Assembly (NCBI GenBank): GCA_013239625.1
Contig: MU053588.1
Coordinates: 2,924,508 to 2,988,507 of the forward strand
Source: Lama guanicoe
Taxonomy: Eukaryota
Reading direction: 5' to 3'
Length of the DNA: 64,000 nucleotides
The first letter of the stretch is position 1, and every line of letters starts with the position of its first letter. The notes below the pieces were generated by a model. That model was given only the letters and a program-made list of their open reading frames with translations. It made no database searches and was not told where the DNA came from. This document shows, piece by piece, positions 1 to 64,000 of this stretch. A program made the position numbers and the translations under genes.

Positions 1-90
1 AGAAAGAAAGCTGCCTCTTCTATTTCATCCAAAACTTTGTCCTTGAGTCTCAATTTGGTAAGTGGGGTATAGAGGCCATGTTTCAGCAGC
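1..90 (+). mobile_element. 3' end of an ERV LTR (partial)
   Basis: Ends ...GTTTCAGCAGCA; reverse-complement match to the LTR end at 38438-38530. Confidence 0.5.
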
Positions 91-2711
91 ATTGGGACTG
101 AAGCTAATAGATATGCTCATCATGTTTTCCAAGGATTATTTCATGTATGAAAGTTTTCAAATTCCTACAGGGCAATATGGCTACATTCTCATGGATAAGG
201 TATGAATATTTCTGACAGACAAATTAGTGGCATATCCAATAATCCAGTCACCAACATTCTTAAAGCAGATGTCTATTCTTTGATTGAAGATTGTTTTTAT
301 AAATTTACTGGGAAAAGTTATTCCAGTTGTACACAGCCAAACTGTCATGCCACTGTAAAAGCAATATCCTATATTGTCTTAAAGATGATGCACCATGAAC
401 CAAAACAGTGATTGTGGTGTAATTACTAATGATAAATCTAGCAGAGCATATATCTACTTTCTGGTGGTAGTATCTTCTCGTCCCTGCCTCCTCAAAAGTT
501 ACTCTCCAATCATATCAACAACCACTGGCCAGAAGTTTCCATCACCAACTCATTGATTTCTAAATCACTTTACCAATTCTACCTGCCAGGCAAAGATGAC
601 AGACTTGAACTTGTACACAGAAGGTTTTAGTAAATTACTAAGGAAGAATGTGACTTCACTGCCTAATCTATGGATTATGGAGACTTCCTTCTCTTGTGGA
701 GTTCAGGTCTCTGGTTTGGGACCTGAGTCAAAGAGGGGGCTCAAATTGGAGAGAACCCAGGGGATGGGGGAAGAAGAGGTCCACATTTGTTAAGGGGAAA
801 GATGCTGAAGGGTTTGAGCCTGGATAGGATTTGGAAAAAGAGATGGGGTTGTTTCAAAAGGTGAAAATCTGAAATGAAACACCCTGAGGGGGGTCTCTGG
901 AACCTCATGGCCCAAAAGCAGAGTAAGTGCCCACTGTGGGTGGTAGATGGCACATTGCTGGATTTGAGGACAGATATCCAGACATGACAGAGTAGAGCTC
1001 TCAGCCTTGAGCATTCAAGTGAGGAAAAAATAAGGGGCAGAAGAGGGAGGAAGCCTTCCAGAGGGGCAAACTGCCAAAAGACTTCAACCGGCCAGAAAAT
1101 TTCACTGTCTCTGTGGCATGCCAAACAGTACAAGGTGTTAAAAGTCAACACTGGAAGTAACCTGACTGTAAAGCACCTGAGGTCATATGAACATGAGAAG
1201 ACAATTAAGGGAGGAAAAAGTTCACAAGAAACACAAGAAATGATTCTAGTCAGAAATGGCATCTTTGCTCTTTCTGTTTTGCTCTTTTGCTATTTGCAGA
1301 TTATTCAGAGAGGAAGAAAAATCTTTCTTTTAAAACTTCTTCTTCAAAGCTAATCAGTCATCCAAGAGAGTTTTTTTTCCTTTTAACAGAGAGAATACCA
1401 ACTACCACTCTTAAGTCAGTAGACTATTTGAAATTAAAACTCCTCTCTATAAATTCTTATACGTAAACAACTACTGCATGATTCCACTTATATGAGGTTA
1501 TAAACTGGTCAAACACACAAAAATCACAAAAAGTGTAATTCCCTTTTAGGCATTGTCTAAGGTCTTCCTCTTGGAAAATGAGGACTCAGCAGCTTTCTTC
1601 CCTATCACCACTAAACATATGCACCCTTCCCACCTCCATCTTTCCAATATTTTCCTAAGAACAACATTTAGTGTAGACTTTATTATGTCTATTTAATGTT
1701 ATTGATGAAATAAAATTATTTTAAGGCAGGGCAAGAAAAATGTAAACGCAAAAATCGATCTGTTTTTGGGCTACCACCTCTCCCCTTTGCTGTACATTGT
1801 GCATCTGCATTATACATTAACTAGATACCATTAGAAGGCTCAGGAATGCCTGCTCAACAGAATAAAAATGCAATTTTGTTCTGGCACCAGCCAGGTAACT
1901 CCTTAAGAGATAACATTTCTTGTTTAATCCTGTGAGGGAGTCATGATGACCCACCTTGGACACACAGGTCTGGACTATATAAACTACAATATGGTACTTT
2001 GATGTATAATCCATTGTGTCAGAAATTTATGTAACTGTGCTCTGACCTCTAACCAGCATGGGCCCTTTGAGCCCCACGGACCTCTCAGTATCTCTCAGAT
2101 ATTCAGATCCCATTGTTTTAAGTGACAATACTAAAAATTTTATTTGAGCTGGTTTTATTTATGATGTGGACTCTTAAGGAGCACCTGTGTATTTCCTAGG
2201 CAGGGACCTACGGGGATCTGAGCAAGAGGACCAGGGGAGCATAGGTGGCTGGTTTTCATTAAGTTTGGCTTAATTGAAAAATAAGTTGATATATGGTCTG
2301 AACAAACTGCTAGTGAAATGAGAGACTGAATTTTTCAGCCTCAAAGAAAAGGGACACTTGCTCCGTCTGGCCGCAAGGTGCCCTCAGGGAACTGAGAACC
2401 TAGTGGAAATGTCTGAGGATTAATTCTCGCTAAGTGTAGTGGTCCCACAGGCATTCCCACTACAACCATTAAATAAATCTTGCTCATCTGGAAATCACGG
2501 TATAAAAGATTAATCATCTGGTGCTCCAAGCACCCATGGCAGCTTTAGACTGTTGGAAGGAGAAACCAAGACACGTAAAAGAGTAGAACAAACCCAAGGG
2601 TAACTCTTTGGGAAGCTAGACTCATAAGAAGCACACATCCAATCTACCACATTGTCCTCAGAAAATTGTTTAGGTCATGTCTCATATCTGTACTAGGCTA
2701 CCAAATTAATC

Positions 2712-4047
2712 ATAGGAAATTGTGCCTCTAAGGCCAAACAGTTCCCTGATGGACCTCTGGGAACCCCAGCTGGGTTTATGTAGAATATTTATGGAACTGA
2801 CATTTGCAAATATTTAACTAAATGGGAATGTCTGACCAAGGATAACCTGTCCCTGAGATGGCCAAAATGGGGCACCTTTGATTTACCTAAATTGGCTTAT
2901 TTGCCTGCTCAATTAGAAAAAAATGGGTAAAAGATCAAACAGCCAGAATGGGAGGCATTAAATTTTAATTGGTACCTTGAAGCCTCAAAACAAAATGATA
3001 AAATGGCTTCATCGCAAGAGACAAACCAAAAATTTTTAGAAATTAAGAAAGACCTCAGAAGCCATTGCTTTTCCTTCTCCTTTCTCTCCTCCTCCTTTAG
3101 CTCCTTCATATCATCTTCTTTCTGAGCTCCTATCCTGATTTCCCTGCTCTTCCACCTCCAATTTCAAAGGAAGAACTTAGACTCTGAGTCTAAGGGAAAG
3201 GATAAAACAGCCCTAAGATAATAGCTACTCCCTTTAAGGAGAAACCCACAAGTAGAGGGGAATCTATTCTTACCTCAGACTAGGACAGAGCTTAAGAACT
3301 TAACTAAGGATTTTCCAGATCCTTTACAGGATCCTTGGGGGTTTGCTAAAGAATTTGATCTTACATTAAGAATTTACAAGCCAGGATATTTAGACTTGTT
3401 CCAGCTCATACATTTACTAGTCTCTGAAAGTAAAGCAAAAGAATGGCTCCAAGAGATAGATTGGAAGATGTCTATGGAAGATTTTCATAAACATGAGAGT
3501 GAAGATCACCAGAAATAGAGAGAAACTGCCCATAACCTATATCAGGGTGTTCAAAAAATCTTCCAATCAAAAATAGATTGAGCAAAAGTCTGTAAATGCA
3601 AAAAAAAAAAAAAAAAGTCCAGGAGATACTACTTTTGATTTGAAATAGAAAGATTTGAAAAGACATTCAGACAGGGATCCAGAGAGTTTCCTGAACCTTC
3701 AGAACAATCCAGTAGTAAATTCTATTTTTCTAGAAGGAATAGATGAAGAATTGGCATGACTGGTTAAAAGATATGAACTTGACTGGGCTACTCTGCATAC
3801 TCACATGCTTGTCACTGTTGCTGTCAAGCTCTCCAAAGCCTTACAGAAATGAGAAAAAGAAAGAGCTGTCAAGATTATGAATGGACAGCTACAACAGTGC
3901 AGTGGCCCATGAGGAACACCTGGCCCAAATTTCAGTCATTCTCAGAAACAACCACATCTGCATTTATTGCAAAAAGCCTGGGCATTTTAAAAGAGACTGC
4001 CACAAGTTTAAAAGAGATTTAGAACAAGGCAAGATCAACAAAGAATA
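2712..4047 (+). pseudogene. gag: ERV gag pseudogene
   Basis: MA-like WPKWGTFDL, CA-like DFPDPLQDP, CCHC knuckle; disrupted. Confidence 0.75.
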
Positions 4048-4098
4048 GGGATGCTCTGATGATCATAAGAGGGCATTCCCTTCCTCCTCACCAACACC

Positions 4099-5560
4099 TT
4101 GGAGGAAATTGAAGTAACAGTCAGAGGGGAAACTTCTAAGGCCTTTGTAGACATGGGGGCTACCTTATCTATTCTCAGCCCTATCCTCATTCATTGCCTT
4201 GTCTCTGGGAGTACACAGTCAATTCAAATGGTAAGTATTTCTAACTTACCTATGCAAGTTTTAAACTCACAGCCAATAACTTTCCAGCTAGGAACTATCA
4301 CAGAAGAGTTTTGTGTTCCTTCTGGTGGAATGTACTCCAATTGATTTGATAGAAAGGGACCTTTTAGAGGTCTATATTGTCTTTTCACCTAGGGCTAAGT
4401 GATTTTAGATTTAGAAAACTTAGATGCAGACCAGAACATAATTGTGGAGAAATTGACGGTTGTGAAAACCAAAATTCAGGTAAATTGAGAGGAAATTAAT
4501 GATTCACTCTTATAAGCACCTGAGGAATTATGGTCATCTTCCTCAGAAACTGGGGGAATCAAGTCAGCTACTGCTATTTATGTAAAATCGGTAATTCCAA
4601 GCCTCTACCCAAAATCTGACAATATCCACTTAGACCAGAGGCATTAAATGGATTAAGGCTTGTCATTCAGGAATTCCTTGACAAAAAACTTCTAATTCCT
4701 CTACCAGTCCTTGCAATATTTCCACTTTGCTGGTAAGAAAGCCAAATGGAAAATGCTGGAGGTTTGTCCAAGCACTATAAATAACATGGTAATCTTCACC
4801 ACCTTGTGGTTCCTAACCCTCAGCCCTGCTCTCAGCCATTCCAGCAGACATCTTTTGCTTTTGGTAATAGAACTATGCAGTGCATTCTTTAGTATTCCAA
4901 TGGAAAAGGAAAGCCAGTATCTTTTTGTCTTTACGTGGGAAGATTATCAGTATACCTGAAGAGTATAGCCACAGGGCTATACTGAAAGCCCTACTCCTTT
5001 TTCTCAAATACTTAGTTAATTTGGCTGAAGTAAACTTTCCTAATGACTATTGTTTAATTCAATATGTAGATGATTTGCTTTTGTGTTCTAGAATTGAACA
5101 GGACTTTCAAAGTAATACTATCTGTTAGAACAGTTAGCCTCTAAGGGGCTTAAGGTATCCAAAGGTGAACTGCAAGTCTGCTTAACAATTGTAAAATATT
5201 TAGGTCACTTGATACTTAAGGAAAGATTGTTAATCGATTTGGAAAGAATTGAGGGAATCCTGGCTTTCTCGCTTCCCCCCAAAAATAACTAAGATGATTT
5301 CTAGGTCTAATTGGATATTCTAAGTTATTGGGTACCTAATTATTGCCTCGTTGTAAATCCCTTTACATGTTACCTAAGTCTGACTGATCAGACCCAAATG
5401 AATGAACAATAGAAGAAGAAAAGGCTATTGATACCTTAAAATCTGCACTGACTCAAGCTCTGGCACAGGGCCATCCTAATTTTAAATTATCATTTTTTTC
5501 TCTTTTTGTATGAAGATCTAGGAAGTGCCCTAGGTGTGCTAACTCAGAGGCATGGTGATC
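4099..5560 (+). pseudogene. pol: ERV pro-pol pseudogene (protease and RT, truncated)
   Basis: AFVDMGATLSIL; ELCSAFFSIP..ESQYLFVFTW; YVDD. Confidence 0.85.
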
Positions 5561-8500
5561 AGTGAGCTGAGAGACAGTGCAGTGGAAATCATGCAGGCTG
5601 AACAGAAAAAAAAAGAGAAAAAATAATTTAAAAAATACGGACAGTCTAAGAGACCTCTGGGACAACATCAAGCATAACAATATTTACATTATAGGGATCC
5701 TAGAAGGAGGAGAAAGAGAAAGGGGGCAGAGAACATATTTGAAGACATAATAGCTATGAACTTCCCAAACCTGGGAAAAGAAACAATTATCCAGGTCCAG
5801 GAAACAGAGAGTCCCAAAGAGAGCCAATCTAAGACACACTGTAATTAAAATTGCAAAAACTAAAGAAAAAGAATATTAAAAGCATCAAGGCGAAGAGCAA
5901 CTAGTTATATAAAGAGCTCTCTCATAAGACCACCAGCTGACTTTTTAGCAGAACTCTGTAAGTCGGAAGGCAGTGATGCAATATAATTAAGGTAATGAAA
6001 GGGAAAAAACCTATAACCAAGACTACTATACCTAGTAAGGCTTTCATTCAGATTTGAAGGGGAGATCAGTAGTTTTAAAGATAAGTAAAAGCTAAAAGAG
6101 TTCAGCACCACAAAGCTAACGTTACAAAAAATGTTAAAGGGACTTCTCTAAGCAGAAAAGAAAAGGCCACAACTAGGAATATAAAAATCATGCAGGGAAA
6201 AATCCAATTGGTAAAGGCAAGTGTACGGTAAAGTTAGTAGATCAACCACTTATAAAACTAGAAGGAAGGTTAAAAGGCAAAAAATAGTAAAATCATCTAT
6301 TTCCACAATAAGTAGTTGTAGAATACTACTAATGAGTAAAATGTGATGGCAAAAACAGCAAATGGTGGGGGAGTAGTAAAAATGCAGGGTTCTTAAAATG
6401 CATTCAAATTTATGAGATCAGATATCTACCTATCTATCTTATAGTAACCATAAACCAGAAATCCACAATATATACTCACAAAAAGAGAAGGACATCCAAA
6501 CATAACACTAGAGATAATCATCAAATCACAATGGGAGAGAGGAAAAGAAGAAGAAAGGGGGAAAAAAGAACCACAAAAACAACCCCCAAACAATTAACAA
6601 AATGGCAATAGGTACATACTTATCAATAATTACTTTAAAAGTAAATGGACTAAGTGCTCCAATCAAAAGGCACAAAGTGACTGAATGGATACAAAAACAA
6701 ATCCTACATGCTGTGTACAACAGACACACTTCTGATCTCAAGACACAGACTAAGAGGGAGAGGATGGAAAAAGGTATACCATGTAAATGGAAACAAAAAG
6801 GAAGCCGTGGTAGTAATAGTTATATCAGATAAAATAAACCTTAAAACAAAGACTGTAACAAGAGATGAATTAAGACAATATATAATGATAAGGTGTCAAT
6901 CCAAGAAGACATAACAGTTATAAGTATGTACATCCAACATAGGAGCACTTAAATATATAAAGCTAATACTAACAAACATAAAGGAAGAAATTGACAGTAT
7001 ATAATGATAGTATGGGACTTTAGCACCCAACTTATATCAATGGACCAATCATCCAGACAGAAAATAAGTAAGGAAACACTGGGCTTAAATGATTCATTAG
7101 ATCAAGTGGGCTTAATAGATATGTATAGAAAATTCCATCAAATCGGCAGAATGCACCTTCTTTTCAAGTGCATATGGAGTATTCAAGTGCACATGGATCA
7201 CATGCTAGACCACAAAACAAGCACTGGTAAATTTAAGATTGAAATCATATCGAACATCTTCCCCAACCACAACATTATGAAACTAGAAATCAACTACAAG
7301 AAAAAAATGCAAAACCCCAAAACATATGGAAGCTAAACAACATGGTACTAAACAACCAATGGGTCAGTAAAGAAATCAATGAGGAAATTAAAAAAATGAG
7401 ACAAATGAAAATGAAAACACAATGATCTAAAATCTATGGGAAGCAGCAAAAGCAGTTCAAAGAGGGAAGTTTATCAAGCCTGTCTCAGAAAAAAAGAAAA
7501 ATCAGATGAGCAACCTAACCTTACAATCAAAGGAACTAGAAAAAGAATAAATAAAACCCAAAGTAAGTAAAAGGAAAGAAATTAAAAAAAGTCAGATCAG
7601 AAATAAGTAAAATACAGACTAAAAAATAATAGAAAAGATTAATGAAAGTAAGAATCGTTCCTTTGAAAAGAAAGAGAAAATTAATAAACCTTTAGCCAGA
7701 TTCAATAAGAAAAAAAGTGCCAAATAGCAAGAATCAGAAATGAACAAAGAGACGTTACAACTGACATTACAGAAAGACAAAGGATCATAAGAGATTACTA
7801 TGAGCAATTTCACCCCAATAAAATGGACGACATAGAAGAAATGGAAAAATTCATTCCCAAGACTGAATCAGGAAGAAATAGAAAATAAGAACAGACCACT
7901 TACCAGTAATAACATTTAATCAGTAATTTAAAAACTCCCAACAAACAAAAGTCCAAGACCAGATGACTTCACAGATGAGTTCTAACAAACACTTAGAGAA
8001 GAGTTAGCTCCTATCTTTCTCAAACTATTCCCAAAAATTGCACAGGAGGAAGCTCTTCCAAACTCATTCTATGAAGCCAGTATCACCCTGATAAAACCAG
8101 AAAAAGATTTCTAAAAAATAAAAATTACAGGCTAATATCACTGATGAACATAAGTGCAAAAATCTTCAGCAAGATATTAGCAAATTGAATTCAACAATAC
8201 CTTAAAAGGATCATACACTATGATCATGTGGAATTTATCTCAGAAATGCAAGGGTGGTGCAATATCCACGTATCAATCAATGTTATATACTACATTAAGA
8301 AACCAGAATAAATATCATATGGTCATCTCACTAGATGCAGAAAAAGCTTTTTGACAAAATTCAACATCCATTTATGATAAGATCTTGCAACAAAGTGGCT
8401 ATAGAGGGAACATACCTCAACATAATAAAGGCCATATATGACAAAACTACAGCTAACAATATACTCAAAAGTAAGACGCTGAAAGTGCTTTCTCTAAGAT

Positions 8501-9370
8501 CAGGAACAAGACAAATATGCCCACCCTTGCCACTTTTATTCAACATAGTATTTCAATTTTAAGCGACAGCAATCAGACAAGAAAAAGAAATGAAAAGAAT
8601 CCAATTTGGAAAGAAAGAGGTAAAGCTGTCTTTGTTTGCAAATGACATGATACGATACATAGATAATCCTAAAGATGCCACCAAAAAAAAACTATTAGAG
8701 ATCATCAATGAATTTGGTAAATTTGCAGGATAAATTAACATACAGATATATGCATTTCTACATGCTAACAACTATCATAGAGAGAAATTCAGAGAACAAT
8801 TCCATCTATCATCCTATCAAAAAGAATAAAATACCTAGGAATAGATTTACAAAGGAGTTAAAAGTCCTGTGTTCACAACTATGAAACTATGACATGCATG
8901 AAAGAAAATGAAGATGACACAAACAGGTGGAAAGATGTACAGTGCTCATGGCTTGGAAGAATTAGTATTTTTAAAATGACCATAGTACTCAAGGCAATCT
9001 ACAGATTCAATGCTATCTCTCTCAAAATACCAATGGTATTTTTCAAAGAACTATAACAAATAAATCTAAAATTTGTATGGAATCACAGAAGACCCCGAAT
9101 AACCCAACAATCTAAAGAGAGCAAAACAAAGCTGGAGGAAACATAATCCCTGATTTCAAACTATACCCCAAAGCTACATCAATCAAAATAGTATGATACT
9201 GGCACAAAATAGACATACAGATCGATGGAACAGAAATATAAAGCCCAGAAATGAACTGGCACTTATACTAGCAATTAATCTATGACAAAGGATGCAAGAA
9301 TGTACAATGGGGGAAAGACAGCCTCATCAATAAATGATGTTGAGAAAACTGGATGGCTACAGGCAACAAT
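5561..9370 (+). mobile_element. LINE-1, 5'- and 3'-truncated, decayed ORF1 (3' half) and ORF2
   Basis: ORF2 start MAIGTYLSIITLKVNGLSAPIKRH at 6602; RT fragments [18 protein letters not shown]. Confidence 0.95.
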
Positions 9371-9374
9371 ACAA

Positions 9375-9700
9375 CTGTTTATTAATTAACATATGATATC
9401 ATTATGTCATTAATTAACTTACATATTTAAATATTTATATAATTTGAATTTATGTATAAATTAATATTAATGAAATATGGATCAATATCAATATAATATT
9501 AATAATTATAGTACATTATAAAATATTTAAATTATATTAAATTATTAAATAGTGTGATACATTATTAATAGTAATTAATATATAAATAGTATGTAATTAA
9601 TATTACAGCATTATATATTAATATATAATAATATATTAATACAATGTAGTACTACTTTATATTAATATTATTATTATATACCATTAATATATCTACTACT
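9375..9700. repeat. AT-rich low-complexity tract
   Basis: Almost entirely A/T, degenerate TATTAA/ATATT units. Confidence 0.85.
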
Positions 9701-10713
9701 CCTACAAAAATGATGAATGCTGATTGTATTTTAATATCATGTGAGGGTTTTCTTTGCTTTAAAAACTTCATAGTTTGGGCCTCTGACAATTATTGGCCAG
9801 ATATTTTGGTCTGATCAAACCAACAACCAATTTTGAGATGATTCTAGCATTAAAAAGAAAAATGTAAACATGTTGATTATACAGAGAGCCATAATAATCA
9901 TTTTTAAAAAGAAAGACAGGCAAAACAATTCCCTATCTATTCTCATTGCAGGTGACAATGACCATACATCACCCTGAAAGTTCGGGCATCTAGAACGTCT
10001 TTCCAGAGGCCTGTCCTCCCAGCAGAGAGGCTGGGATGAAGGAGGTGGTAGGAAGACCAGTTAGGAGACTGTTGCTACAACACCATGTAGGAGTCAGGGT
10101 GGTTTGGGGCTGAATTTTGCATTCTATTGATATAATGCAATTAGACTGGCAGTAAGTAGAGATTAGTGTGAGAGCAAGAGGTACCAAGTTTAATGGCAAG
10201 TTTTCCCACCGGAGTCCCTATAAGGATAGAGTTCACCTTGACAAAGAAGAGGAAGGCTTTGGGAGGATCAGGTTGGAGGTAGGGGGAATAAAGGTCTTGG
10301 TGTGAACAGGTTATGTTGGAGATACTTCATGACAGCCAAGACACATACTCCACGTTGAATTAACTCACTCTCTTCCAATCTTCTTGAAAACAATGTTAAG
10401 CCTGGAACAGCAATTCCCAGAATCTCTTACAACAGATTCATGTTGGGCGAGAGGGAGGTCATTTCAAGGGCAGCAGAGGTCAGCATTCTGACAGACTTTC
10501 AGAGACTTATAATAACAGAGCAGAAGAGGTCAAACTTCTCCAAGGCCCCATTCAAAATCCTCCAGGGTACCCTGTGGTGGGGTTGCCCTCTCTCAAAGGT
10601 ACAAACTGCAGTTCCTAATAAGAAAATAACTTTTTATTTCCAAAAGGAGCCCATCAACCCATGGTCATTCCTAGGGGCAGAACCAGCTCCTTAAATTGCA
10701 GGATTGAGTGGAC

Positions 10714-11236
10714 TGTGAAAATGCAGGGCTAATGGTTGAAAAATCATTACAAATTTCAAGATGATGTCCAAATAAATGTAGGCACTTGCCTTCTACCTCT
10801 ACAAGGATTAGATCACAAGCTAATGCAGCCGCTGACATCAATATTCCCTGAAAGGAGTTCAGGGTGGAGATCGGGAATGAGACACTCCGTGCCCTGGGGA
10901 AAACTTGCAGAAGAGGCCTTCAGATTGTTAGATGTTTTCAGGAGATATTCTGAGCCCTAGTTCTTCTCTCTCCTCATATGCAGCAAAGCACTAAAATAAC
11001 TAATGGTGACATCTGCTCTGCTCCTTGTGACTAGCAGCAAGCCTCTGCCTAAATGTGTGCTTGGCTGCACACACCCTCCCTACACTAACATCATGTATAA
11101 CACTGAGCTCCCTGCTGCCTCTTCGGAGCAGTTACTCAGAGCTAAGATGCTGTCTACTGGACTACAGTTCTCATTTTGCCCCCAAATAAAACTTAACTCA
11201 AAACTCTCACACTGTGTGATTTTATTTCAGTCGCCA
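10714..11236 (+). mobile_element. ERV LTR (solo-like); 5'-truncated copies at 21069-21503 and 33805-34239
   Basis: TG...CA ends, AATAAA near the 3' end, similar to LTR 51533-52014. Confidence 0.75.
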
Positions 11237-11873
11237 GGTGGAACAGAGTATTAACCTAGCCGGGTGCTTCTGAGTGACTGACTGCTCAGGTTGCCAGTCC
11301 CTGAAGCCCACCCCGCCCCCGAAGGGCAAATGATATGTTCATGCTCCTTGTGAATCTGCTCCAACCTCAAGCCATACAAAACCTACAGGAATGGTAAGCC
11401 CTGACTGCCTTTACATCCCCAACGGGATAGTTTTCTTTCTTTTGAAAGTTTCCTATTTGGGGCTCTGACAATAATTAGGCAGGTATTTGGCTCTGGCCAA
11501 ATCAGTGACCAAATCTGAGATGATTTACCACAGAAAGAGGAATACGTGAAACACACTGATGATGTACACAGTTATAACTTTCCTCAAAAAAGAGATGGCA
11601 AAAACCTTCTCCTAATCTAGCCCCACCGGAGGGTGACAATATCCAAGTCCTCACCCTGAAAGTTGGGGCTTCCAGCCTGGGTCCTGTCCTCCCAGCAGGA
11701 CTGGGCTCCAGGGCTGAAGGAAGCCCCTTTGCACAGGAGGTGCCTGCATCTGAAGGCAGGAGGGAGGAGTCAGTGACTGTCCTTGTGCACTTGGACAACA
11801 GGCCCAGGCCAGAAACAGGGTGGGGATGCAGCAGTGGTCAGGGGGTGGAGCTGGGATGTGACAGCCACAGGCA

Positions 11874-12263
11874 CTAAGGTGCCCCCTTTGACCCCCACAG
11901 CATCTGAGGGACTATGGAGGTAATAATGTTGAGAATACAGGGCAGCATTAAACCACAGTCCTTACTGTTGGTTTGCAGCTTAGTATCTTTTTTAAAAAAG
12001 GTGATACTGTTTTTAAGCATTTCATCACCAACTGGTTGTATAGAACTAGAGCCAACTTGCCCACTACAAATACAGGCATCCTCCCGATTAAAAGTTAAGA
12101 CATCTGGTCTAACAACAGCATTGATTATTTCTTGGGCCATATCATTCTTTGTGTCTCTTAGGGATATCCTCATCTCATCTATGAGAAATGTACCCACGAT
12201 ATCCACGAGAACTCCCATGGCATTGTCCTTTGCACATGAAATTAATGAATGCTTCAAAAACAC
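11874..12263 (-). pseudogene. Unknown ORF family, type III (GTG at the homologous start; probable pseudogene or divergent paralog)
   Basis: Aligns with the 102-aa ORFs with one gap (K....S..KD.....L.....TFL; L.N...FFKK[DE]); upstream DNA also homologous. Confidence 0.6.
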
Positions 12264-13494
12264 AATGAGTGTGAATTTTTACATTTTGTTTTGTTTTATT
12301 TTGTTTTGTTTTTCGCTTCAGTCCTGGATCTGACTTCATCCCTGGAGAGTCAGCCATGGAAGAAGTAAAAGATATGACATCTGCTCACCCCATACATCAG
12401 AGGTGCTCCTGGTCAGTGAGCATGAGTCACGGTGCCCAGAACCACCAGCCATCTTCATGAAGTCCCCACCCTCCAGCCAGACTGGCTTATGTGACCTGTG
12501 GCCATAGCCTGCAAGATAGCAAGATTCCCAGGAGGTTTTGAGGAAGTGAAAATGACTGAGGCCCCTGGAGAGGCTGAAGAGAGGAGGGAAGTGCAGGGGG
12601 AAGTGACAGAGTTGACGGCTCGGATGGCCTAAGAGTGTGTGGACCCCCGAAAACAGACAAAAGGGGGAATACCCTGGGGGACTGGGGATAAACTTGAAAG
12701 GAGGGTAACTCCACAGGAGTCGCATCTATTTCCACACAGTTATCCTTCTTCATGTATTAAAGGCTTCCATAGGATAATATGCTCCTTCAAACACTAATCG
12801 AAACTGGCCCTTTTTGGACACATCTTCCCATCAATGGTTGGTTTGATGTTAAACCTACTAGGATTCAGAAATTGTGTATGAAGTCACTGTGCCCGAATTA
12901 GTCCAGTTTAAAGACTTCTTTCCCTCGGGAGCATGTAACACATTCCACTTAAGAACACCTGACAAAGTGTTGACAATATTGTAATATGATAGGGATCTAG
13001 GCTGAGGCTCAAGACTGAAAGGACTATCAGGACTTGCTCCTTCTGTTTTTGTTTTAGAGTGACAGGGCTTCTCATTGATGATGAGGTTGATATTTCAAAC
13101 CCTAGGTTTGAGTGTCGAGGCTGAAGAGTCAGATCATTGCAGGCTGCATGTTTCATGGTCAGCCCCAGGAGAGGTTCCTCAGCGGGTGGTTGTTCCTCTC
13201 ACATCTTTTCCCCTCCAGTCTCTATTGACCCCTGCAAGGATTCCTCCTGCGACTTCAGAGATCCATCACTACCCTGCACCCCTGCCATGTGTATCCGGAA
13301 GGGCAGCCTCTGCTAAGCTGGTCTCTCAGACCACTGGCAGACAGTGATGTCAGGAATTAGGGACTTGCAAGCAGCACAGACTCCTGGGGAAAGGGAAGGT
13401 CAGCTCAACAAGCCCAGGGCGTGACTCCAGTGCGGGGATTATGGCCCAGGCCTGTTTGTGAGGTCCAGAAACTATAGTAAGAAATGTGTCCTGG

Positions 13495-13991
13495 AGAAAT
13501 GGAAATCAAAACTACACTGAGATATTACCTCACACCCATTAGGATGGATCCAATTAAAATACATAAAAACACAAGTGTTGGTGATGATGTGGAAAAATTG
13601 GAACCCTTGTGCACTTTGGTGGGAATGTATAATGCAACAACTGCTTTGGAGAAGAGTATAGTGGTTCTTCAAACACTTTAACATAGAACTACCATATAAT
13701 CCAGCAAGTTCACTCCTGGGTATACGCCCAAAGAATTGAAAGCAGGGTCTCAAAGAAACATTTGTCCACACGTGTTCATAGCAGCATTATTCACAACAGC
13801 TAAAATGTGGAAGCAGCCCACGTGACCACTGATAGACGAATGGATAAGCCAAATGTGGTATATATGTACAACAGAATTTATTCACAACAATGTGAAAGTC
13901 TTCATTACCAGTGAACTGTACCCTTAAAAATGGTTCAGATGGTAAATTTTATGTTATGTGCATTTTGCCACAATAAAGAAAGAAAAAAAAA
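13495..13991 (+). mobile_element. L1 3' fragment (ORF2 C-terminus, 3' UTR, A-tail); copy at 23762-24258
   Basis: EMEIKTTLRYYLTPIRM; AATAAA followed by an A-rich tail. Confidence 0.9.
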
Positions 13992-14298
13992 GGAATCATG
14001 TCTCTTAATGTGAATTGAAATGGTATCCTTGAATCCAGGGTGAAGATGGTCCCAAGTGCCTCATCTGGCTCTCTTGGTGCTGATGATGGTTGATGTTCTG
14101 AGCAGTTGTCTTGCTTCTATTTCCCATGACTTTGCAGCACCCACAAGCTCTGAGAGGGTTCCCTTGCTGCCCTAACCTGGGGGTTGTGCCTGGGAAGAAG
14201 TGAATCAAGGGAGACTGCTTTGTACCCCTTTGAAAAATGTTCTCCTTGCCTCAACCATCTGTTAATGTCATGGGTAATTCTCCTCCACCCTCCTCTTC

Positions 14299-17200
14299 TG
14301 CCGCCACAGAATGGGGCACTTTTACATTTAAAGCCTGTCCCAGTGTGAGTTTATTTGCCTCGTGGACCAGGGGGCTGTGGCAGCGAGGGCCCGTAGACAG
14401 GGTGGCCATCCTGATGACACAGGGTCCAGTCTTTTAGACAAGTAGGCCATAGCGCGCTGCCATGGCCCCACAGTTTGAGCCAGGACTCCAAGAGAATGTC
14501 CCAGTCTGGTCTGGTGTCAGGGGCCCGTGTCATGGCCCACCCCTCAACATCCAGCGTGTCCCTGGGGGCTCGGCCCTGCAGCCATTTTCATGCTTCAGTG
14601 AGAATGTGTCTCTTTTCCTCCGTCTGGCGAACATCTTCCCGGGTGGGCCGGTGAGAATCAAAGACAGACTCTACGAGGTCGATCAGAGCCTGCGGTTTGA
14701 CGGCCTGATTACAGTCATCACACACCACCAACTAGAAATCATTATGGGCTGGACAGAGACCAAATACTGGCATATCTTCGTGACAGAGCCCCATGACTGT
14801 CCCAGCATCGCTTCGGGACTGGGCAGGGGCCGGCGCTCCCCAACACTTGCCATTGCAGTGGTGGCGGTGGCAGTGGCAGCTGAGTTAGGTGGAGGCGGTG
14901 CCGGGGCTGCGGGGGCTGCTGCTGCTCCGCCTGCCACCACCGCTGGGCGGCCTGGCTCCCTCTGACGTCTTCCGCAGCCCGCTCCGACACTTTTTGTTCC
15001 TTTTCTTGGAGGGCAGGCCAAAAATCCTGACCGGTTTACCGGTGGCTCTTCATCTGCTATTAGTGTGGAAGCTCATCTTTTTAATTTTGTTTAGACCATG
15101 ATGTGATTGAAATGCCTGTGGCTTTTCCCAGTAGGAAGGAGTATGATGGCACCAATTGGGAAGGGCTGTAGTGCTAAAGGGTTGGTAGCAGAGTACAGGG
15201 TGTCTGGGCTGGACAGTCCTGTCCTCCCCAGCTTGCTGTGGCCCTTGTGTCTCCCGCAGCGGCATTTGCAGGGCCGGCGGTGCTGCTCTCCCAGCTTGTG
15301 CTGAGCTGAGTCTCCTCAGGCTGTCAGCTCAGGCTGGGGGCTGGGCTCTGCCTCTGGGTCCTCAGGTTGGGGAGGTGGTGACACAGAGGGTGGCCGTGTC
15401 TCCAGTGGGACCGGAGGTGTTGGTGCCCCGGGGGCATACGGAGGGTACAGGCACATCTCGTCCTCTGTATCGCCCTGGAAAATATACTTTTCTCTACCTG
15501 TCCTTTTTATTTTTGTTTTGGGGGGGGTTGGCCTGGACCAGCTGAGCTGCTCATATGTTGCATTGTCCAGGTCCATTTGAGCAGAACCAGATCCATGGGG
15601 CAGATATTCTGGGCAATATTTAGCCAGGAGTTAAAGTAAGGGAATTGATCTGGGTGGCCTGGGGCTCCGGTGATTATTTGATAGATTGCTCGCACTATTG
15701 CTAGGTCCAAAGTTTCTCCTGAGGGCCACCTGACTCCAAAGGGTGGCCATTCAAGTTCACACAAAGTATGGAGCCTGCCAGGGGTCATTTAAACTGTATA
15801 GTTTCCGGAGAACTCCTTTTTGAAATTTTCAATCATGCAGTCCAGAAGTGTCAGCTTTGATTTAGAGGCTCTCATTATTATTAGCTGACAGATTTTATGG
15901 CCTACAGGTGTGGGTCTGCTCCTGGCACCAAGGACTGGGACTCCAGTATTTCTGTTCTTGTTTTTTTTTTTTTTTCCCTCCTCAAAACAGTGGTTTTGTT
16001 TTGGTTTTGTTTTTGTTTTTTTAAACTCTGCTGCCTGGCTGGGCCTAATATCTATCTGCTTGGCTGGAAGAGCTGCCAGTGAGTTAGGGTTTCCCAGGAG
16101 GCACTTGTCCCAGAGGCTTCCCTGGGCCTGGATGAGCTCTAGGGGGTCCCTGCACAAAGCCTTCTCTATAGCCTAAATTGACAAAATAAGAGGCTGGGAT
16201 AGCCGGCCGGTGGCAGAATAAATGGACCAAAAGGGGACCTCAAGAGAGGGTTCCAGCCAGTCCTGGGGTAGCTCCCTGTGGCTCAGGTCTTGCCGGCTTA
16301 ATTTTAGACAGAGGGGTACTATTGAGGCTGGTTTATTAACTGCGGCAAGATATTCCGGGAGTCTGGTAACAAAGTCGCGCCTGAAACTTTTTAAAGTAGC
16401 CTCGTTTTAGTCCCAGACGGCGCAGGGTCGCTTACTTATACGCTGTTTTATGTCTCTTTCCCTCCCAGTGTAGCCACCCAGTGTCGGTGTCGCAGACAAG
16501 ACAAGGGAGGGTTTTCGCTCCATCCGCCTGGCCGCTCACCTCACGGGGACGAAGGTGCCTCTTAGCTTTGACGGGTCAGTGTAAGCCGCTGACTCGCATC
16601 GGGACCCTGAGGGACCGATACTGCCCCGAGCCGTATGAGGTCACCACAGAACCGCAGGTTGGGACTCACTCGAACTCCGTAGCACAATGCCGTGGAGCTA
16701 CGAACTCGAGCCTGATCGCGTGCTTCACGGGACTCACGTTCACTCACACACACACACGTGAACACCAGTCCTCCCACCAATCCCAATATCCTGTTTCCTG
16801 TAGGAGGGGACCAGCCTCCTCTTGTGTCCACTGGGACAGGACCTGACTTCTCCCCAGGGGTTCCTGCCTTGTCCGGACGGCCACCTGGTGAGTCTGTCCA
16901 TCCCTCCACCCAGTCTGGCTCTGGTTGTAGCCCAGCCACACGGGGGCCCGAGTCGCCGCCACGAAAGACAACCCGGAATATCATCAGGCAGCACCACCTC
17001 GTTTGCTGCCGGAGCCCCGTCCCCCAATCGGCCGGAGCCACCAGTCCAGCGGCTCAAGGGGCCGGTGTAGTTGAACCTCCCTAGGGCCTCCAGAAATGTT
17101 ACGGAAATGGCAGGCCAGCCAAGAAACAAACACCACTCAGAGGGTTGGAGTACTCAGATTTATTATGCCGGTGCGCTCAGAGGGGCTTTTGCTCCGAAGC

Positions 17201-17490
17201 TCTGAGCACCTCCAAGACGTGTGCATGGGGTTTTATACGGTTAATTGCAAGAATGGGGCTATTAGCTAATAAGGCTCAAACAACAAAACGCAAGGAATCA
17301 TCTGTTTGGAACAGATCATGTTACTGACACTCGTTGACCTTGGATTTACGAGTTACCTTGTTAGCCTAGGAAACTAACACTACACTTCAGACTTATGAGT
17401 CAGCCCAGCAGAACTTATGTCAGTAAGCCGACACTTGTTACACTTAGATTTATGTGTTACATAGTTACCCAGTCCGGCTTTTCCTTTTCA
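14299..17490 (-). mobile_element. ERV copy A (gamma-like, Thr PBS): 5' LTR, leader, gag with ATXN7 insert, pol remnant; 3'-truncated
   Basis: LTR 17097-17490; MA motifs LCELEWPPFGVRWP and PGHPDQFPY. Confidence 0.92.
14688..15124 (-). pseudogene. ATXN7: Captured, spliced, circularly permuted ATXN7 fragment in gag (copy A)
   Basis: SERAAEDVRG, AMASVGERRPLPSPEAMLGQSW, VMGLCHEDMPVFGLCPAHNDF, KPQAFQSH match the ataxin-7 N-terminus; permuted order. Confidence 0.92.
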
Positions 17491-19200
17491 AGAGGAGTGA
17501 TTTCAAAGAGCCCAGGCCTTTGCACCTTCCCATGCATAGAAAAGTGCTAAATTCCTTAGCTGGAGATATCTGGTTTTCTTTAAGTAGCAGTAATCTCTTG
17601 ATGTTCCGACTAGCTAGTCTTTGTTGGTAAAACGCATATATCCTGCCTTCGATCTTGCCACAGCGGAACAGCCTCTGAGAGGGAACTGAGATGCTGTGCC
17701 CCAGGCTCCAGTCCTCAGGAAATCCGCCAGGAGACATATAAATCTCAACTTTTTCGCTGTGCATTTATTTCAGTCGACAACCCTAAGTTTCTTCCTTAAA
17801 AATCTTTCATTAGCTTAAACACATAACCCTTAAGCAACGTACAGTTCACTGGCTGTCTACATATTCTCCTCGTTGTGCAACACGTCTCTGGTACAGTTTT
17901 TAATCAGTAAAACTGAAACTTGACACAGAAGACACGACTCTCCTGGCCGGCAACGGCTTTCTCTGGTGACTGAGAAACCTGCAGGAGTCGTACAAGGGAA
18001 GACCTGGTGCTGGGCAGCTCTCCCTGTAAGGGAGACTCACTCGTTTTGATGACACATGAGAGGGAACGGAGACCGCCCTGGGGGAAAAGCTTAGACGCTG
18101 AGCTCTCAAACAGCACATTGACCCACCACAGGATCTTCACTCCCGACTGTATTCTCACAACCGGCTTTAGAACAGGAACTAAGCGTTCAAAACAGAAGCA
18201 AAAGGAGCAACAGATTGCCAGTGTAAAATTACACTGACAAGTACTTTCTTCATTGGGAATTAAAGGAAGTCTCGCCCTGAAACTCACTAAGCTGGGGCTC
18301 TTTTCTTCTGTATGCAGTTAAGGGTAAAAAGCCTGGTAAAAGCAACTGTTCAGAATTCTGAACTGACACAAACAAAAATCCTTCTACAGGGAACTTGTAT
18401 TTCTCTTCCTGTGCCTTTGAAATGTAAATCCTATCTTTTTCTGGGTGGGGCGTGTGTGTGTGCGCGCGCGCGTGTGTGTTTAAACAAACAAACAGACACC
18501 TAGGTCTCTGCCATACAAAAGGTCCCCATATGACGTATATTTGTCAGCCAGGCAAAGAGACTGGGATTCTGAGCATTCCTTTGTCCGATTCTACCCATTC
18601 TCAGGCTTTTTGCCACGTCAGTCTTCATTACGTCATCCTGGACCATGAAGGCCTTTACTTCTGGGGAGTAAAATTTGAATCTTCTTAAGGCAGAAGCCCC
18701 TACTGTCTCGTGGGGAAGCCTCTTCCTCTTATGGCTTTCAAATCACTAAGCATAAATCTAGCTCATTCATGGCCAGAGGATGGATCTTTGAAGTTCGAGA
18801 AACTTCTAAATTGGTAACATTTGAGAGAGTTCTCACTATCAACGGCAGTTTCATACCTATAAATTTCAATCAAACTTAAAGACGGAAAGTATCTATCTAA
18901 TGGTTAATCGAAGAAAGCCCTTAGTTTAAAATGACAGGAAAAACTGCCTTGGGAGGCCTTATTTGTGTACTCCCGTTCCCCTCAATGGGCCTTACAGTTG
19001 CCAATACAAATATTAGAATAAATAATATGAATGTAGGCTGACTAAGTCAAATAAAAAAAAAACTGATGATTTTAAAGGGACTGATCTCAAATGGATTAAA
19101 AAAAAACCTCTAGATGCTTATTGAAAGTGGGGTAAATAAAACAGACATTTACAGATTAAAATTCAAGTTTTGATACTATGCTGTGTAAGCTTAAATAAGT
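17491..19200. mobile_element. Nested LTR remnant (17491-17779) and leader/internal fragments of another ERV family; copies at 27759-29470 and 29634-31040
   Basis: 17491-18150 is an inverted paralog of ~52015-52640; 18235-19150 resembles 60175-61100. Confidence 0.65.
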
Positions 19201-19519
19201 CAATGGTCAATGGGACCCTCTGCTGGTCCCCAATATTAAAGTCCAAACAAGTCCTCTCTATCTACCCCCTCTAGGGTCCAGGGCAGAGATCCTGGGGCTG
19301 GACACCGGACAGATCTTGTGGTGCCAAGCGCTGCCAGCCTGGGCCCTGCGACCCCCAAACTTCCAGCCATTAGGCATCTGCCTTCTCCTCTTCACAAGAC
19401 AAAGTACATTCCTTTCTGAGTCACACCGACCAACCCTAGCAGGATTAACTGCCCTGGGTAATGTCTAAACAGACAATGAAAAGTCAAGAGGACCTGGTCT
19501 GTCTCAACCCTCTGTCTCC

Positions 19520-19720
19520 ATCTTTTGCGAGTCACACATCCCACTGCCTTGCCATGCACCAAAGCCCCGTACCTCACTTGTAGCCAATCAGAAATCTGTT
19601 CACGGCATGACCACGCTCCGCCATCCCTCTGGGTTCGCAGCCCTTTCCTCAAAAAAACACCCAGCACGGTCACCCCGGCGCGCACACGGTCACCTCCCGT
19701 CTCTGTGGCCCACTCTTGCC
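19520..19720. promoter_or_regulatory. Promoter-like CpG-rich patch with CCAAT box (copies at ~31360-31560 and 43340-43540)
   Basis: AGCCAATCAG NF-Y consensus, clustered CpGs. Confidence 0.35.
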
Positions 19721-20059
19721 TGTAGCAGCGCAGCTATTCAACTTTTCTTTGTGTCTGGAAGCTTCTTTTACCGCCTGCGCCACAGCCCACCAAAACCCAC
19801 AACAGATCTCACCACACAAACAGACCATAGACAGCATGCCATTTTGCAACAGCTTTATTTCAGTCCGTCTCAAATTTCTTCAGCAAGCGAACTTGTCAAA
19901 ACAGGAAGAAAGCTGATTTCGATGAAAGGAAATCACTTTCAGCAGTTATTGCAATCATGCCCATATTCTGCTGTGTCAGGAACGTATTTGAAACTGCACG
20001 AGAAAGGCAAGGAAAATCCAACGATTGGACATAATTTCCATATGCCTTTATAATTTCTT

Positions 20060-20368
20060 TTAAACTGTATATACGCATGTTGCTTCACGATGCTCCTTCT
20101 TAAAGAAATATGGGATATTTTGTAGAATGTTTCCCTTAAACAAGCTTTCGACAACAGCAGGCGTGTTCCGGATTATATAGGTCAGAGCAGTTTTCACTGC
20201 ATACCGACAAATCCACAGTATGATTTCATTTAACACGGTGTGTTGATCTGTTAAATACTCTTGGAGAAACAGCATCAACTTTTCCTCGAGAAATAGCCAT
20301 AATATGCGGCTTAGAAATAGCAGAGCTACGCCTTTCATAGATGAAAACACCATGTCCTTGATCCGCAT
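20060..20368 (-). CDS. Putative 102-aa protein of unknown family, type I (terminal exon)
   Basis: Acceptor CCCCTTTTACTTATATTCCGCAG at ~20555, ATG with G at -3, AATAAA (19854-19859) with GU-rich downstream; same-length open paralog at 42680. Confidence 0.55.
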   Translation of the reverse strand: MRIKDMVFSSMKGVALLFLSRILWLFLEEKLMLFLQEYLTDQHTVLNEIILWICRYAVKTALTYIIRNTPAVVESLFKGNILQNIPYFFKKEHREATCVYTV

Positions 20369-22140
20369 ACCGGGTATATGTTTGCTGCAGTCTAAGCTCT
20401 GACTGGGTTTTAATGTAGAGAGGTGTGTAGAGTGGCAATTTAGAGAGCTCAGTGCCACTAAACAGAGAAGTTGAAAACAGCTCACAGTTGCCCTGCTGAG
20501 GAGAGGCACCGCACAGCACGCAGGGATCCAAGACAACTAAGGGTTTCAGTACAGCTGCGGAATATAAGTAAAAGGGGAGGGCCTAAACCGGACCCGTCAT
20601 TGTGTGGGTGGGGAAAGTACACAGCTGAACATTCCCACAGTAAATAACTAGGTGAGGTTTGGTAAAGGCACCATACTGATTATCCTTCTCTCACATTCAA
20701 GCACACTCTAAATTGATTTTAAACTGCATATGTCATTTATTGTCTCTCTCCTTCTTACTAACTTCCAGATTGGTACTTTATTTGGCCATATCACTACAAA
20801 CACTACTTCTTTCTCTTCAAAAAGTCCCTACTTCCCACACTAAAAAACAAATTATACCCACACAACACCATCAAGGTACTTTTAAACTAACAGAAGCAGT
20901 TACTTTTTGTTGTTGTTGTTCACAAATTTGAAATGAACAGACACAAATAAATTTCCACTGTAAAATATATACTTAAACAACAGGTACAGGTCAGGCCCCT
21001 TCTGCTTATAAGTGCACAGGGCCTTTGTCACAAAACCTATAATTTATTTGTAATAATTCGACATATGTCAAGGATTAGATCACAAGCCAATGCAGCTGCT
21101 GACATCAATATTCCCTGAAAGGAGTTCAGGGTGGAGATCGGGAATGAGACACTCCGTGTCCTGGGGAAAACTTGCAGAAGAGGCCTTCACATTGTGAGAT
21201 GTTTTCAGGAGATTTTCTGAGCCCTAGTTCTTCTCTCTCCTCATATGCAGCAAAGCACTAAAATAACTAATGGTGACATCTGCTCTGCTCCTTGTGACTA
21301 GCAGCAAGCCTCTGCCTAAATGTGTGCTTGGCTGCACACACCCTCCCTACACTAACATCATGTATAACACTGAGCTCCCTGCTGCCTCTTCGGAGCAGTT
21401 ACTCAGAGCTAAGATGCTGTCTACTGGACTACAGTTCTCATTTTGCCCCCAAATAAAACTTAACTCAAAACTCTCACACTGTGTGATTTTATTTCAGTCG
21501 CCAGGTGGAACAGAGTATTAACCTAGCCGGGTGCTTCTGAGTGACTGACTGCTCAGGTTGCCAGTCCCTGAAGCCCACCCCGCCCCCGAAGGGCAAATGA
21601 TATGTTCATGCTCCTTGTGAATCTGCTCCAACCTCAAGCCATACAAAACCTACAGGAATGGTAAGCCCTGACTGCCTTTACATCCCCAACGGGATAGTTT
21701 TCTTTCTTTTGAAAGTTTCCTATTTGGGGCTCTGACAATAATTAGGCAGGTATTTGGCTCTGGCCAAATCAGTGACCAAATCTGAGATGATTTACCACAG
21801 AAAGAGGAATACGTGAAACACACTGATGATGTACACAGTTATAACTTTCCTCAAAAAAGAGATGGCAAAAACCTTCTCCTAATCTAGCCCCACCGGAGGG
21901 TGACAATATCCAAGTCCTCACCCTGAAAGTTGGGGCTTCCAGCCTGGGTCCTGTCCTCCCAGCAGGACTGGGCTCCAGGGCTGAAGGAAGCCCCTTTGCA
22001 CAGGAGGTGCCTGCATCTGAAGGCAGGAGGGAGGAGTCAGTGACTGTCCTTGTGCACTTGGACAACAGGCCCAGGCCAGAAACAGGGTGGGGATGCAGCA
22101 GTGGTCAGGGGGTGGAGCTGGGATGTGACAGCCACAGGCA

Positions 22141-22530
22141 CTAAGGTGCCCCCTTTGACCCCCACAGCATCTGAGGGACTATGGAGGTAATAATGTTGAG
22201 AATACAGGGCAGCATTAAACCACAGTCCTTACTGTTGGTTTGCAGCTTAGTATCTTTTTTAAAAAAGGTGATACTGTTTTTAAGCATTTCATCACCAACT
22301 GGTTGTATAGAACTAGAGCCAACTTGCCCACTACAAATACAGGCATCCTCCCGATTAAAAGTTAAGACATCTGGTCTAACAACAGCATTGATTATTTCTT
22401 GGGCCATATCATTCTTTGTGTCTCTTAGGGATATCCTCATCTCATCTATGAGAAATGTACCCACGATATCCACGAGAACTCCCATGGCATTGTCCTTTGC
22501 ACATGAAATTAATGAATGCTTCAAAAACAC
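22141..22530 (-). pseudogene. Unknown ORF family, type III, copy 2
   Basis: Identical translation to 11874-12263. Confidence 0.6.
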
Positions 22531-24565
22531 AATGAGTGTGAATTTTTACATTTTGTTTTGTTTTATTTTGTTTTGTTTTTCGCTTCAGTCCTGGATCTGA
22601 CTTCATCCCTGGAGAGTCAGCCATGGAAGAAGTAAAAGATATGACATCTGCTCACCCCATACATCAGAGGTGCTCCTGGTCAGTGAGCATGAGTCACGGT
22701 GCCCAGAACCACCAGCCATCTTCATGAAGTCCCCACCCTCCAGCCAGACTGGCTTATGTGACCTGTGGCCATAGCCTGCAAGATAGCAAGATTCCCAGGA
22801 GGTTTTGAGGAAGTGAAAATGACTGAGGCCCCTGGAGAGGCTGAAGAGAGGAGGGAAGTGCAGGGGGAAGTGACAGAGTTGACGGCTCGGATGGCCTAAG
22901 AGTGTGTGGACCCCCGAAAACAGACAAAAGGGGGAATACCCTGGGGGACTGGGGATAAACTTGAAAGGAGGGTAACTCCACAGGAGTCGCATCTATTTCC
23001 ACACAGTTATCCTTCTTCATGTATTAAAGGCTTCCATAGGATAATATGCTCCTTCAAACACTAATCGAAACTGGCCCTTTTTGGACACATCTTCCCATCA
23101 ATGGTTGGTTTGATGTTAAACCTACTAGGATTCAGAAATTGTGTATGAAGTCACTGTGCCCGAATTAGTCCAGTTTAAAGACTTCTTTCCCTCGGGAGCA
23201 TGTAACACATTCCACTTAAGAACACCTGACAAAGTGTTGACAATATTGTAATATGATAGGGATCTAGGCTGAGGCTCAAGACTGAAAGGACTATCAGGAC
23301 TTGCTCCTTCTGTTTTTGTTTTAGAGTGACAGGGCTTCTCATTGATGATGAGGTTGATATTTCAAACCCTAGGTTTGAGTGTCGAGGCTGAAGAGTCAGA
23401 TCATTGCAGGCTGCATGTTTCATGGTCAGCCCCAGGAGAGGTTCCTCAGCGGGTGGTTGTTCCTCTCACATCTTTTCCCCTCCAGTCTCTATTGACCCCT
23501 GCAAGGATTCCTCCTGCGACTTCAGAGATCCATCACTACCCTGCACCCCTGCCATGTGTATCCGGAAGGGCAGCCTCTGCTAAGCTGGTCTCTCAGACCA
23601 CTGGCAGACAGTGATGTCAGGAATTAGGGACTTGCAAGCAGCACAGACTCCTGGGGAAAGGGAAGGTCAGCTCAACAAGCCCAGGGCGTGACTCCAGTGC
23701 GGGGATTATGGCCCAGGCCTGTTTGTGAGGTCCAGAAACTATAGTAAGAAATGTGTCCTGGAGAAATGGAAATCAAAACTACACTGAGATATTACCTCAC
23801 ACCCATTAGGATGGATCCAATTAAAATACATAAAAACACAAGTGTTGGTGATGATGTGGAAAAATTGGAACCCTTGTGCACTTTGGTGGGAATGTATAAT
23901 GCAACAACTGCTTTGGAGAAGAGTATAGTGGTTCTTCAAACACTTTAACATAGAACTACCATATAATCCAGCAAGTTCACTCCTGGGTATACGCCCAAAG
24001 AATTGAAAGCAGGGTCTCAAAGAAACATTTGTCCACACGTGTTCATAGCAGCATTATTCACAACAGCTAAAATGTGGAAGCAGCCCACGTGACCACTGAT
24101 AGACGAATGGATAAGCCAAATGTGGTATATATGTACAACAGAATTTATTCACAACAATGTGAAAGTCTTCATTACCAGTGAACTGTACCCTTAAAAATGG
24201 TTCAGATGGTAAATTTTATGTTATGTGCATTTTGCCACAATAAAGAAAGAAAAAAAAAGGAATCATGTCTCTTAATGTGAATTGAAATGGTATCCTTGAA
24301 TCCAGGGTGAAGATGGTCCCAAGTGCCTCATCTGGCTCTCTTGGTGCTGATGATGGTTGATGTTCTGAGCAGTTGTCTTGCTTCTATTTCCCATGACTTT
24401 GCAGCACCCACAAGCTCTGAGAGGGTTCCCTTGCTGCCCTAACCTGGGGGTTGTGCCTGGGAAGAAGTGAATCAAGGGAGACTGCTTTGTACCCCTTTGA
24501 AAAATGTTCTCCTTGCCTCAACCATCTGTTAATGTCATGGGTAATTCTCCTCCACCCTCCTCTTC

Positions 24566-27500
24566 TGCCGCCACAGAATGGGGCACTTTTACATTTAAAG
24601 CCTGTCCCAGTGTGAGTTTATTTGCCTCGTGGACCAGGGGGCTGTGGCAGCGAGGGCCCGTAGACAGGGTGGCCATCCTGATGACACAGGGTCCAGTCTT
24701 TTAGACAAGTAGGCCATAGCGCGCTGCCATGGCCCCACAGTTTGAGCCAGGACTCCAAGAGAATGTCCCAGTCTGGTCTGGTGTCAGGGGCCCGTGTCAT
24801 GGCCCACCCCTCAACATCCAGCGTGTCCCTGGGGGCTCGGCCCTGCAGCCATTTTCATGCTTCAGTGAGAATGTGTCTCTTTTCCTCCGTCTGGCGAACA
24901 TCTTCCCGGGTGGGCCGGTGAGAATCAAAGACAGACTCTACGAGGTCGATCAGAGCCTGCGGTTTGACGGCCTGATTACAGTCATCACACACCACCAACT
25001 AGAAATCATTATGGGCTGGACAGAGACCAAATACTGGCATATCTTCGTGACAGAGCCCCATGACTGTCCCAGCATCGCTTCGGGACTGGGCAGGGGCCGG
25101 CGCTCCCCAACACTTGCCATTGCAGTGGTGGCGGTGGCAGTGGCAGCTGAGTTAGGTGGAGGCGGTGCCGGGGCTGCGGGGGCTGCTGCTGCTCCGCCTG
25201 CCACCACCGCTGGGCGGCCTGGCTCCCTCTGACGTCTTCCGCAGCCCGCTCCGACACTTTTTGTTCCTTTTCTTGGAGGGCAGGCCAAAAATCCTGACCG
25301 GTTTACCGGTGGCTCTTCATCTGCTATTAGTGTGGAAGCTCATCTTTTTAATTTTGTTTAGACCATGATGTGATTGAAATGCCTGTGGCTTTTCCCAGTA
25401 GGAAGGAGTATGATGGCACCAATTGGGAAGGGCTGTAGTGCTAAAGGGTTGGTAGCAGAGTACAGGGTGTCTGGGCTGGACAGTCCTGTCCTCCCCAGCT
25501 TGCTGTGGCCCTTGTGTCTCCCGCAGCGGCATTTGCAGGGCCGGCGGTGCTGCTCTCCCAGCTTGTGCTGAGCTGAGTCTCCTCAGGCTGTCAGCTCAGG
25601 CTGGGGGCTGGGCTCTGCCTCTGGGTCCTCAGGTTGGGGAGGTGGTGACACAGAGGGTGGCCGTGTCTCCAGTGGGACCGGAGGTGTTGGTGCCCCGGGG
25701 GCATACGGAGGGTACAGGCACATCTCGTCCTCTGTATCGCCCTGGAAAATATACTTTTCTCTACCTGTCCTTTTTATTTTTGTTTTGGGGGGGGTTGGCC
25801 TGGACCAGCTGAGCTGCTCATATGTTGCATTGTCCAGGTCCATTTGAGCAGAACCAGATCCATGGGGCAGATATTCTGGGCAATATTTAGCCAGGAGTTA
25901 AAGTAAGGGAATTGATCTGGGTGGCCTGGGGCTCCGGTGATTATTTGATAGATTGCTCGCACTATTGCTAGGTCCAAAGTTTCTCCTGAGGGCCACCTGA
26001 CTCCAAAGGGTGGCCATTCAAGTTCACACAAAGTATGGAGCCTGCCAGGGGTCATTTAAACTGTATAGTTTCCGGAGAACTCCTTTTTGAAATTTTCAAT
26101 CATGCAGTCCAGAAGTGTCAGCTTTGATTTAGAGGCTCTCATTATTATTAGCTGACAGATTTTATGGCCTACAGGTGTGGGTCTGCTCCTGGCACCAAGG
26201 ACTGGGACTCCAGTATTTCTGTTCTTGTTTTTTTTTTTTTTTCCACTCCTCAAAACAGTGGTTTTGTTTTGGTTTTGTTTTTGTTTTTTTAAACTCTGCT
26301 GCCTGGCTGGGCCTAATATCTATCTGCTTGGCTGGAAGAGCTGCCAGTGAGTTAGGGTTTCCCAGGAGGCACTTGTCCCAGAGGCTTCCCTGGGCCTGGA
26401 TGAGCTCTAGGGGGTCCCTGCACAAAGCCTTCTCTATAGCCTAAATTGACAAAATAAGAGGCTGGGATAGCCGGCCGGTGGCAGAATAAATGGACCAAAA
26501 GGGGACCTCAAGAGAGGGTTCCAGCCAGTCCTGGGGTAGCTCCCTGTGGCTCAGGTCTTGCCGGCTTAATTTTAGACAGAGGGGTACTATTGAGGCTGGT
26601 TTATTAACTGCGGCAAGATATTCCGGGAGTCTGGTAACAAAGTCGCGCCTGAAACTTTTTAAAGTAGCCTCGTTTTAGTCCCAGACGGCGCAGGGTCGCT
26701 TACTTATACGCTGTTTTATGTCTCTTTCCCTCCCAGTGTAGCCACCCAGTGTCGGTGTCGCAGACAAGACAAGGGAGGGTTTTCGCTCCATCCGCCTGGC
26801 CGCTCACCTCACGGGGACGAAGGTGCCTCTTAGCTTTGACGGGTCAGTGTAAGCCGCTGACTCGCATCGGGACCCTGAGGGACCGATACTGCCCCGAGCC
26901 GTATGAGGTCACCACAGAACCGCAGGTTGGGACTCACTCGAACTCCGTAGCACAATGCCGTGGAGCTACGAACTCGAGCCTGATCGCGTGCTTCACGGGA
27001 CTCACGTTCACTCACACACACACACGTGAACACCAGTCCTCCCACCAATCCCAATATCCTGTTTCCTGTAGGAGGGGACCAGCCTCCTCTTGTGTCCACT
27101 GGGACAGGACCTGACTTCTCCCCAGGGGTTCCTGCCTTGTCCGGACGGCCACCTGGTGAGTCTGTCCATCCCTCCACCCAGTCTGGCTCTGGTTGTAGCC
27201 CAGCCACACGGGGGCCCGAGTCGCCGCCACGAAAGACAACCCGGAATATCATCAGGCAGCACCACCTCGTTTGCTGCCGGAGCCCCGTCCCCCAATCGGC
27301 CGGAGCCACCAGTCCAGCGGCTCAAGGGGCCGGTGTAGTTGAACCTCCCTAGGGCCTCCAGAAATGTTACGGAAATGGCAGGCCAGCCAAGAAACAAACA
27401 CCACTCAGAGGGTTGGAGTACTCAGATTTATTATGCCGGTGCGCTCAGAGGGGCTTTTGCTCCGAAGCTCTGAGCACCTCCAAGACGTGTGCATGGGGTT

Positions 27501-27758
27501 TTATACGGTTAATTGCAAGAATGGGGCTATTAGCTAATAAGGCTCAAACAACAAAACGCAAGGAATCATCTGTTTGGAACAGATCATGTTACTGACACTC
27601 GTTGACCTTGGATTTACGAGTTACCTTGTTAGCCTAGGAAACTAACACTACACTTCAGACTTATGAGTCAGCCCAGCAGAACTTATGTCAGTAAGCCGAC
27701 ACTTGTTACACTTAGATTTATGTGTTACATAGTTACCCAGTCCGGCTTTTCCTTTTCA
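24566..27758 (-). mobile_element. ERV copy B (duplicate of copy A)
   Basis: Matches copy A apart from a 1-nt insertion at ~26245; LTR 27365-27758. Confidence 0.92.
24955..25391 (-). pseudogene. ATXN7: Captured circularly permuted ATXN7 fragment (copy B)
   Basis: Same as copy A. Confidence 0.92.
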
Positions 27759-30700
27759 AGAGGAGTGATTTCAAAGAGCCCAGGCCTTTGCACCTTCCCA
27801 TGCATAGAAAAGTGCTAAATTCCTTAGCTGGAGATATCTGGTTTTCTTTAAGTAGCAGTAATCTCTTGATGTTCCGACTAGCTAGTCTTTGTTGGTAAAA
27901 CGCATATATCCTGCCTTCGATCTTGCCACAGCGGAACAGCCTCTGAGAGGGAACTGAGATGCTGTGCCCCAGGCTCCAGTCCTCAGGAAATCCGCCAGGA
28001 GACATATAAATCTCAACTTTTTCGCTGTGCATTTATTTCAGTCGACAACCCTAAGTTTCTTCCTTAAAAATCTTTCATTAGCTTAAACACATAACCCTTA
28101 AGCAACGTACAGTTCACTGGCTGTCTACATATTCTCCTCGTTGTGCAACACGTCTCTGGTACAGTTTTTAATCAGTAAAACTGAAACTTGACACAGAAGA
28201 CACGACTCTCCTGGCCGGCAACGGCTTTCTCTGGTGACTGAGAAACCTGCAGGAGTCGTACAAGGGAAGACCTGGTGCTGGGCAGCTCTCCCTGTAAGGG
28301 AGACTCACTCGTTTTGATGACACATGAGAGGGAACGGAGACCGCCCTGGGGGAAAAGCTTAGACGCTGAGCTCTCAAACAGCACATTGACCCACCACAGG
28401 ATCTTCACTCCCGACTGTATTCTCACAACCGGCTTTAGAACAGGAACTAAGCGTTCAAAACAGAAGCAAAAGGAGCAACAGATTGCCAGTGTAAAATTAC
28501 ACTGACAAGTACTTTCTTCATTGGGAATTAAAGGAAGTCTCGCCCTGAAACTCACTAAGCTGGGGCTCTTTTCTTCTGTATGCAGTTAAGGGTAAAAAGC
28601 CTGGTAAAAGCAACTGTTCAGAATTCTGAACTGACACAAACAAAAATCCTTCTACAGGGAACTTGTATTTCTCTTCCTGTGCCTTTGAAATGTAAATCCT
28701 ATCTTTTTCTGGGTGGGGCGTGTGTGTGTGCGCGCGCGCGTGTGTGTTTAAACAAACAAACAGACACCTAGGTCTCTGCCATACAAAAGGTCCCCATATG
28801 ACGTATATTTGTCAGCCAGGCAAAGAGACTGGGATTCTGAGCATTCCTTTGTCCGATTCTACCCATTCTCAGGCTTTTTGCCACGTCAGTCTTCATTACG
28901 TCATCCTGGACCATGAAGGCCTTTACTTCTGGGGAGTAAAATTTGAATCTTCTTAAGGCAGAAGCCCCTACTGTCTCGTGGGGAAGCCTCTTCCTCTTAT
29001 GGCTTTCAAATCACTAAGCATAAATCTAGCTCATTCATGGCCAGAGGATGGATCTTTGAAGTTCGAGAAACTTCTAAATTGGTAACATTTGAGAGAGTTC
29101 TCACTATCAACGGCAGTTTCATACCTATAAATTTCAATCAAACTTAAAGACGGAAAGTATCTATCTAATGGTTAATCGAAGAAAGCCCTTAGTTTAAAAT
29201 GACAGGAAAAACTGCCTTGGGAGGCCTTATTTGTGTACTCCCGTTCCCCTCAATGGGCCTTACAGTTGCCAATACAAATATTAGAATAAATAATATGAAT
29301 GTAGGCTGACTAAGTCAAATAAAAAAAAAACTGATGATTTTAAAGGGACTGATCTCAAATGGATTAAAAAAAAACCTCTAGATGCTTATTGAAAGTGGGG
29401 TAAATAAAACAGACATTTACAGATTAAAATTCAAGTTTTGATACTATGCTGTGTAAGCTTAAATAAGTCAATGGTCAATGGGACCCTCTGCTGGTCCCCA
29501 ATATTAAAGTCCAAACAAGTCCTCTCTATCTACCCCCTCTAGGGTCCAGGGCAGAGATCCTGGGGCTGGACACCGGACAGATCTTGTGGTGCCAAGCGCT
29601 GCCAGCCTGGGCCCTGCGACCCCCAAACTTCCATGCATTTATTTCAGTCGACAACCCTAAGTTTCTTCCTTAAAAATCTTTCATTAGCTTAAACACATAA
29701 CCCTTAAGCAACGTACAGTTCACTGGCTGTCTACATATTCTCCTCGTTGTGCAACACGTCTCTGGTACAGTTTTTAATCAGTAAAACTGAAACTTGACAC
29801 AGAAGACACGACTCTCCTGGCCGGCAACGGCTTTCTCTGGTGACTGAGAAACCTGCAGGAGTCGTACAAGGGAAGACCTGGTGCTGGGCAGCTCTCCCTG
29901 TAAGGGAGACTCACTCGTTTTGATGACACATGAGAGGGAACGGAGACCGCCCTGGGGGAAAAGCTTAGACGCTGAGCTCTCAAACAGCACATTGACCCAC
30001 CACAGGATCTTCACTCCCGACTGTATTCTCACAACCGGCTTTAGAACAGGAACTAAGCGTTCAAAACAGAAGCAAAAGGAGCAACAGATTGCCAGTGTAA
30101 AATTACACTGACAAGTACTTTCTTCATTGGGAATTAAAGGAAGTCTCGCCCTGAAACTCACTAAGCTGGGGCTCTTTTCTTCTGTATGCAGTTAAGGGTA
30201 AAAAGCCTGGTAAAAGCAACTGTTCAGAATTCTGAACTGACACAAACAATGCCTTTGAATGTAAATCCTATCTTTTTCTGGGTGGGGCGTGTGTGTGTGT
30301 GCGCGCGCGCGTGTGTGTTTAAACAAACAAACAGACACCTAGGTCTCTGCCATACAAAAGGTCCCCATATGACGTATATTTGTCAGCCAGGCAAAGAGAC
30401 TGGGATTCTGAGCATTCCTTTGTCCGATTCTACCCATTCTCAGGCTTTTTGCCACGTCAGTCTTCATTACGTCATCCTGGACCATGAAGGCCTTTACTTC
30501 TGGGGAGTAAAATTTGAATCTTCTTAAGGCAGAAGCCCCTACTGTCTCGTGGGGAAGCCTCTTCCTCTTATGGCTTTCAAATCACTAAGCATAAATCTAG
30601 CTCATTCATGGCCAGAGGATGGATCTTTGAAGTTCGAGAAACTTCTAAATTGGTAACATTTGAGAGAGTTCTCACTATCAACGGCAGTTTCATACCTATA

Positions 30701-31898
30701 AATTTCAATCAAACTTAAAGACGGAAAGTATCTATCTAATGGTTAATCGAAGAAAGCCCTTAGTTTAAAATGACAGGAAAAACTGCCTTGGGAGGCCTTA
30801 TTTGTGTACTCCCGTTCCCCTCAATGGGCCTTACAGTTGCCAATACAAATATTAGAATAAATAATATGAATGTAGGCTGACTAAGTCAAATAAAAAAAAA
30901 ACTGATGATTTTAAAGGGACTGATCTCAAATGGATTAAAAAAAAACCTCTAGATGCTTATTGAAAGTGGGGTAAATAAAACAGACATTTACAGATTAAAA
31001 TTCAAGTTTTGATACTATGCTGTGTAAGCTTAAATAAGTCAATGGTCAATGGGACCCTCTGCTGGTCCCCAATATTAAAGTCCAAACAAGTCCTCTCTAT
31101 CTACCCCCTCTAGGGTCCAGGGCAGAGATCCTGGGGCTGGACACCGGACAGATCTTGTGGTGCCAAGCGCTGCCAGCCTGGGCCCTGCGACCCCCAAACT
31201 TCCAGCCATTAGGCATCTGCCTTCTCCTCTTCACAAGACAAAGTACATTCCTTTCTGAGTCACACCGACCAACCCTAGCAGGATTAACTGCCCTGGGTAA
31301 TGTCTAAACAGACAATGAAAAGTCAAGAGGACCTGGTCTGTCTCAACCCTCTGTCTCCATCTTTTGCGAGTCACACATCCCACTGCCTTGCCATGCACCA
31401 AAGCCCCGTACCTCACTTGTAGCCAATCAGAAATCTGTTCACGGCATGACCACGCTCCGCCATCCCTCTGGGTTCGCAGCCCTTTCCTCAAAAAAACACC
31501 CAGCACGGTCACCCCGGCGCGCACACGGTCACCTCCCGTCTCTGTGGCCCACTCTTGCCTGTAGCAGCGCAGCTATTCAACTTTTCTTTGTGTCTGGAAG
31601 CTTCTTTTACCGCCTGCGCCACAGCCCACCAAAACCCACAACAGATCTCACCACACAAACAGACCATAGACAGCATGCCATTTTGCAACAGCTTTATTTC
31701 AGTCCGTCTCAAATTTCTTCAGCAAGCGAACTTGTCAAAACAGGAAGAAAGCTGATTTCGATGAAAGGAAATCACTTTCAGCAGTTATTGCAATCATGCC
31801 CATATTCTGCTGTGTCAGGAACGTATTTGAAACTGCACGAGAAAGGCAAGGAAAATCCAACGATTGGACATAATTTCCATATGCCTTTATAATTTCTT

Positions 31899-32207
31899 TT
31901 AAACTGTATATACGCATGTTGCTTCACGATGCTCCTTCTTAAAGAAATATGGGATATTTTGTAGAATGTTTCCCTTAAACAAGCTTTCGACAACAGCAGG
32001 CGTGTTCCGGATTATATAGGTCAGAGCAGTTTTCACTGCATACCGACAAATCCACAGTATGATTTCATTTAACACGGTGTGTTGATCTGTTAAATACTCT
32101 TGGAGAAACAGCATCAACTTTTCCTCGAGAAATAGCCATAATATGCGGCTTAGAAATAGCAGAGCTACGCCTTTCATAGATGAAAACACCATGTCCTTGA
32201 TCCGCAT
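31899..32207 (-). CDS. Type I 102-aa ORF copy (separated from its acceptor by the 897-bp duplication)
   Basis: Identical translation to 20060-20368. Confidence 0.45.
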   Translation of the reverse strand: MRIKDMVFSSMKGVALLFLSRILWLFLEEKLMLFLQEYLTDQHTVLNEIILWICRYAVKTALTYIIRNTPAVVESLFKGNILQNIPYFFKKEHREATCVYTV

Positions 32208-32795
32208 ACCGGGTATATGTTTGCTGCAGTCTAAGCTCTGACTGGGTTTTAATGTAGAGAGGTGTGTAGAGTGGCAATTTAGAGAGCTCAGTGCCACTAA
32301 ACAGAGAAGTTGAAAACAGCTCACAGTTGCCCTGCTGAGGAGAGGCACCGCACAGCACGCAGGGATCCAAGACAACTAAGGGTTTCAGAAAAACACCCAG
32401 CACGGTCACCCCGGCGCGCACACGGTCACCTCCCGTCTCTGTGGCCCACTCTTGCCTGTAGCAGCGCAGCTATTCAACTTTTCTTTGTGTCTGGAAGCTT
32501 CTTTTACCGCCTGCGCCACAGCCCACCAAAACCCACAACAGATCTCACCACACAAACAGACCATAGACAGCATGCCATTTTGCAACAGCTTTATTTCAGT
32601 CCGTCTCAAATTTCTTCAGCAAGCGAACTTGTCAAAACAGGAAGAAAGCTGATTTCGATGAAAGGAAATCACTTTCAGCAGTTATTGCAATCATGCCCAT
32701 ATTCTGCTGTGTCAGGAACGTATTTGAAACTGCACGAGAAAGGCAAGGAAAATCCAACGATTGGACATAATTTCCATATGCCTTTATAATTTCTT

Positions 32796-33104
32796 TTAAA
32801 CTGTATATACGCATGTTGCTTCACGATGCTCCTTCTTAAAGAAATATGGGATATTTTGTAGAATGTTTCCCTTAAACAAGCTTTCGACAACAGCAGGCGT
32901 GTTCCGGATTATATAGGTCAGAGCAGTTTTCACTGCATACCGACAAATCCACAGTATGATTTCATTTAACACGGTGTGTTGATCTGTTAAATACTCTTGG
33001 AGAAACAGCATCAACTTTTCCTCGAGAAATAGCCATAATATGCGGCTTAGAAATAGCAGAGCTACGCCTTTCATAGATGAAAACACCATGTCCTTGATCC
33101 GCAT
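32796..33104 (-). CDS. Type I 102-aa ORF copy
   Basis: Identical translation to 20060-20368; acceptor intact. Confidence 0.55.
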   Translation of the reverse strand: MRIKDMVFSSMKGVALLFLSRILWLFLEEKLMLFLQEYLTDQHTVLNEIILWICRYAVKTALTYIIRNTPAVVESLFKGNILQNIPYFFKKEHREATCVYTV

Positions 33105-33804
33105 ACCGGGTATATGTTTGCTGCAGTCTAAGCTCTGACTGGGTTTTAATGTAGAGAGGTGTGTAGAGTGGCAATTTAGAGAGCTCAGTGCCACTAAACA
33201 GAGAAGTTGAAAACAGCTCACAGTTGCCCTGCTGAGGAGAGGCACCGCACAGCACGCAGGGATCCAAGACAACTAAGGGTTTCAGTACAGCTGCGGAATA
33301 TAAGTAAAAGGGGAGGGCCTAAACCGGACCCGTCATTGTGTGGGTGGGGAAAGTACACAGCTGAACATTCCCACAGTAAATAACTAGGTGAGGTTTGGTA
33401 AAGGCACCATACTGATTATCCTTCTCTCACATTCAAGCACACTCTAAATTGATTTTAAACTGCATATGTCATTTATTGTCTCTCTCCTTCTTACTAACTT
33501 CCAGATTGGTACTTTATTTGGCCATATCACTACAAACACTACTTCTTTCTCTTCAAAAAGTCCCTACTTCCCACACTAAAAAACAAATTATACCCACACA
33601 ACACCATCAAGGTACTTTTAAACTAACAGAAGCAGTTACTTTTTGTTGTTGTTGTTCACAAATTTGAAATGAACAGACACAAATAAATTTCCACTGTAAA
33701 ATATATACTTAAACAACAGGTACAGGTCAGGCCCCTTCTGCTTATAAGTGCACAGGGCCTTTGTCACAAAACCTATAATTTATTTGTAATAATTCGACAT
33801 ATGT

Positions 33805-35650
33805 CAAGGATTAGATCACAAGCCAATGCAGCTGCTGACATCAATATTCCCTGAAAGGAGTTCAGGGTGGAGATCGGGAATGAGACACTCCGTGTCCTGG
33901 GGAAAACTTGCAGAAGAGGCCTTCACATTGTGAGATGTTTTCAGGAGATTTTCTGAGCCCTAGTTCTTCTCTCTCCTCATATGCAGCAAAGCACTAAAAT
34001 AACTAATGGTGACATCTGCTCTGCTCCTTGTGACTAGCAGCAAGCCTCTGCCTAAATGTGTGCTTGGCTGCACACACCCTCCCTACACTAACATCATGTA
34101 TAACACTGAGCTCCCTGCTGCCTCTTCGGAGCAGTTACTCAGAGCTAAGATGCTGTCTACTGGACTACAGTTCTCATTTTGCCCCCAAATAAAACTTAAC
34201 TCAAAACTCTCACACTGTGTGATTTTATTTCAGTCGCCAGGTGGAACAGAGTATTAACCTAGCCGGGTGCTTCTGAGTGACTGACTGCTCAGGTTGCCAG
34301 TCCCTGAAGCCCACCCCGCCCCCGAAGGGCAAATGATATGTTCATGCTCCTTGTGAATCTGCTCCAACCTCAAGCCATACAAAACCTACAGGAATGGTAA
34401 GCCCTGACTGCCTTTACATCCCCAACGGGATAGTTTTCTTTCTTTTGAAAGTTTCCTATTTGGGGCTCTGACAATAATTAGGCAGGTATTTGGCTCTGGC
34501 CAAATCAGTGACCAAATCTGAGATGATTTACCACAGAAAGAGGAATACGTGAAACACACTGATGATGTACACAGTTATAACTTTCCTCAAAAAAGAGATG
34601 GCAAAAACCTTCTCCTAATCTAGCCCCACCGGAGGGTGACAATATCCAAGTCCTCACCCTGAAAGTTGGGGCTTCCAGCCTGGGTCCTGTCCTCCCAGCA
34701 GGACTGGGCTCCAGGGCTGAAGGAAGCCCCTTTGCACAGGAGGTGCCTGCATCTGAAGGCAGGAGGGAGGAGTCAGTGACTGTCCTTGTGCACTTGGACA
34801 ACAGGCCCAGGCCAGAAACAGGGTGGGGATGCAGCAGTGGTCAGGGGGTGGAGCTGGGATGTGACAGCCACAGGCACTAAGGTGCCCCCTTTGACCCCCA
34901 CAGCATCTGAGGGACTATGGAGGTAATAATGTTGAGAATACAGGGCAGCATTAAACCACAGTCCTTACTGTTGGTTTGCAGCTTAGTATCTTTTTTAAAA
35001 AAGGTGATACTGTTTTTAAGCATTTCATCACCAACTGGTTGTATAGAACTAGAGCCAACTTGCCCACTACAAATACAGGCATCCTCCCGATTAAAAGTTA
35101 AGACATCTGGTCTAACAACAGCATTGATTATTTCTTGGGCCATATCATTCTTTGTGTCTCTTAGGGATATCCTCATCTCATCTATGAGAAATGTACCCAC
35201 GATATCCACGAGAACTCCCATGGCATTGTCCTTTGCACATGAAATTAATGAATGCTTCAAAAACACAATGAGTGTGAATTTTTACATTTTGTTTTGTTTT
35301 ATTTTGTTTTGTTTTTCGCTTCAGTCCTGGATCTGACTTCATCCCTGGAGAGTCAGCCATGGAAGAAGTAAAAGATATGACATCTGCTCACCCCATACAT
35401 CAGAGGTGCTCCTGGTCAGTGAGCATGAGTCACGGTGCCCAGAACCACCAGCCATCTTCATGAAGTCACCACCCCCCAGCCAGACTGTCTTGTGTGACCT
35501 GTGGCCACAGCCTGCAAGATAGCAAGATTCCCAGGAGGTTTTGAGGAAGTTATAATGACTGAGGCCCCTCGAGAGGCTGAAGAGAGGAGGTGAAGGGGGA
35601 AGTGAGAGAGTTGATGGCTCGGACGCCCTCGAGTGTGTGGACCCCGGAAT
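33805..35650 (+). repeat. Tandem duplication, unit 3 (partial)
   Basis: Identical to the start of unit 2 until ~35465, diverged to ~35650, then unrelated. Confidence 0.95.
34877..35266 (-). pseudogene. Unknown ORF family, type III, copy 3
   Basis: Identical translation to 11874-12263. Confidence 0.6.
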
Positions 35651-35749
35651 GGGGAGTTAGAGCTTTCAAAAGCAAAGATAAAGTAATGATAGTTTGCCAG
35701 CCTCCAACTATTATCATTGCCAGGTTTATGTACATACAAATCTTATAGG

Positions 35750-36218
35750 TGAGAAGGAAAAGACAGGCTGGGCTAACAAGCTAACTCATAAATCTAAGTA
35801 TAATGAGTGTCAGTTTACTTATTTCAGTTCTGCTGGGCTAACTTGTAAATTTAAATGTAATAAGTGTCGGTTTACTGATCTAAGTTCTGCTGGGCTAACT
35901 CGTAAATCTAAAGTTTAGTAAGTGTCGGTTTACTGGGCTAAAAAGCTAACTCGTAAATCCAAGCTCAACAATGTCAGTAACGTGATCTGTTCCCACTAGA
36001 TAAGTTCCAGGGTACTGATTCCTTGCTTTTGCTGTTCGCGACTTATTGGCTAATAGCCCCATGGTTGTAATTAACCCTATGAAACCTCATGCACGTGTCT
36101 TGGAGGTGCTCAGAGTTTCAGAGCAGAAGCCCCTCTGAGCCCACCGGTGTAATAAATCTGAGTACTCCAACCCTGTGAGTGGTGCTTGTTTCTTGGCTGG
36201 CCTGCCATTTCTGTAACA
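35750..36218 (+). mobile_element. Solo LTR of the ATXN7-carrying ERV family
   Basis: TGAGAAGGAAA...GTAACA; matches 49250-49657 and 59761-60174. Confidence 0.92.
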
Positions 36219-36229
36219 TAACCACTGAG

Positions 36230-36970
36230 AGGAGTTTTCTGGCAATGTCTATTATCATTGAGTTTGCTGTTACCCTAGAGTCAGCAACTTCACTTTCAGG
36301 TATTAATATATCCCCAAGAGAAATACTTCAACATGTGCTTGAGATATGTTCAAGAGTATGCAAATCTTGCTGTTGTAGCAAAATACAATAATAAAAATGA
36401 AGTTTCAGCTTACTTCCTTTCAGTCAGGGAATTAAATACATGTAGGTTCATTCCTACAGTGGAATCCTACCTAGCAGTTAAAATGAGGGTTACATATAAT
36501 AACGAAGATACATGTAAATCAGAGTTGAGTTTTGTAAAAAGTTCATTACAAAGAAAGACAGCTTATGACTCATTTGTGTCAATTAAAATAAAAACTACAC
36601 TACATATTATTTATCAATATAAACATATAAAAAAATACCAAGACAAGGATGGGAGAAGTCTCTCCCCTTACAGGATAGTGGTTACTCCGGGGAAAGAGGA
36701 GGAAAAAGGATAAGGGGGTGGTGTTCAATTTTATGTAACATTTTGCCTCTTTTCTTAAAAAAGGAGATCTGAAGCAAATATCTAAAATGTTCACATCTGG
36801 GAACACTCCCTCAGAGCTATATGAGAGGCTGTATCCCAGGATTAAGTCTGAAGCAAGTCCACCAAATAAAATGTTCACATCGGTTAAATGTGGAGGTGAG
36901 CAAACAGATGAATATTATGACATTTTACATGTTATAATATTTGTGTGTATAAAATATTTCATAATTCAAA
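36230..36970 (+). mobile_element. Old L1 3' fragments
   Basis: Degenerate L1 3'-end motifs. Confidence 0.5.
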
Positions 36971-37174
36971 GGAAAAATATATATATTATCTGTATGACAT
37001 CTCTGCATGTCATAAAGTCTAATTCTTCCTCATGTTAAAGATACCCATTTGATGGCTACAGAGTATGAATGAATTATTTAAATGAACAAAACATATAGGA
37101 AATAAGAAATGATGGACTTAAATTGTTTCCATGATCTTTAAATTCTTAAAAATGCCAGCAGGAACATGTTTTTA

Positions 37175-37312
37175 GGTTTTATTTTTTATTGAACTGTAGT
37201 TCATTTACAATGTTAGTTTCAGGTGGACAGCAAAGTAATTCAGTTATACCTATACATGCATATATTTTCAGATTCTCTTCCACTATAGCTTATTACAAAA
37301 AAATTGAATATA
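37175..37312 (-). mobile_element. L1 3'-end fragment (artiodactyl-type)
   Basis: TTTATTGAACTGTAGTTCATTTACAATGTTAGTTTCAGG..CAGCAAAG. Confidence 0.7.
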
Positions 37313-37579
37313 GAGAAACTTTCCTTTACACATATCTTTGTACATTTGTCTTACTATTTCTATAGATTAAATTTGTAAAAATGGGAATTTTTAAAAGAAT
37401 GAACACATTTTACATTTAGATATGTTAATTAGCATATTTCTCTTGCAAATGTTTTAATTTATACTTTCCACAAGAAAATTTGAAATAACACTTTCTTGTG
37501 TTCAACATTAGGCATTATCAACCTTTTTGGTGATAGCTAACGATTTCCTATTTATTAATTCTCAATATTCCTAAAAGGG

Positions 37580-37725
37580 TAGCAATACCATCATCCTCAC
37601 TTTGCAGACAGTAAACTGAGGCACAGGGTAGGTAAATGACTTTTTATTTTTACAGAACTAGTTAGTGGCTGAGAAGGGATTTGAATCCTGAAAACCTGGC
37701 TCCAGAACCTGCACTGATATTAACC
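37580..37725 (-). mobile_element. MIR SINE fragment
   Basis: Core ..TTTGCAGACAGTAAACTGAGGCACAG..GGATTTGAATCC. Confidence 0.75.
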
Positions 37726-37808
37726 ACTCCAATTTTTGGCAATGTAATGGGGTAAAAAAATCTTATATATTGCGTGTAATATCTATTAAAACATATATAT
37801 ATATATAC

Positions 37809-37839
<31 letters not shown>

Positions 37840-38437
37840 ATCTAAAGATATATAGTTTAAATTAGTAATTAATTGTCTATTGTTGAGAATAGGAATCTTT
37901 GCTTGTGCTCATTGGGTATTTATACTTCTTCACTTATGAACTGCCTCCTTAGGTCTTTAGTTAATTTTTATACTGGTGGCATTTATTTCTTCTTATAAAT
38001 GTAGAAAAGCTTTTTATATTTTAATGATCATATGATAAATAGATATAAAACATTTTTACACAGCTTAACTTTCACTTTTTAATTTTATTTATGATCTCTT
38101 GCTTTGAGGAAATTTTAAAATTTTTGTGGCATTCCTCACTTGCAGTCACATTTTGTTTTGGTTTTGCCTTCCACAGTACCCAGCTTAACACTGAGCATGT
38201 AATAAATGAAAAGTTCAATGAGCAGCATGAAAAGAAGGAATTGCAAAAAAAAGGTGGGGAGGGCACACTGTCTGTAGAGTTCATGTAACAAATCAGACCT
38301 AGTGCCCTGGAGATAGATGATTTGGGTTTGTATCCCTGGATACAACTCTTGGCCTGGTTTTTGGAGATTCAAAAACTACAGTGTTCAGAACTCATTTGCC
38401 ACTGCCCCCAAATTTTCCATTATCTCTTTCACCCTGA

Positions 38438-39277
38438 TGTTGCTGAAACATGGCCTCTGGACCCCACAGACCAAATTAAGACTTGAGGACAGAGTTTTGG
38501 ATGAAATAGAAAAGGCAGCTTTATTTCTTTGCCAGGCAAAGGAGGTCACAGTGGGCTAGTGCCTCTAAGACTGTGAGCCTGCTGGGGAGAGAAGATGGGG
38601 TTTCATAGTAAAATTCAAGAGTTCAAGGGGTAGAGCTAGTTTCCACAGAGATTGTATACAGGGTAATAAATTGTCACAAAATTGTCCTTATTTTTGCAAA
38701 TGCAGTGGTTTCCTTCCTTCTGCCAGGGTATGAAGTTCACCTCTGGCTTTGAGACTCTCTTAGTATTCTTGTCCCTAGAACAAAAGATGCATAGGAAGGG
38801 GCTATGTGGCAAAGAGCTCTAGAGAAAAGCTGATGCGGTTTAAAGTCAAGCTGATAAATGCTTTTAGCCTTTTAAGCAGACTGGGGCTTGGGATCTCCTG
38901 TTGCAGTCCTCAGCCTGCAGCCCAAACAACGGGTACAACAGGATACAAGGAAACCACAAGGGGTCAAAACCACCTGCAGAGATAAGTAGTGGGGGCAAGT
39001 TATGAACAAGATGCACAAAACACCCAACTGCTGCTTCTGAGGAGTCAGGCTCCAGAGGAGGACACTGGGGCCAAAAGCAGGACACTAAGCATGATCCCTG
39101 CACCCAGCACCATGAGCAGGTTGGGTGGAGCACCCAAGCCTCCCTCCTCTCCAGCCTACCCCTGGTCAGGAAGATCATGAGAAAAACCCTTTAAACCATT
39201 GTACAGTTAGGCAGTTACAAACACCACTGTAGATATCAGGTGGTCACCAATGACAATAGGGTCCTGCTCTGTTACAC
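38438..39277 (-). mobile_element. ERV LTR (far end approximate)
   Basis: Start is the reverse complement of the LTR end at 1-90. Confidence 0.55.
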
Positions 39278-40869
39278 TGAGACCATTCCCATAACTCTAG
39301 TATGAAGATAATATTAAGTATCTTACACAAAGTTAGGAGGATCAATGTCATGACTAAATTAAAGTACCAGGATTAAAGAGCTTTCAGTTACTGTCCCCTT
39401 ACCCTTCAAAAGTAAGAGAAATGTATCACCTATTGATAAATGGGATGGCTTTCCAAGAGAGAAAAGAATGCCAACTCACTTATAATTTGATCATGAGTTC
39501 TCTCTTGTGTTAGGGATGGCAAGGGATCTGAGAACGCTGAGATTTGAAAGGGCTTTTTTTTTTTTAAGTTGTGTGAGGGAAGAGAAACCATGAATTTCAA
39601 ACAGATTGTATTACAGACACACAATACTGGAAGGGCCACAGGCATCATTTTCTGGTCCCTGAACTCATCTCATCCCCATAAAAACTCCTAGAGTCTGTGG
39701 ATCAGCTGCAACCAAACAAGATAGATCTCCACAAATTAATGCAGAAAAAAAGTGCAAGACAAATTCTTGAGTGGAAAAAAAGCAAATTGAAAAACTAATA
39801 TATATAATATCATATATTCTAAACAGGGCAGGAGAAAGGAAGGAAAAGTCTATTTCTATGTATATGGTACATAGGTAGACCTGTGTCTACCTATTCATTT
39901 ATGCACCAAATATTTATTGCTGCTATGTATAAGGCATTATTTAAGGTATTGAGGATGTAGTAGTGAACTACAGATGAAGTCTACAAAGGCAAGAAAAGAA
40001 AAGAAACTCCACAAAACTAAACAAATGAACAAAACCAAGTGTGAGTATGTCTTCGGACTAGTAAGGAAAGACATTATTAATAGGGACTGTTGCAGTAGAG
40101 AAATTCTCAAAACCTGAGCCAGGAACATCAAAAGACTGTGGGTTAGGTGGCTGTGGAAAGAGGAGGGAGTTTGCTAACAAAGCTGCTGGGAGGCTTCTTG
40201 AAAGTTAACAAACAACAGACATCAAATATTGTAATGACAGGAAACTAAAGTGGGCAGTGTTCATTTGTGTTTAGGCACCTGAGGTGAGAACCTGGACTGG
40301 AGATGGAGTAAATGAACTATAGCCGAGAAAGTCACAGACTTTCAGGCCTGGCTGTCCTAGTGAAGAAGCCTAAAATACTACAGGGTACAAGTGTCATTAG
40401 CCTCGTAAATCCCTCCTTGGGGCCTCTCTTCTTAGGAGGATTTCTGAGCTGTCCAACAGAGACCCTTAGGACTTGCAGGACCACAGACAGCCCCGATTCT
40501 GTCCCACTCTGCCCCAGGTGGGCAGTCAGGAGCTCAGCAAGCAGATGGGGCTGCTGACTGCCTAGACAGAATGATAGCAGAGTGGGAAGGAGCAGACTGA
40601 GACTAGGAAAGGTCTCAGCATGGACCCAGGAGACCATAGGGTGTTCAGGGATTGGAGAGCAAGACTAGGGAGCTGTGACTGGGAAAATGTCCACCACAGG
40701 ACATGGGAAGGGACAAGAGTCTCATCAGAGAAAGTCCCTTTCTCCCCAGAATCTACAAGTGCAGAGGGAACCAGCCACAGCTGCGAACCAATGAGGTCAC
40801 TTGTAAACACAAAGGTCACCTGGAACCTCCTAGATTCTAGGTCTTCAGTCCCCAGATTTAAATGAGCCC

Positions 40870-41188
40870 AATGTAAGTTGATTTACAATTTGTGTTGGTT
40901 TTTTGTATTCAGGAATATTATATATATATAATATATAATATATATATATAAAATATTCAGGTATATATATAATATTATATATGATGTATATATAATATAT
41001 ATGATATATATAATATTCAGGTGTGTATATATAATATTATGTATAATGTATACATTATATATATAATATATATAATATTCAGGTATGTATATAATATTAC
41101 ATATATATAACATGTATAATAGGTATATAATATTCAGGTATATATACTATTATATATTATATATAATATATTATATATATAATATTCA

Positions 41189-41238
<50 letters not shown>

Positions 41239-41420
41239 CACCAAAAAGTAACACAATATTGTGAATCAACTTACATTGGGCTCATTTAAATTCATATATA
41301 TATATATTATATAATATATATATATTATATATATACCTGAATATATTTTTCTTTTTCATATTGTCTTCGATTATGGTTTGTTAAGGATATTGAGTATAGT
41401 TCCCTGTGCTATACAGTAGG
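40870..41420 (-). repeat. L1 3' end containing an expanded AT-rich minisatellite
   Basis: Repeats of ATATAATATTCAGGTATATATAT between L1 tail segments. Confidence 0.75.
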
Positions 41421-42679
41421 GCTTAAGTATTGATCCTGTCTTAATCACTGGTGTATCAGAGGAGTTTTGGTGCCCAGGTGTTTTTGATAAAAAAAACACT
41501 TTCTAGTTTCTTCTTAATATTTTCTCAAGGCTATTTAATTAGAAAAACCAGCAGAACCAGCATGAATAAGCAAAGGAAACAGAGCAGAGTTAAAGCCAAG
41601 GGAACAAATCTAATGTGGCGTAAGATATGTTTTTCCCTATTACAGTATCAGCAGTAGCACTACAGGTTACTTCACATCATCTATCCATTTTACACATGTT
41701 TAATCTTGTGTTAAATTTTTGATTTAGCATTTACAACTTATACTAATTAGTTTTTTCTTCATTCATAATTACTTAATTTATCTTATAGCTACTTTATTCA
41801 TTTTTTAATACCTTGTTATTGATGTCTTAGTATTTGTCTTTATTATAAAATTTTATGAATTTCTTCAGCTTGGATTATGTTTTACTTTCTTCTGTCACTT
41901 GATATCATGTATTTTTTTCTATTGCATTTATTAAACTCATGTTATTGCATTGTGGTACCCATTTTTATTTGTTTTAACATATTTCCTATCATTCTGAATA
42001 CATATGTCAAATTATTACAAATAAATTATTATAGGTATTGTGACAAAGGCCCTGTGCACTTATAAGCAGAAGAGGCCTGACCTGTACCTGTTGTTTAAAT
42101 ATATATTTTACAGTGGATATTTATTTGTATCTGTTCATTTCAAATTTGTGAACAACAACAACAAAAAAAGTACCTGCTTCTGTTAGTTTAAAAGTACCTT
42201 GACGGTGTTGTGTGGGTATAATTTGTTTTTTAGTGTGACAAGTAGGAACTGTTTGAAAATAAAGAAGTAGTGTTTATAATGATATAGCCAAATAAAGTAC
42301 CAATCTGGATGTTAGTAAGAATAAATGACACATGCAGTTTAAAATCAATTTAGAGTGTGCTTGAATGTAAGAGAAGGATACCATGCTACAGTTATTAGTA
42401 TTGTGCACTTACCAAGCCTCGCCTGGAATTATTTACTCTGGCAATGTTCAACTGTGTGCTTTCCCCACCCACACAATGACGGCTGCAGTTTAGGCTCTCT
42501 GGTCTTATCTATCTTCCCCAGTTGTGCTAGGGATTTTAATTGCCTCTACTCAACAGGGGAACTGTTAATCGTTTTTAACTTGTCTAATTATGGCATTGAC
42601 CACTATAAATTGTCACGTTAGACACCTCTAAAAATTAAGACCCAGTCAGAGCCTAGACTGAAGCAAACAGATACTCACT

Positions 42680-42988
42680 ATGCTGATCAAGGACGCGATC
42701 TTTTCATTTATAAAAGACTTACCCCTACAATTTCTGGAGCATATGATGTGGACATTTCTAGAGGAAAAGGTGATGCTACTTTTACAAGAGAATTTAACAG
42801 TTCAAAATACCATGTTAAATGAATACATGAGATGGATTTGTCTGTATGCAGTGAAAACTACTCTGACCTTTCTAATCCGGAAAATGGCTGCTGTTATCAA
42901 AAACTTGTTTATGGGAAACATTCTACAAAACATCCCATATTTCTTTAAGAAGGAGCGTCGTGAAGCAACATGTGTATATACAGTTTAA
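42680..42988 (+). CDS. Putative 102-aa protein of unknown family, type II
   Basis: Acceptor TCTATCTTCCCCAG at ~42520, ACTATG Kozak, AATAAA 43203-43208; 67/102 aa identical to type I by hand count, no indels. Confidence 0.55.
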   Translation: MLIKDAIFSFIKDLPLQFLEHMMWTFLEEKVMLLLQENLTVQNTMLNEYMRWICLYAVKTTLTFLIRKMAAVIKNLFMGNILQNIPYFFKKERREATCVYTV

Positions 42989-43202
42989 AAGAAATTATAA
43001 AGGCATATGGAAATTATGTCCAATCGTTGAATTATCCGTGCCTTCCTCGTTGAATCTCAAAGGAAAAGATCAAATACGTTACCAACACAAGCAGAATATA
43101 GGCATGATTGGAACAATTGCTGAAAGTTATTTTCTTTAATCGAAATCAGCTTTCTTCGAATTTTGACAAATTCGCTTGCTGAAGAAATTTGAGACGGACT
43201 GA

Positions 43203-43208
43203 AATAAA
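43203..43208 (+). terminator. PolyA signal of the type II gene
   Basis: AATAAA followed ~25 nt later by GT-rich TCTGTTTGTGTGGTG. Confidence 0.55.
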
Positions 43209-44008
43209 GCTGTTGCGAAATGGCATGCTGTCTATGGTCTGTTTGTGTGGTGAGAGCTGTTGTGGGTTTTGGTGGGCTGTGGCACAGGCGGTAAAAGAAG
43301 CTTCCAGACACAAAGAAAAGTTGAATAGCTGCGCTGCTACAGGCAAGAGTGGGCCACAGAGACGGGAGGTGACCGTGTGCGCGCCGGGGTGACCGTGCTG
43401 GGTGTTTTTTTGAGGAAAGGGCTGCGAACCCAGAGGGATGGCGGAGCGTGGTCATGCCGTGAACAGATTTCTGATTGGCTACAAGTGAGGTACGGGGCTT
43501 TGGTGCATGGCAAGGCAGTGGGATGTGTGACTCGCAAAAGATGGAGACAGAGGGTTGAGACAGACCAGGTCCTCTTGACTTTTCATTGTCTGTTTAGACA
43601 TTACCCAGGGCAGTTAATCCTGCTAGGGTTGGTCGGTGTGACTCAGAAAGGAATGTACTTTGTCTTGTGAAGAGGAGAAGGCAGATGCCTAATGGCTGGA
43701 AGTTTGGGGGTCGCAGGGCCCAGGCTGGCAGCGCTTGGCACCACAAGATCTGTCCGGTGTCCAGCCCCAGGATCTCTGCCCTGGACCCTAGAGGGGGTAG
43801 ATAGAGAGGACTTGTTTGGACTTTAATATTGGGGACCAGCAGAGGGTCCCATTGACCATTGACTTATTTAAGCTTACACAGCATAGTATCAAAACTTGAA
43901 TTTTAATCTGTAAATGTCTGTTTTATTTACCCCACTTTCAATAAGCATCTAGAGGTTTTTTTTTAATCCATTTGAGATCAGTCCCTTTAAAATCATCAGT
44001 TTTTTTTT

Positions 44009-44169
44009 NNNNNNNNNNNNNNNNNNNNNNNNNNNNNNNNNNNNNNNNNNNNNNNNNNNNNNNNNNNNNNNNNNNNNNNNNNNNNNNNNNNNNNNNNNNN
44101 NNNNNNNNNNNNNNNNNNNNNNNNNNNNNNNNNNNNNNNNNNNNNNNNNNNNNNNNNNNNNNNNNNNNN
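44009..44169. other. Assembly gap (N run)
   Basis: 161 Ns. Confidence 1.
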
Positions 44170-47100
44170 TTCGGAGCAGAAGCCCCTCTGAGCCCGCTGG
44201 CCTAATACATCTGAGTACTCCAACCCTCTGAGTGGTGCTTATTTCTTGACTGACCTGTCATTTCTGTAACATTTCTGGCGGCCCCAGCAAGATACAACCA
44301 CGCCGGCCCCTTGAGCCGCTGGACTGGTGGCTCTGGCTGACCGGGGGACGGGACTCCAGCAGCGAACGAGGTGGCGCCGCCCGACGGTATTCTGGGTTTT
44401 CCTTCGGCAATTCGGCCCCCGGGTGGCTGGGCTGGGCTACAACCAGAGCCAGACTCCGTGGAGGGATGGACAGACTCACCAGGTGGCCGTCCGGACAAGG
44501 TAGGAACCCCCAGGAGGAATCAGGTCCTGTCCCAGTGGACAGAAGAGGAGGCGGATCCCCTCCTACAGGAAACAGGATATTTGGATTGGTGGGAGGACTG
44601 TTGTTAACCTCTGTGTGTGTGAGTGAGCGGCCTGTGAAGCACGCGATCAGGCTCGAGTTTGTAGCTCCATGGCATTGTGCTACGGAGTTCGAGTGAGTCC
44701 CAACCTGCGGTTCCGTGGTGACCTCATATGGCTCAGGGCGCTATCGGTCCCTCAGGATCCCGATCGGAGTCAGCGGCTTATACTGACCCGCCAAAGCTAA
44801 GAGGCACCTTCGTCCCCGTGAGGTGAGCGGCCAGGCGGATAGAGCGAAAACCCTCCCTTGTCTTGTCTGTGACATCGGCATAGTGTGGCTACACTGGGAG
44901 GGAAAAGGACATAGACAGCCAATGAGTCAACGCCCCTGTGCCCTTAGAGTCTAGGATGCTATTTCTTTGAGAAAGTCTCCGATCTTACTCTCACAAAACA
45001 CCTGAGACTTATTGTTCCCCTACTGAACTGACCCAAGTAGTGCCCCTTTTGCCTAGCCCAGGACTCAAGTTTAGAAGACGAATTCCTTCAGGACCAGGCT
45101 CACCTGGCCTTGAAGGTCCTTTTTCTAGTCTATTTGTTTCACCATCCACCATCAGTCCCACGCCCCTGATACATTAGTTCAGGATATAGAGAGGATTTAA
45201 TGAAGAAAGTCCCTGGAACTGCTTGAGGCCTTGAGCTCCAGAGACATCAACTGTGACTGGAGCCCAGACTCCCTGACCAAATTAGCCTTCAAACAACTCA
45301 TAGACCCAGCAGGAGAGCAGTCTCTCTTGGAACTCCTGGGTTTTGAGGAATGAAGAAAGAAAAGATACAAAGGCTACCTTCCCAAACATCTAAAAAGAAT
45401 GGGAGGCTCTAAGTCAAAACCCACCACTCTAGACTGCATGATTAAGAATTTCAAAAAGGGTTTCTCAGGGGATGATGGAATTCGAATGACCCCTGGCAGG
45501 CTCCACACTTTGTGTGAGCTTGAATAACCAGCCTTTGGAGTCAGGTGGCCCTCAGGAGGAACTCTGGACCTAGCAACAGTGCGAGCAGTCTATCAAATAA
45601 TCACTGGAACCCCAGGCCACCCAGATCAATTCCCTTACATTGACTCCTGGCTGAATGTTGCCCAGACTCTACCCCCATGGATTCGGTTCTGCTCAAATGG
45701 ACCTGGACAATGCAAGATATGAGCAGCTCAGCTGGTCCAGGCCAAAAAGGACAGATTTAAAAAAAAGCCTATTTTCCAGGGAGACACAGAGAACAAAATG
45801 TGCCTGCCCCCTCCGTATGCCCCCGGGGCACCAACACCTCCAGTCCCACTGGAGACAGCCACCCGCTGTGTCACCACCTCCCCAACCTGAGGACCCAGAG
45901 GCAGAGCCCAGCCCCCAGCCTGAGCCGGTAGGAAGGAGACTCCGGTCAGCACAAGCCAGGAGGCCAGCACCGCCGGCCCTCCAAATGCTGCTACAGGAGA
46001 CACAAGGGCCACAGCAAGCTGGGGAGGACAGGACTGTTCAGCCCAGACACCCTGTACTCTGCTACCAACCCTTTAGCACTACAGCCCTTCCCAATTGGTG
46101 CCATCATACTCCTTCCTACTGGGAAAAGCCACAGGCATTTCAATCACATCATGGTCTAAACAAAATTAAAAAGATGAGCTTCCACACTAATAGCAGATGA
46201 AGAGCCACCGGTAAACCGGTCAGGATTTTTGGCCTGCCCTCCAAGAAAAGGAACAAAAAGTGTCGGAGCGGGCTGCGGAAGACGTCAGAGGGAGCCACAC
46301 CGAGCGGTGGTGGCAGGCACAGCAGCAGCAGCCCCCGCAGCCCCGGCACCGCCCCCAACTCAACTGCCGCCACCACTGCAATGGCAAGTGTCGGGGAGCG
46401 CCGGCCCCTGCCCAGTCCCGAAGCGATGCTGGGACAGTCATGGGGCTCTGTCACGAAGACATGCCAGTATTTGGTCTCTGTCCAGCCCATAATGATTTCT
46501 AGTTGGTGGTGTGTGACGACTGTAATCAGGCCGTCAAACCGCAGGCTCTGATCGACCTCGTAGAGTCTGTCTTTGATTCTCACCGGCCCACCCGGGAAGA
46601 TGTTCGCCAGACGGAGGAAAAGAGACACATTCTCACTGAAGCATGAAAATGGCTGCAGGGCCGAGCCCCCAGGGACACACTGGATGTTGAGGGGTGGGCC
46701 ATGACATGGGCCCCTGACACCAGACCAGACTGGGACGTTCTCTTGGAGTCCTGGCTCAAAATGTAGGGCTATGGCAGCACGCTATGGCCTATTTGTCTAA
46801 ATGACTGGACCCTGTGTCATCAGGATGGCCACCCTGTCTACGGGCCCTCGCTGCCACAGCCCCCTGGTCAATGAGGCAGACAAACTCCCACTGGTACAGA
46901 CTTTAAATGTAAAAGTGCCCCATTCTGTGGTGGCTCTGAAAAACGGTCCAGATTACAAATGGATAACTAACACAAGGATGACCCACTACCAGGGGCTTCT
47001 ATGTAAAAATTCAAGAGTCCGTCTAGAGACTGTGCAAACTTTAAACTCAGCCACATATTTGCCTGAGGAGGAAGGGCAGCCTGACTATGACTGTAAGGAA

Positions 47101-49657
47101 ATCTTCAAGGAAGTGTATGTGAGTCTGCAAAAGCCAGACCTGAAAATTTTCACAAACAGCAGCAGTTACATGCAGGATGGACAACGGCGAGCAGGTTACG
47201 CTGTAACAACAACCCGAGAGGTAATAAAGACAGAGTCCCTTCCCCCAGGATGGTCTGCTCAGCGAGCAGAGATTTGGGCAGTGGTGCAGGCACTAAAGGA
47301 AGGGAAAGGAAAATGAATCAATATATACACGGATTCCAAATATGCATTTGCAACCTTGCATGTACATGGAGCCATCTGTAAGGAGAGAGGACTCTTCACT
47401 GCTGGGGGAAAGGAAAGGAAAAACAAAGAAGAAATTTTAGTTACTGGAGGCAGTATGGGGTCCCCAAAAAAGTGGCCACTATTCACTGTAAGGGACACCA
47501 AAAAGGAAATGACCCTGTGAGCCAGGGGAACAGGCTGGCTGATCAAAAGGCAAGAGAAACAGCCACCAGGGAACACCCAGTAATTAAAATTATGGCAGTG
47601 CCAGAGCTCCCCACTGCCCCAGAATATAGCCACGACGAAAACAAGTGGGCACAGGGTGAAGAAGGAAAGAAAAGAAAGGATGGATAGTGGATCATGATGT
47701 ATAGAAGGGTTTTCATCCCAGAAGGACTAGCTTATTGTATAGTCCAGCAATACCATGAAGCCACACATACGGGAAAAACAGCTTTGGAGGCCCTCCTAAA
47801 GCGATAGTTCCTGATTTATCATCTCCCTGCTCTGTGTGCATCAGTCTCCCAACACTGCTTGCTCTGTGCTCAAAACAATCCAAAACAAGGGCCCACTGGG
47901 CCAACAAGAATACAACGATTCGGATTGACTCCCTTTCAAAATTTAAAAGTGAACTTTACTGAACTTGGGTACAGTAAGGGATATAAGTACCTGCTGGTTT
48001 TCATCTGCACCTTCACAGGGTGGGTAAAACCTAACCCACCAGGACAAAAAAAGCAAGGGAGGTAACAAAGGCTCTCCTCAGGGGTGTCATCCCTCAGTTT
48101 AAAATGCCTACTTCCATCGAGACTGACAACAAACCCACCTTCATGGCAGAGATTGTACAGCAAGTGGCAAAGACACTAAAAATCTGCTGAAACCTACACA
48201 CAACATACCGGCCTCAAAGCTCAGGGAAGCTGCTAAAGCTGCACTAATCATCCCTTGGATCCACTACTCCAGGGTTAAGAGAACGACTTCACCTCAGACA
48301 AAGGGTCTCTGGAGAATTGAGAACATCCCAGGAGACCCGCTCAAGATCAAGATCAAGAAGGACCAGAAAAAGATCGATGAGCCCTGCTCTAGCCACATCC
48401 AGAAGCTGGCTAGTCAACACACGGCCAAAGCTTGAGAAAAGGTCAACAAAACTGTTAAATATATTCCTCTTGTGCTCCCTTGCCTCTTTCCTTGTTTGCT
48501 ATACTAGCCTGTGTATTAGCAGTGGGGCTGGCCAGCACCACCCCTCCTGACTGGAATATAGGCCATAGGATCCTGATAGCTATTATATACCTTGTTATAA
48601 CTAGTGCCATCACTGCAGCATTATGTCTAAGATAATCATAAGGCTGATGTTACTGACGCTAATGCCCTCACTCCCCTTGCTAGCGGGACTCAGAATAACA
48701 GCAGGGGTAAACACAGAAATTGGTGGCATAGCTTCATCCTCTTATTACTATTACCAGCTTACAGGTGAGTTCAGCCAGGATCACCAATGAGTAACAAAAA
48801 CCCTGGGAGCTCTGCAAAGCCAGATTGACTCTCTGGCCAAGGTGGTCTTACAAAACAGGAGGGGTCTTGACCTACTGAAGGCCAAAGAGGGGGGACTATG
48901 CCTCTTCCTAAACGAAGAGTGCTGTTTTTATGCCAATCAATCAGGAATTGTCAGAGGGATGATTCAAGAGTTACAAGACAGAGTGGAAAAGAAAACACAT
49001 ATTTTAGACAAGAGCCCATGGACAGGCCCATGGGGCTGGACCTCCCGGCTAGCATTGTTCATAAGTCCCTTGCTCCTGATTTTTGCAGTTCTGCTATTTG
49101 GGCCCTGTATCCTAAACTTCTTGACCCGCTTTGTCCGTGAGCGGATAGAGGTTATAAAATTTCAAACGTTAGCCTCCAATTATGAGCCCTTGCAACAGAT
49201 AAGTGATGATGCTTACTCCAAGAGTTGTGAAAGCATGAAGAGGGGGGAATGAGAAGGAAAAGCCAGGCTGGGCTAACAAGATAACTCATAAATCTAAGTG
49301 TAATAAGTGTCAGTTTACTGATCTAAGTTCTGCTGGGATAATTCGTAAATCTGAAGTTCAGTGTCAGTTTACTGGGCTAACAAGCTAACTCGTAAAACCA
49401 AGCTCAACAAGTGTCAGTAACGCGATCTGTTCTGAATTGATAAGCTCCAGTGTACTGATTCCTTGCTTTTTGTTGTTTGAGCCTTATTAGCTAATAGCCC
49501 CATACTTGTAATTAACCGTATAAAACCCCCGCACAAGTCTTGGAGGTGCTCAGAGCTTCGGAGCAAAAGCCCCTCTGAGCCCAGCGGTGTAGTAAATCTG
49601 AGAACTACAACCCTCTGCGTAGTGCTTGTTTCTTACTGGACTGTCATTTCCGTAACA
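44170..49657 (+). mobile_element. ERV copy C: partial 5' LTR (to 44271), PBS, gag with ATXN7 insert, deleted pol, deleted env, 3' LTR 49250-49657
   Basis: RNase H RAGYAVTT..SAQRAE; IN fragments; TM motif VLQNRRGLDLL...CLFLNEECC; PPT GAAGAGGGGGGAA. Confidence 0.95.
46126..46546 (+). pseudogene. ATXN7: Captured circularly permuted ATXN7 fragment (copy C)
   Basis: Same motifs; putative back-splice junction 46153|46154. Confidence 0.92.
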
Positions 49658-52014
49658 AGAGGATAAATTTTCTTAAAATGTTAATCCGCCTTCAGTAATG
49701 GATTGTAAAGTTTCTTTTACCCCATAAGTTATCTGTTCTGCATTTACCTTTGAAATATTTTCTTGTTAATGAATAAATAGTTTTTCACATTAATCTATGC
49801 TTTTACCTGACCAAATGTTTCGAAACCTTTAAACAAGCTTCCTAAATATCAAATTTTGATTAGAGTTCTTTTGACCTCCAGTTAACTTTGGGATGCTTCA
49901 AAGGGCCCCTGAAACATGTCAAAGAGAGTTATTAAACTAACTAGACATACTTGGTATGTTAAATTACTTTTAAAAAATTGCCAAGTAATTCGAGATAAAA
50001 CTTTGACTATATTGTGGAGATAAAAGTCACTAATATAGTTATACAAAAATCTAATACGTATCTGTCTTAATTCTAATTTTACCTTGAAATTTTGTATGTC
50101 AGAATATCCATGTTGCTTGTCAATTTCATTCTAATCTAATCTTTAACCATGTCATTTTAAGTCTTGTCATTTATATAAACACATTGTTTTACTCAGGTTT
50201 TATAAAATGAAAATCTTCAGGAAAATTTATTTAAAAAGGGACTTTTAACCAAATATGTTCCTAATAACTAACTTTTATATCATACCCACTGAACTGGGTA
50301 AATTATAAAACTCTAATGGAAGCCTGATGAATTCATCCAGATAAACAGAAATTAATTACATGGAATTGAATTAACTGAAAAATATGATAGATAATCTTAG
50401 TTTTCTTTTTTGAGGTTTTTGAGAAACATATTGGCCTTTATGCTTTATTTTCCAAAATAACCCTTTACTCTTATTCTATAACCTACAAGTTGATAAAGTA
50501 CACCTTTGTAGACAATGATGAAACATCTTTCTCTCTCTACTTGATCATTCCAGAATTTAACTTCTCTAGCTGACTCCCCTGAGGATTTGAGGGTTATTGA
50601 AACCAGATTACAATTAGTTATACAGATCATTGTTTTAATTTTGTTTTTGATTCCAAATTGTTATGCTTTCTATGACTTTATTAATGTTACAAAGTGTATT
50701 ACTACTTTTACTATTTTATAAGATTATTCTTAACTTTCCCAATGTGTGACTTGGTGTCCAACAAGATTGATGATGGCTAAACATCTTAAAGAAACAGAGC
50801 ACAATTATAACCCTACATAGAATAATTGTAATAGTGTGATTTTAGTTATAGGAATGAGCAACAAGTGGTAAACATTTCCTGGATCATAATAGGCTAGTAA
50901 GACAGGTTGTGAAGGAAAAGCCGGGCTGGGCTAACAAGCTAACTCTCAAATCTAAGTATTGGAATACTGATCTGAATTCTGCTGGACTAATTCGTAAATC
51001 TAAGGTAATTAGTGTTGGTTTGCTGATTCCCTGTTCATGTTTTTTGGGGTTTTTTGTTTTGTTTTGTTTTGTTTTTTTGTTTTTGCTAGCCAGCTTGATT
51101 TTCAAAGAGATATATCTGGTTTTGGAATGTTGGTTTGCTGCCTCCCTGCCTCCACCTTTGTGATAATGATGCTGCTAAAGCTCTTCCACACCTATTGGCC
51201 AAATACCCCAAGCCTGTACTTTACCCTATAAAACCCCATGCACACGTCTTGAAGGTGATCAGAGCTTCGGAGCAGAAGCCCCTCTGAGCCCACCGGCGTA
51301 ATACATCTGAGTACTCCAACCGTCCCAGTGGTGCTTGTTTCTTGGCTGGCCTGTCATTTCCGTAACAAGATGATCCAGAGAGTTTCTAATATCAACAGGG
51401 CGTGATCCAAAAACTATCACTTTGAGTGGTGTGTCAACAGAATCTTCGCCTGATCTAGGAATGAAATGGGACAAAATTGGTCATGAAATGTCTCCCAAAA
51501 TATTGGTCGAATTTAGGACTAAGTGGGATCACTGTGAATGAAAAATACTGCAAACCATATCAGTAGACAAAGAATGCTGAAGCCATCAAGTCATCAGCCA
51601 CTGCTGCCACCCCCCCACTGTGAAGACAAGTCTGCAGCCTGGCCTCTGCAGCCACTCACAATGGTGCACTCTGAGGGGACTCAGAATAATAAAGGACAAG
51701 ATACTGGCCCTAGATAGCTAGATGTTTGTCAAAGGAATGAATTCAATGAGCCCAAATGTTTGCTTCCTCCCATACATAGAAAAGCACTAAATTCTTTAAG
51801 TTGAGATGCCTGTTTTTCTTTAGATAACAAGGAATTTTTTATTGTTCCAACTACCTGGTCTTTGTTGTAAAGCTCCTATATATTCTAGCACCTCCCCTAC
51901 CTCTTTGGAGCAGTCCCACAGAGCCGATCTGAGAGGCTGTCATCCTGGCTCGAGTCCTCCCACCAAATAAAAGTAACTCTCAACTTTTAGGCTGAGCATT
52001 TATTTTTGTTGACA
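49658..52014 (+). mobile_element. 3' internal region and LTR (51533-52014) of another ERV family, interrupted by a solo LTR
   Basis: AT-rich internal sequence, LTR TGTGAATG...TTGACA with AATAAA. Confidence 0.65.
50908..51367 (+). mobile_element. Solo LTR related to the ATXN7-ERV LTR (variant U3)
   Basis: TGTGAAGGAAAAGCCGGG...CGTAACA; 4-bp TSD-like AGGT/AGAT. Confidence 0.9.
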
Positions 52015-52358
52015 ATCGGTAGTGACGATCCTGTGGTGGGCCAGTGTGCTGTTTGAGAGCTCAACATCTAAGCTTTTCCCCCAGAGTGGTCTCCGTTACC
52101 TCTCATGTGTAATCAACAGAGTGGGTCTCCCTTACAGGTCTTGGCTTCTACCACTCCTGCAGGTTTCTCACTCACCAGAAAAAGCCATTGCCGGCCAGGA
52201 GAGTCTTGTCTTCTGTGTAGAGTTTCAGTTTTACTGATTAAAAAAGGACCAGAGACATGTTGCACAACGAGAATATATAGACAGCCACTGAACTATACTT
52301 GGCTTAAGGGTTATGTCTTTTATGATAATGAAAGATTTTCAAGGGAAAAATTTGCGGT

Positions 52359-52857
52359 TGTTGACTGAAATAAATGCACAGCCTAAAAGTTGAGAGTTAT
52401 GTTTTATTTGGCAGAAATTTCTGAGGGCTTGAACTCCTTTGAGCCCAGATGACAGCCTCTCAGGTCGCTCTGAGAGGCTGCTCTAAAGAGGTAGACAAGG
52501 AGGCAGAATATATAGGAGTTTTACAACAAAAACCAGGTAGTCAGAACATTAAAAGATTACTTGTTAACTGAAGAAAACCAGACAAATTAAAGAATTTAGC
52601 ATTCTTCTTTGTGAGGGAGGGAGCAAACATTTGGGCTCACTGAATTCATCCCTTTAACAAGCACCTAGCTATCTAGGGCCAATATCCTGTCCTTTCTTAT
52701 TCTGAGTGCCCTCAGAGTGCACCATTGTGAGTGGCTGTAGAGGCCAAGGCTGGGCTGTGGGCTTGTCTTCACTGGGGGGTGTCAGGAGCAGCTGATGACT
52801 TGATGGCTTCAGCATTCTTTGTTTACTGGTATGGTTTACAGTGCTTTTCTGCTCACA
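52359..52857 (-). mobile_element. LTR, same family as 51533-52014, opposite strand
   Basis: Reverse complement starts TGTGAGCAGAAAAGCACTGTAAACCATA. Confidence 0.8.
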
Positions 52858-53370
52858 GGCTTTAAGATTCTTGGGCTTTTGAGAACCTCAGGCCTTGAAG
52901 GGGAACTTCTGGGTGTGGTAAGCACAATGTGTGGGTGGTTTGAGGTTTCATTTCCTGTTTCCAATCAGCCTGTTGCAGCCTTGGCTGGTTCCTCTTGGGG
53001 CCTCTGATTCCCTCAAGAGCCCAAGATGGGGGCAGAGGCTCAAAGCTACAGTGATTATGCTGAGCAGAGGGGCCAAGGTGGGAGGAGAGAGCTGGGGTTT
53101 GAGAGATGGTTAGAGGACAAGAGTGTGGATGGGAGGGGGTAGGTCAAAGGATTGAAGAGAACTGAGGAGGCTGAGGAGGCTAAGCTGTAAAAGAAAGGGT
53201 TAATGAGGATCAGGGATGTTGAAGAGGAAGCCAGCTTAGATGAGTCCCGAGGGTAGTTCCTATGTCTGTCACCCTGTGTGGTCATTGAGGTTCCTCTTGT
53301 ATTTAAGAGAAGTTTGCCTTTTCTGAGTGGTGCTTGTTTCTTGGTTGGCCTGTCATTTCCATAACATTTC

Positions 53371-53388
53371 TGGAGGCCCCAGCAAGAT
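53371..53388 (+). promoter_or_regulatory. Primer binding site, tRNA-Thr (degenerate copies at 44276, ~17075-17092 and ~27343-27360)
   Basis: TGGAGGCCCCAGCAAGAT just after the LTR; resembles the complement of the tRNA-Thr(TGT) 3' end TGGAGGCCCCAGCGAGAT (recalled). Confidence 0.75.
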
Positions 53389-55255
53389 TCAACAACACCA
53401 GCCCCTTTAGCCGCTAGACCGGTGGCTCTGGCCTACCGGGGGACGGGACTCCGGCAGCAAACAAGGTGGCGCCACCCGACGGTGTTCTGGGTCTCTTTCA
53501 TGATGGCAACTCAGCCCTCCCAGGTGGATGGGCTACAACCAGAGCCAGACTGGGTGGAGGGATGGACAGACTCACCAGGTGGCCGCCTGGACAAGGTAGG
53601 AACCCCTGGGGAGAATTCAGGTTCTGTCCCAGTGGACAGAAGAGGAGGCGGATCCCCTCCTACAGGAAACAGGATATTGGGATTGGTGGGAGGACTGTTG
53701 TTAACCTCTGTGTGTGTGTGTGAGTGAGCGGCCTGTGAAGCACGTGATCAGGCTCGAGTTTGTAGCTCCACGGCATTCCGCTACGGAGTTCGGTTGAGTC
53801 CCAACCTGTGGTCCTGTGGAGACCACATATGGCTCAAGGCTGTATCAGTCCCTCAGGGTCCCGATCAGAGTCAGCGGCTTATACTGACCCACCAAAGCTA
53901 AGAGGCACCTTCATCCCCGTGAGGGGAGCGGCCAGGCGGACGCAGTGAAAACCCTCCCTTGTCTTGACTGCGACACCAGCACAGGGTGGCTATGCTGGGA
54001 GGGAAAGGGACATAAAACAGCCAATGAGTCAATGCCCCCTGTGCCCTCAGAGGCTAGGATGCTATTTCTTTGAGAAAGTCTCCTACCTGACTCTGTCACA
54101 GAACACCCGAGACTTATTGTTCCCCTACTGAACTGACCCAAGGAGTGCTCCTTTTGCCTAGCATCAGACCCCCAGGATTTGACTTTAGAAGATGAATTTC
54201 TTCAGGACTGGGCTCACCTGGCTTTGGAGGTCCCCTTTCTAGTCCATTTGTTTTGCCATCAGCCATCAGTCTCATGCCCTTGGGCTAGGATATAGAGAGG
54301 ATTTAGTGAGGAAGCCCCTGGAACTGGTTGAGGCCTTGAGCTCCAGAGACATCAGCTGTGACTGGAACCCAAGCTCCCTGACCAAATTAGCCTTCAAATG
54401 ACTCATAGAGCCAGCAAGAGAGTAGTCTTTCTGGGAACTCTGGTGTTTTGAAGAGTGAAGAAGGAAAAGATATAAAGTCTACCTTCCCAAACACCCAAAG
54501 CAACAGCTCTATTATCCTTAAACATCTAGACAGAATGGGAGGCTTGAAGCCGAAACCCACCATCCTAGACTGCATGATTAAGAATTTCATAAAGGGGTAT
54601 ACAGGAGACTATGGAGTTCGAATGACCCCTGGCAGGCTCCGCACTTTGTGTGAGCTTGAATGCCGACCTTTGGAGTCGGGTGGTCCTCAGGAGGAACTCT
54701 GGACCTAGCAGCAGTGCAAGCAGTCTATCAAATAATCACTGGAACCCCAGGCCACCCAGATCAATTCCCTTACACTGACTCCTGGCTGAATGTCGCCCAG
54801 TCTCTACCCCCATGGATTCGGTTCTGCTCAAATGGACCTGGACAATACAAGATATTAGCAGCTCAGCCAGTCCAGGCCAAAAAGACAGATAGAGAAAAGA
54901 TTATTTTCCAGGGAGACAGAAAAGATGAGATGTGCCTGCCCCCTCTATGCCCCAGGGCACTGACACCTCGCATCCCACTGGAGACACTGCCACCCTCTAT
55001 GTCACCACCTCTCCAGCCTGAGTACCCAGAGCAGAGCCCAGCCCCCAGCCTGAGCCGGTGGGAAGGAGACTCCACTCAGCACAAGCTGGGAGACCGGCAC
55101 CACTGGCCCTCCAAATGCCACTGCGGGAGACACAAGGGCCACAGCAAGTTGGAGAAGACAGGACTGTTCATCCCAGGCACCCCATACTCTGCTACCAACC
55201 CTTTAGTACTTCAGACCTTCTCAAGTGGTGCCATCATACTCCTTCCTACTCTGAA

Positions 55256-55467
55256 AAACCACAGGCATTTCAATCACATTATGGTCTAAACAGAATTAAG
55301 AAAAAGAGATTCCACAAGAATAGCAGATGAAGAGCTATTGGTGAACCGGTCAGAATTTTTGGCCGCCCTCCAAAGAAAAGGAGCAGAAAGTGTCGGAGCG
55401 GTCCACGGATGACATCAGGAGAGCCCCCAAGTGGTGACAGCGAGTGGATCAGCAGCCGCGGCCGCCT

Positions 55468-55501
<34 letters not shown>

Positions 55502-55708
55502 CCAGCACAGCCTCCACCTCGGCTGCTGCCGCCGCTGCCGCAATGGCATCTGTCGGGGAGCACCAGCCCCTGCCCAGTCCTGAAGCGATGCTGGGACAGT
55601 CATGGGGCTCTGTCATGAAGACATGCAAGTATTTGGTCTCTGTCAAGCCCATAATGATTTCTAGTTGGTGGTGTGTGACGACTGTAATCAGGCCGTCAAA
55701 CCGCAGGC
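55256..55708 (+). pseudogene. ATXN7: Captured circularly permuted ATXN7 fragment (copy D), retains the CAG tract
   Basis: KPQAFQSHY|G junction at 55283|55284; (CAG)10; ASTSAAAAAAMASVGE; ends CNQAVKPQA. Confidence 0.93.
55470..55499 (+). repeat. (CAG)10, homologous to the ATXN7 polyQ tract
   Basis: GCCGCGGCCGCC-TAG-(CAG)10 in the ATXN7 context. Confidence 0.9.
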
Positions 55709-57220
55709 TCTGATTGACCTCGTAGAGTCTGTCTTTCATTCTCACCGGCCCACCTGGGGTGTTTGCCAGCTGCTTCTGACTCTTTTCAATACAGAGGAAA
55801 AGAGACACATTCTCACTGAAGCATGAAAATGGCTGCAGGGCCGAGCCCCCAGGGACACACCGGATGTTGAGGGGTGGGCCATGACACGGGCCCCTGACCA
55901 GATTGGGACTTTCTCTTGGAGTCCTGAATCAGAATGTGGGGCCATGGCAGTGCCCTGAGGCCCATTTGTCTGAAAAACTGGACCCTGTGGCACAAGTTAT
56001 GGCCACCCTGTCTACAGGCCTTCGCTGCCACAGCCCCCTGGTCAACGAGGCAGACGAACTCACGCTGGGACAAACTTTAAATGTAAAAGTATCCCACTCA
56101 GTGGTGGCCCTGATGAATGACCCCAGTTACAAATGGATAACTAACACAAGGATTACCCACAACCAGGGCTCCTACGTAAAAATCTAAGAGTTCATCTAGA
56201 GACTGTGCGAATCTTAAACCCAGCCACATATTTACCCAAATGGGAAGGGCAGCCTGACCACAACTGTGAGGAAATCATCGAAGAAGTGTACGCAAGTAGG
56301 CCTGATCTAACCGACAAGCTCCTGCAAAACCCAGACCTGGAATTCTTCACAGACAGCAACAGTTATGTGCAGGATGGAAAACGGCCAGCAGGTTACACTG
56401 TAACAACAACCCAAGAGGTGAAAAAGGCAGAGTCCCTTCCCCCAGGATGGTCTGCTCAGAGAGCAGAGATTTGGGCACTGTTCCAGACACTAAGGGAAGG
56501 GAAAGGAAGATGAATCAATATATACACTGATTCCAAATATGCATTTGCAACCTTACATGTACATGGAGCCATTTATAAGAAGAGAAGACTCTTGACTGCT
56601 GGGGGGAAAAAATCAAAAACAAAGAAGAAATTTTACAGTTACTGGAGGCAGTATGAGATCCAAAGGAAGTAGCCATTATTCACTGTAAGGGACATCAAAA
56701 AGGAAATGACCCTGTGAGCCAGGGGAATAGGCTGGTTGATCAAAAGGCAAAAGAGGCAGCCGCCCGGGAACACCCAGTTATTAAAATTATGGCAGCACCA
56801 GAGATACCCACTATCCCAGAATATAGCCACGACAAAAACAAGTGGGCACAGGCCAAACAAGGGAAGAAAGAAAAGGATGGATGGTGGATCATGATGGATA
56901 GAAGGGTTGTCATTCCAAAATGACTAGCTTATCGCATAGTCCAACAACAACACAAAACCACACATATGGAAAAAATGACTTTGGAGGTCCTCTTAAAGCG
57001 ATATTTCCTGATTTCTTGTCTCCCTACTCTGTGTGCATCAGTCTCCCAACGCTGCTTGCTCTGTGCTCAAAACAATCCAAAACAAGGGCCCACTTGGCCA
57101 AAGGGAGTACAACGACGTGGATTGGCTCCCTTCAAAGATTTAGAAGTGGACTTTACTGAACTTGGGCTCAGTAAGGGATAAAAGTACCTGCTGGTTTTCG
57201 CCTGCACCTTCACAGGGTGG

Positions 57221-58045
57221 ATGGAAGCCTACCCCACCAGGACGGAGAAAGCAAGGGAGGTAACAAAAGCTCTCCTCAGGGAGGTCATCCCTCGGTTTGG
57301 AATGCCCACCTCCATTGCATCTGACAGTGGACCCGCCTTCATGGCAGAGATTGTACAGCAAGTGGCAAAGACACTGAGCATCCGCTGGAACCTACCCACA
57401 GCATACCGGCCTCAAAGCTCAGGGAAGGTAGAAAGAATGAACAGAACTCTAAAACAAATGATAGCTAAAATGAGCCAAGAAACCCAGCTCCCCAGGGTGG
57501 ACATTTTACCCCTGGCTCTGTTGCAAATTAGATGCACCCCAAGATTTAACATTGGGTTCGCTCCCTTTGAAATCCTCTATGGGCAACCACCACCTTTAGT
57601 CAGGGTGGGAAATCCCACCCCAGAGATAGGAAATATAGGGCCCGACCAACAACCAGTGGGACTAGGACAAGTACTATGGGAAGTTTGGGGTTGGGTAATA
57701 GAGAAAACCCCCATTTTGTTAGGAGTCCAAGTGCATCCCCATAAACCAGGTGACCAAGTATGGGTGAAGGATTGGAAAAAGGAACCTCTCAAACCAACAT
57801 GGAAGGGACCATATTTAATGGTATTAACTACCCCTACATCTGTTAAAGTTGCAGGGATCATCCCTTGGATCCACCACTCCAGGGTTAAGAGAGTGACTTC
57901 ACCTCAGACAGAGGGTCCCTGGAGAATTGAGAGCATCCCAGGAGACCTGTTCAAGATAAAGATCAAGAGGGACCAGAAAAAGATCGACGAGCCCTGCTCT
58001 AGGCACACCTGGAAGCTAGCTAGTCAACACACGGCCAAAGTTTGA
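57221..58045 (+). pseudogene. pol: ERV integrase, C-terminal 274 codons open (N-terminal part broken by a stop at 57179-57181)
   Basis: SDSGPAF, YRPQSSGKVERMNRTLK, WKGPY, WIHHSRVK. Confidence 0.9.
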
Positions 58046-58256
58046 GGAAAGCTCAACAAAACTGTTAAATATATTCCTCTTGTGCTCCCTTGCCTCTTTC
58101 CTTGTTTGCTATACTAGCCTGTGTATTAGCAGTGGGGCTGGCCAGCACCACCCCTCCTGACTGGAATATAGGCCATAGGATCCTGATAGCTATTATATAC
58201 CTTGTTATAACTAGTGCCATCACTGCAGCATCATGTCTAAGATAACCATAAGGCTG

Positions 58257-59763
58257 ATGTTACTGACGCTAATGCCCTCACTCCCCTTGGCTTCACAATG
58301 CACCTGCACTGAACCAGGTGACATATCGTCCATGTACCGATGTGTATATTCAGCTTATACTTATCAACCAAGCTGATGCTATGACTCCGCTTCAGAGTGC
58401 ACATATCAGGGCAGATCCTACTGGACTGGCATGATTAAGGCTTATTATGTATCTGTCATCAAGTGCTATGGCACACCAGACAAGCTAGTGTGTTGGACCA
58501 AGCAAACACATTATGGGATGAGTGATGGAGGAGGAGTACAGGACCAGGCATGCTGACAAGTAGTCCAACAAGCAGTCCGGAGGCAACACCAAAAGTTATT
58601 ACCTACCTGGGAGCCAATAAAGCTTCTATCTTTAGCCGAGCCTCAGGATCTAGACCCACAAATAGATGAGCTGTTGGCTGCAGTCCATGGGATTCTCAAT
58701 CATTCCAATCCAGACATGGCTAAAGATTGCTGGTTATGCTTACATCCTGGCCCCATCCAGCACCTGGCTTTACCTTTGACAAACTTCACTAAGACTTTCA
58801 CTATGACTAATAGCGATGCTGCCTCTACCACTAGGAGTTCCAGGCTGAACTCCATACAGCTCACCTACAAGGCACCAGAATGTTATTTCAATAATGGAAC
58901 TAATCCTTTAGAGGGCAATCTAACTATAAAACAATGTATTAAAACCTCACACTATATGGGTCTAGGGTGCCAACCCACACAAGGATGCTGTTCTAATAAT
59001 GGTACTTATTTTGTGTGTGGCAAATTTGCCTACCAGTGCCTCCCGGCTGGTTGGGCAGAGTTATGTGCTTTAGCTTATCTCATTCCCTGAATGGACATTA
59101 TGCCTAATAATCAAAGTCTGCCTATCCCTGTCATAACTCACCAGCATCCATGAAGGATAAAATGACCCATACAACTGATCCCCTTGCTAGTGGGTCTCGG
59201 AGTGGCAACAGGGGTAGGCACAGGAATCGGTGGCAAAGCCTCATCCTCTTATTCCTATTATCAGCTTACAGGTGAGTTCAGCCAAGATCTCCAATGAATA
59301 GCAGAAACCCTGAGAGCTCTGCAAAATCAGATTTGACTCTCTAGCCAAGGTGGTCTTACAAAACAGGAGGGGTCTGGACCTACTGATGGCCAAAGAGAGG
59401 GGAATGTGCCTCTTCCTAAATGAAGAGTGCTGTTTTTATGCCAATCAATCAGGAATTGTCAGAGGGATGATTCAAGGGTTACAAGACAGAGTGGAAAAGA
59501 GGAAGCATATTTTAGGCAAGAGCCCAAAGACAGACCCCTGGAGCTGGATCTCCTGGCTGGCACCGTTCACAAGTCCCTTGCTCCTAATTTTTGTAGTTCT
59601 GCTGTTTAGGCCCTGTATCCTAAACTTCCTGACCCGCTTTGTCGGTGAGCAGATAGAGGTTATAAAACTCCAGATGTTAGCCTCCAATTATGAGCCCTTG
59701 CAACAGATAAGTGATGATGCTTACTCCAAGAAAGGTTGTGAAAGCATCAAGAGAGGGGAATGA
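58257..59763 (+). pseudogene. env: Gamma-type env pseudogene
   Basis: GMSDGGGVQD, CWLC, fusion peptide LIPLLVGLGV, LQNRRGLDLL, CX6CC; several stops. Confidence 0.9.
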
Positions 59764-60174
59764 GAAGGAAAAGCCGGGCTGGGCTAACAAGCTAACTCAT
59801 AAATCTAAGTGTAATAAGTGTCAGTTTACTGATCTCAGTTCTGCTGTGCTAACTCATAAATCTGAAGTTTAGTAAGTGTCAGTTTACTGGCTTAACAAGT
59901 TAATTTGTAAATCCAAGGTCAACAAGTGTCAGTAACACGATCTGTTTCTACAAGATAAGTTCCAGTGTACTGATTCCTTGCTTTTGCTGTTCACGCCTTA
60001 TTGGTTAATAGCCACATCCTTGTAATTAACCCTATAAAACCTCATGCACACGTCTTGAAGGTGCTCAGGGCTTCAAAGCAGAAGCCCTTCTGAGCCTGCT
60101 GACATAATAAATCTGAGTACTCCAACCCTCCAAGTGGTGCTTCATTTCTTGGCTGGCCTGTCGGTTCCGTAACA

Positions 60175-61105
60175 TAAGTACTTACTTAATTGGGAATTAA
60201 AGAAAATCTCGCCCTAAAAATAACTAAGCTGTGGCCCCTTTATTGTGTACACAGTTAAGTTAAAAAAAAAAGGTGGCCTGAGAAAAACAATTTTTTCAGA
60301 ATTCTGATCTTACAAAAACAAAAGCCTTCTAAAGGGAATTTGCACTTCTCTTCCTGCGCCTTTAAAGATGTGTTTTATCTTTCTCTTGGAATTTTGTGTG
60401 TGTGTGTGTTTTAAAAAACTTGATCTTTGCCATTGAAAAGGTACAAGTATGGTATACAAATGGCAGCCAAGCAAACAGATTGGGATTCTGAGCAATCCTT
60501 TGTACCAATTCTCAGGCATTTTGCCAACTTAACCTTTGTTGCATCAGCCTGAACCACAAAGGCCTTTACTTTTTTTGGAAGTAAACTTTTGAATATTATT
60601 TAGGCGGTACTCCCCACTCTCTTGTGGGAAAGCCTCTTCATCTTATTGGTTTGATATATATCTTCATTGATTATATACATTAAACCAATATATACCTTCT
60701 TCTTGATTGGCTTAATATGTAGCTCATTGATGGTCAGATGATAGATACTTTAAATTGAGAAACTTCTGAATTGGTAAAACTTTAGAGAGCTCTCATTATA
60801 AACAGCTGTTTAATTGGTATCTACTAAAAATTGAATTTAAGGGTGGAAAAAAATATATATCTAATGGTTAACCTAAGAACTCCTTTAGTTTAAAACAAGA
60901 AAAACCAGTTTGGAAAGTCTTATTTGTGTTCTTCCCTTCCCCTCAAAAGGTTTTAGAGGTGCTAATAAAAATATTAGAATAATTAATGTTAATTAGGTTG
61001 AGTAACACTGTAGAAAAAGTCTATAAAGATTTTTCTTAACAAGGTAAAACTAAGGGACTTATCCCAAATGGATAAACATTTTTCAGATGGTTATTTAAAA
61101 CACGA
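60175..61105 (+). mobile_element. ERV internal fragment
   Basis: Similar to 18235-19150. Confidence 0.6.
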
Positions 61106-61111
61106 TAAGTA

Positions 61112-64000
61112 GGGGGAACAGCCAAGATGGCAGAGTACAAGGACACTTCTAGCTCATCCTCTCCCACAAATACACCAAGACTGACCTCCATGGACCCACC
61201 CAGCCAATCAAAGAACCTGCTGAACTTTGACAGAACATCGCCTTCTTCAAAAGACAAAATACACCACAAATCTGGTAGGAGAAAAGGAAAAAAGAAAGAA
61301 GAAAAAGCAAAATAGTGCAGGACTGATCCCGTGGGAAGGGAGTGGCAAAGGAGGAATAGCACTCCATTGCTGGGTCTCCTCCTCTCCAATGGAGGTCAGC
61401 GGGACGGAGGGAGAACCTCCAAGGCTCAGATCTGTATGGAATAGCCCTTGACCATCAGAACTAAGATAAATGGGCACAAAGGGTCCCCATGACCCTCAGC
61501 CCTAGAGGCAAACCGGCAGGTGGGGGATGGGACAGGCTGCCCAAGCCAGGTGGAGGACTCAGGCCAGCTGTAGGGGCAACCACGGGGGATTGCAATGTGC
61601 TGTGCACCATTGCTGGGAGGGTATACAGAGCAAAATAACCTGGGTCTGCCATAAAACATGGGGAAAAAAAGCAAAGCAACACTGCTGATGTGCCCTGGGG
61701 GGAATGGTGCTGTAGCCTTTGTCTCCAAAGACCCGCGGAACCATTGCTGGTGTGTTCTCTGGAGAAGAGAGGCAGGACTTGACCACAGCCACCATATCCT
61801 CAGGTGTGCAGCGCCCATGCAGGGGTGGGGTCAAAACCTGAATCTGTACCAAGGGGCTCTGCAACCTCACAGATGGGACTGAGACTTGTTTATAGCCCCA
61901 GTCAGATAGGATGGTTCTGCCCCCTGCCTCTGTGAACTCTTGCCTCTAAGACAAACCAACGAGGAGTGGAGTTGTGGCACAGAGCAGGGGTGAAGTCTGG
62001 GTGGCCATTTTCTCCGAGACCACCTACGGAGCAAGGACCAAGATGGAGCGGGGAGCTGCACTGGGCAGGGGAGCAACCCACTGGCCTACCATGCATGAGT
62101 GCGGTGCCAGCATCAGGAGGGTGTGCAACCCACCTGCCTATGATGCACCAGCATGGTGCTGGACCATGGCATCAGAAGGGGGTGCACAGTCTCCATGGGA
62201 ACATAACCACTTTTCTCCTGTTCAATTTTCTTTTACTTACTTAATTTTTGCTTTTTAAAAGGTTTTTATGTTTCTATTTTTTAATCCCTTTTAAAACTCT
62301 TTTGAAATATTATTATTATATTTTTAATTTATCTCAGTTTCATTTTTATTTCTCTTTGTTTTGTTCTTCTGTTATCAATTATACTCTGCTTTCAAATCTT
62401 TTTTCTTCTTTTATAGTTTATTTTTTTAATTTCCCTAAATTTGATTTTTATTGTTCTTTGTTTTGATCTTGTTATTGATTATAATTTGTTTTCAATTTTT
62501 TTCTTCTTTTAAGGTTTTTAAAATACGTCTCAACTAGATTTTTACATTTCTTTGATTTGTTCTTCTCTTATTGATTATACTGTTTTCAAACCTATTTGTT
62601 CATACTGTTTTCAAACCTATTTGTTCTTCTCTTATTGATTATACTCTGTTTTCAAACCTTTTTTCTCTTTTAAATTTTTTTTCTAGTTTTATTTCTGCAA
62701 CTGGTTTAGATAAACAAACAAACAAACAAACAAACAACCTCCTTAAGGACCACAGTAGATAACTGATACTCCATAATCTATAGTGCCAGAGAGATGTGAG
62801 CAAAATGAAGAAGCAGAGGAACCACTCCCAATTAAAAGACCAAGAGAAATCCCCCGAAAGATCAATCAATGAAATAGACATTGATAGTCTACTAGATCAT
62901 GATTTCAAAAGAGGAGTGATCAAAGTACTGAAAGGACTAAAAGAGATTGTGTTTAGAGACAGAGAATATGTCAAAAAGAAAATTGAAACTACAAAAGAGG
63001 AGCCAATTAAAATTGGAAAACTCATTTGCTGAGATGAGAGCTGCGCTACAGAATGTTAAAAGTAGGCTAGATAACACAGAAAAATGAATAAGTGACTTAG
63101 AAGACAGGATAACAGAAATAACCCAATAAAAACAGCTGAGAGAAAAACAAGTAAAAACCAATGAAAATAATATAAGGGACCTATGGGATAATGTAAAGCA
63201 TGTCAACCTATGCATAATAGGGGTCCCAGAAGGAGAAGAAAGAGCAAAGGGGATTGAAAAGATATTTGAAAAAATCATGACCAAAAACGTCCCAAACCTA
63301 AAGAAGGAATCAGATATCCAAGTACAGGAAGAACAGAGAGTCCCAAACAAGAAGAACCCAAACAGACCCACACCAAGACATCATAATCAGGATGGCCTGG
63401 GTTAAGGCTAAAGAAATGATTCTAAAGACAACAAGAGAAAAACAAGAGTGAGTTACAAGGAAACCCCCCTAACACTTTCAGCTGATTTTCCTACACAAAC
63501 ACTACAGGCCAGAAGAGAGTGGCAAGACATTCAAAGTCCTGAATGGAAAACTATGCAACATAGGCTACTTTAACTAGCAAGGATATCCTTTAGAATAGAA
63601 GGAGAGACAAAGAACTTCACAGACAAACAAAAACTAAAAGAATATAGCAACACTAAACCTATGTTAAAAGAAATATTGAAAGGTCTACTCTAAATAGAAA
63701 AGAAGCAGGATGCTACAGAAAGAAGAAAACCATAATTGGAAAGGTGATAATTACCATGAATTACAACACAATAAAAATGAAATTGTAAAAGAAGACATCT
63801 AAATCATTAAGGGTGGCAGAGGGGAGCAAGAAAATATAGAGTTTTATTTCTTTTTTAATTGTTTGTTCTTGGTAGGATGGGTTTGAGACTATATTATTAT
63901 CTGTTTAAAACAAATAGTTATAGTAAAGTTTTAATATATGTACATAACAGGGTAACCACAAGCCAAAAACTTACAACAGAGATACAAAAACTTAAAAATA
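61112..64000 (+). mobile_element. LINE-1 5' portion: 5' UTR, decayed ORF1 (62796-~63692), inter-ORF; continues past the window
   Basis: GGGGGAACAGCCAAGATGGC start (YY1 motif); MSKMKKQRNHSQLKDQEKSPE; IRDLWDNVKHVNLCIIGVPEGEE. Confidence 0.95.

Follow-up and report, generated by a model that had tools for sequence, protein, structure and literature searches.

A gag-pol-deleted gamma-like provirus with a permuted ataxin-7 insert in Lama guanicoe: helper-driven integration or DNA-level copying?

How did a retrovirus that carries part of a host gene and lacks most of gag-pol come to be present four times in a short stretch of the Lama guanicoe genome? The window, i.e. the whole stretch of DNA analysed here, comprises 64,000 nt of contig MU053588.1 (assembly GCA_013239625.1). 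It contains four gamma-like proviral copies (A, B, C and D), each with an ataxin-7 insert inside the capsid region. Their domains (MLV-type MA, p30, RT connection, IN C-terminal domain and TLV-coat env) are those of class I (gamma-like) endogenous retroviruses (ERVs), and TG...CA LTRs, a primer-binding site and a polypurine tract are present. We take the primer-binding site to be of the tRNA-Thr type and the family to be HERV-T-like.

Copy C (44170..49657, + strand) meets an assembly gap of 161 N (44009..44169) that hides its 5' junction. Its 5' LTR remnant (44170..44271) is followed by the primer-binding site (44276-44293) and, further downstream, by a gag remnant with stops and frameshifts (MA, p12 and CA start; 45399..46136). 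Pol and env remnants (RNase H, part of IN, env TM; 46740..49249) contain two deletions found only in C (48229/48230 and near 48679), and the 3' LTR (49250..49657) has a precise end with a flank unmatched elsewhere in the window. Copy D (53322..60174, + strand) carries insert and deletion as in C. Its 5' LTR is reduced to the last 45 nt, an integrase remnant (rve, MLVIN_C; 57182..58045) is followed by a broken env up to 59760, and the 3' LTR (59761..60174) ends precisely in a flank unlike that of C. Copy A lies on the minus strand (14300..17490) and is truncated at 14300. It comprises a 5' LTR (17490-17097), a foreign leader (16494-15900), the insert (15113-14688) and a deletion junction near 14497. 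Copy B (24567..27758, - strand) duplicates A and lies within a tandem 10.27-kb unit. The family is also represented by two solo LTRs on the + strand, S1 (35750..36218) and S2 (50908..51367, between C and D). No insert-bearing copy retains both ends. For a gene-like open reading frame in the flank, no family or homologue was found.

The insert was identified as ataxin-7. It is permuted, intronless and bracketed by two copies of an 11-nt virus/host homology. In C, the left copy of the homology (46126..46136) codes for KPQA and is followed by 410 nt of insert (46137..46546): a 17-nt left piece up to the permuted junction (46153/46154), a 97-nt leader exon that reaches the exon 3 start at 46251, an internal deletion (46439/46440), the exon 4 end at 46458 and an 88-nt last piece that ends in the right 11-nt repeat (46536-46546). 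The human exon 3 start and exon 4 end, taken from published primers, map to exactly these two positions. The corresponding features of D are the left repeat at 55256-55266, the insert of 442 nt at 55267..55708 and the permuted junction at 55283/55284 (all on the + strand, as in C). Left and right pieces total 105 nt in all three sequence types. The downstream coding piece, residues 146-154 of the fetched ataxin-7 protein, precedes the leader and N-terminus (residues 2-149). This non-colinear exon order is that of pseudogenes derived from circular RNAs. The exon 4 end joins the next codons without an intron, and neither insert end, checked in C and D, bears an A-tract indicative of poly(A). The junction matched four times in the window compared to 0 matches expected from 100 shuffles. 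The literal search motif proposed in the sequence-only reading is present in one of the four copies (D), while A, B and C differ from it by one base. The junction pattern had no match in viral contigs and none in metagenome contigs, two collections that are not expected to include host DNA.

The permuted junction presumably unites the end of ATXN7 exon 5 with the start of exon 2, and a circle comprising exons 2-5 has a catalogue entry for human, circATXN7(2,3,4,5).1. In eight of eight related Gag proteins, a single KPQA is read through without interruption, and all 47 profile hits end at the KPQA point. LTR-element sequence and microsimilarity are found at both switch points, as in non-autonomous LTR-mediated retrocopies. 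The insert probably represents a single complete turn around a circular RNA of host ATXN7 (exons 2-5), since a circle by itself explains why the copied stretch begins and ends at one position, one exon-set apart. A linear donor RNA in which exons are repeated, generated by trans-splicing or genomic exon duplication, would yield the identical permuted junction, and other routes to non-colinear junctions have been noted (PMC4897178). However, such a donor is improbable: the shared entry and exit position is the direct outcome of a circle, and a matching circle is catalogued in human. In the circular scenario, reverse transcriptase would have left the viral RNA at the 11-nt homology in capsid, copied circATXN7 once round through the back-splice junction and returned to the viral RNA at the same homology, thereby doubling it. 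Same entry and exit, doubled homology and empty-site relatives are the marks predicted for a double template switch on a circle. This makes the route testable in the mouse circRFWD2 copies and in vitro.

The second shared feature is a large deletion. As had been read from the letters, insert and deletion are common to A/B, C and D (junction match and identical join in four of four copies), and mid-capsid is joined to the RT connection region: the join, expected at about 46740 and 55912, is located at 46737..46740 in C and at about 55910..55913 in D (both + strand). Left of it, Gag p30 is represented by positions 17-70 of 201 of PF02093, which align to MLV capsid residues 36-87. Right of it, the RT connection region starts at residue 356/652 of 4mh8_A and 385/681 of 4hkq_A. 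Hence, the copies lack the C-terminal capsid portion, NC, protease and polymerase core, in agreement with the loss of NC, protease and RT core proposed earlier. Since the element is defective in Gag and Pol, any re-integration required proteins in trans. The suggested parallel to transducing gammaretroviruses holds in so far as a host insert breaks an essential gene, gag-pol is lost and the cis signals (LTR, primer-binding site, polypurine tract) are retained. It does not extend to oncogene-transducing viruses that express the captured gene: the gag frame reaches a stop about 20 codons inside the insert, and the ataxin-7 frames contain shifts, stops and internal deletions in every copy, so that none retains the host reading frame.

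A and B are one locus, and B is a DNA duplicate. Over 3192 columns they differ by 0 substitutions and 1 gap column, flanks included, and their 10.27-kb units have six mismatches, all within the first 500 nt. The B unit contains additional perfect internal duplications. The contribution that the earlier reading had conceded to DNA duplication is thus real. Its statement that the copies differ in leader, LTR, flanks and many substitutions applies neither to A and B nor to the insert block of A and C. The latter two show no difference over 260 nt and a divergence of about 1% over 46000..46760 (+ strand). Because this small distance sits inside a body that is 10-33% away from C, the insert block of A is likely the product of gene conversion from C. 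Private changes (A/C/D) amount to 11/6/88 inside this tract, and to 80/52/95 of 1315 sites outside both the tract and the leader of A, which is 33% away from C and D. A 179-nt run identical between C and D (48443..48621, + strand) is likewise a likely conversion tract. DNA-level copying also affected non-viral sequence: the pre-gap flank of C (42000..44008, + strand) is a paralogue of the upstream flank of A (21068-19054), identical over the last approximately 800 nt and 12-22% apart farther out. Both the copying in viral and non-viral sequence of this array and the equality of these flanks speak against re-integration. Retroviral recombination with a young helper was considered as the origin of A and rejected, since the MA of A is decayed and its non-viral flank is mosaic, too.

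These data raise the possibility that insert and deletion did not travel in virions but were gene-converted as a block into resident neighbouring proviruses of the abundant parent family, with different leaders and flanks arising without packaging. A is a direct precedent, given its few private changes in the tract and its divergent leader. The 179-nt tract connects C and D in the same way, and clustering and distinct flanks would be explained together. Nevertheless, we consider this reading rather unlikely: the C-D distance in the block (88/754) equals that in the body (622/5392), which would put a transfer to D back to the age of the integrations, and the junction types found beyond the window (E-H, see below) are not explained unless they are neighbours as well.

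Distinct, precise 3' LTR junctions with unrelated flanks are found only in C and D among the four copies. Therefore, the window offers at most two separate integrations, not four. C and D are 11.5% apart. The copies diverge in a star-like manner and to the depth seen between LTRs. Within-copy LTR distances (16/101 and 7/46) are not larger than those between copies (Fisher p 0.28 and 0.70). Among the LTR sites, one joins the two LTRs of C and others join A 5' with C 3', C 5' with S2 and C 5' with D 3'. The lack of a consistent 5'-3' pairing within a copy is, if anything, a point against re-integration. Differences are spread evenly over codon positions (50/39/53, p 0.32; counted in three of five segments, MA and IN N-terminal segments being dropped because of mis-set or broken frames), as expected of a passenger without coding function. 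DNA duplication would account just as well for neutral divergence. A dN/dS of 0.46-0.80 for C versus D was discarded as transition bias; an out-of-frame segment yielded 0.43.

The copies are clustered far beyond the expectation for scattered integration. C and D are separated by 3664 nt (~3.7 kb) on the same strand, and three of the five to seven known junction types sit within 46 kb. Under our assumptions, the chance of one C-D-like pair under scattered integration is 0.0002-0.13. Hence, a single integration has to be weighed, whose copies arose by old tandem or segmental duplication while later LTR-LTR recombination re-flanked the 3' end of D (or C), no helper being required after capture. 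Tight clustering, the A/B duplication, the match between the pre-gap flank of C and that of A, flank paralogues as deeply diverged as the proviruses and two family solo LTRs within the window are in line with it. Yet an additional exchange between LTRs would be required, and the flank of D or C is supplied by neither of the two solo LTRs in the window. LTRs are no closer to each other between copies than within a copy. For C to share the junction of A, 1855 nt would be needed in a gap given as 161 N, although gap sizes are unreliable. Altogether, this history appears unlikely, though less so than conversion of the block into neighbouring proviruses.

Public contigs from four runs of four related organisms, in which junction types are recognised by the deletion join alone, extend the picture. 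Among 32 contigs listed of 185, eight bridge the deletion and represent types A and C plus two new ones, and a further four span it with one side limited to 21-30 letters. This amounts to two to four further types beyond the window, at similar depth. Undeleted relatives greatly outnumber the deleted junction types among the contigs listed. Type D is absent among the 32 contigs listed of 185, which proves nothing. The new type E is not D, since its net gap is 5 instead of 7 letters. In one new type, gaps coincide with the junction, and the deletion may therefore have arisen more than once. In four of four runs, depth over the A-type contig exceeds that of its neighbours several-fold, and in X12 this contig stops matching at the truncation point of A; both observations suit duplication of a single integration. 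It is very improbable that the multiple copies mostly reflect misassembly of one or two loci. Although A and B are identical, the B unit contains perfect duplications and a gap precedes C, the divergence between C and D contradicts this view, independent runs yielded C-type and A-type junctions in contigs of their own, and depth is greater for the A type than for single contigs. The shares of 0.05-0.11 recorded for five RNA runs do not count as evidence of expression.

What remains of helper-driven spread after capture is supported by the distinct 3' junctions of C and D, the star-like divergence and the further junction types. The duplicate B, the probable conversion of A, the clustering and the limit of two integrations restrict it. 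In our opinion, a small old burst of helper-complemented integrations followed by local duplication and conversion has an even chance of being correct; spread at the DNA level alone is nearly as likely. The more detailed history, in which a gammaretroviral reverse transcriptase jumped onto a host circRNA, made one turn and returned, after which a passenger devoid of Gag and Pol entered the germ line on several occasions with the aid of a helper, is proposed tentatively, at somewhat less than even chances. In the even-chance reading, the insert-bearing virus would have lost most of gag-pol, and with a dead capsid, its RNA could have moved only as a passenger, probably complemented by proteins from intact relatives. 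A short burst about 12-40 million years ago might have generated C, D and perhaps other junction types. About 1-2 million years ago, the block of C may have been copied into A, whose unit would then have been tandemly amplified. The cluster also illustrates that, amid active duplication and conversion, a common deletion with differing flanks may be misread as proof that a retrovirus spread.

Four known systems invite comparison. Simian sarcoma virus and its helper SSAV resemble the ataxin-7 provirus in that an essential viral gene is interrupted by host sequence while cis signals persist and a helper is needed (PMC13297096). In contrast, transducing viruses express the captured gene, whereas the broken ataxin-7 frame confers no evident benefit. 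The koala recKoRV1 is likewise a defective gammaretroviral recombinant, with breakpoints common to many loci, and both remobilisation and recurrent formation were discussed as explanations (Lober et al., 2018, PMC6112702). However, its filler is another retroelement, target-site duplications mark its dispersed loci and its age is below 50,000 years. LTR-mediated retrocopies, among them the cited FAM8A1, were described as non-autonomous elements (Tan et al., 2016, PMC5131818). They share with the ataxin-7 provirus host RNA in an LTR element, microsimilarity at both switch points and possible further rounds in trans. There, repeat rounds were inferred from dispersed sites, whereas ours are clustered, and donors were linear mRNAs ('circ' is absent in the main text) instead of the circle proposed here. 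The circRFWD2-derived pseudogenes of mouse, with a mechanism stated as unknown, are similar in several respects: a back-splice junction is fixed in the genome without poly(A) in several copies, and ERV internal sequence (MMERVK10C-int) surrounds the junction (Dong et al., 2016, PMC4897178). They differ by their number, 33 copies versus five to seven types, and the ataxin-7 provirus stands out by its class I virus and one full turn between doubled homology. With circRFWD2/MMERVK10C and LTR-mediated retrocopies already known, comparison with the open-access literature suggests that the new part is this clean one-turn anatomy, which hints at a mechanism. If true, the ataxin-7 provirus is a fossil of how circRNA-derived pseudogenes arise and amplify.

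The window is mammalian DNA in which ERV and L1 remnants predominate, and L1 features suggest a camelid host. Comparison of the window with itself revealed four related proviral copies: A (17490-14300) and B (27758-24567) on the minus strand, C (44170-49657) and D (53322-60174) on the plus strand. The proviruses have TG...CA LTRs, a primer-binding site and a polypurine tract. Their remnants match the profiles Gag MA, Gag p30, RNase H, rve, MLVIN_C and TLV_coat as well as MLV-type capsid, RT and integrase chains. The family is a class I, gamma-like ERV, and every retained gene contains stops or frameshifts. The U3 of its LTR carries a 57-nt tandem unit whose number varies among copies, with 2.7 units (35780-35935) in S1, a solo LTR of this family. 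Stretches 1-5570, 5630-9360 and 61107-64000 were recognised by eye as belonging to an older ERV gag-pol remnant, itself interrupted by an L1, and to the 5' end of another L1.

The insert in the capsid matches ataxin-7 (E 7e-16 against PDB, E 3e-12 in a second comparison). Compared with ataxin-7 protein P0001, residues 146-153/154 are followed by a 97-nt stretch, for which this comparison gave no protein match, and then by residues 2-83 and 113-149. The insert (410 nt in C, 426 nt in A, 442 nt in D) is bounded on both sides by a copy of an 11-nt word coding KPQA. In related Gag proteins, a single KPQA is followed by continuing capsid (8/8), and 47/47 profile hits stop at or before query residue 163, the switch to the insert being at 161. 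According to primers spanning the exon 4-3 back-splice in human, exon 3 starts at 46251 and exon 4 ends at 46458, where the next codons adjoin directly. The two pieces that flank the insert opening total 105 nt in all three sequence types (A, C and D); ATXN7 exon 5, which we take to be 105 nt long, presumably ends at the permuted junction. We infer that the insert is probably a single turn of an RNA circle that reverse transcription entered and left at one and the same homology. The human circle circATXN7(2,3,4,5).1 is catalogued (PMC13313202). Neither ATXN7 capture nor such a one-turn mechanism was found reported in the open-access papers searched. The gag frame ends about 20 codons into the insert, so the chimera is unable to make capsid. 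All copies lack about 30 ataxin-7 codons within the insert (46439|46440, 55601|55602, 14795|14794), an internal deletion that is a second sign of their shared descent. In D, the ataxin-7 repeat region contains 15 consecutive AGC units (55468-55511), which A and C do not have in this form.

All copies fuse capsid (profile positions 17-70 of 201, slightly beyond) to the RT connection region (residue 356 of 652 in 4mh8_A). The join lies at 46737/46740 in C and at about 55910/55913 in D, both on the plus strand. In all four public sequencing runs (X1, X2, X10, X12) contigs continue into other sequence past 46736; among those listed, contigs of X10 and X12 enter from other sequence before 46740. 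Summed contig depth falls sharply from 46736 to 46740 in three of the four. Both patterns are expected from abundant undeleted relatives. The sequence-only reading had correctly described the capsid-to-RT-connection deletion.

Of the 24 runs listed, 14, with four organism labels among them, contain 33-44% of the words of C's 3' part. A search with 46620-46850 listed 32 of 185 contigs. Among these 32, eight bridge the deletion with at least 31 letters on each side: C type (X1, X2), A type (X2, X12), type E (X10, X12; 18-22 differences, 5 gap letters, 4 at the junction) and type F (X2, X12; 9-10 differences). A further four cross it but have 21-30 letters on one of the sides (two of A type, the others of types G and H). 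Together with D, the contigs listed thus give at least five junction types by the strict and at least seven by the lenient count, 6-12% from C. Undeleted contigs have depths of 340-2160. The deleted lineage is therefore small, old and common to related species, with E-H as candidate members by their junction. That the copies are an artefact is very improbable.

A and B, with 0 substitutions in 3192 columns and in a tandem unit with 6 mismatches over about 10.3 kb, are one locus. The A-type junction contig has depths of 159, 53.9, 53.8 and 71.6 in the four runs, several-fold above most neighbours. It has A's diagnostic differences, and in X12 the match ends where A is truncated. Although contig depth is not a copy number, this hints that the A unit was really amplified as DNA. 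The B unit contains near-perfect internal duplications (28028-31210, 31488-33285) that add 1571 and 897 nt, and 33805-35649 holds a third partial unit; these are possibly assembly overlaps. A, B and C each have upstream of them a gene-like, CpG-rich block (19054-21068, 30893-33804, 42000-44008). Its 158-aa ORF (108 aa in the third paralogue) has no Pfam, homologue or Atlas match, and the paralogues diverge piecemeal, by 0% in some stretches and 12-22% in others.

Copy A is a mosaic. Private changes in A/C/D number 39/26/40 in the early leader, 183/39/35 in the late leader, 34/19/35 in MA-p12, 11/6/88 in the insert block (insert plus deletion region) and 7/7/20 after it. Identical runs reach 260 nt between A and C (expected count near 1e-12) and 179 nt between C and D (near 2e-7). 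Since the non-viral flank is mosaic too (0-22% divergence), this structure probably arose by DNA-level conversion, which means that A is not countable as a separate integration of the chimera. A reading in which the block reached neighbouring proviruses by conversion throughout is unlikely. The late leader of A (16494-15900) differs by 33% from that of C and D, and the window contains no other full match to it, so it derives from another subfamily.

C and D differ at 622 of 5392 sites. In 3 of 5 segments, differences counted by codon position are 50/39/53, without an excess at third positions (p 0.32). Both end exactly at the LTR, and their flanks are unrelated. LTR distances within copies (16/101, 7/46) resemble those between copies (23/101, 14/102; p 0.28, 0.70), so the copies split about the time of integration. 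With two published rates (PMC13297096 and PMC8605555) and small, CpG-rich LTR samples, integration and split are roughly 12-40 million years old and the near-identical A-C tract 1-2 million years. On a single strand, C and D are separated by 3664 nt. A pair this close has a chance of 0.0002-0.13 (7-12 loci, 10-100 kb, 1- to 20-fold local enrichment), which counts against separate integration. One integration followed by duplication would place them together; it is a doubtful reading, somewhat more probable than conversion throughout. None of A-D retains both ends. Between C and D lies an inverted pair of an older LTR type (51540-52018, 52355-52849; 80% alike), and A's 5' LTR lies within a copy of that type. 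The D 3' flank (60176-61005) and the A upstream flank (18239-19045) fall in the same old repeat (69% alike), about 750 nt off corresponding positions and with opposite proviral orientation.

The many junction types are similarly deep, and their depth equals the LTR age; this resembles a short burst, which would require proteins in trans. Given the clustering and the demonstrated conversion, purely DNA-level spread stays nearly as likely. A few helper-complemented integrations, followed by local DNA duplication and gene conversion, have about an even chance of being the right account.

The closest known kinds are the pseudogenes of circRFWD2 in mouse, which number 33 and are accompanied by MMERVK10C-int sequence (PMC4897178), and LTR-mediated retrocopies, which behave as non-autonomous elements (PMC5131818). 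For retroviral spread, recKoRV1 sets the standard of proof, with dispersed sites and target-site duplications (PMC6112702). The proposed parallel to defective transducing gammaretroviruses holds for the way the chimera would work; however, it retains no host frame and is therefore not a defective transducing virus.

Follow-up and report, generated by a model that had tools for sequence, protein, structure and literature searches.

A circularly permuted ATXN7 segment in the gag gene of a gammaretrovirus-like endogenous retrovirus: a probable DNA copy of one turn of a circular RNA

How a segment of a cellular gene can come to lie inside a retroviral gag gene, with its exons in an order that the gene itself does not have, is the question raised by this locus. 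In the 64,000-nucleotide stretch of DNA analysed here (the window), positions 55267-55708 hold 442 nt of non-viral sequence within the capsid part of a gammaretrovirus-like gag. Its parts are, in order, the tail of ATXN7 exon 5, exon 2, exon 3, the remainder of exon 4 and the head of exon 5, the exon numbers 2, 3, 4 and 5 being those used for human circular RNAs (circRNAs). The exon order of ATXN7 in the host locus is 2-3-4-5, and the insert is circularly permuted. From comparison of these sequences, the insert very probably represents, as DNA, a single complete turn of a back-spliced ATXN7 RNA comprising exons 2-3-4-5, which total 596 nt in the host gene of today, and was produced by reverse transcriptase (RT) switching at microhomology onto a co-packaged circRNA.

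The internal part of the provirus occupies 53322-59760 (plus strand; Pfam on ORFs) and starts with the last 45 nt of a truncated 5' LTR (53322-53366), which match the LTR ends of other copies. Its 3' LTR (TGAGAAGG...CCGTAACA) lies at 59761-60175 on the plus strand and matches LTR pieces at 49250-49657, 35846-36219 and 51202-51367 as well as the LTR pairs of five other copies. Pfam searches of the ORFs identified Gag_MA (E = 1.5e-8), Gag_p30 (4.9e-8), MLVIN_C (3.9e-19) and TLV_coat (5.6e-35), together with RNase_H and rve; by this domain set, its LTRs and the 4-bp target duplications of the family, the provirus is a gammaretrovirus-like (class I) endogenous retrovirus (ERV). Upstream of the insert, gag encodes MA, p12 and the first capsid residues, ending ..HTPSYSE (54660-55255, plus strand; Gag_MA on ORF 54660-55289), and the capsid resumes at 55709-55912 (plus strand) with LIDLVESVFHSHRPTW.., LIDLVESVF (Gag_p30 positions 17-58 on 55698-55826). 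Near 55912 the window copy passes straight from capsid into the end of RT/RNase H, having lost protease and the greater part of RT. This deletion is common to 15 of 27 insert-bearing loci; the other 12 continue like copies that have no insert (empty copies). The 5' LTR of the window provirus is not intact: the LTR piece at 51202-51367 is found farther upstream, past unrelated repeats, and the 1.9 kb separating the LTR pieces hold an inverted repeat (51540-52018 versus 52355-52849, 80%).

All parts of the insert lie on the plus strand. It is preceded by an 11-nt word, AAACCACAGGC (KPQA; 55256-55266), which is common to gag and ATXN7 exon 5 and is held once by the empty copies L016-L020. The exon 5 tail (ATTTCAATCACATTATG, FQSHY) follows at 55267-55283 and ends at the splice donor (host ..CATTATG/gtaagt, where a slash marks an exon border; alignment 28/30). 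Beyond the back-splice joint at 55283/55284 lies exon 2, a 5'UTR exon, at 55284-55380 (97 nt versus 98 in the host, L013:1001-1098, which is bounded by ..tatag/ and /gtaact); this segment is 83% alike to the host over 105 nt (BLASTN, E = 5e-25). Exon 3, the ATG exon with the CAG tract, occupies 55381-55605 (end approximate), opens GAGCAGAAAG-TGTCGGAGCGG and was recognized by BLASTN against the host (E = 9e-35) and by tblastn with a database ataxin-7 fragment (P0010). It is incomplete in the window copy: the AA of GAATG is gone, the proline-rich part is short of 53 nt and the final 40 nt are missing. A 94-nt deletion running between two AGTCRTGG words spans the exon 3/4 border and takes out the 3/4 joint; its own joint lies within AGTCATGG (55598-55605). 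The remaining 3' end of exon 4, ..GGCTCTGTCATGAAG, is found at 55606-55620 (the host exon, L014:1388-1456, ends CGCGAAG/gtgagt), and ..MLGQSW and VMGLCHED are readable between the exon 3 CAG tract and exon 5. The exon 5 head, from ACATGC.. to KPQA (CDDCNQAVKPQA ending AAACCGCAGGC), closes the insert at 55621-55708 (host tgcag/ACATGCC; 89% over 93 nt, E = 2e-31) and contains the 3' copy of the microhomology, AAACCGCAGGC, at 55698-55708. Gag adjoins the insert directly at both ends, and the alignment of the insert to the host exons is colinear throughout. The 27 insert-bearing copies, aligned to the host exons, contain no intron, exon 1, exon 6 or poly(A) sequence, and 147 of the 596 nt of the circle are missing from every copy, "full turn" being true for order and ends, not for every base. 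The CAG run reads TAG+(CAG)10 at window 55467-55499 versus (CAG)7 in the present host gene (L014:937-957) and is longer still in copy L033; repeat length has changed inside proviral copies.

A sequence-only reading of this locus had followed gag into FQSHY, a 97-nt segment, the ataxin-7 start, the CAG tract, KPQA and gag again, and our reading of the letters agrees with it. The 94-nt and 53-nt deletions, the KPQA microhomology with gag and the existence of a multi-copy family (at least 23 junction-bearing places) go beyond it. The genome searched by BLASTN with window 55240-55740 was a 2.05-Gb assembly in which the window lies on contig G000:C1236. Host matches fall on contig C4216 at 12008394-12008498, 12021637-12021922 (two rows) and 12060296-12060388, exon 2 sitting 13 kb upstream of the ATG exon, and the E-values above for the ATG exon, the KPQA exon and the 97-nt segment bear out the earlier identification of ATXN7. 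The ataxin-7 fragment P0010 carries a Pfam SCA7 domain in its precomputed annotation and shares a 90% cluster with NCBI 'ataxin 7 [Mus musculus]' entries. Its residues 1-96, 96-118 and 119-153 align to the three coding exons (exon 5 at 100%; tblastn), with no coding exon skipped and nothing from outside the circle, and it reads ..CNDCNQVVKPQAFQSHYERRH.., in agreement with the human protein order given earlier (..CNQVVKPQAFQSHYE..). Judged by these alignments, the parent gene of the insert is ATXN7. The host gene differs from all ERV copies at a G in ..AATCGCAT.. and a C in ..AATCATAGC...

The borders of the host exons define the joints of the insert. Exon 2 (98 nt) reads tttttttatag/GTCTGAAC...AAAAG/gtaact in the host, exon 3 (the ATG exon) tgtag/GAGCGGAAAGAATG...GGACG/gtgagt, exon 4 (69 nt) cctag/GGACGG...CGCGAAG/gtgagt and exon 5 (105 nt) tgcag/ACATGCC...CATTATG/gtaagt. 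The three joints still present in the insert (5/2, 2/3 and 4/5) coincide with these AG/GT borders exactly to the base and without intron sequence, as the earlier reading had held. Its two predictions about the gene were likewise borne out: the 97-nt segment is an upstream ATXN7 exon, lying upstream of the ATG exon with a pyrimidine tract and AG before it and GT after it, and CATTATG is followed by GT (the host reads GTAAGT). At the 5/2 joint the donor of exon 5 is joined to the acceptor of the upstream exon 2 (CATTATG/GTCT), which is therefore a back-splice. A template consisting of one turn of a circRNA, as proposed from the window letters, is thus supported by the splice-exact joints and the host exon order, in respect of order and ends.

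The same product would arise from a linear RNA with repeated exons (..2-3-4-5-2-3-4-5..), generated through trans-splicing or by a donor animal that carried a tandem duplication, if RT had entered at the KPQA of the second exon 5 and left at that of the first. Sequence alone cannot tell a circle from such a repetition, and other origins of non-colinear joints have been warned of (PMC4897178). A tandem exon duplication, raised earlier as the alternative to a circle, was not seen: BLASTN matched each exon at a single place in the host genome, and the exons follow one another there as 2, 3, 4, 5. Exon 1 and exon 6 sequence is absent from all 27 copies, and a circle of exactly exons 2, 3, 4 and 5 is catalogued in human, as circATXN7(2,3,4,5).1 (hsa-ATXN7_0005, hsa_circ_0002634; PMC13313202 supplementary file 4), which answers the earlier proposal to consult circRNA catalogues. 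We regard the linear repetition as unlikely. A further observation counts against the circle. A BLASTN comparison (E 1e-5) of 10 kb on the upstream side of exon 2 with 10 kb on the downstream side of exon 5 returned no inverted repeats, and no direct repeats were matched in the same two flanks at the same threshold. Pairing of flanking inverted repeats is the usual intronic signal for back-splicing, and this signal is not seen within those 10 kb.

The ends of the insert are as informative as its internal joints. The word AAACCRCAGGC, which flanks it at 55256-55266 and 55698-55708, is native to gag and exon 5 alike and occurs once in five of the five empty copies examined (L016-L020). These read ..SYSEKPQAMIDLVESIF.. 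straight through the insertion site, and the overlap of their BLAST arms is 11 nt in four copies; in L019 it is 7 nt, the 3' arm starting four bases later. At the word itself empty copies read AAGCCGCAGGC, and the original gag and exon 5 may have matched at 10 of the 11 positions. Comparison of ..SYSEKPQAMIDLVES.. in empty copies with ..SYSEKPQA[insert]KPQA(L/M)IDLVES.. in insert-bearing ones reveals no missing gag base at the site. The insert lies near the capsid N-terminus, because the Gag_p30 profile is unbroken across the site in two insert-free relatives (positions 2-144 and 2-199) and begins at position 16 directly after the insert in one insert-bearing copy with a complete capsid. When the provirus, with the insert left out, was compared with the 596-nt circle, 39 of 3,568,848 position pairs matched at 10 or more of 11 positions (fraction 1.1e-5), and the joint is one of them. 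The longest word shared with the ~6-kb provirus was at least 11 nt for 88 of 200 shuffled circles; a shared 11-nt word somewhere is unsurprising, and the weight comes from both joints lying on it.

Under the mechanism that we propose, minus-strand synthesis in a gammaretrovirus-like particle would have carried RT just past the gag word AAACCGCAGGC, and the nascent end would have paired with the same word where it occurs in exon 5 of a co-packaged circRNA. RT would then have copied the circle once, through the exon 5 head and exons 4, 3 and 2, across the back-splice and into the exon 5 tail. Back at its starting point, with the template already removed by RNase H, it would have switched to the same gag word, leaving a clean insertion without loss of viral sequence and bracketed by the 11-nt word. 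The 94-nt deletion between the AGTCRTGG repeats and the 53-nt deletion look like further RT slips; both preceded the spread of the family. Copy-choice on a circle is favoured because a single process then explains why the order is permuted, why the joints fall exactly on splice borders, why no viral base is lost and why the same word stands at both ends. We infer that the circle was packaged, that the switches took place in this order and that a helper was needed; our search found no paper on circRNA packaging into retroviral particles.

The flanking repeat can also be read as a target-site duplication, in which case LINE-1 machinery would have put a circRNA cDNA into a resident provirus that multiplied later. 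An 11-nt direct repeat does flank the insert, 11 nt is a length typical of L1 target duplications, and the site adjoins an A-run (CTGAAAAACC). Against this, the word is native to ATXN7 exon 5 and the cDNA would need to lack exactly those 11 nt, poly(A) is absent at both joints, and three of the five insert-bearing copies examined have an integration site of their own. The 3' poly(A) and the duplication of target sequence only that mark L1 processed pseudogenes are lacking, there being no A-run at the 3' joint and the flanking repeat being native ATXN7 sequence as well. According to PMC5131818, LTR-mediated retroposition is recognized by microhomology at each of the two switch points. An origin through LINE-1 is accordingly very unlikely in our estimation, and we proceed with template switching onto a circle as the preferred reading.

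The number of captures and the subsequent history of the chimera were examined in an alignment of 27 insert-bearing loci, 5 empty loci and the permuted host exons, with the tree rooted on the host. All 27 insert-bearing loci share the 3' gag joint, the 4/5 joint and both internal deletions, and there was therefore one capture. The 5' joint, the back-splice and the 2/3 joint are present in 23 of them; the other four (L032-L035) are without the back-splice through secondary deletion and nest next to L005 in the tree. These copies (C55231:31441918, C8828:126171, C7387:2415763 and C5730:1771110) form a sub-lineage of at least four members in which a further short-repeat slip, beginning within the 5' word (..AAGCCGC) and ending at a GCCGCC stretch in exon 3, has removed the exon 5 tail, all of exon 2 and the first part of exon 3. 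Their possession of the exon 3-5 part only, along with the readiness of retroviral RT to switch templates, could be taken to favour two or more separate captures of linear ATXN7 mRNA pieces that abut at exon borders by chance. The 5/2 joint is base-exact at both donor and acceptor, however, and L032-L035 nest in the full-insert clade by L005 and share its derived substitutions, which marks their shortness as secondary; separate captures are hardly credible.

A genome-wide search with a 24-mer across the back-splice found 23 places with at most three mismatches, versus one for a reversed control, and the chimera has spread to at least two dozen places in the genome. One of the 23 is the small contig G000:C48915:443-703, 100% identical to window 55240-55500, which is probably assembly redundancy or a haplotig and is not to be counted as a separate copy. 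For five insert-bearing copies, 17 kb of sequence apiece was inspected. Each is 5.9-6.7 kb long, has an LTR at both ends (TGTGAAGG..CCGTAACA) and lies in unrelated flanks, and in three of the five we found their own, mutually different 4-bp target duplications (GCCT/GCCT, TTAC/TTAT and CAAC/CAAT; none in the other two). The chimera therefore moved after capture. The LTR pairs of these copies are 93.7, 94.0, 96.2, 97.1 and 98.6% alike, and the chimera integrated repeatedly over a long period. At a generic mammalian rate of ~2.2e-9 per site per year, the oldest integration seen, with LTR pairs 6% diverged, would date to roughly 14 million years ago, as a rough figure. Copy-to-copy K2P distances are 0.14-0.18 and copies differ from the host exons by 10-15.5%. 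The former far exceed the LTR-pair distances of 1.4-6.3%, so that most divergence arose during replication of the lineage, between integrations, and dating of the capture by copy-to-copy distances was dropped for this reason.

Not every copy stems from an integration. The window carries a tandem segmental duplication (10802-19371 and 21069-29639, 99.9% alike over 8.6 kb), each unit of which contains an insert-bearing ERV fragment on the minus strand (with back-splice motifs at 15089-15103 and 25356-25370), so that DNA duplication accounts for some chimera copies. Immediately upstream of the provirus described here is a second one with an insert, at 44170-49657 on the plus strand (insert at ~46110-46578, back-splice at 46147-46161). 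It is 84% alike to the window provirus over 4 kb and colinear with it (44227-48229 versus 53322-57427), has the same capsid-to-RT deletion, and shows an assembly gap (N run, 44009-44169) where its 5' LTR is expected. In the tree, copies with the capsid-to-RT deletion are basal and copies with a complete capsid form a derived clade; in their flanks the 12 complete-capsid chimeras agree at 90-96% with the abundant insert-free form. Recombination seems to have carried the insert from one backbone to another, as the basal/derived pattern requires.

Independent sequence data were sought in public sequencing runs. Among contigs of four RNA-library runs (window 54900-56100), at least seven pieces extend across the back-splice by more than 31 letters in both directions (X15 records 1 and 2, X17 records 10 and 11, X18 records 18 and 19, X19 record 25). 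All of those listed continue into gag and therefore come from ERV copies, and an X17 contig in which 55257 is joined directly to 55705 represents the empty form. The insert-bearing and empty forms are thereby confirmed in independent data, although presence in an RNA library does not prove transcription. No contig running from exon 5 to exon 2 without gag is among the pieces listed for these four runs, and contigs cannot show rare RNAs. The possibility of an assembly artefact or chimeric contig might be raised by the fragmented state of the assembly (55,231 contigs), the gap at 44009-44169 and the redundant small contig C48915. It was rejected, its probability being next to nil, as it is already refuted by the 23 diverged junction-bearing places on many contigs and by contigs of four independent public runs, from three studies, that cross gag, the 5' joint and the back-splice. 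DNA-type runs X1-X14, with six organism codes, each contain 33-60% of sampled exact 31-letter words of window 55200-55760, which suggests that the window locus is shared by several closely related taxa.

The insert leaves gag broken in all copies. A stop lies in the exon 2 part of the gag frame in every copy except L006 (TGA, or TAA in the derived group), and insert lengths of 379-457 nt fall into all three residues modulo 3. The ATXN7 ATG is kept in two copies, the others being short of two bases there; the idea that this 2-nt loss was selected to keep gag open was dropped, since lengths vary modulo 3 and the exon 2 stop remains. Because the insert breaks gag through the exon 2 stop and through lengths that are no constant multiple of three, it is most likely a functionless passenger in a defective genome moved by insert-free relatives. 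The empty form is common: with L020 as query and 40 of 79 candidates scored, at least 34 of 45 rows, the first of which is L020 itself, span the site without insert at 80-100% identity to L020. In two insert-free copies the gag frames are open over 384 and 365 aa, which makes such copies candidate helpers, and the pattern points to helper-dependent spread with recombination between chimera and helper. Frames of 233-312 aa run from the insert into the capsid in some copies. Fv1-like gag-derived factors interfere with related viruses, and by analogy an ataxin-7/capsid fusion translated from such frames might do the same. A database search over protein lengths of 133-424 aa with a 242-aa insert-plus-capsid frame gave 10 matches, nine capsid-only, one ataxin-7-only and none chimeric, and we found evidence neither for such an interfering fusion nor for a gain to the virus from the insert.

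Several known systems bear comparison with this family. In classical oncogene capture a host RNA is packaged and recombined by RT into the viral genome, giving a defective, helper-dependent product, and the captured sequences are colinear with the mRNA and replace viral genes. The present insert resembles these captures in the packaging and recombination of a host RNA and in the defective, helper-dependent product that we propose, but it is circularly permuted and a pure insertion. The existence of circRNA-derived pseudogenes, which the sequence-only reading had cited, is documented in mouse, where 33 pseudogenes with the circRFWD2 exon 6-exon 2 joint have few adenosines at their 3' ends and LTR-enriched flanks, their mechanism being called mysterious (Dong et al., 2016, Cell Res; PMC4897178). 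Like them, our family is multi-copy and consists of circle exons only, with a reversed joint, no poly(A) and LTRs nearby. It has the features expected of a circRNA-derived retrocopy, namely a reversed exon-exon joint between a donor and an upstream acceptor and circle exons alone, with no intron, outside exon or poly(A). The published description reports no position inside a retroviral gene for the circRFWD2 copies (PMC4897178), whereas the ATXN7 insert lies in the gag capsid at an 11-nt microhomology, derives from a single capture and moved in LTR-bounded proviruses with target duplications of their own.

LTR-mediated retroposition, as set out by Tan et al. (2016, Genome Res; PMC5131818), proceeds by microsimilarity-dependent template switching on linear mRNAs, with a median microsimilarity of 6 bp and a stretch of the element ORF replaced in all of the cases described. 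The likeness extends to internal LTR-element sequence on both sides of the insert, shared words at both fusion points and further rounds as a non-autonomous element. Against those cases, the insert has a circular template order, the same 11-nt word at both switches and no replaced element coding region, nothing viral having been lost. One sentence of a 2017 review links circRNA pseudogenes with LTR-mediated retroposition (PMC5408686). The family is of the same kind as these two, with a circular template and resolved anatomy. In a search that left most subscription journals outside its scope, no paper was found on a circRNA copy inside an ERV or retroviral gene, or on ATXN7 sequence in an ERV. 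The human circATXN7(2,3,4,5).1 shares with the insert the gene, the exon set and hence the exon 5 to exon 2 back-splice; it is a present-day catalogued RNA, the insert a DNA fossil that carries two internal deletions and comes from another mammal. Supplementary file 4 of PMC13313202 lists it among nine CAG-bearing ATXN7 circles, which all contain exon 3 and span 336-1106 nt, and the best-studied human ATXN7 circle is (3,4), not (2,3,4,5) (PMC13313202; PMC10786880).

The value of this feature is that of a mechanistic record and of a fossil of a circRNA isoform. It is likely to record, base by base, how RT went once around a co-packaged cellular circRNA and rejoined its own genome at the same microhomology. 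In that case this would be the mechanism behind LTR-associated circRNA pseudogenes, and the ATXN7 exon 2-5 isoform would have been kept as a dated DNA fossil whose back-splice is shared by the host lineage and human. The family presents a complete route in its sequences, from entry and exit points and microhomology through one turn to spread in LTR-bounded proviruses. As a circRNA fossil it would be rare, attesting an exon 2-5 ATXN7 circle made in another mammal before the oldest integration seen here. The search logic, permuted exon order inside ERV genes together with one repeated bracketing word, could gauge retroviral sampling of circRNAs elsewhere.
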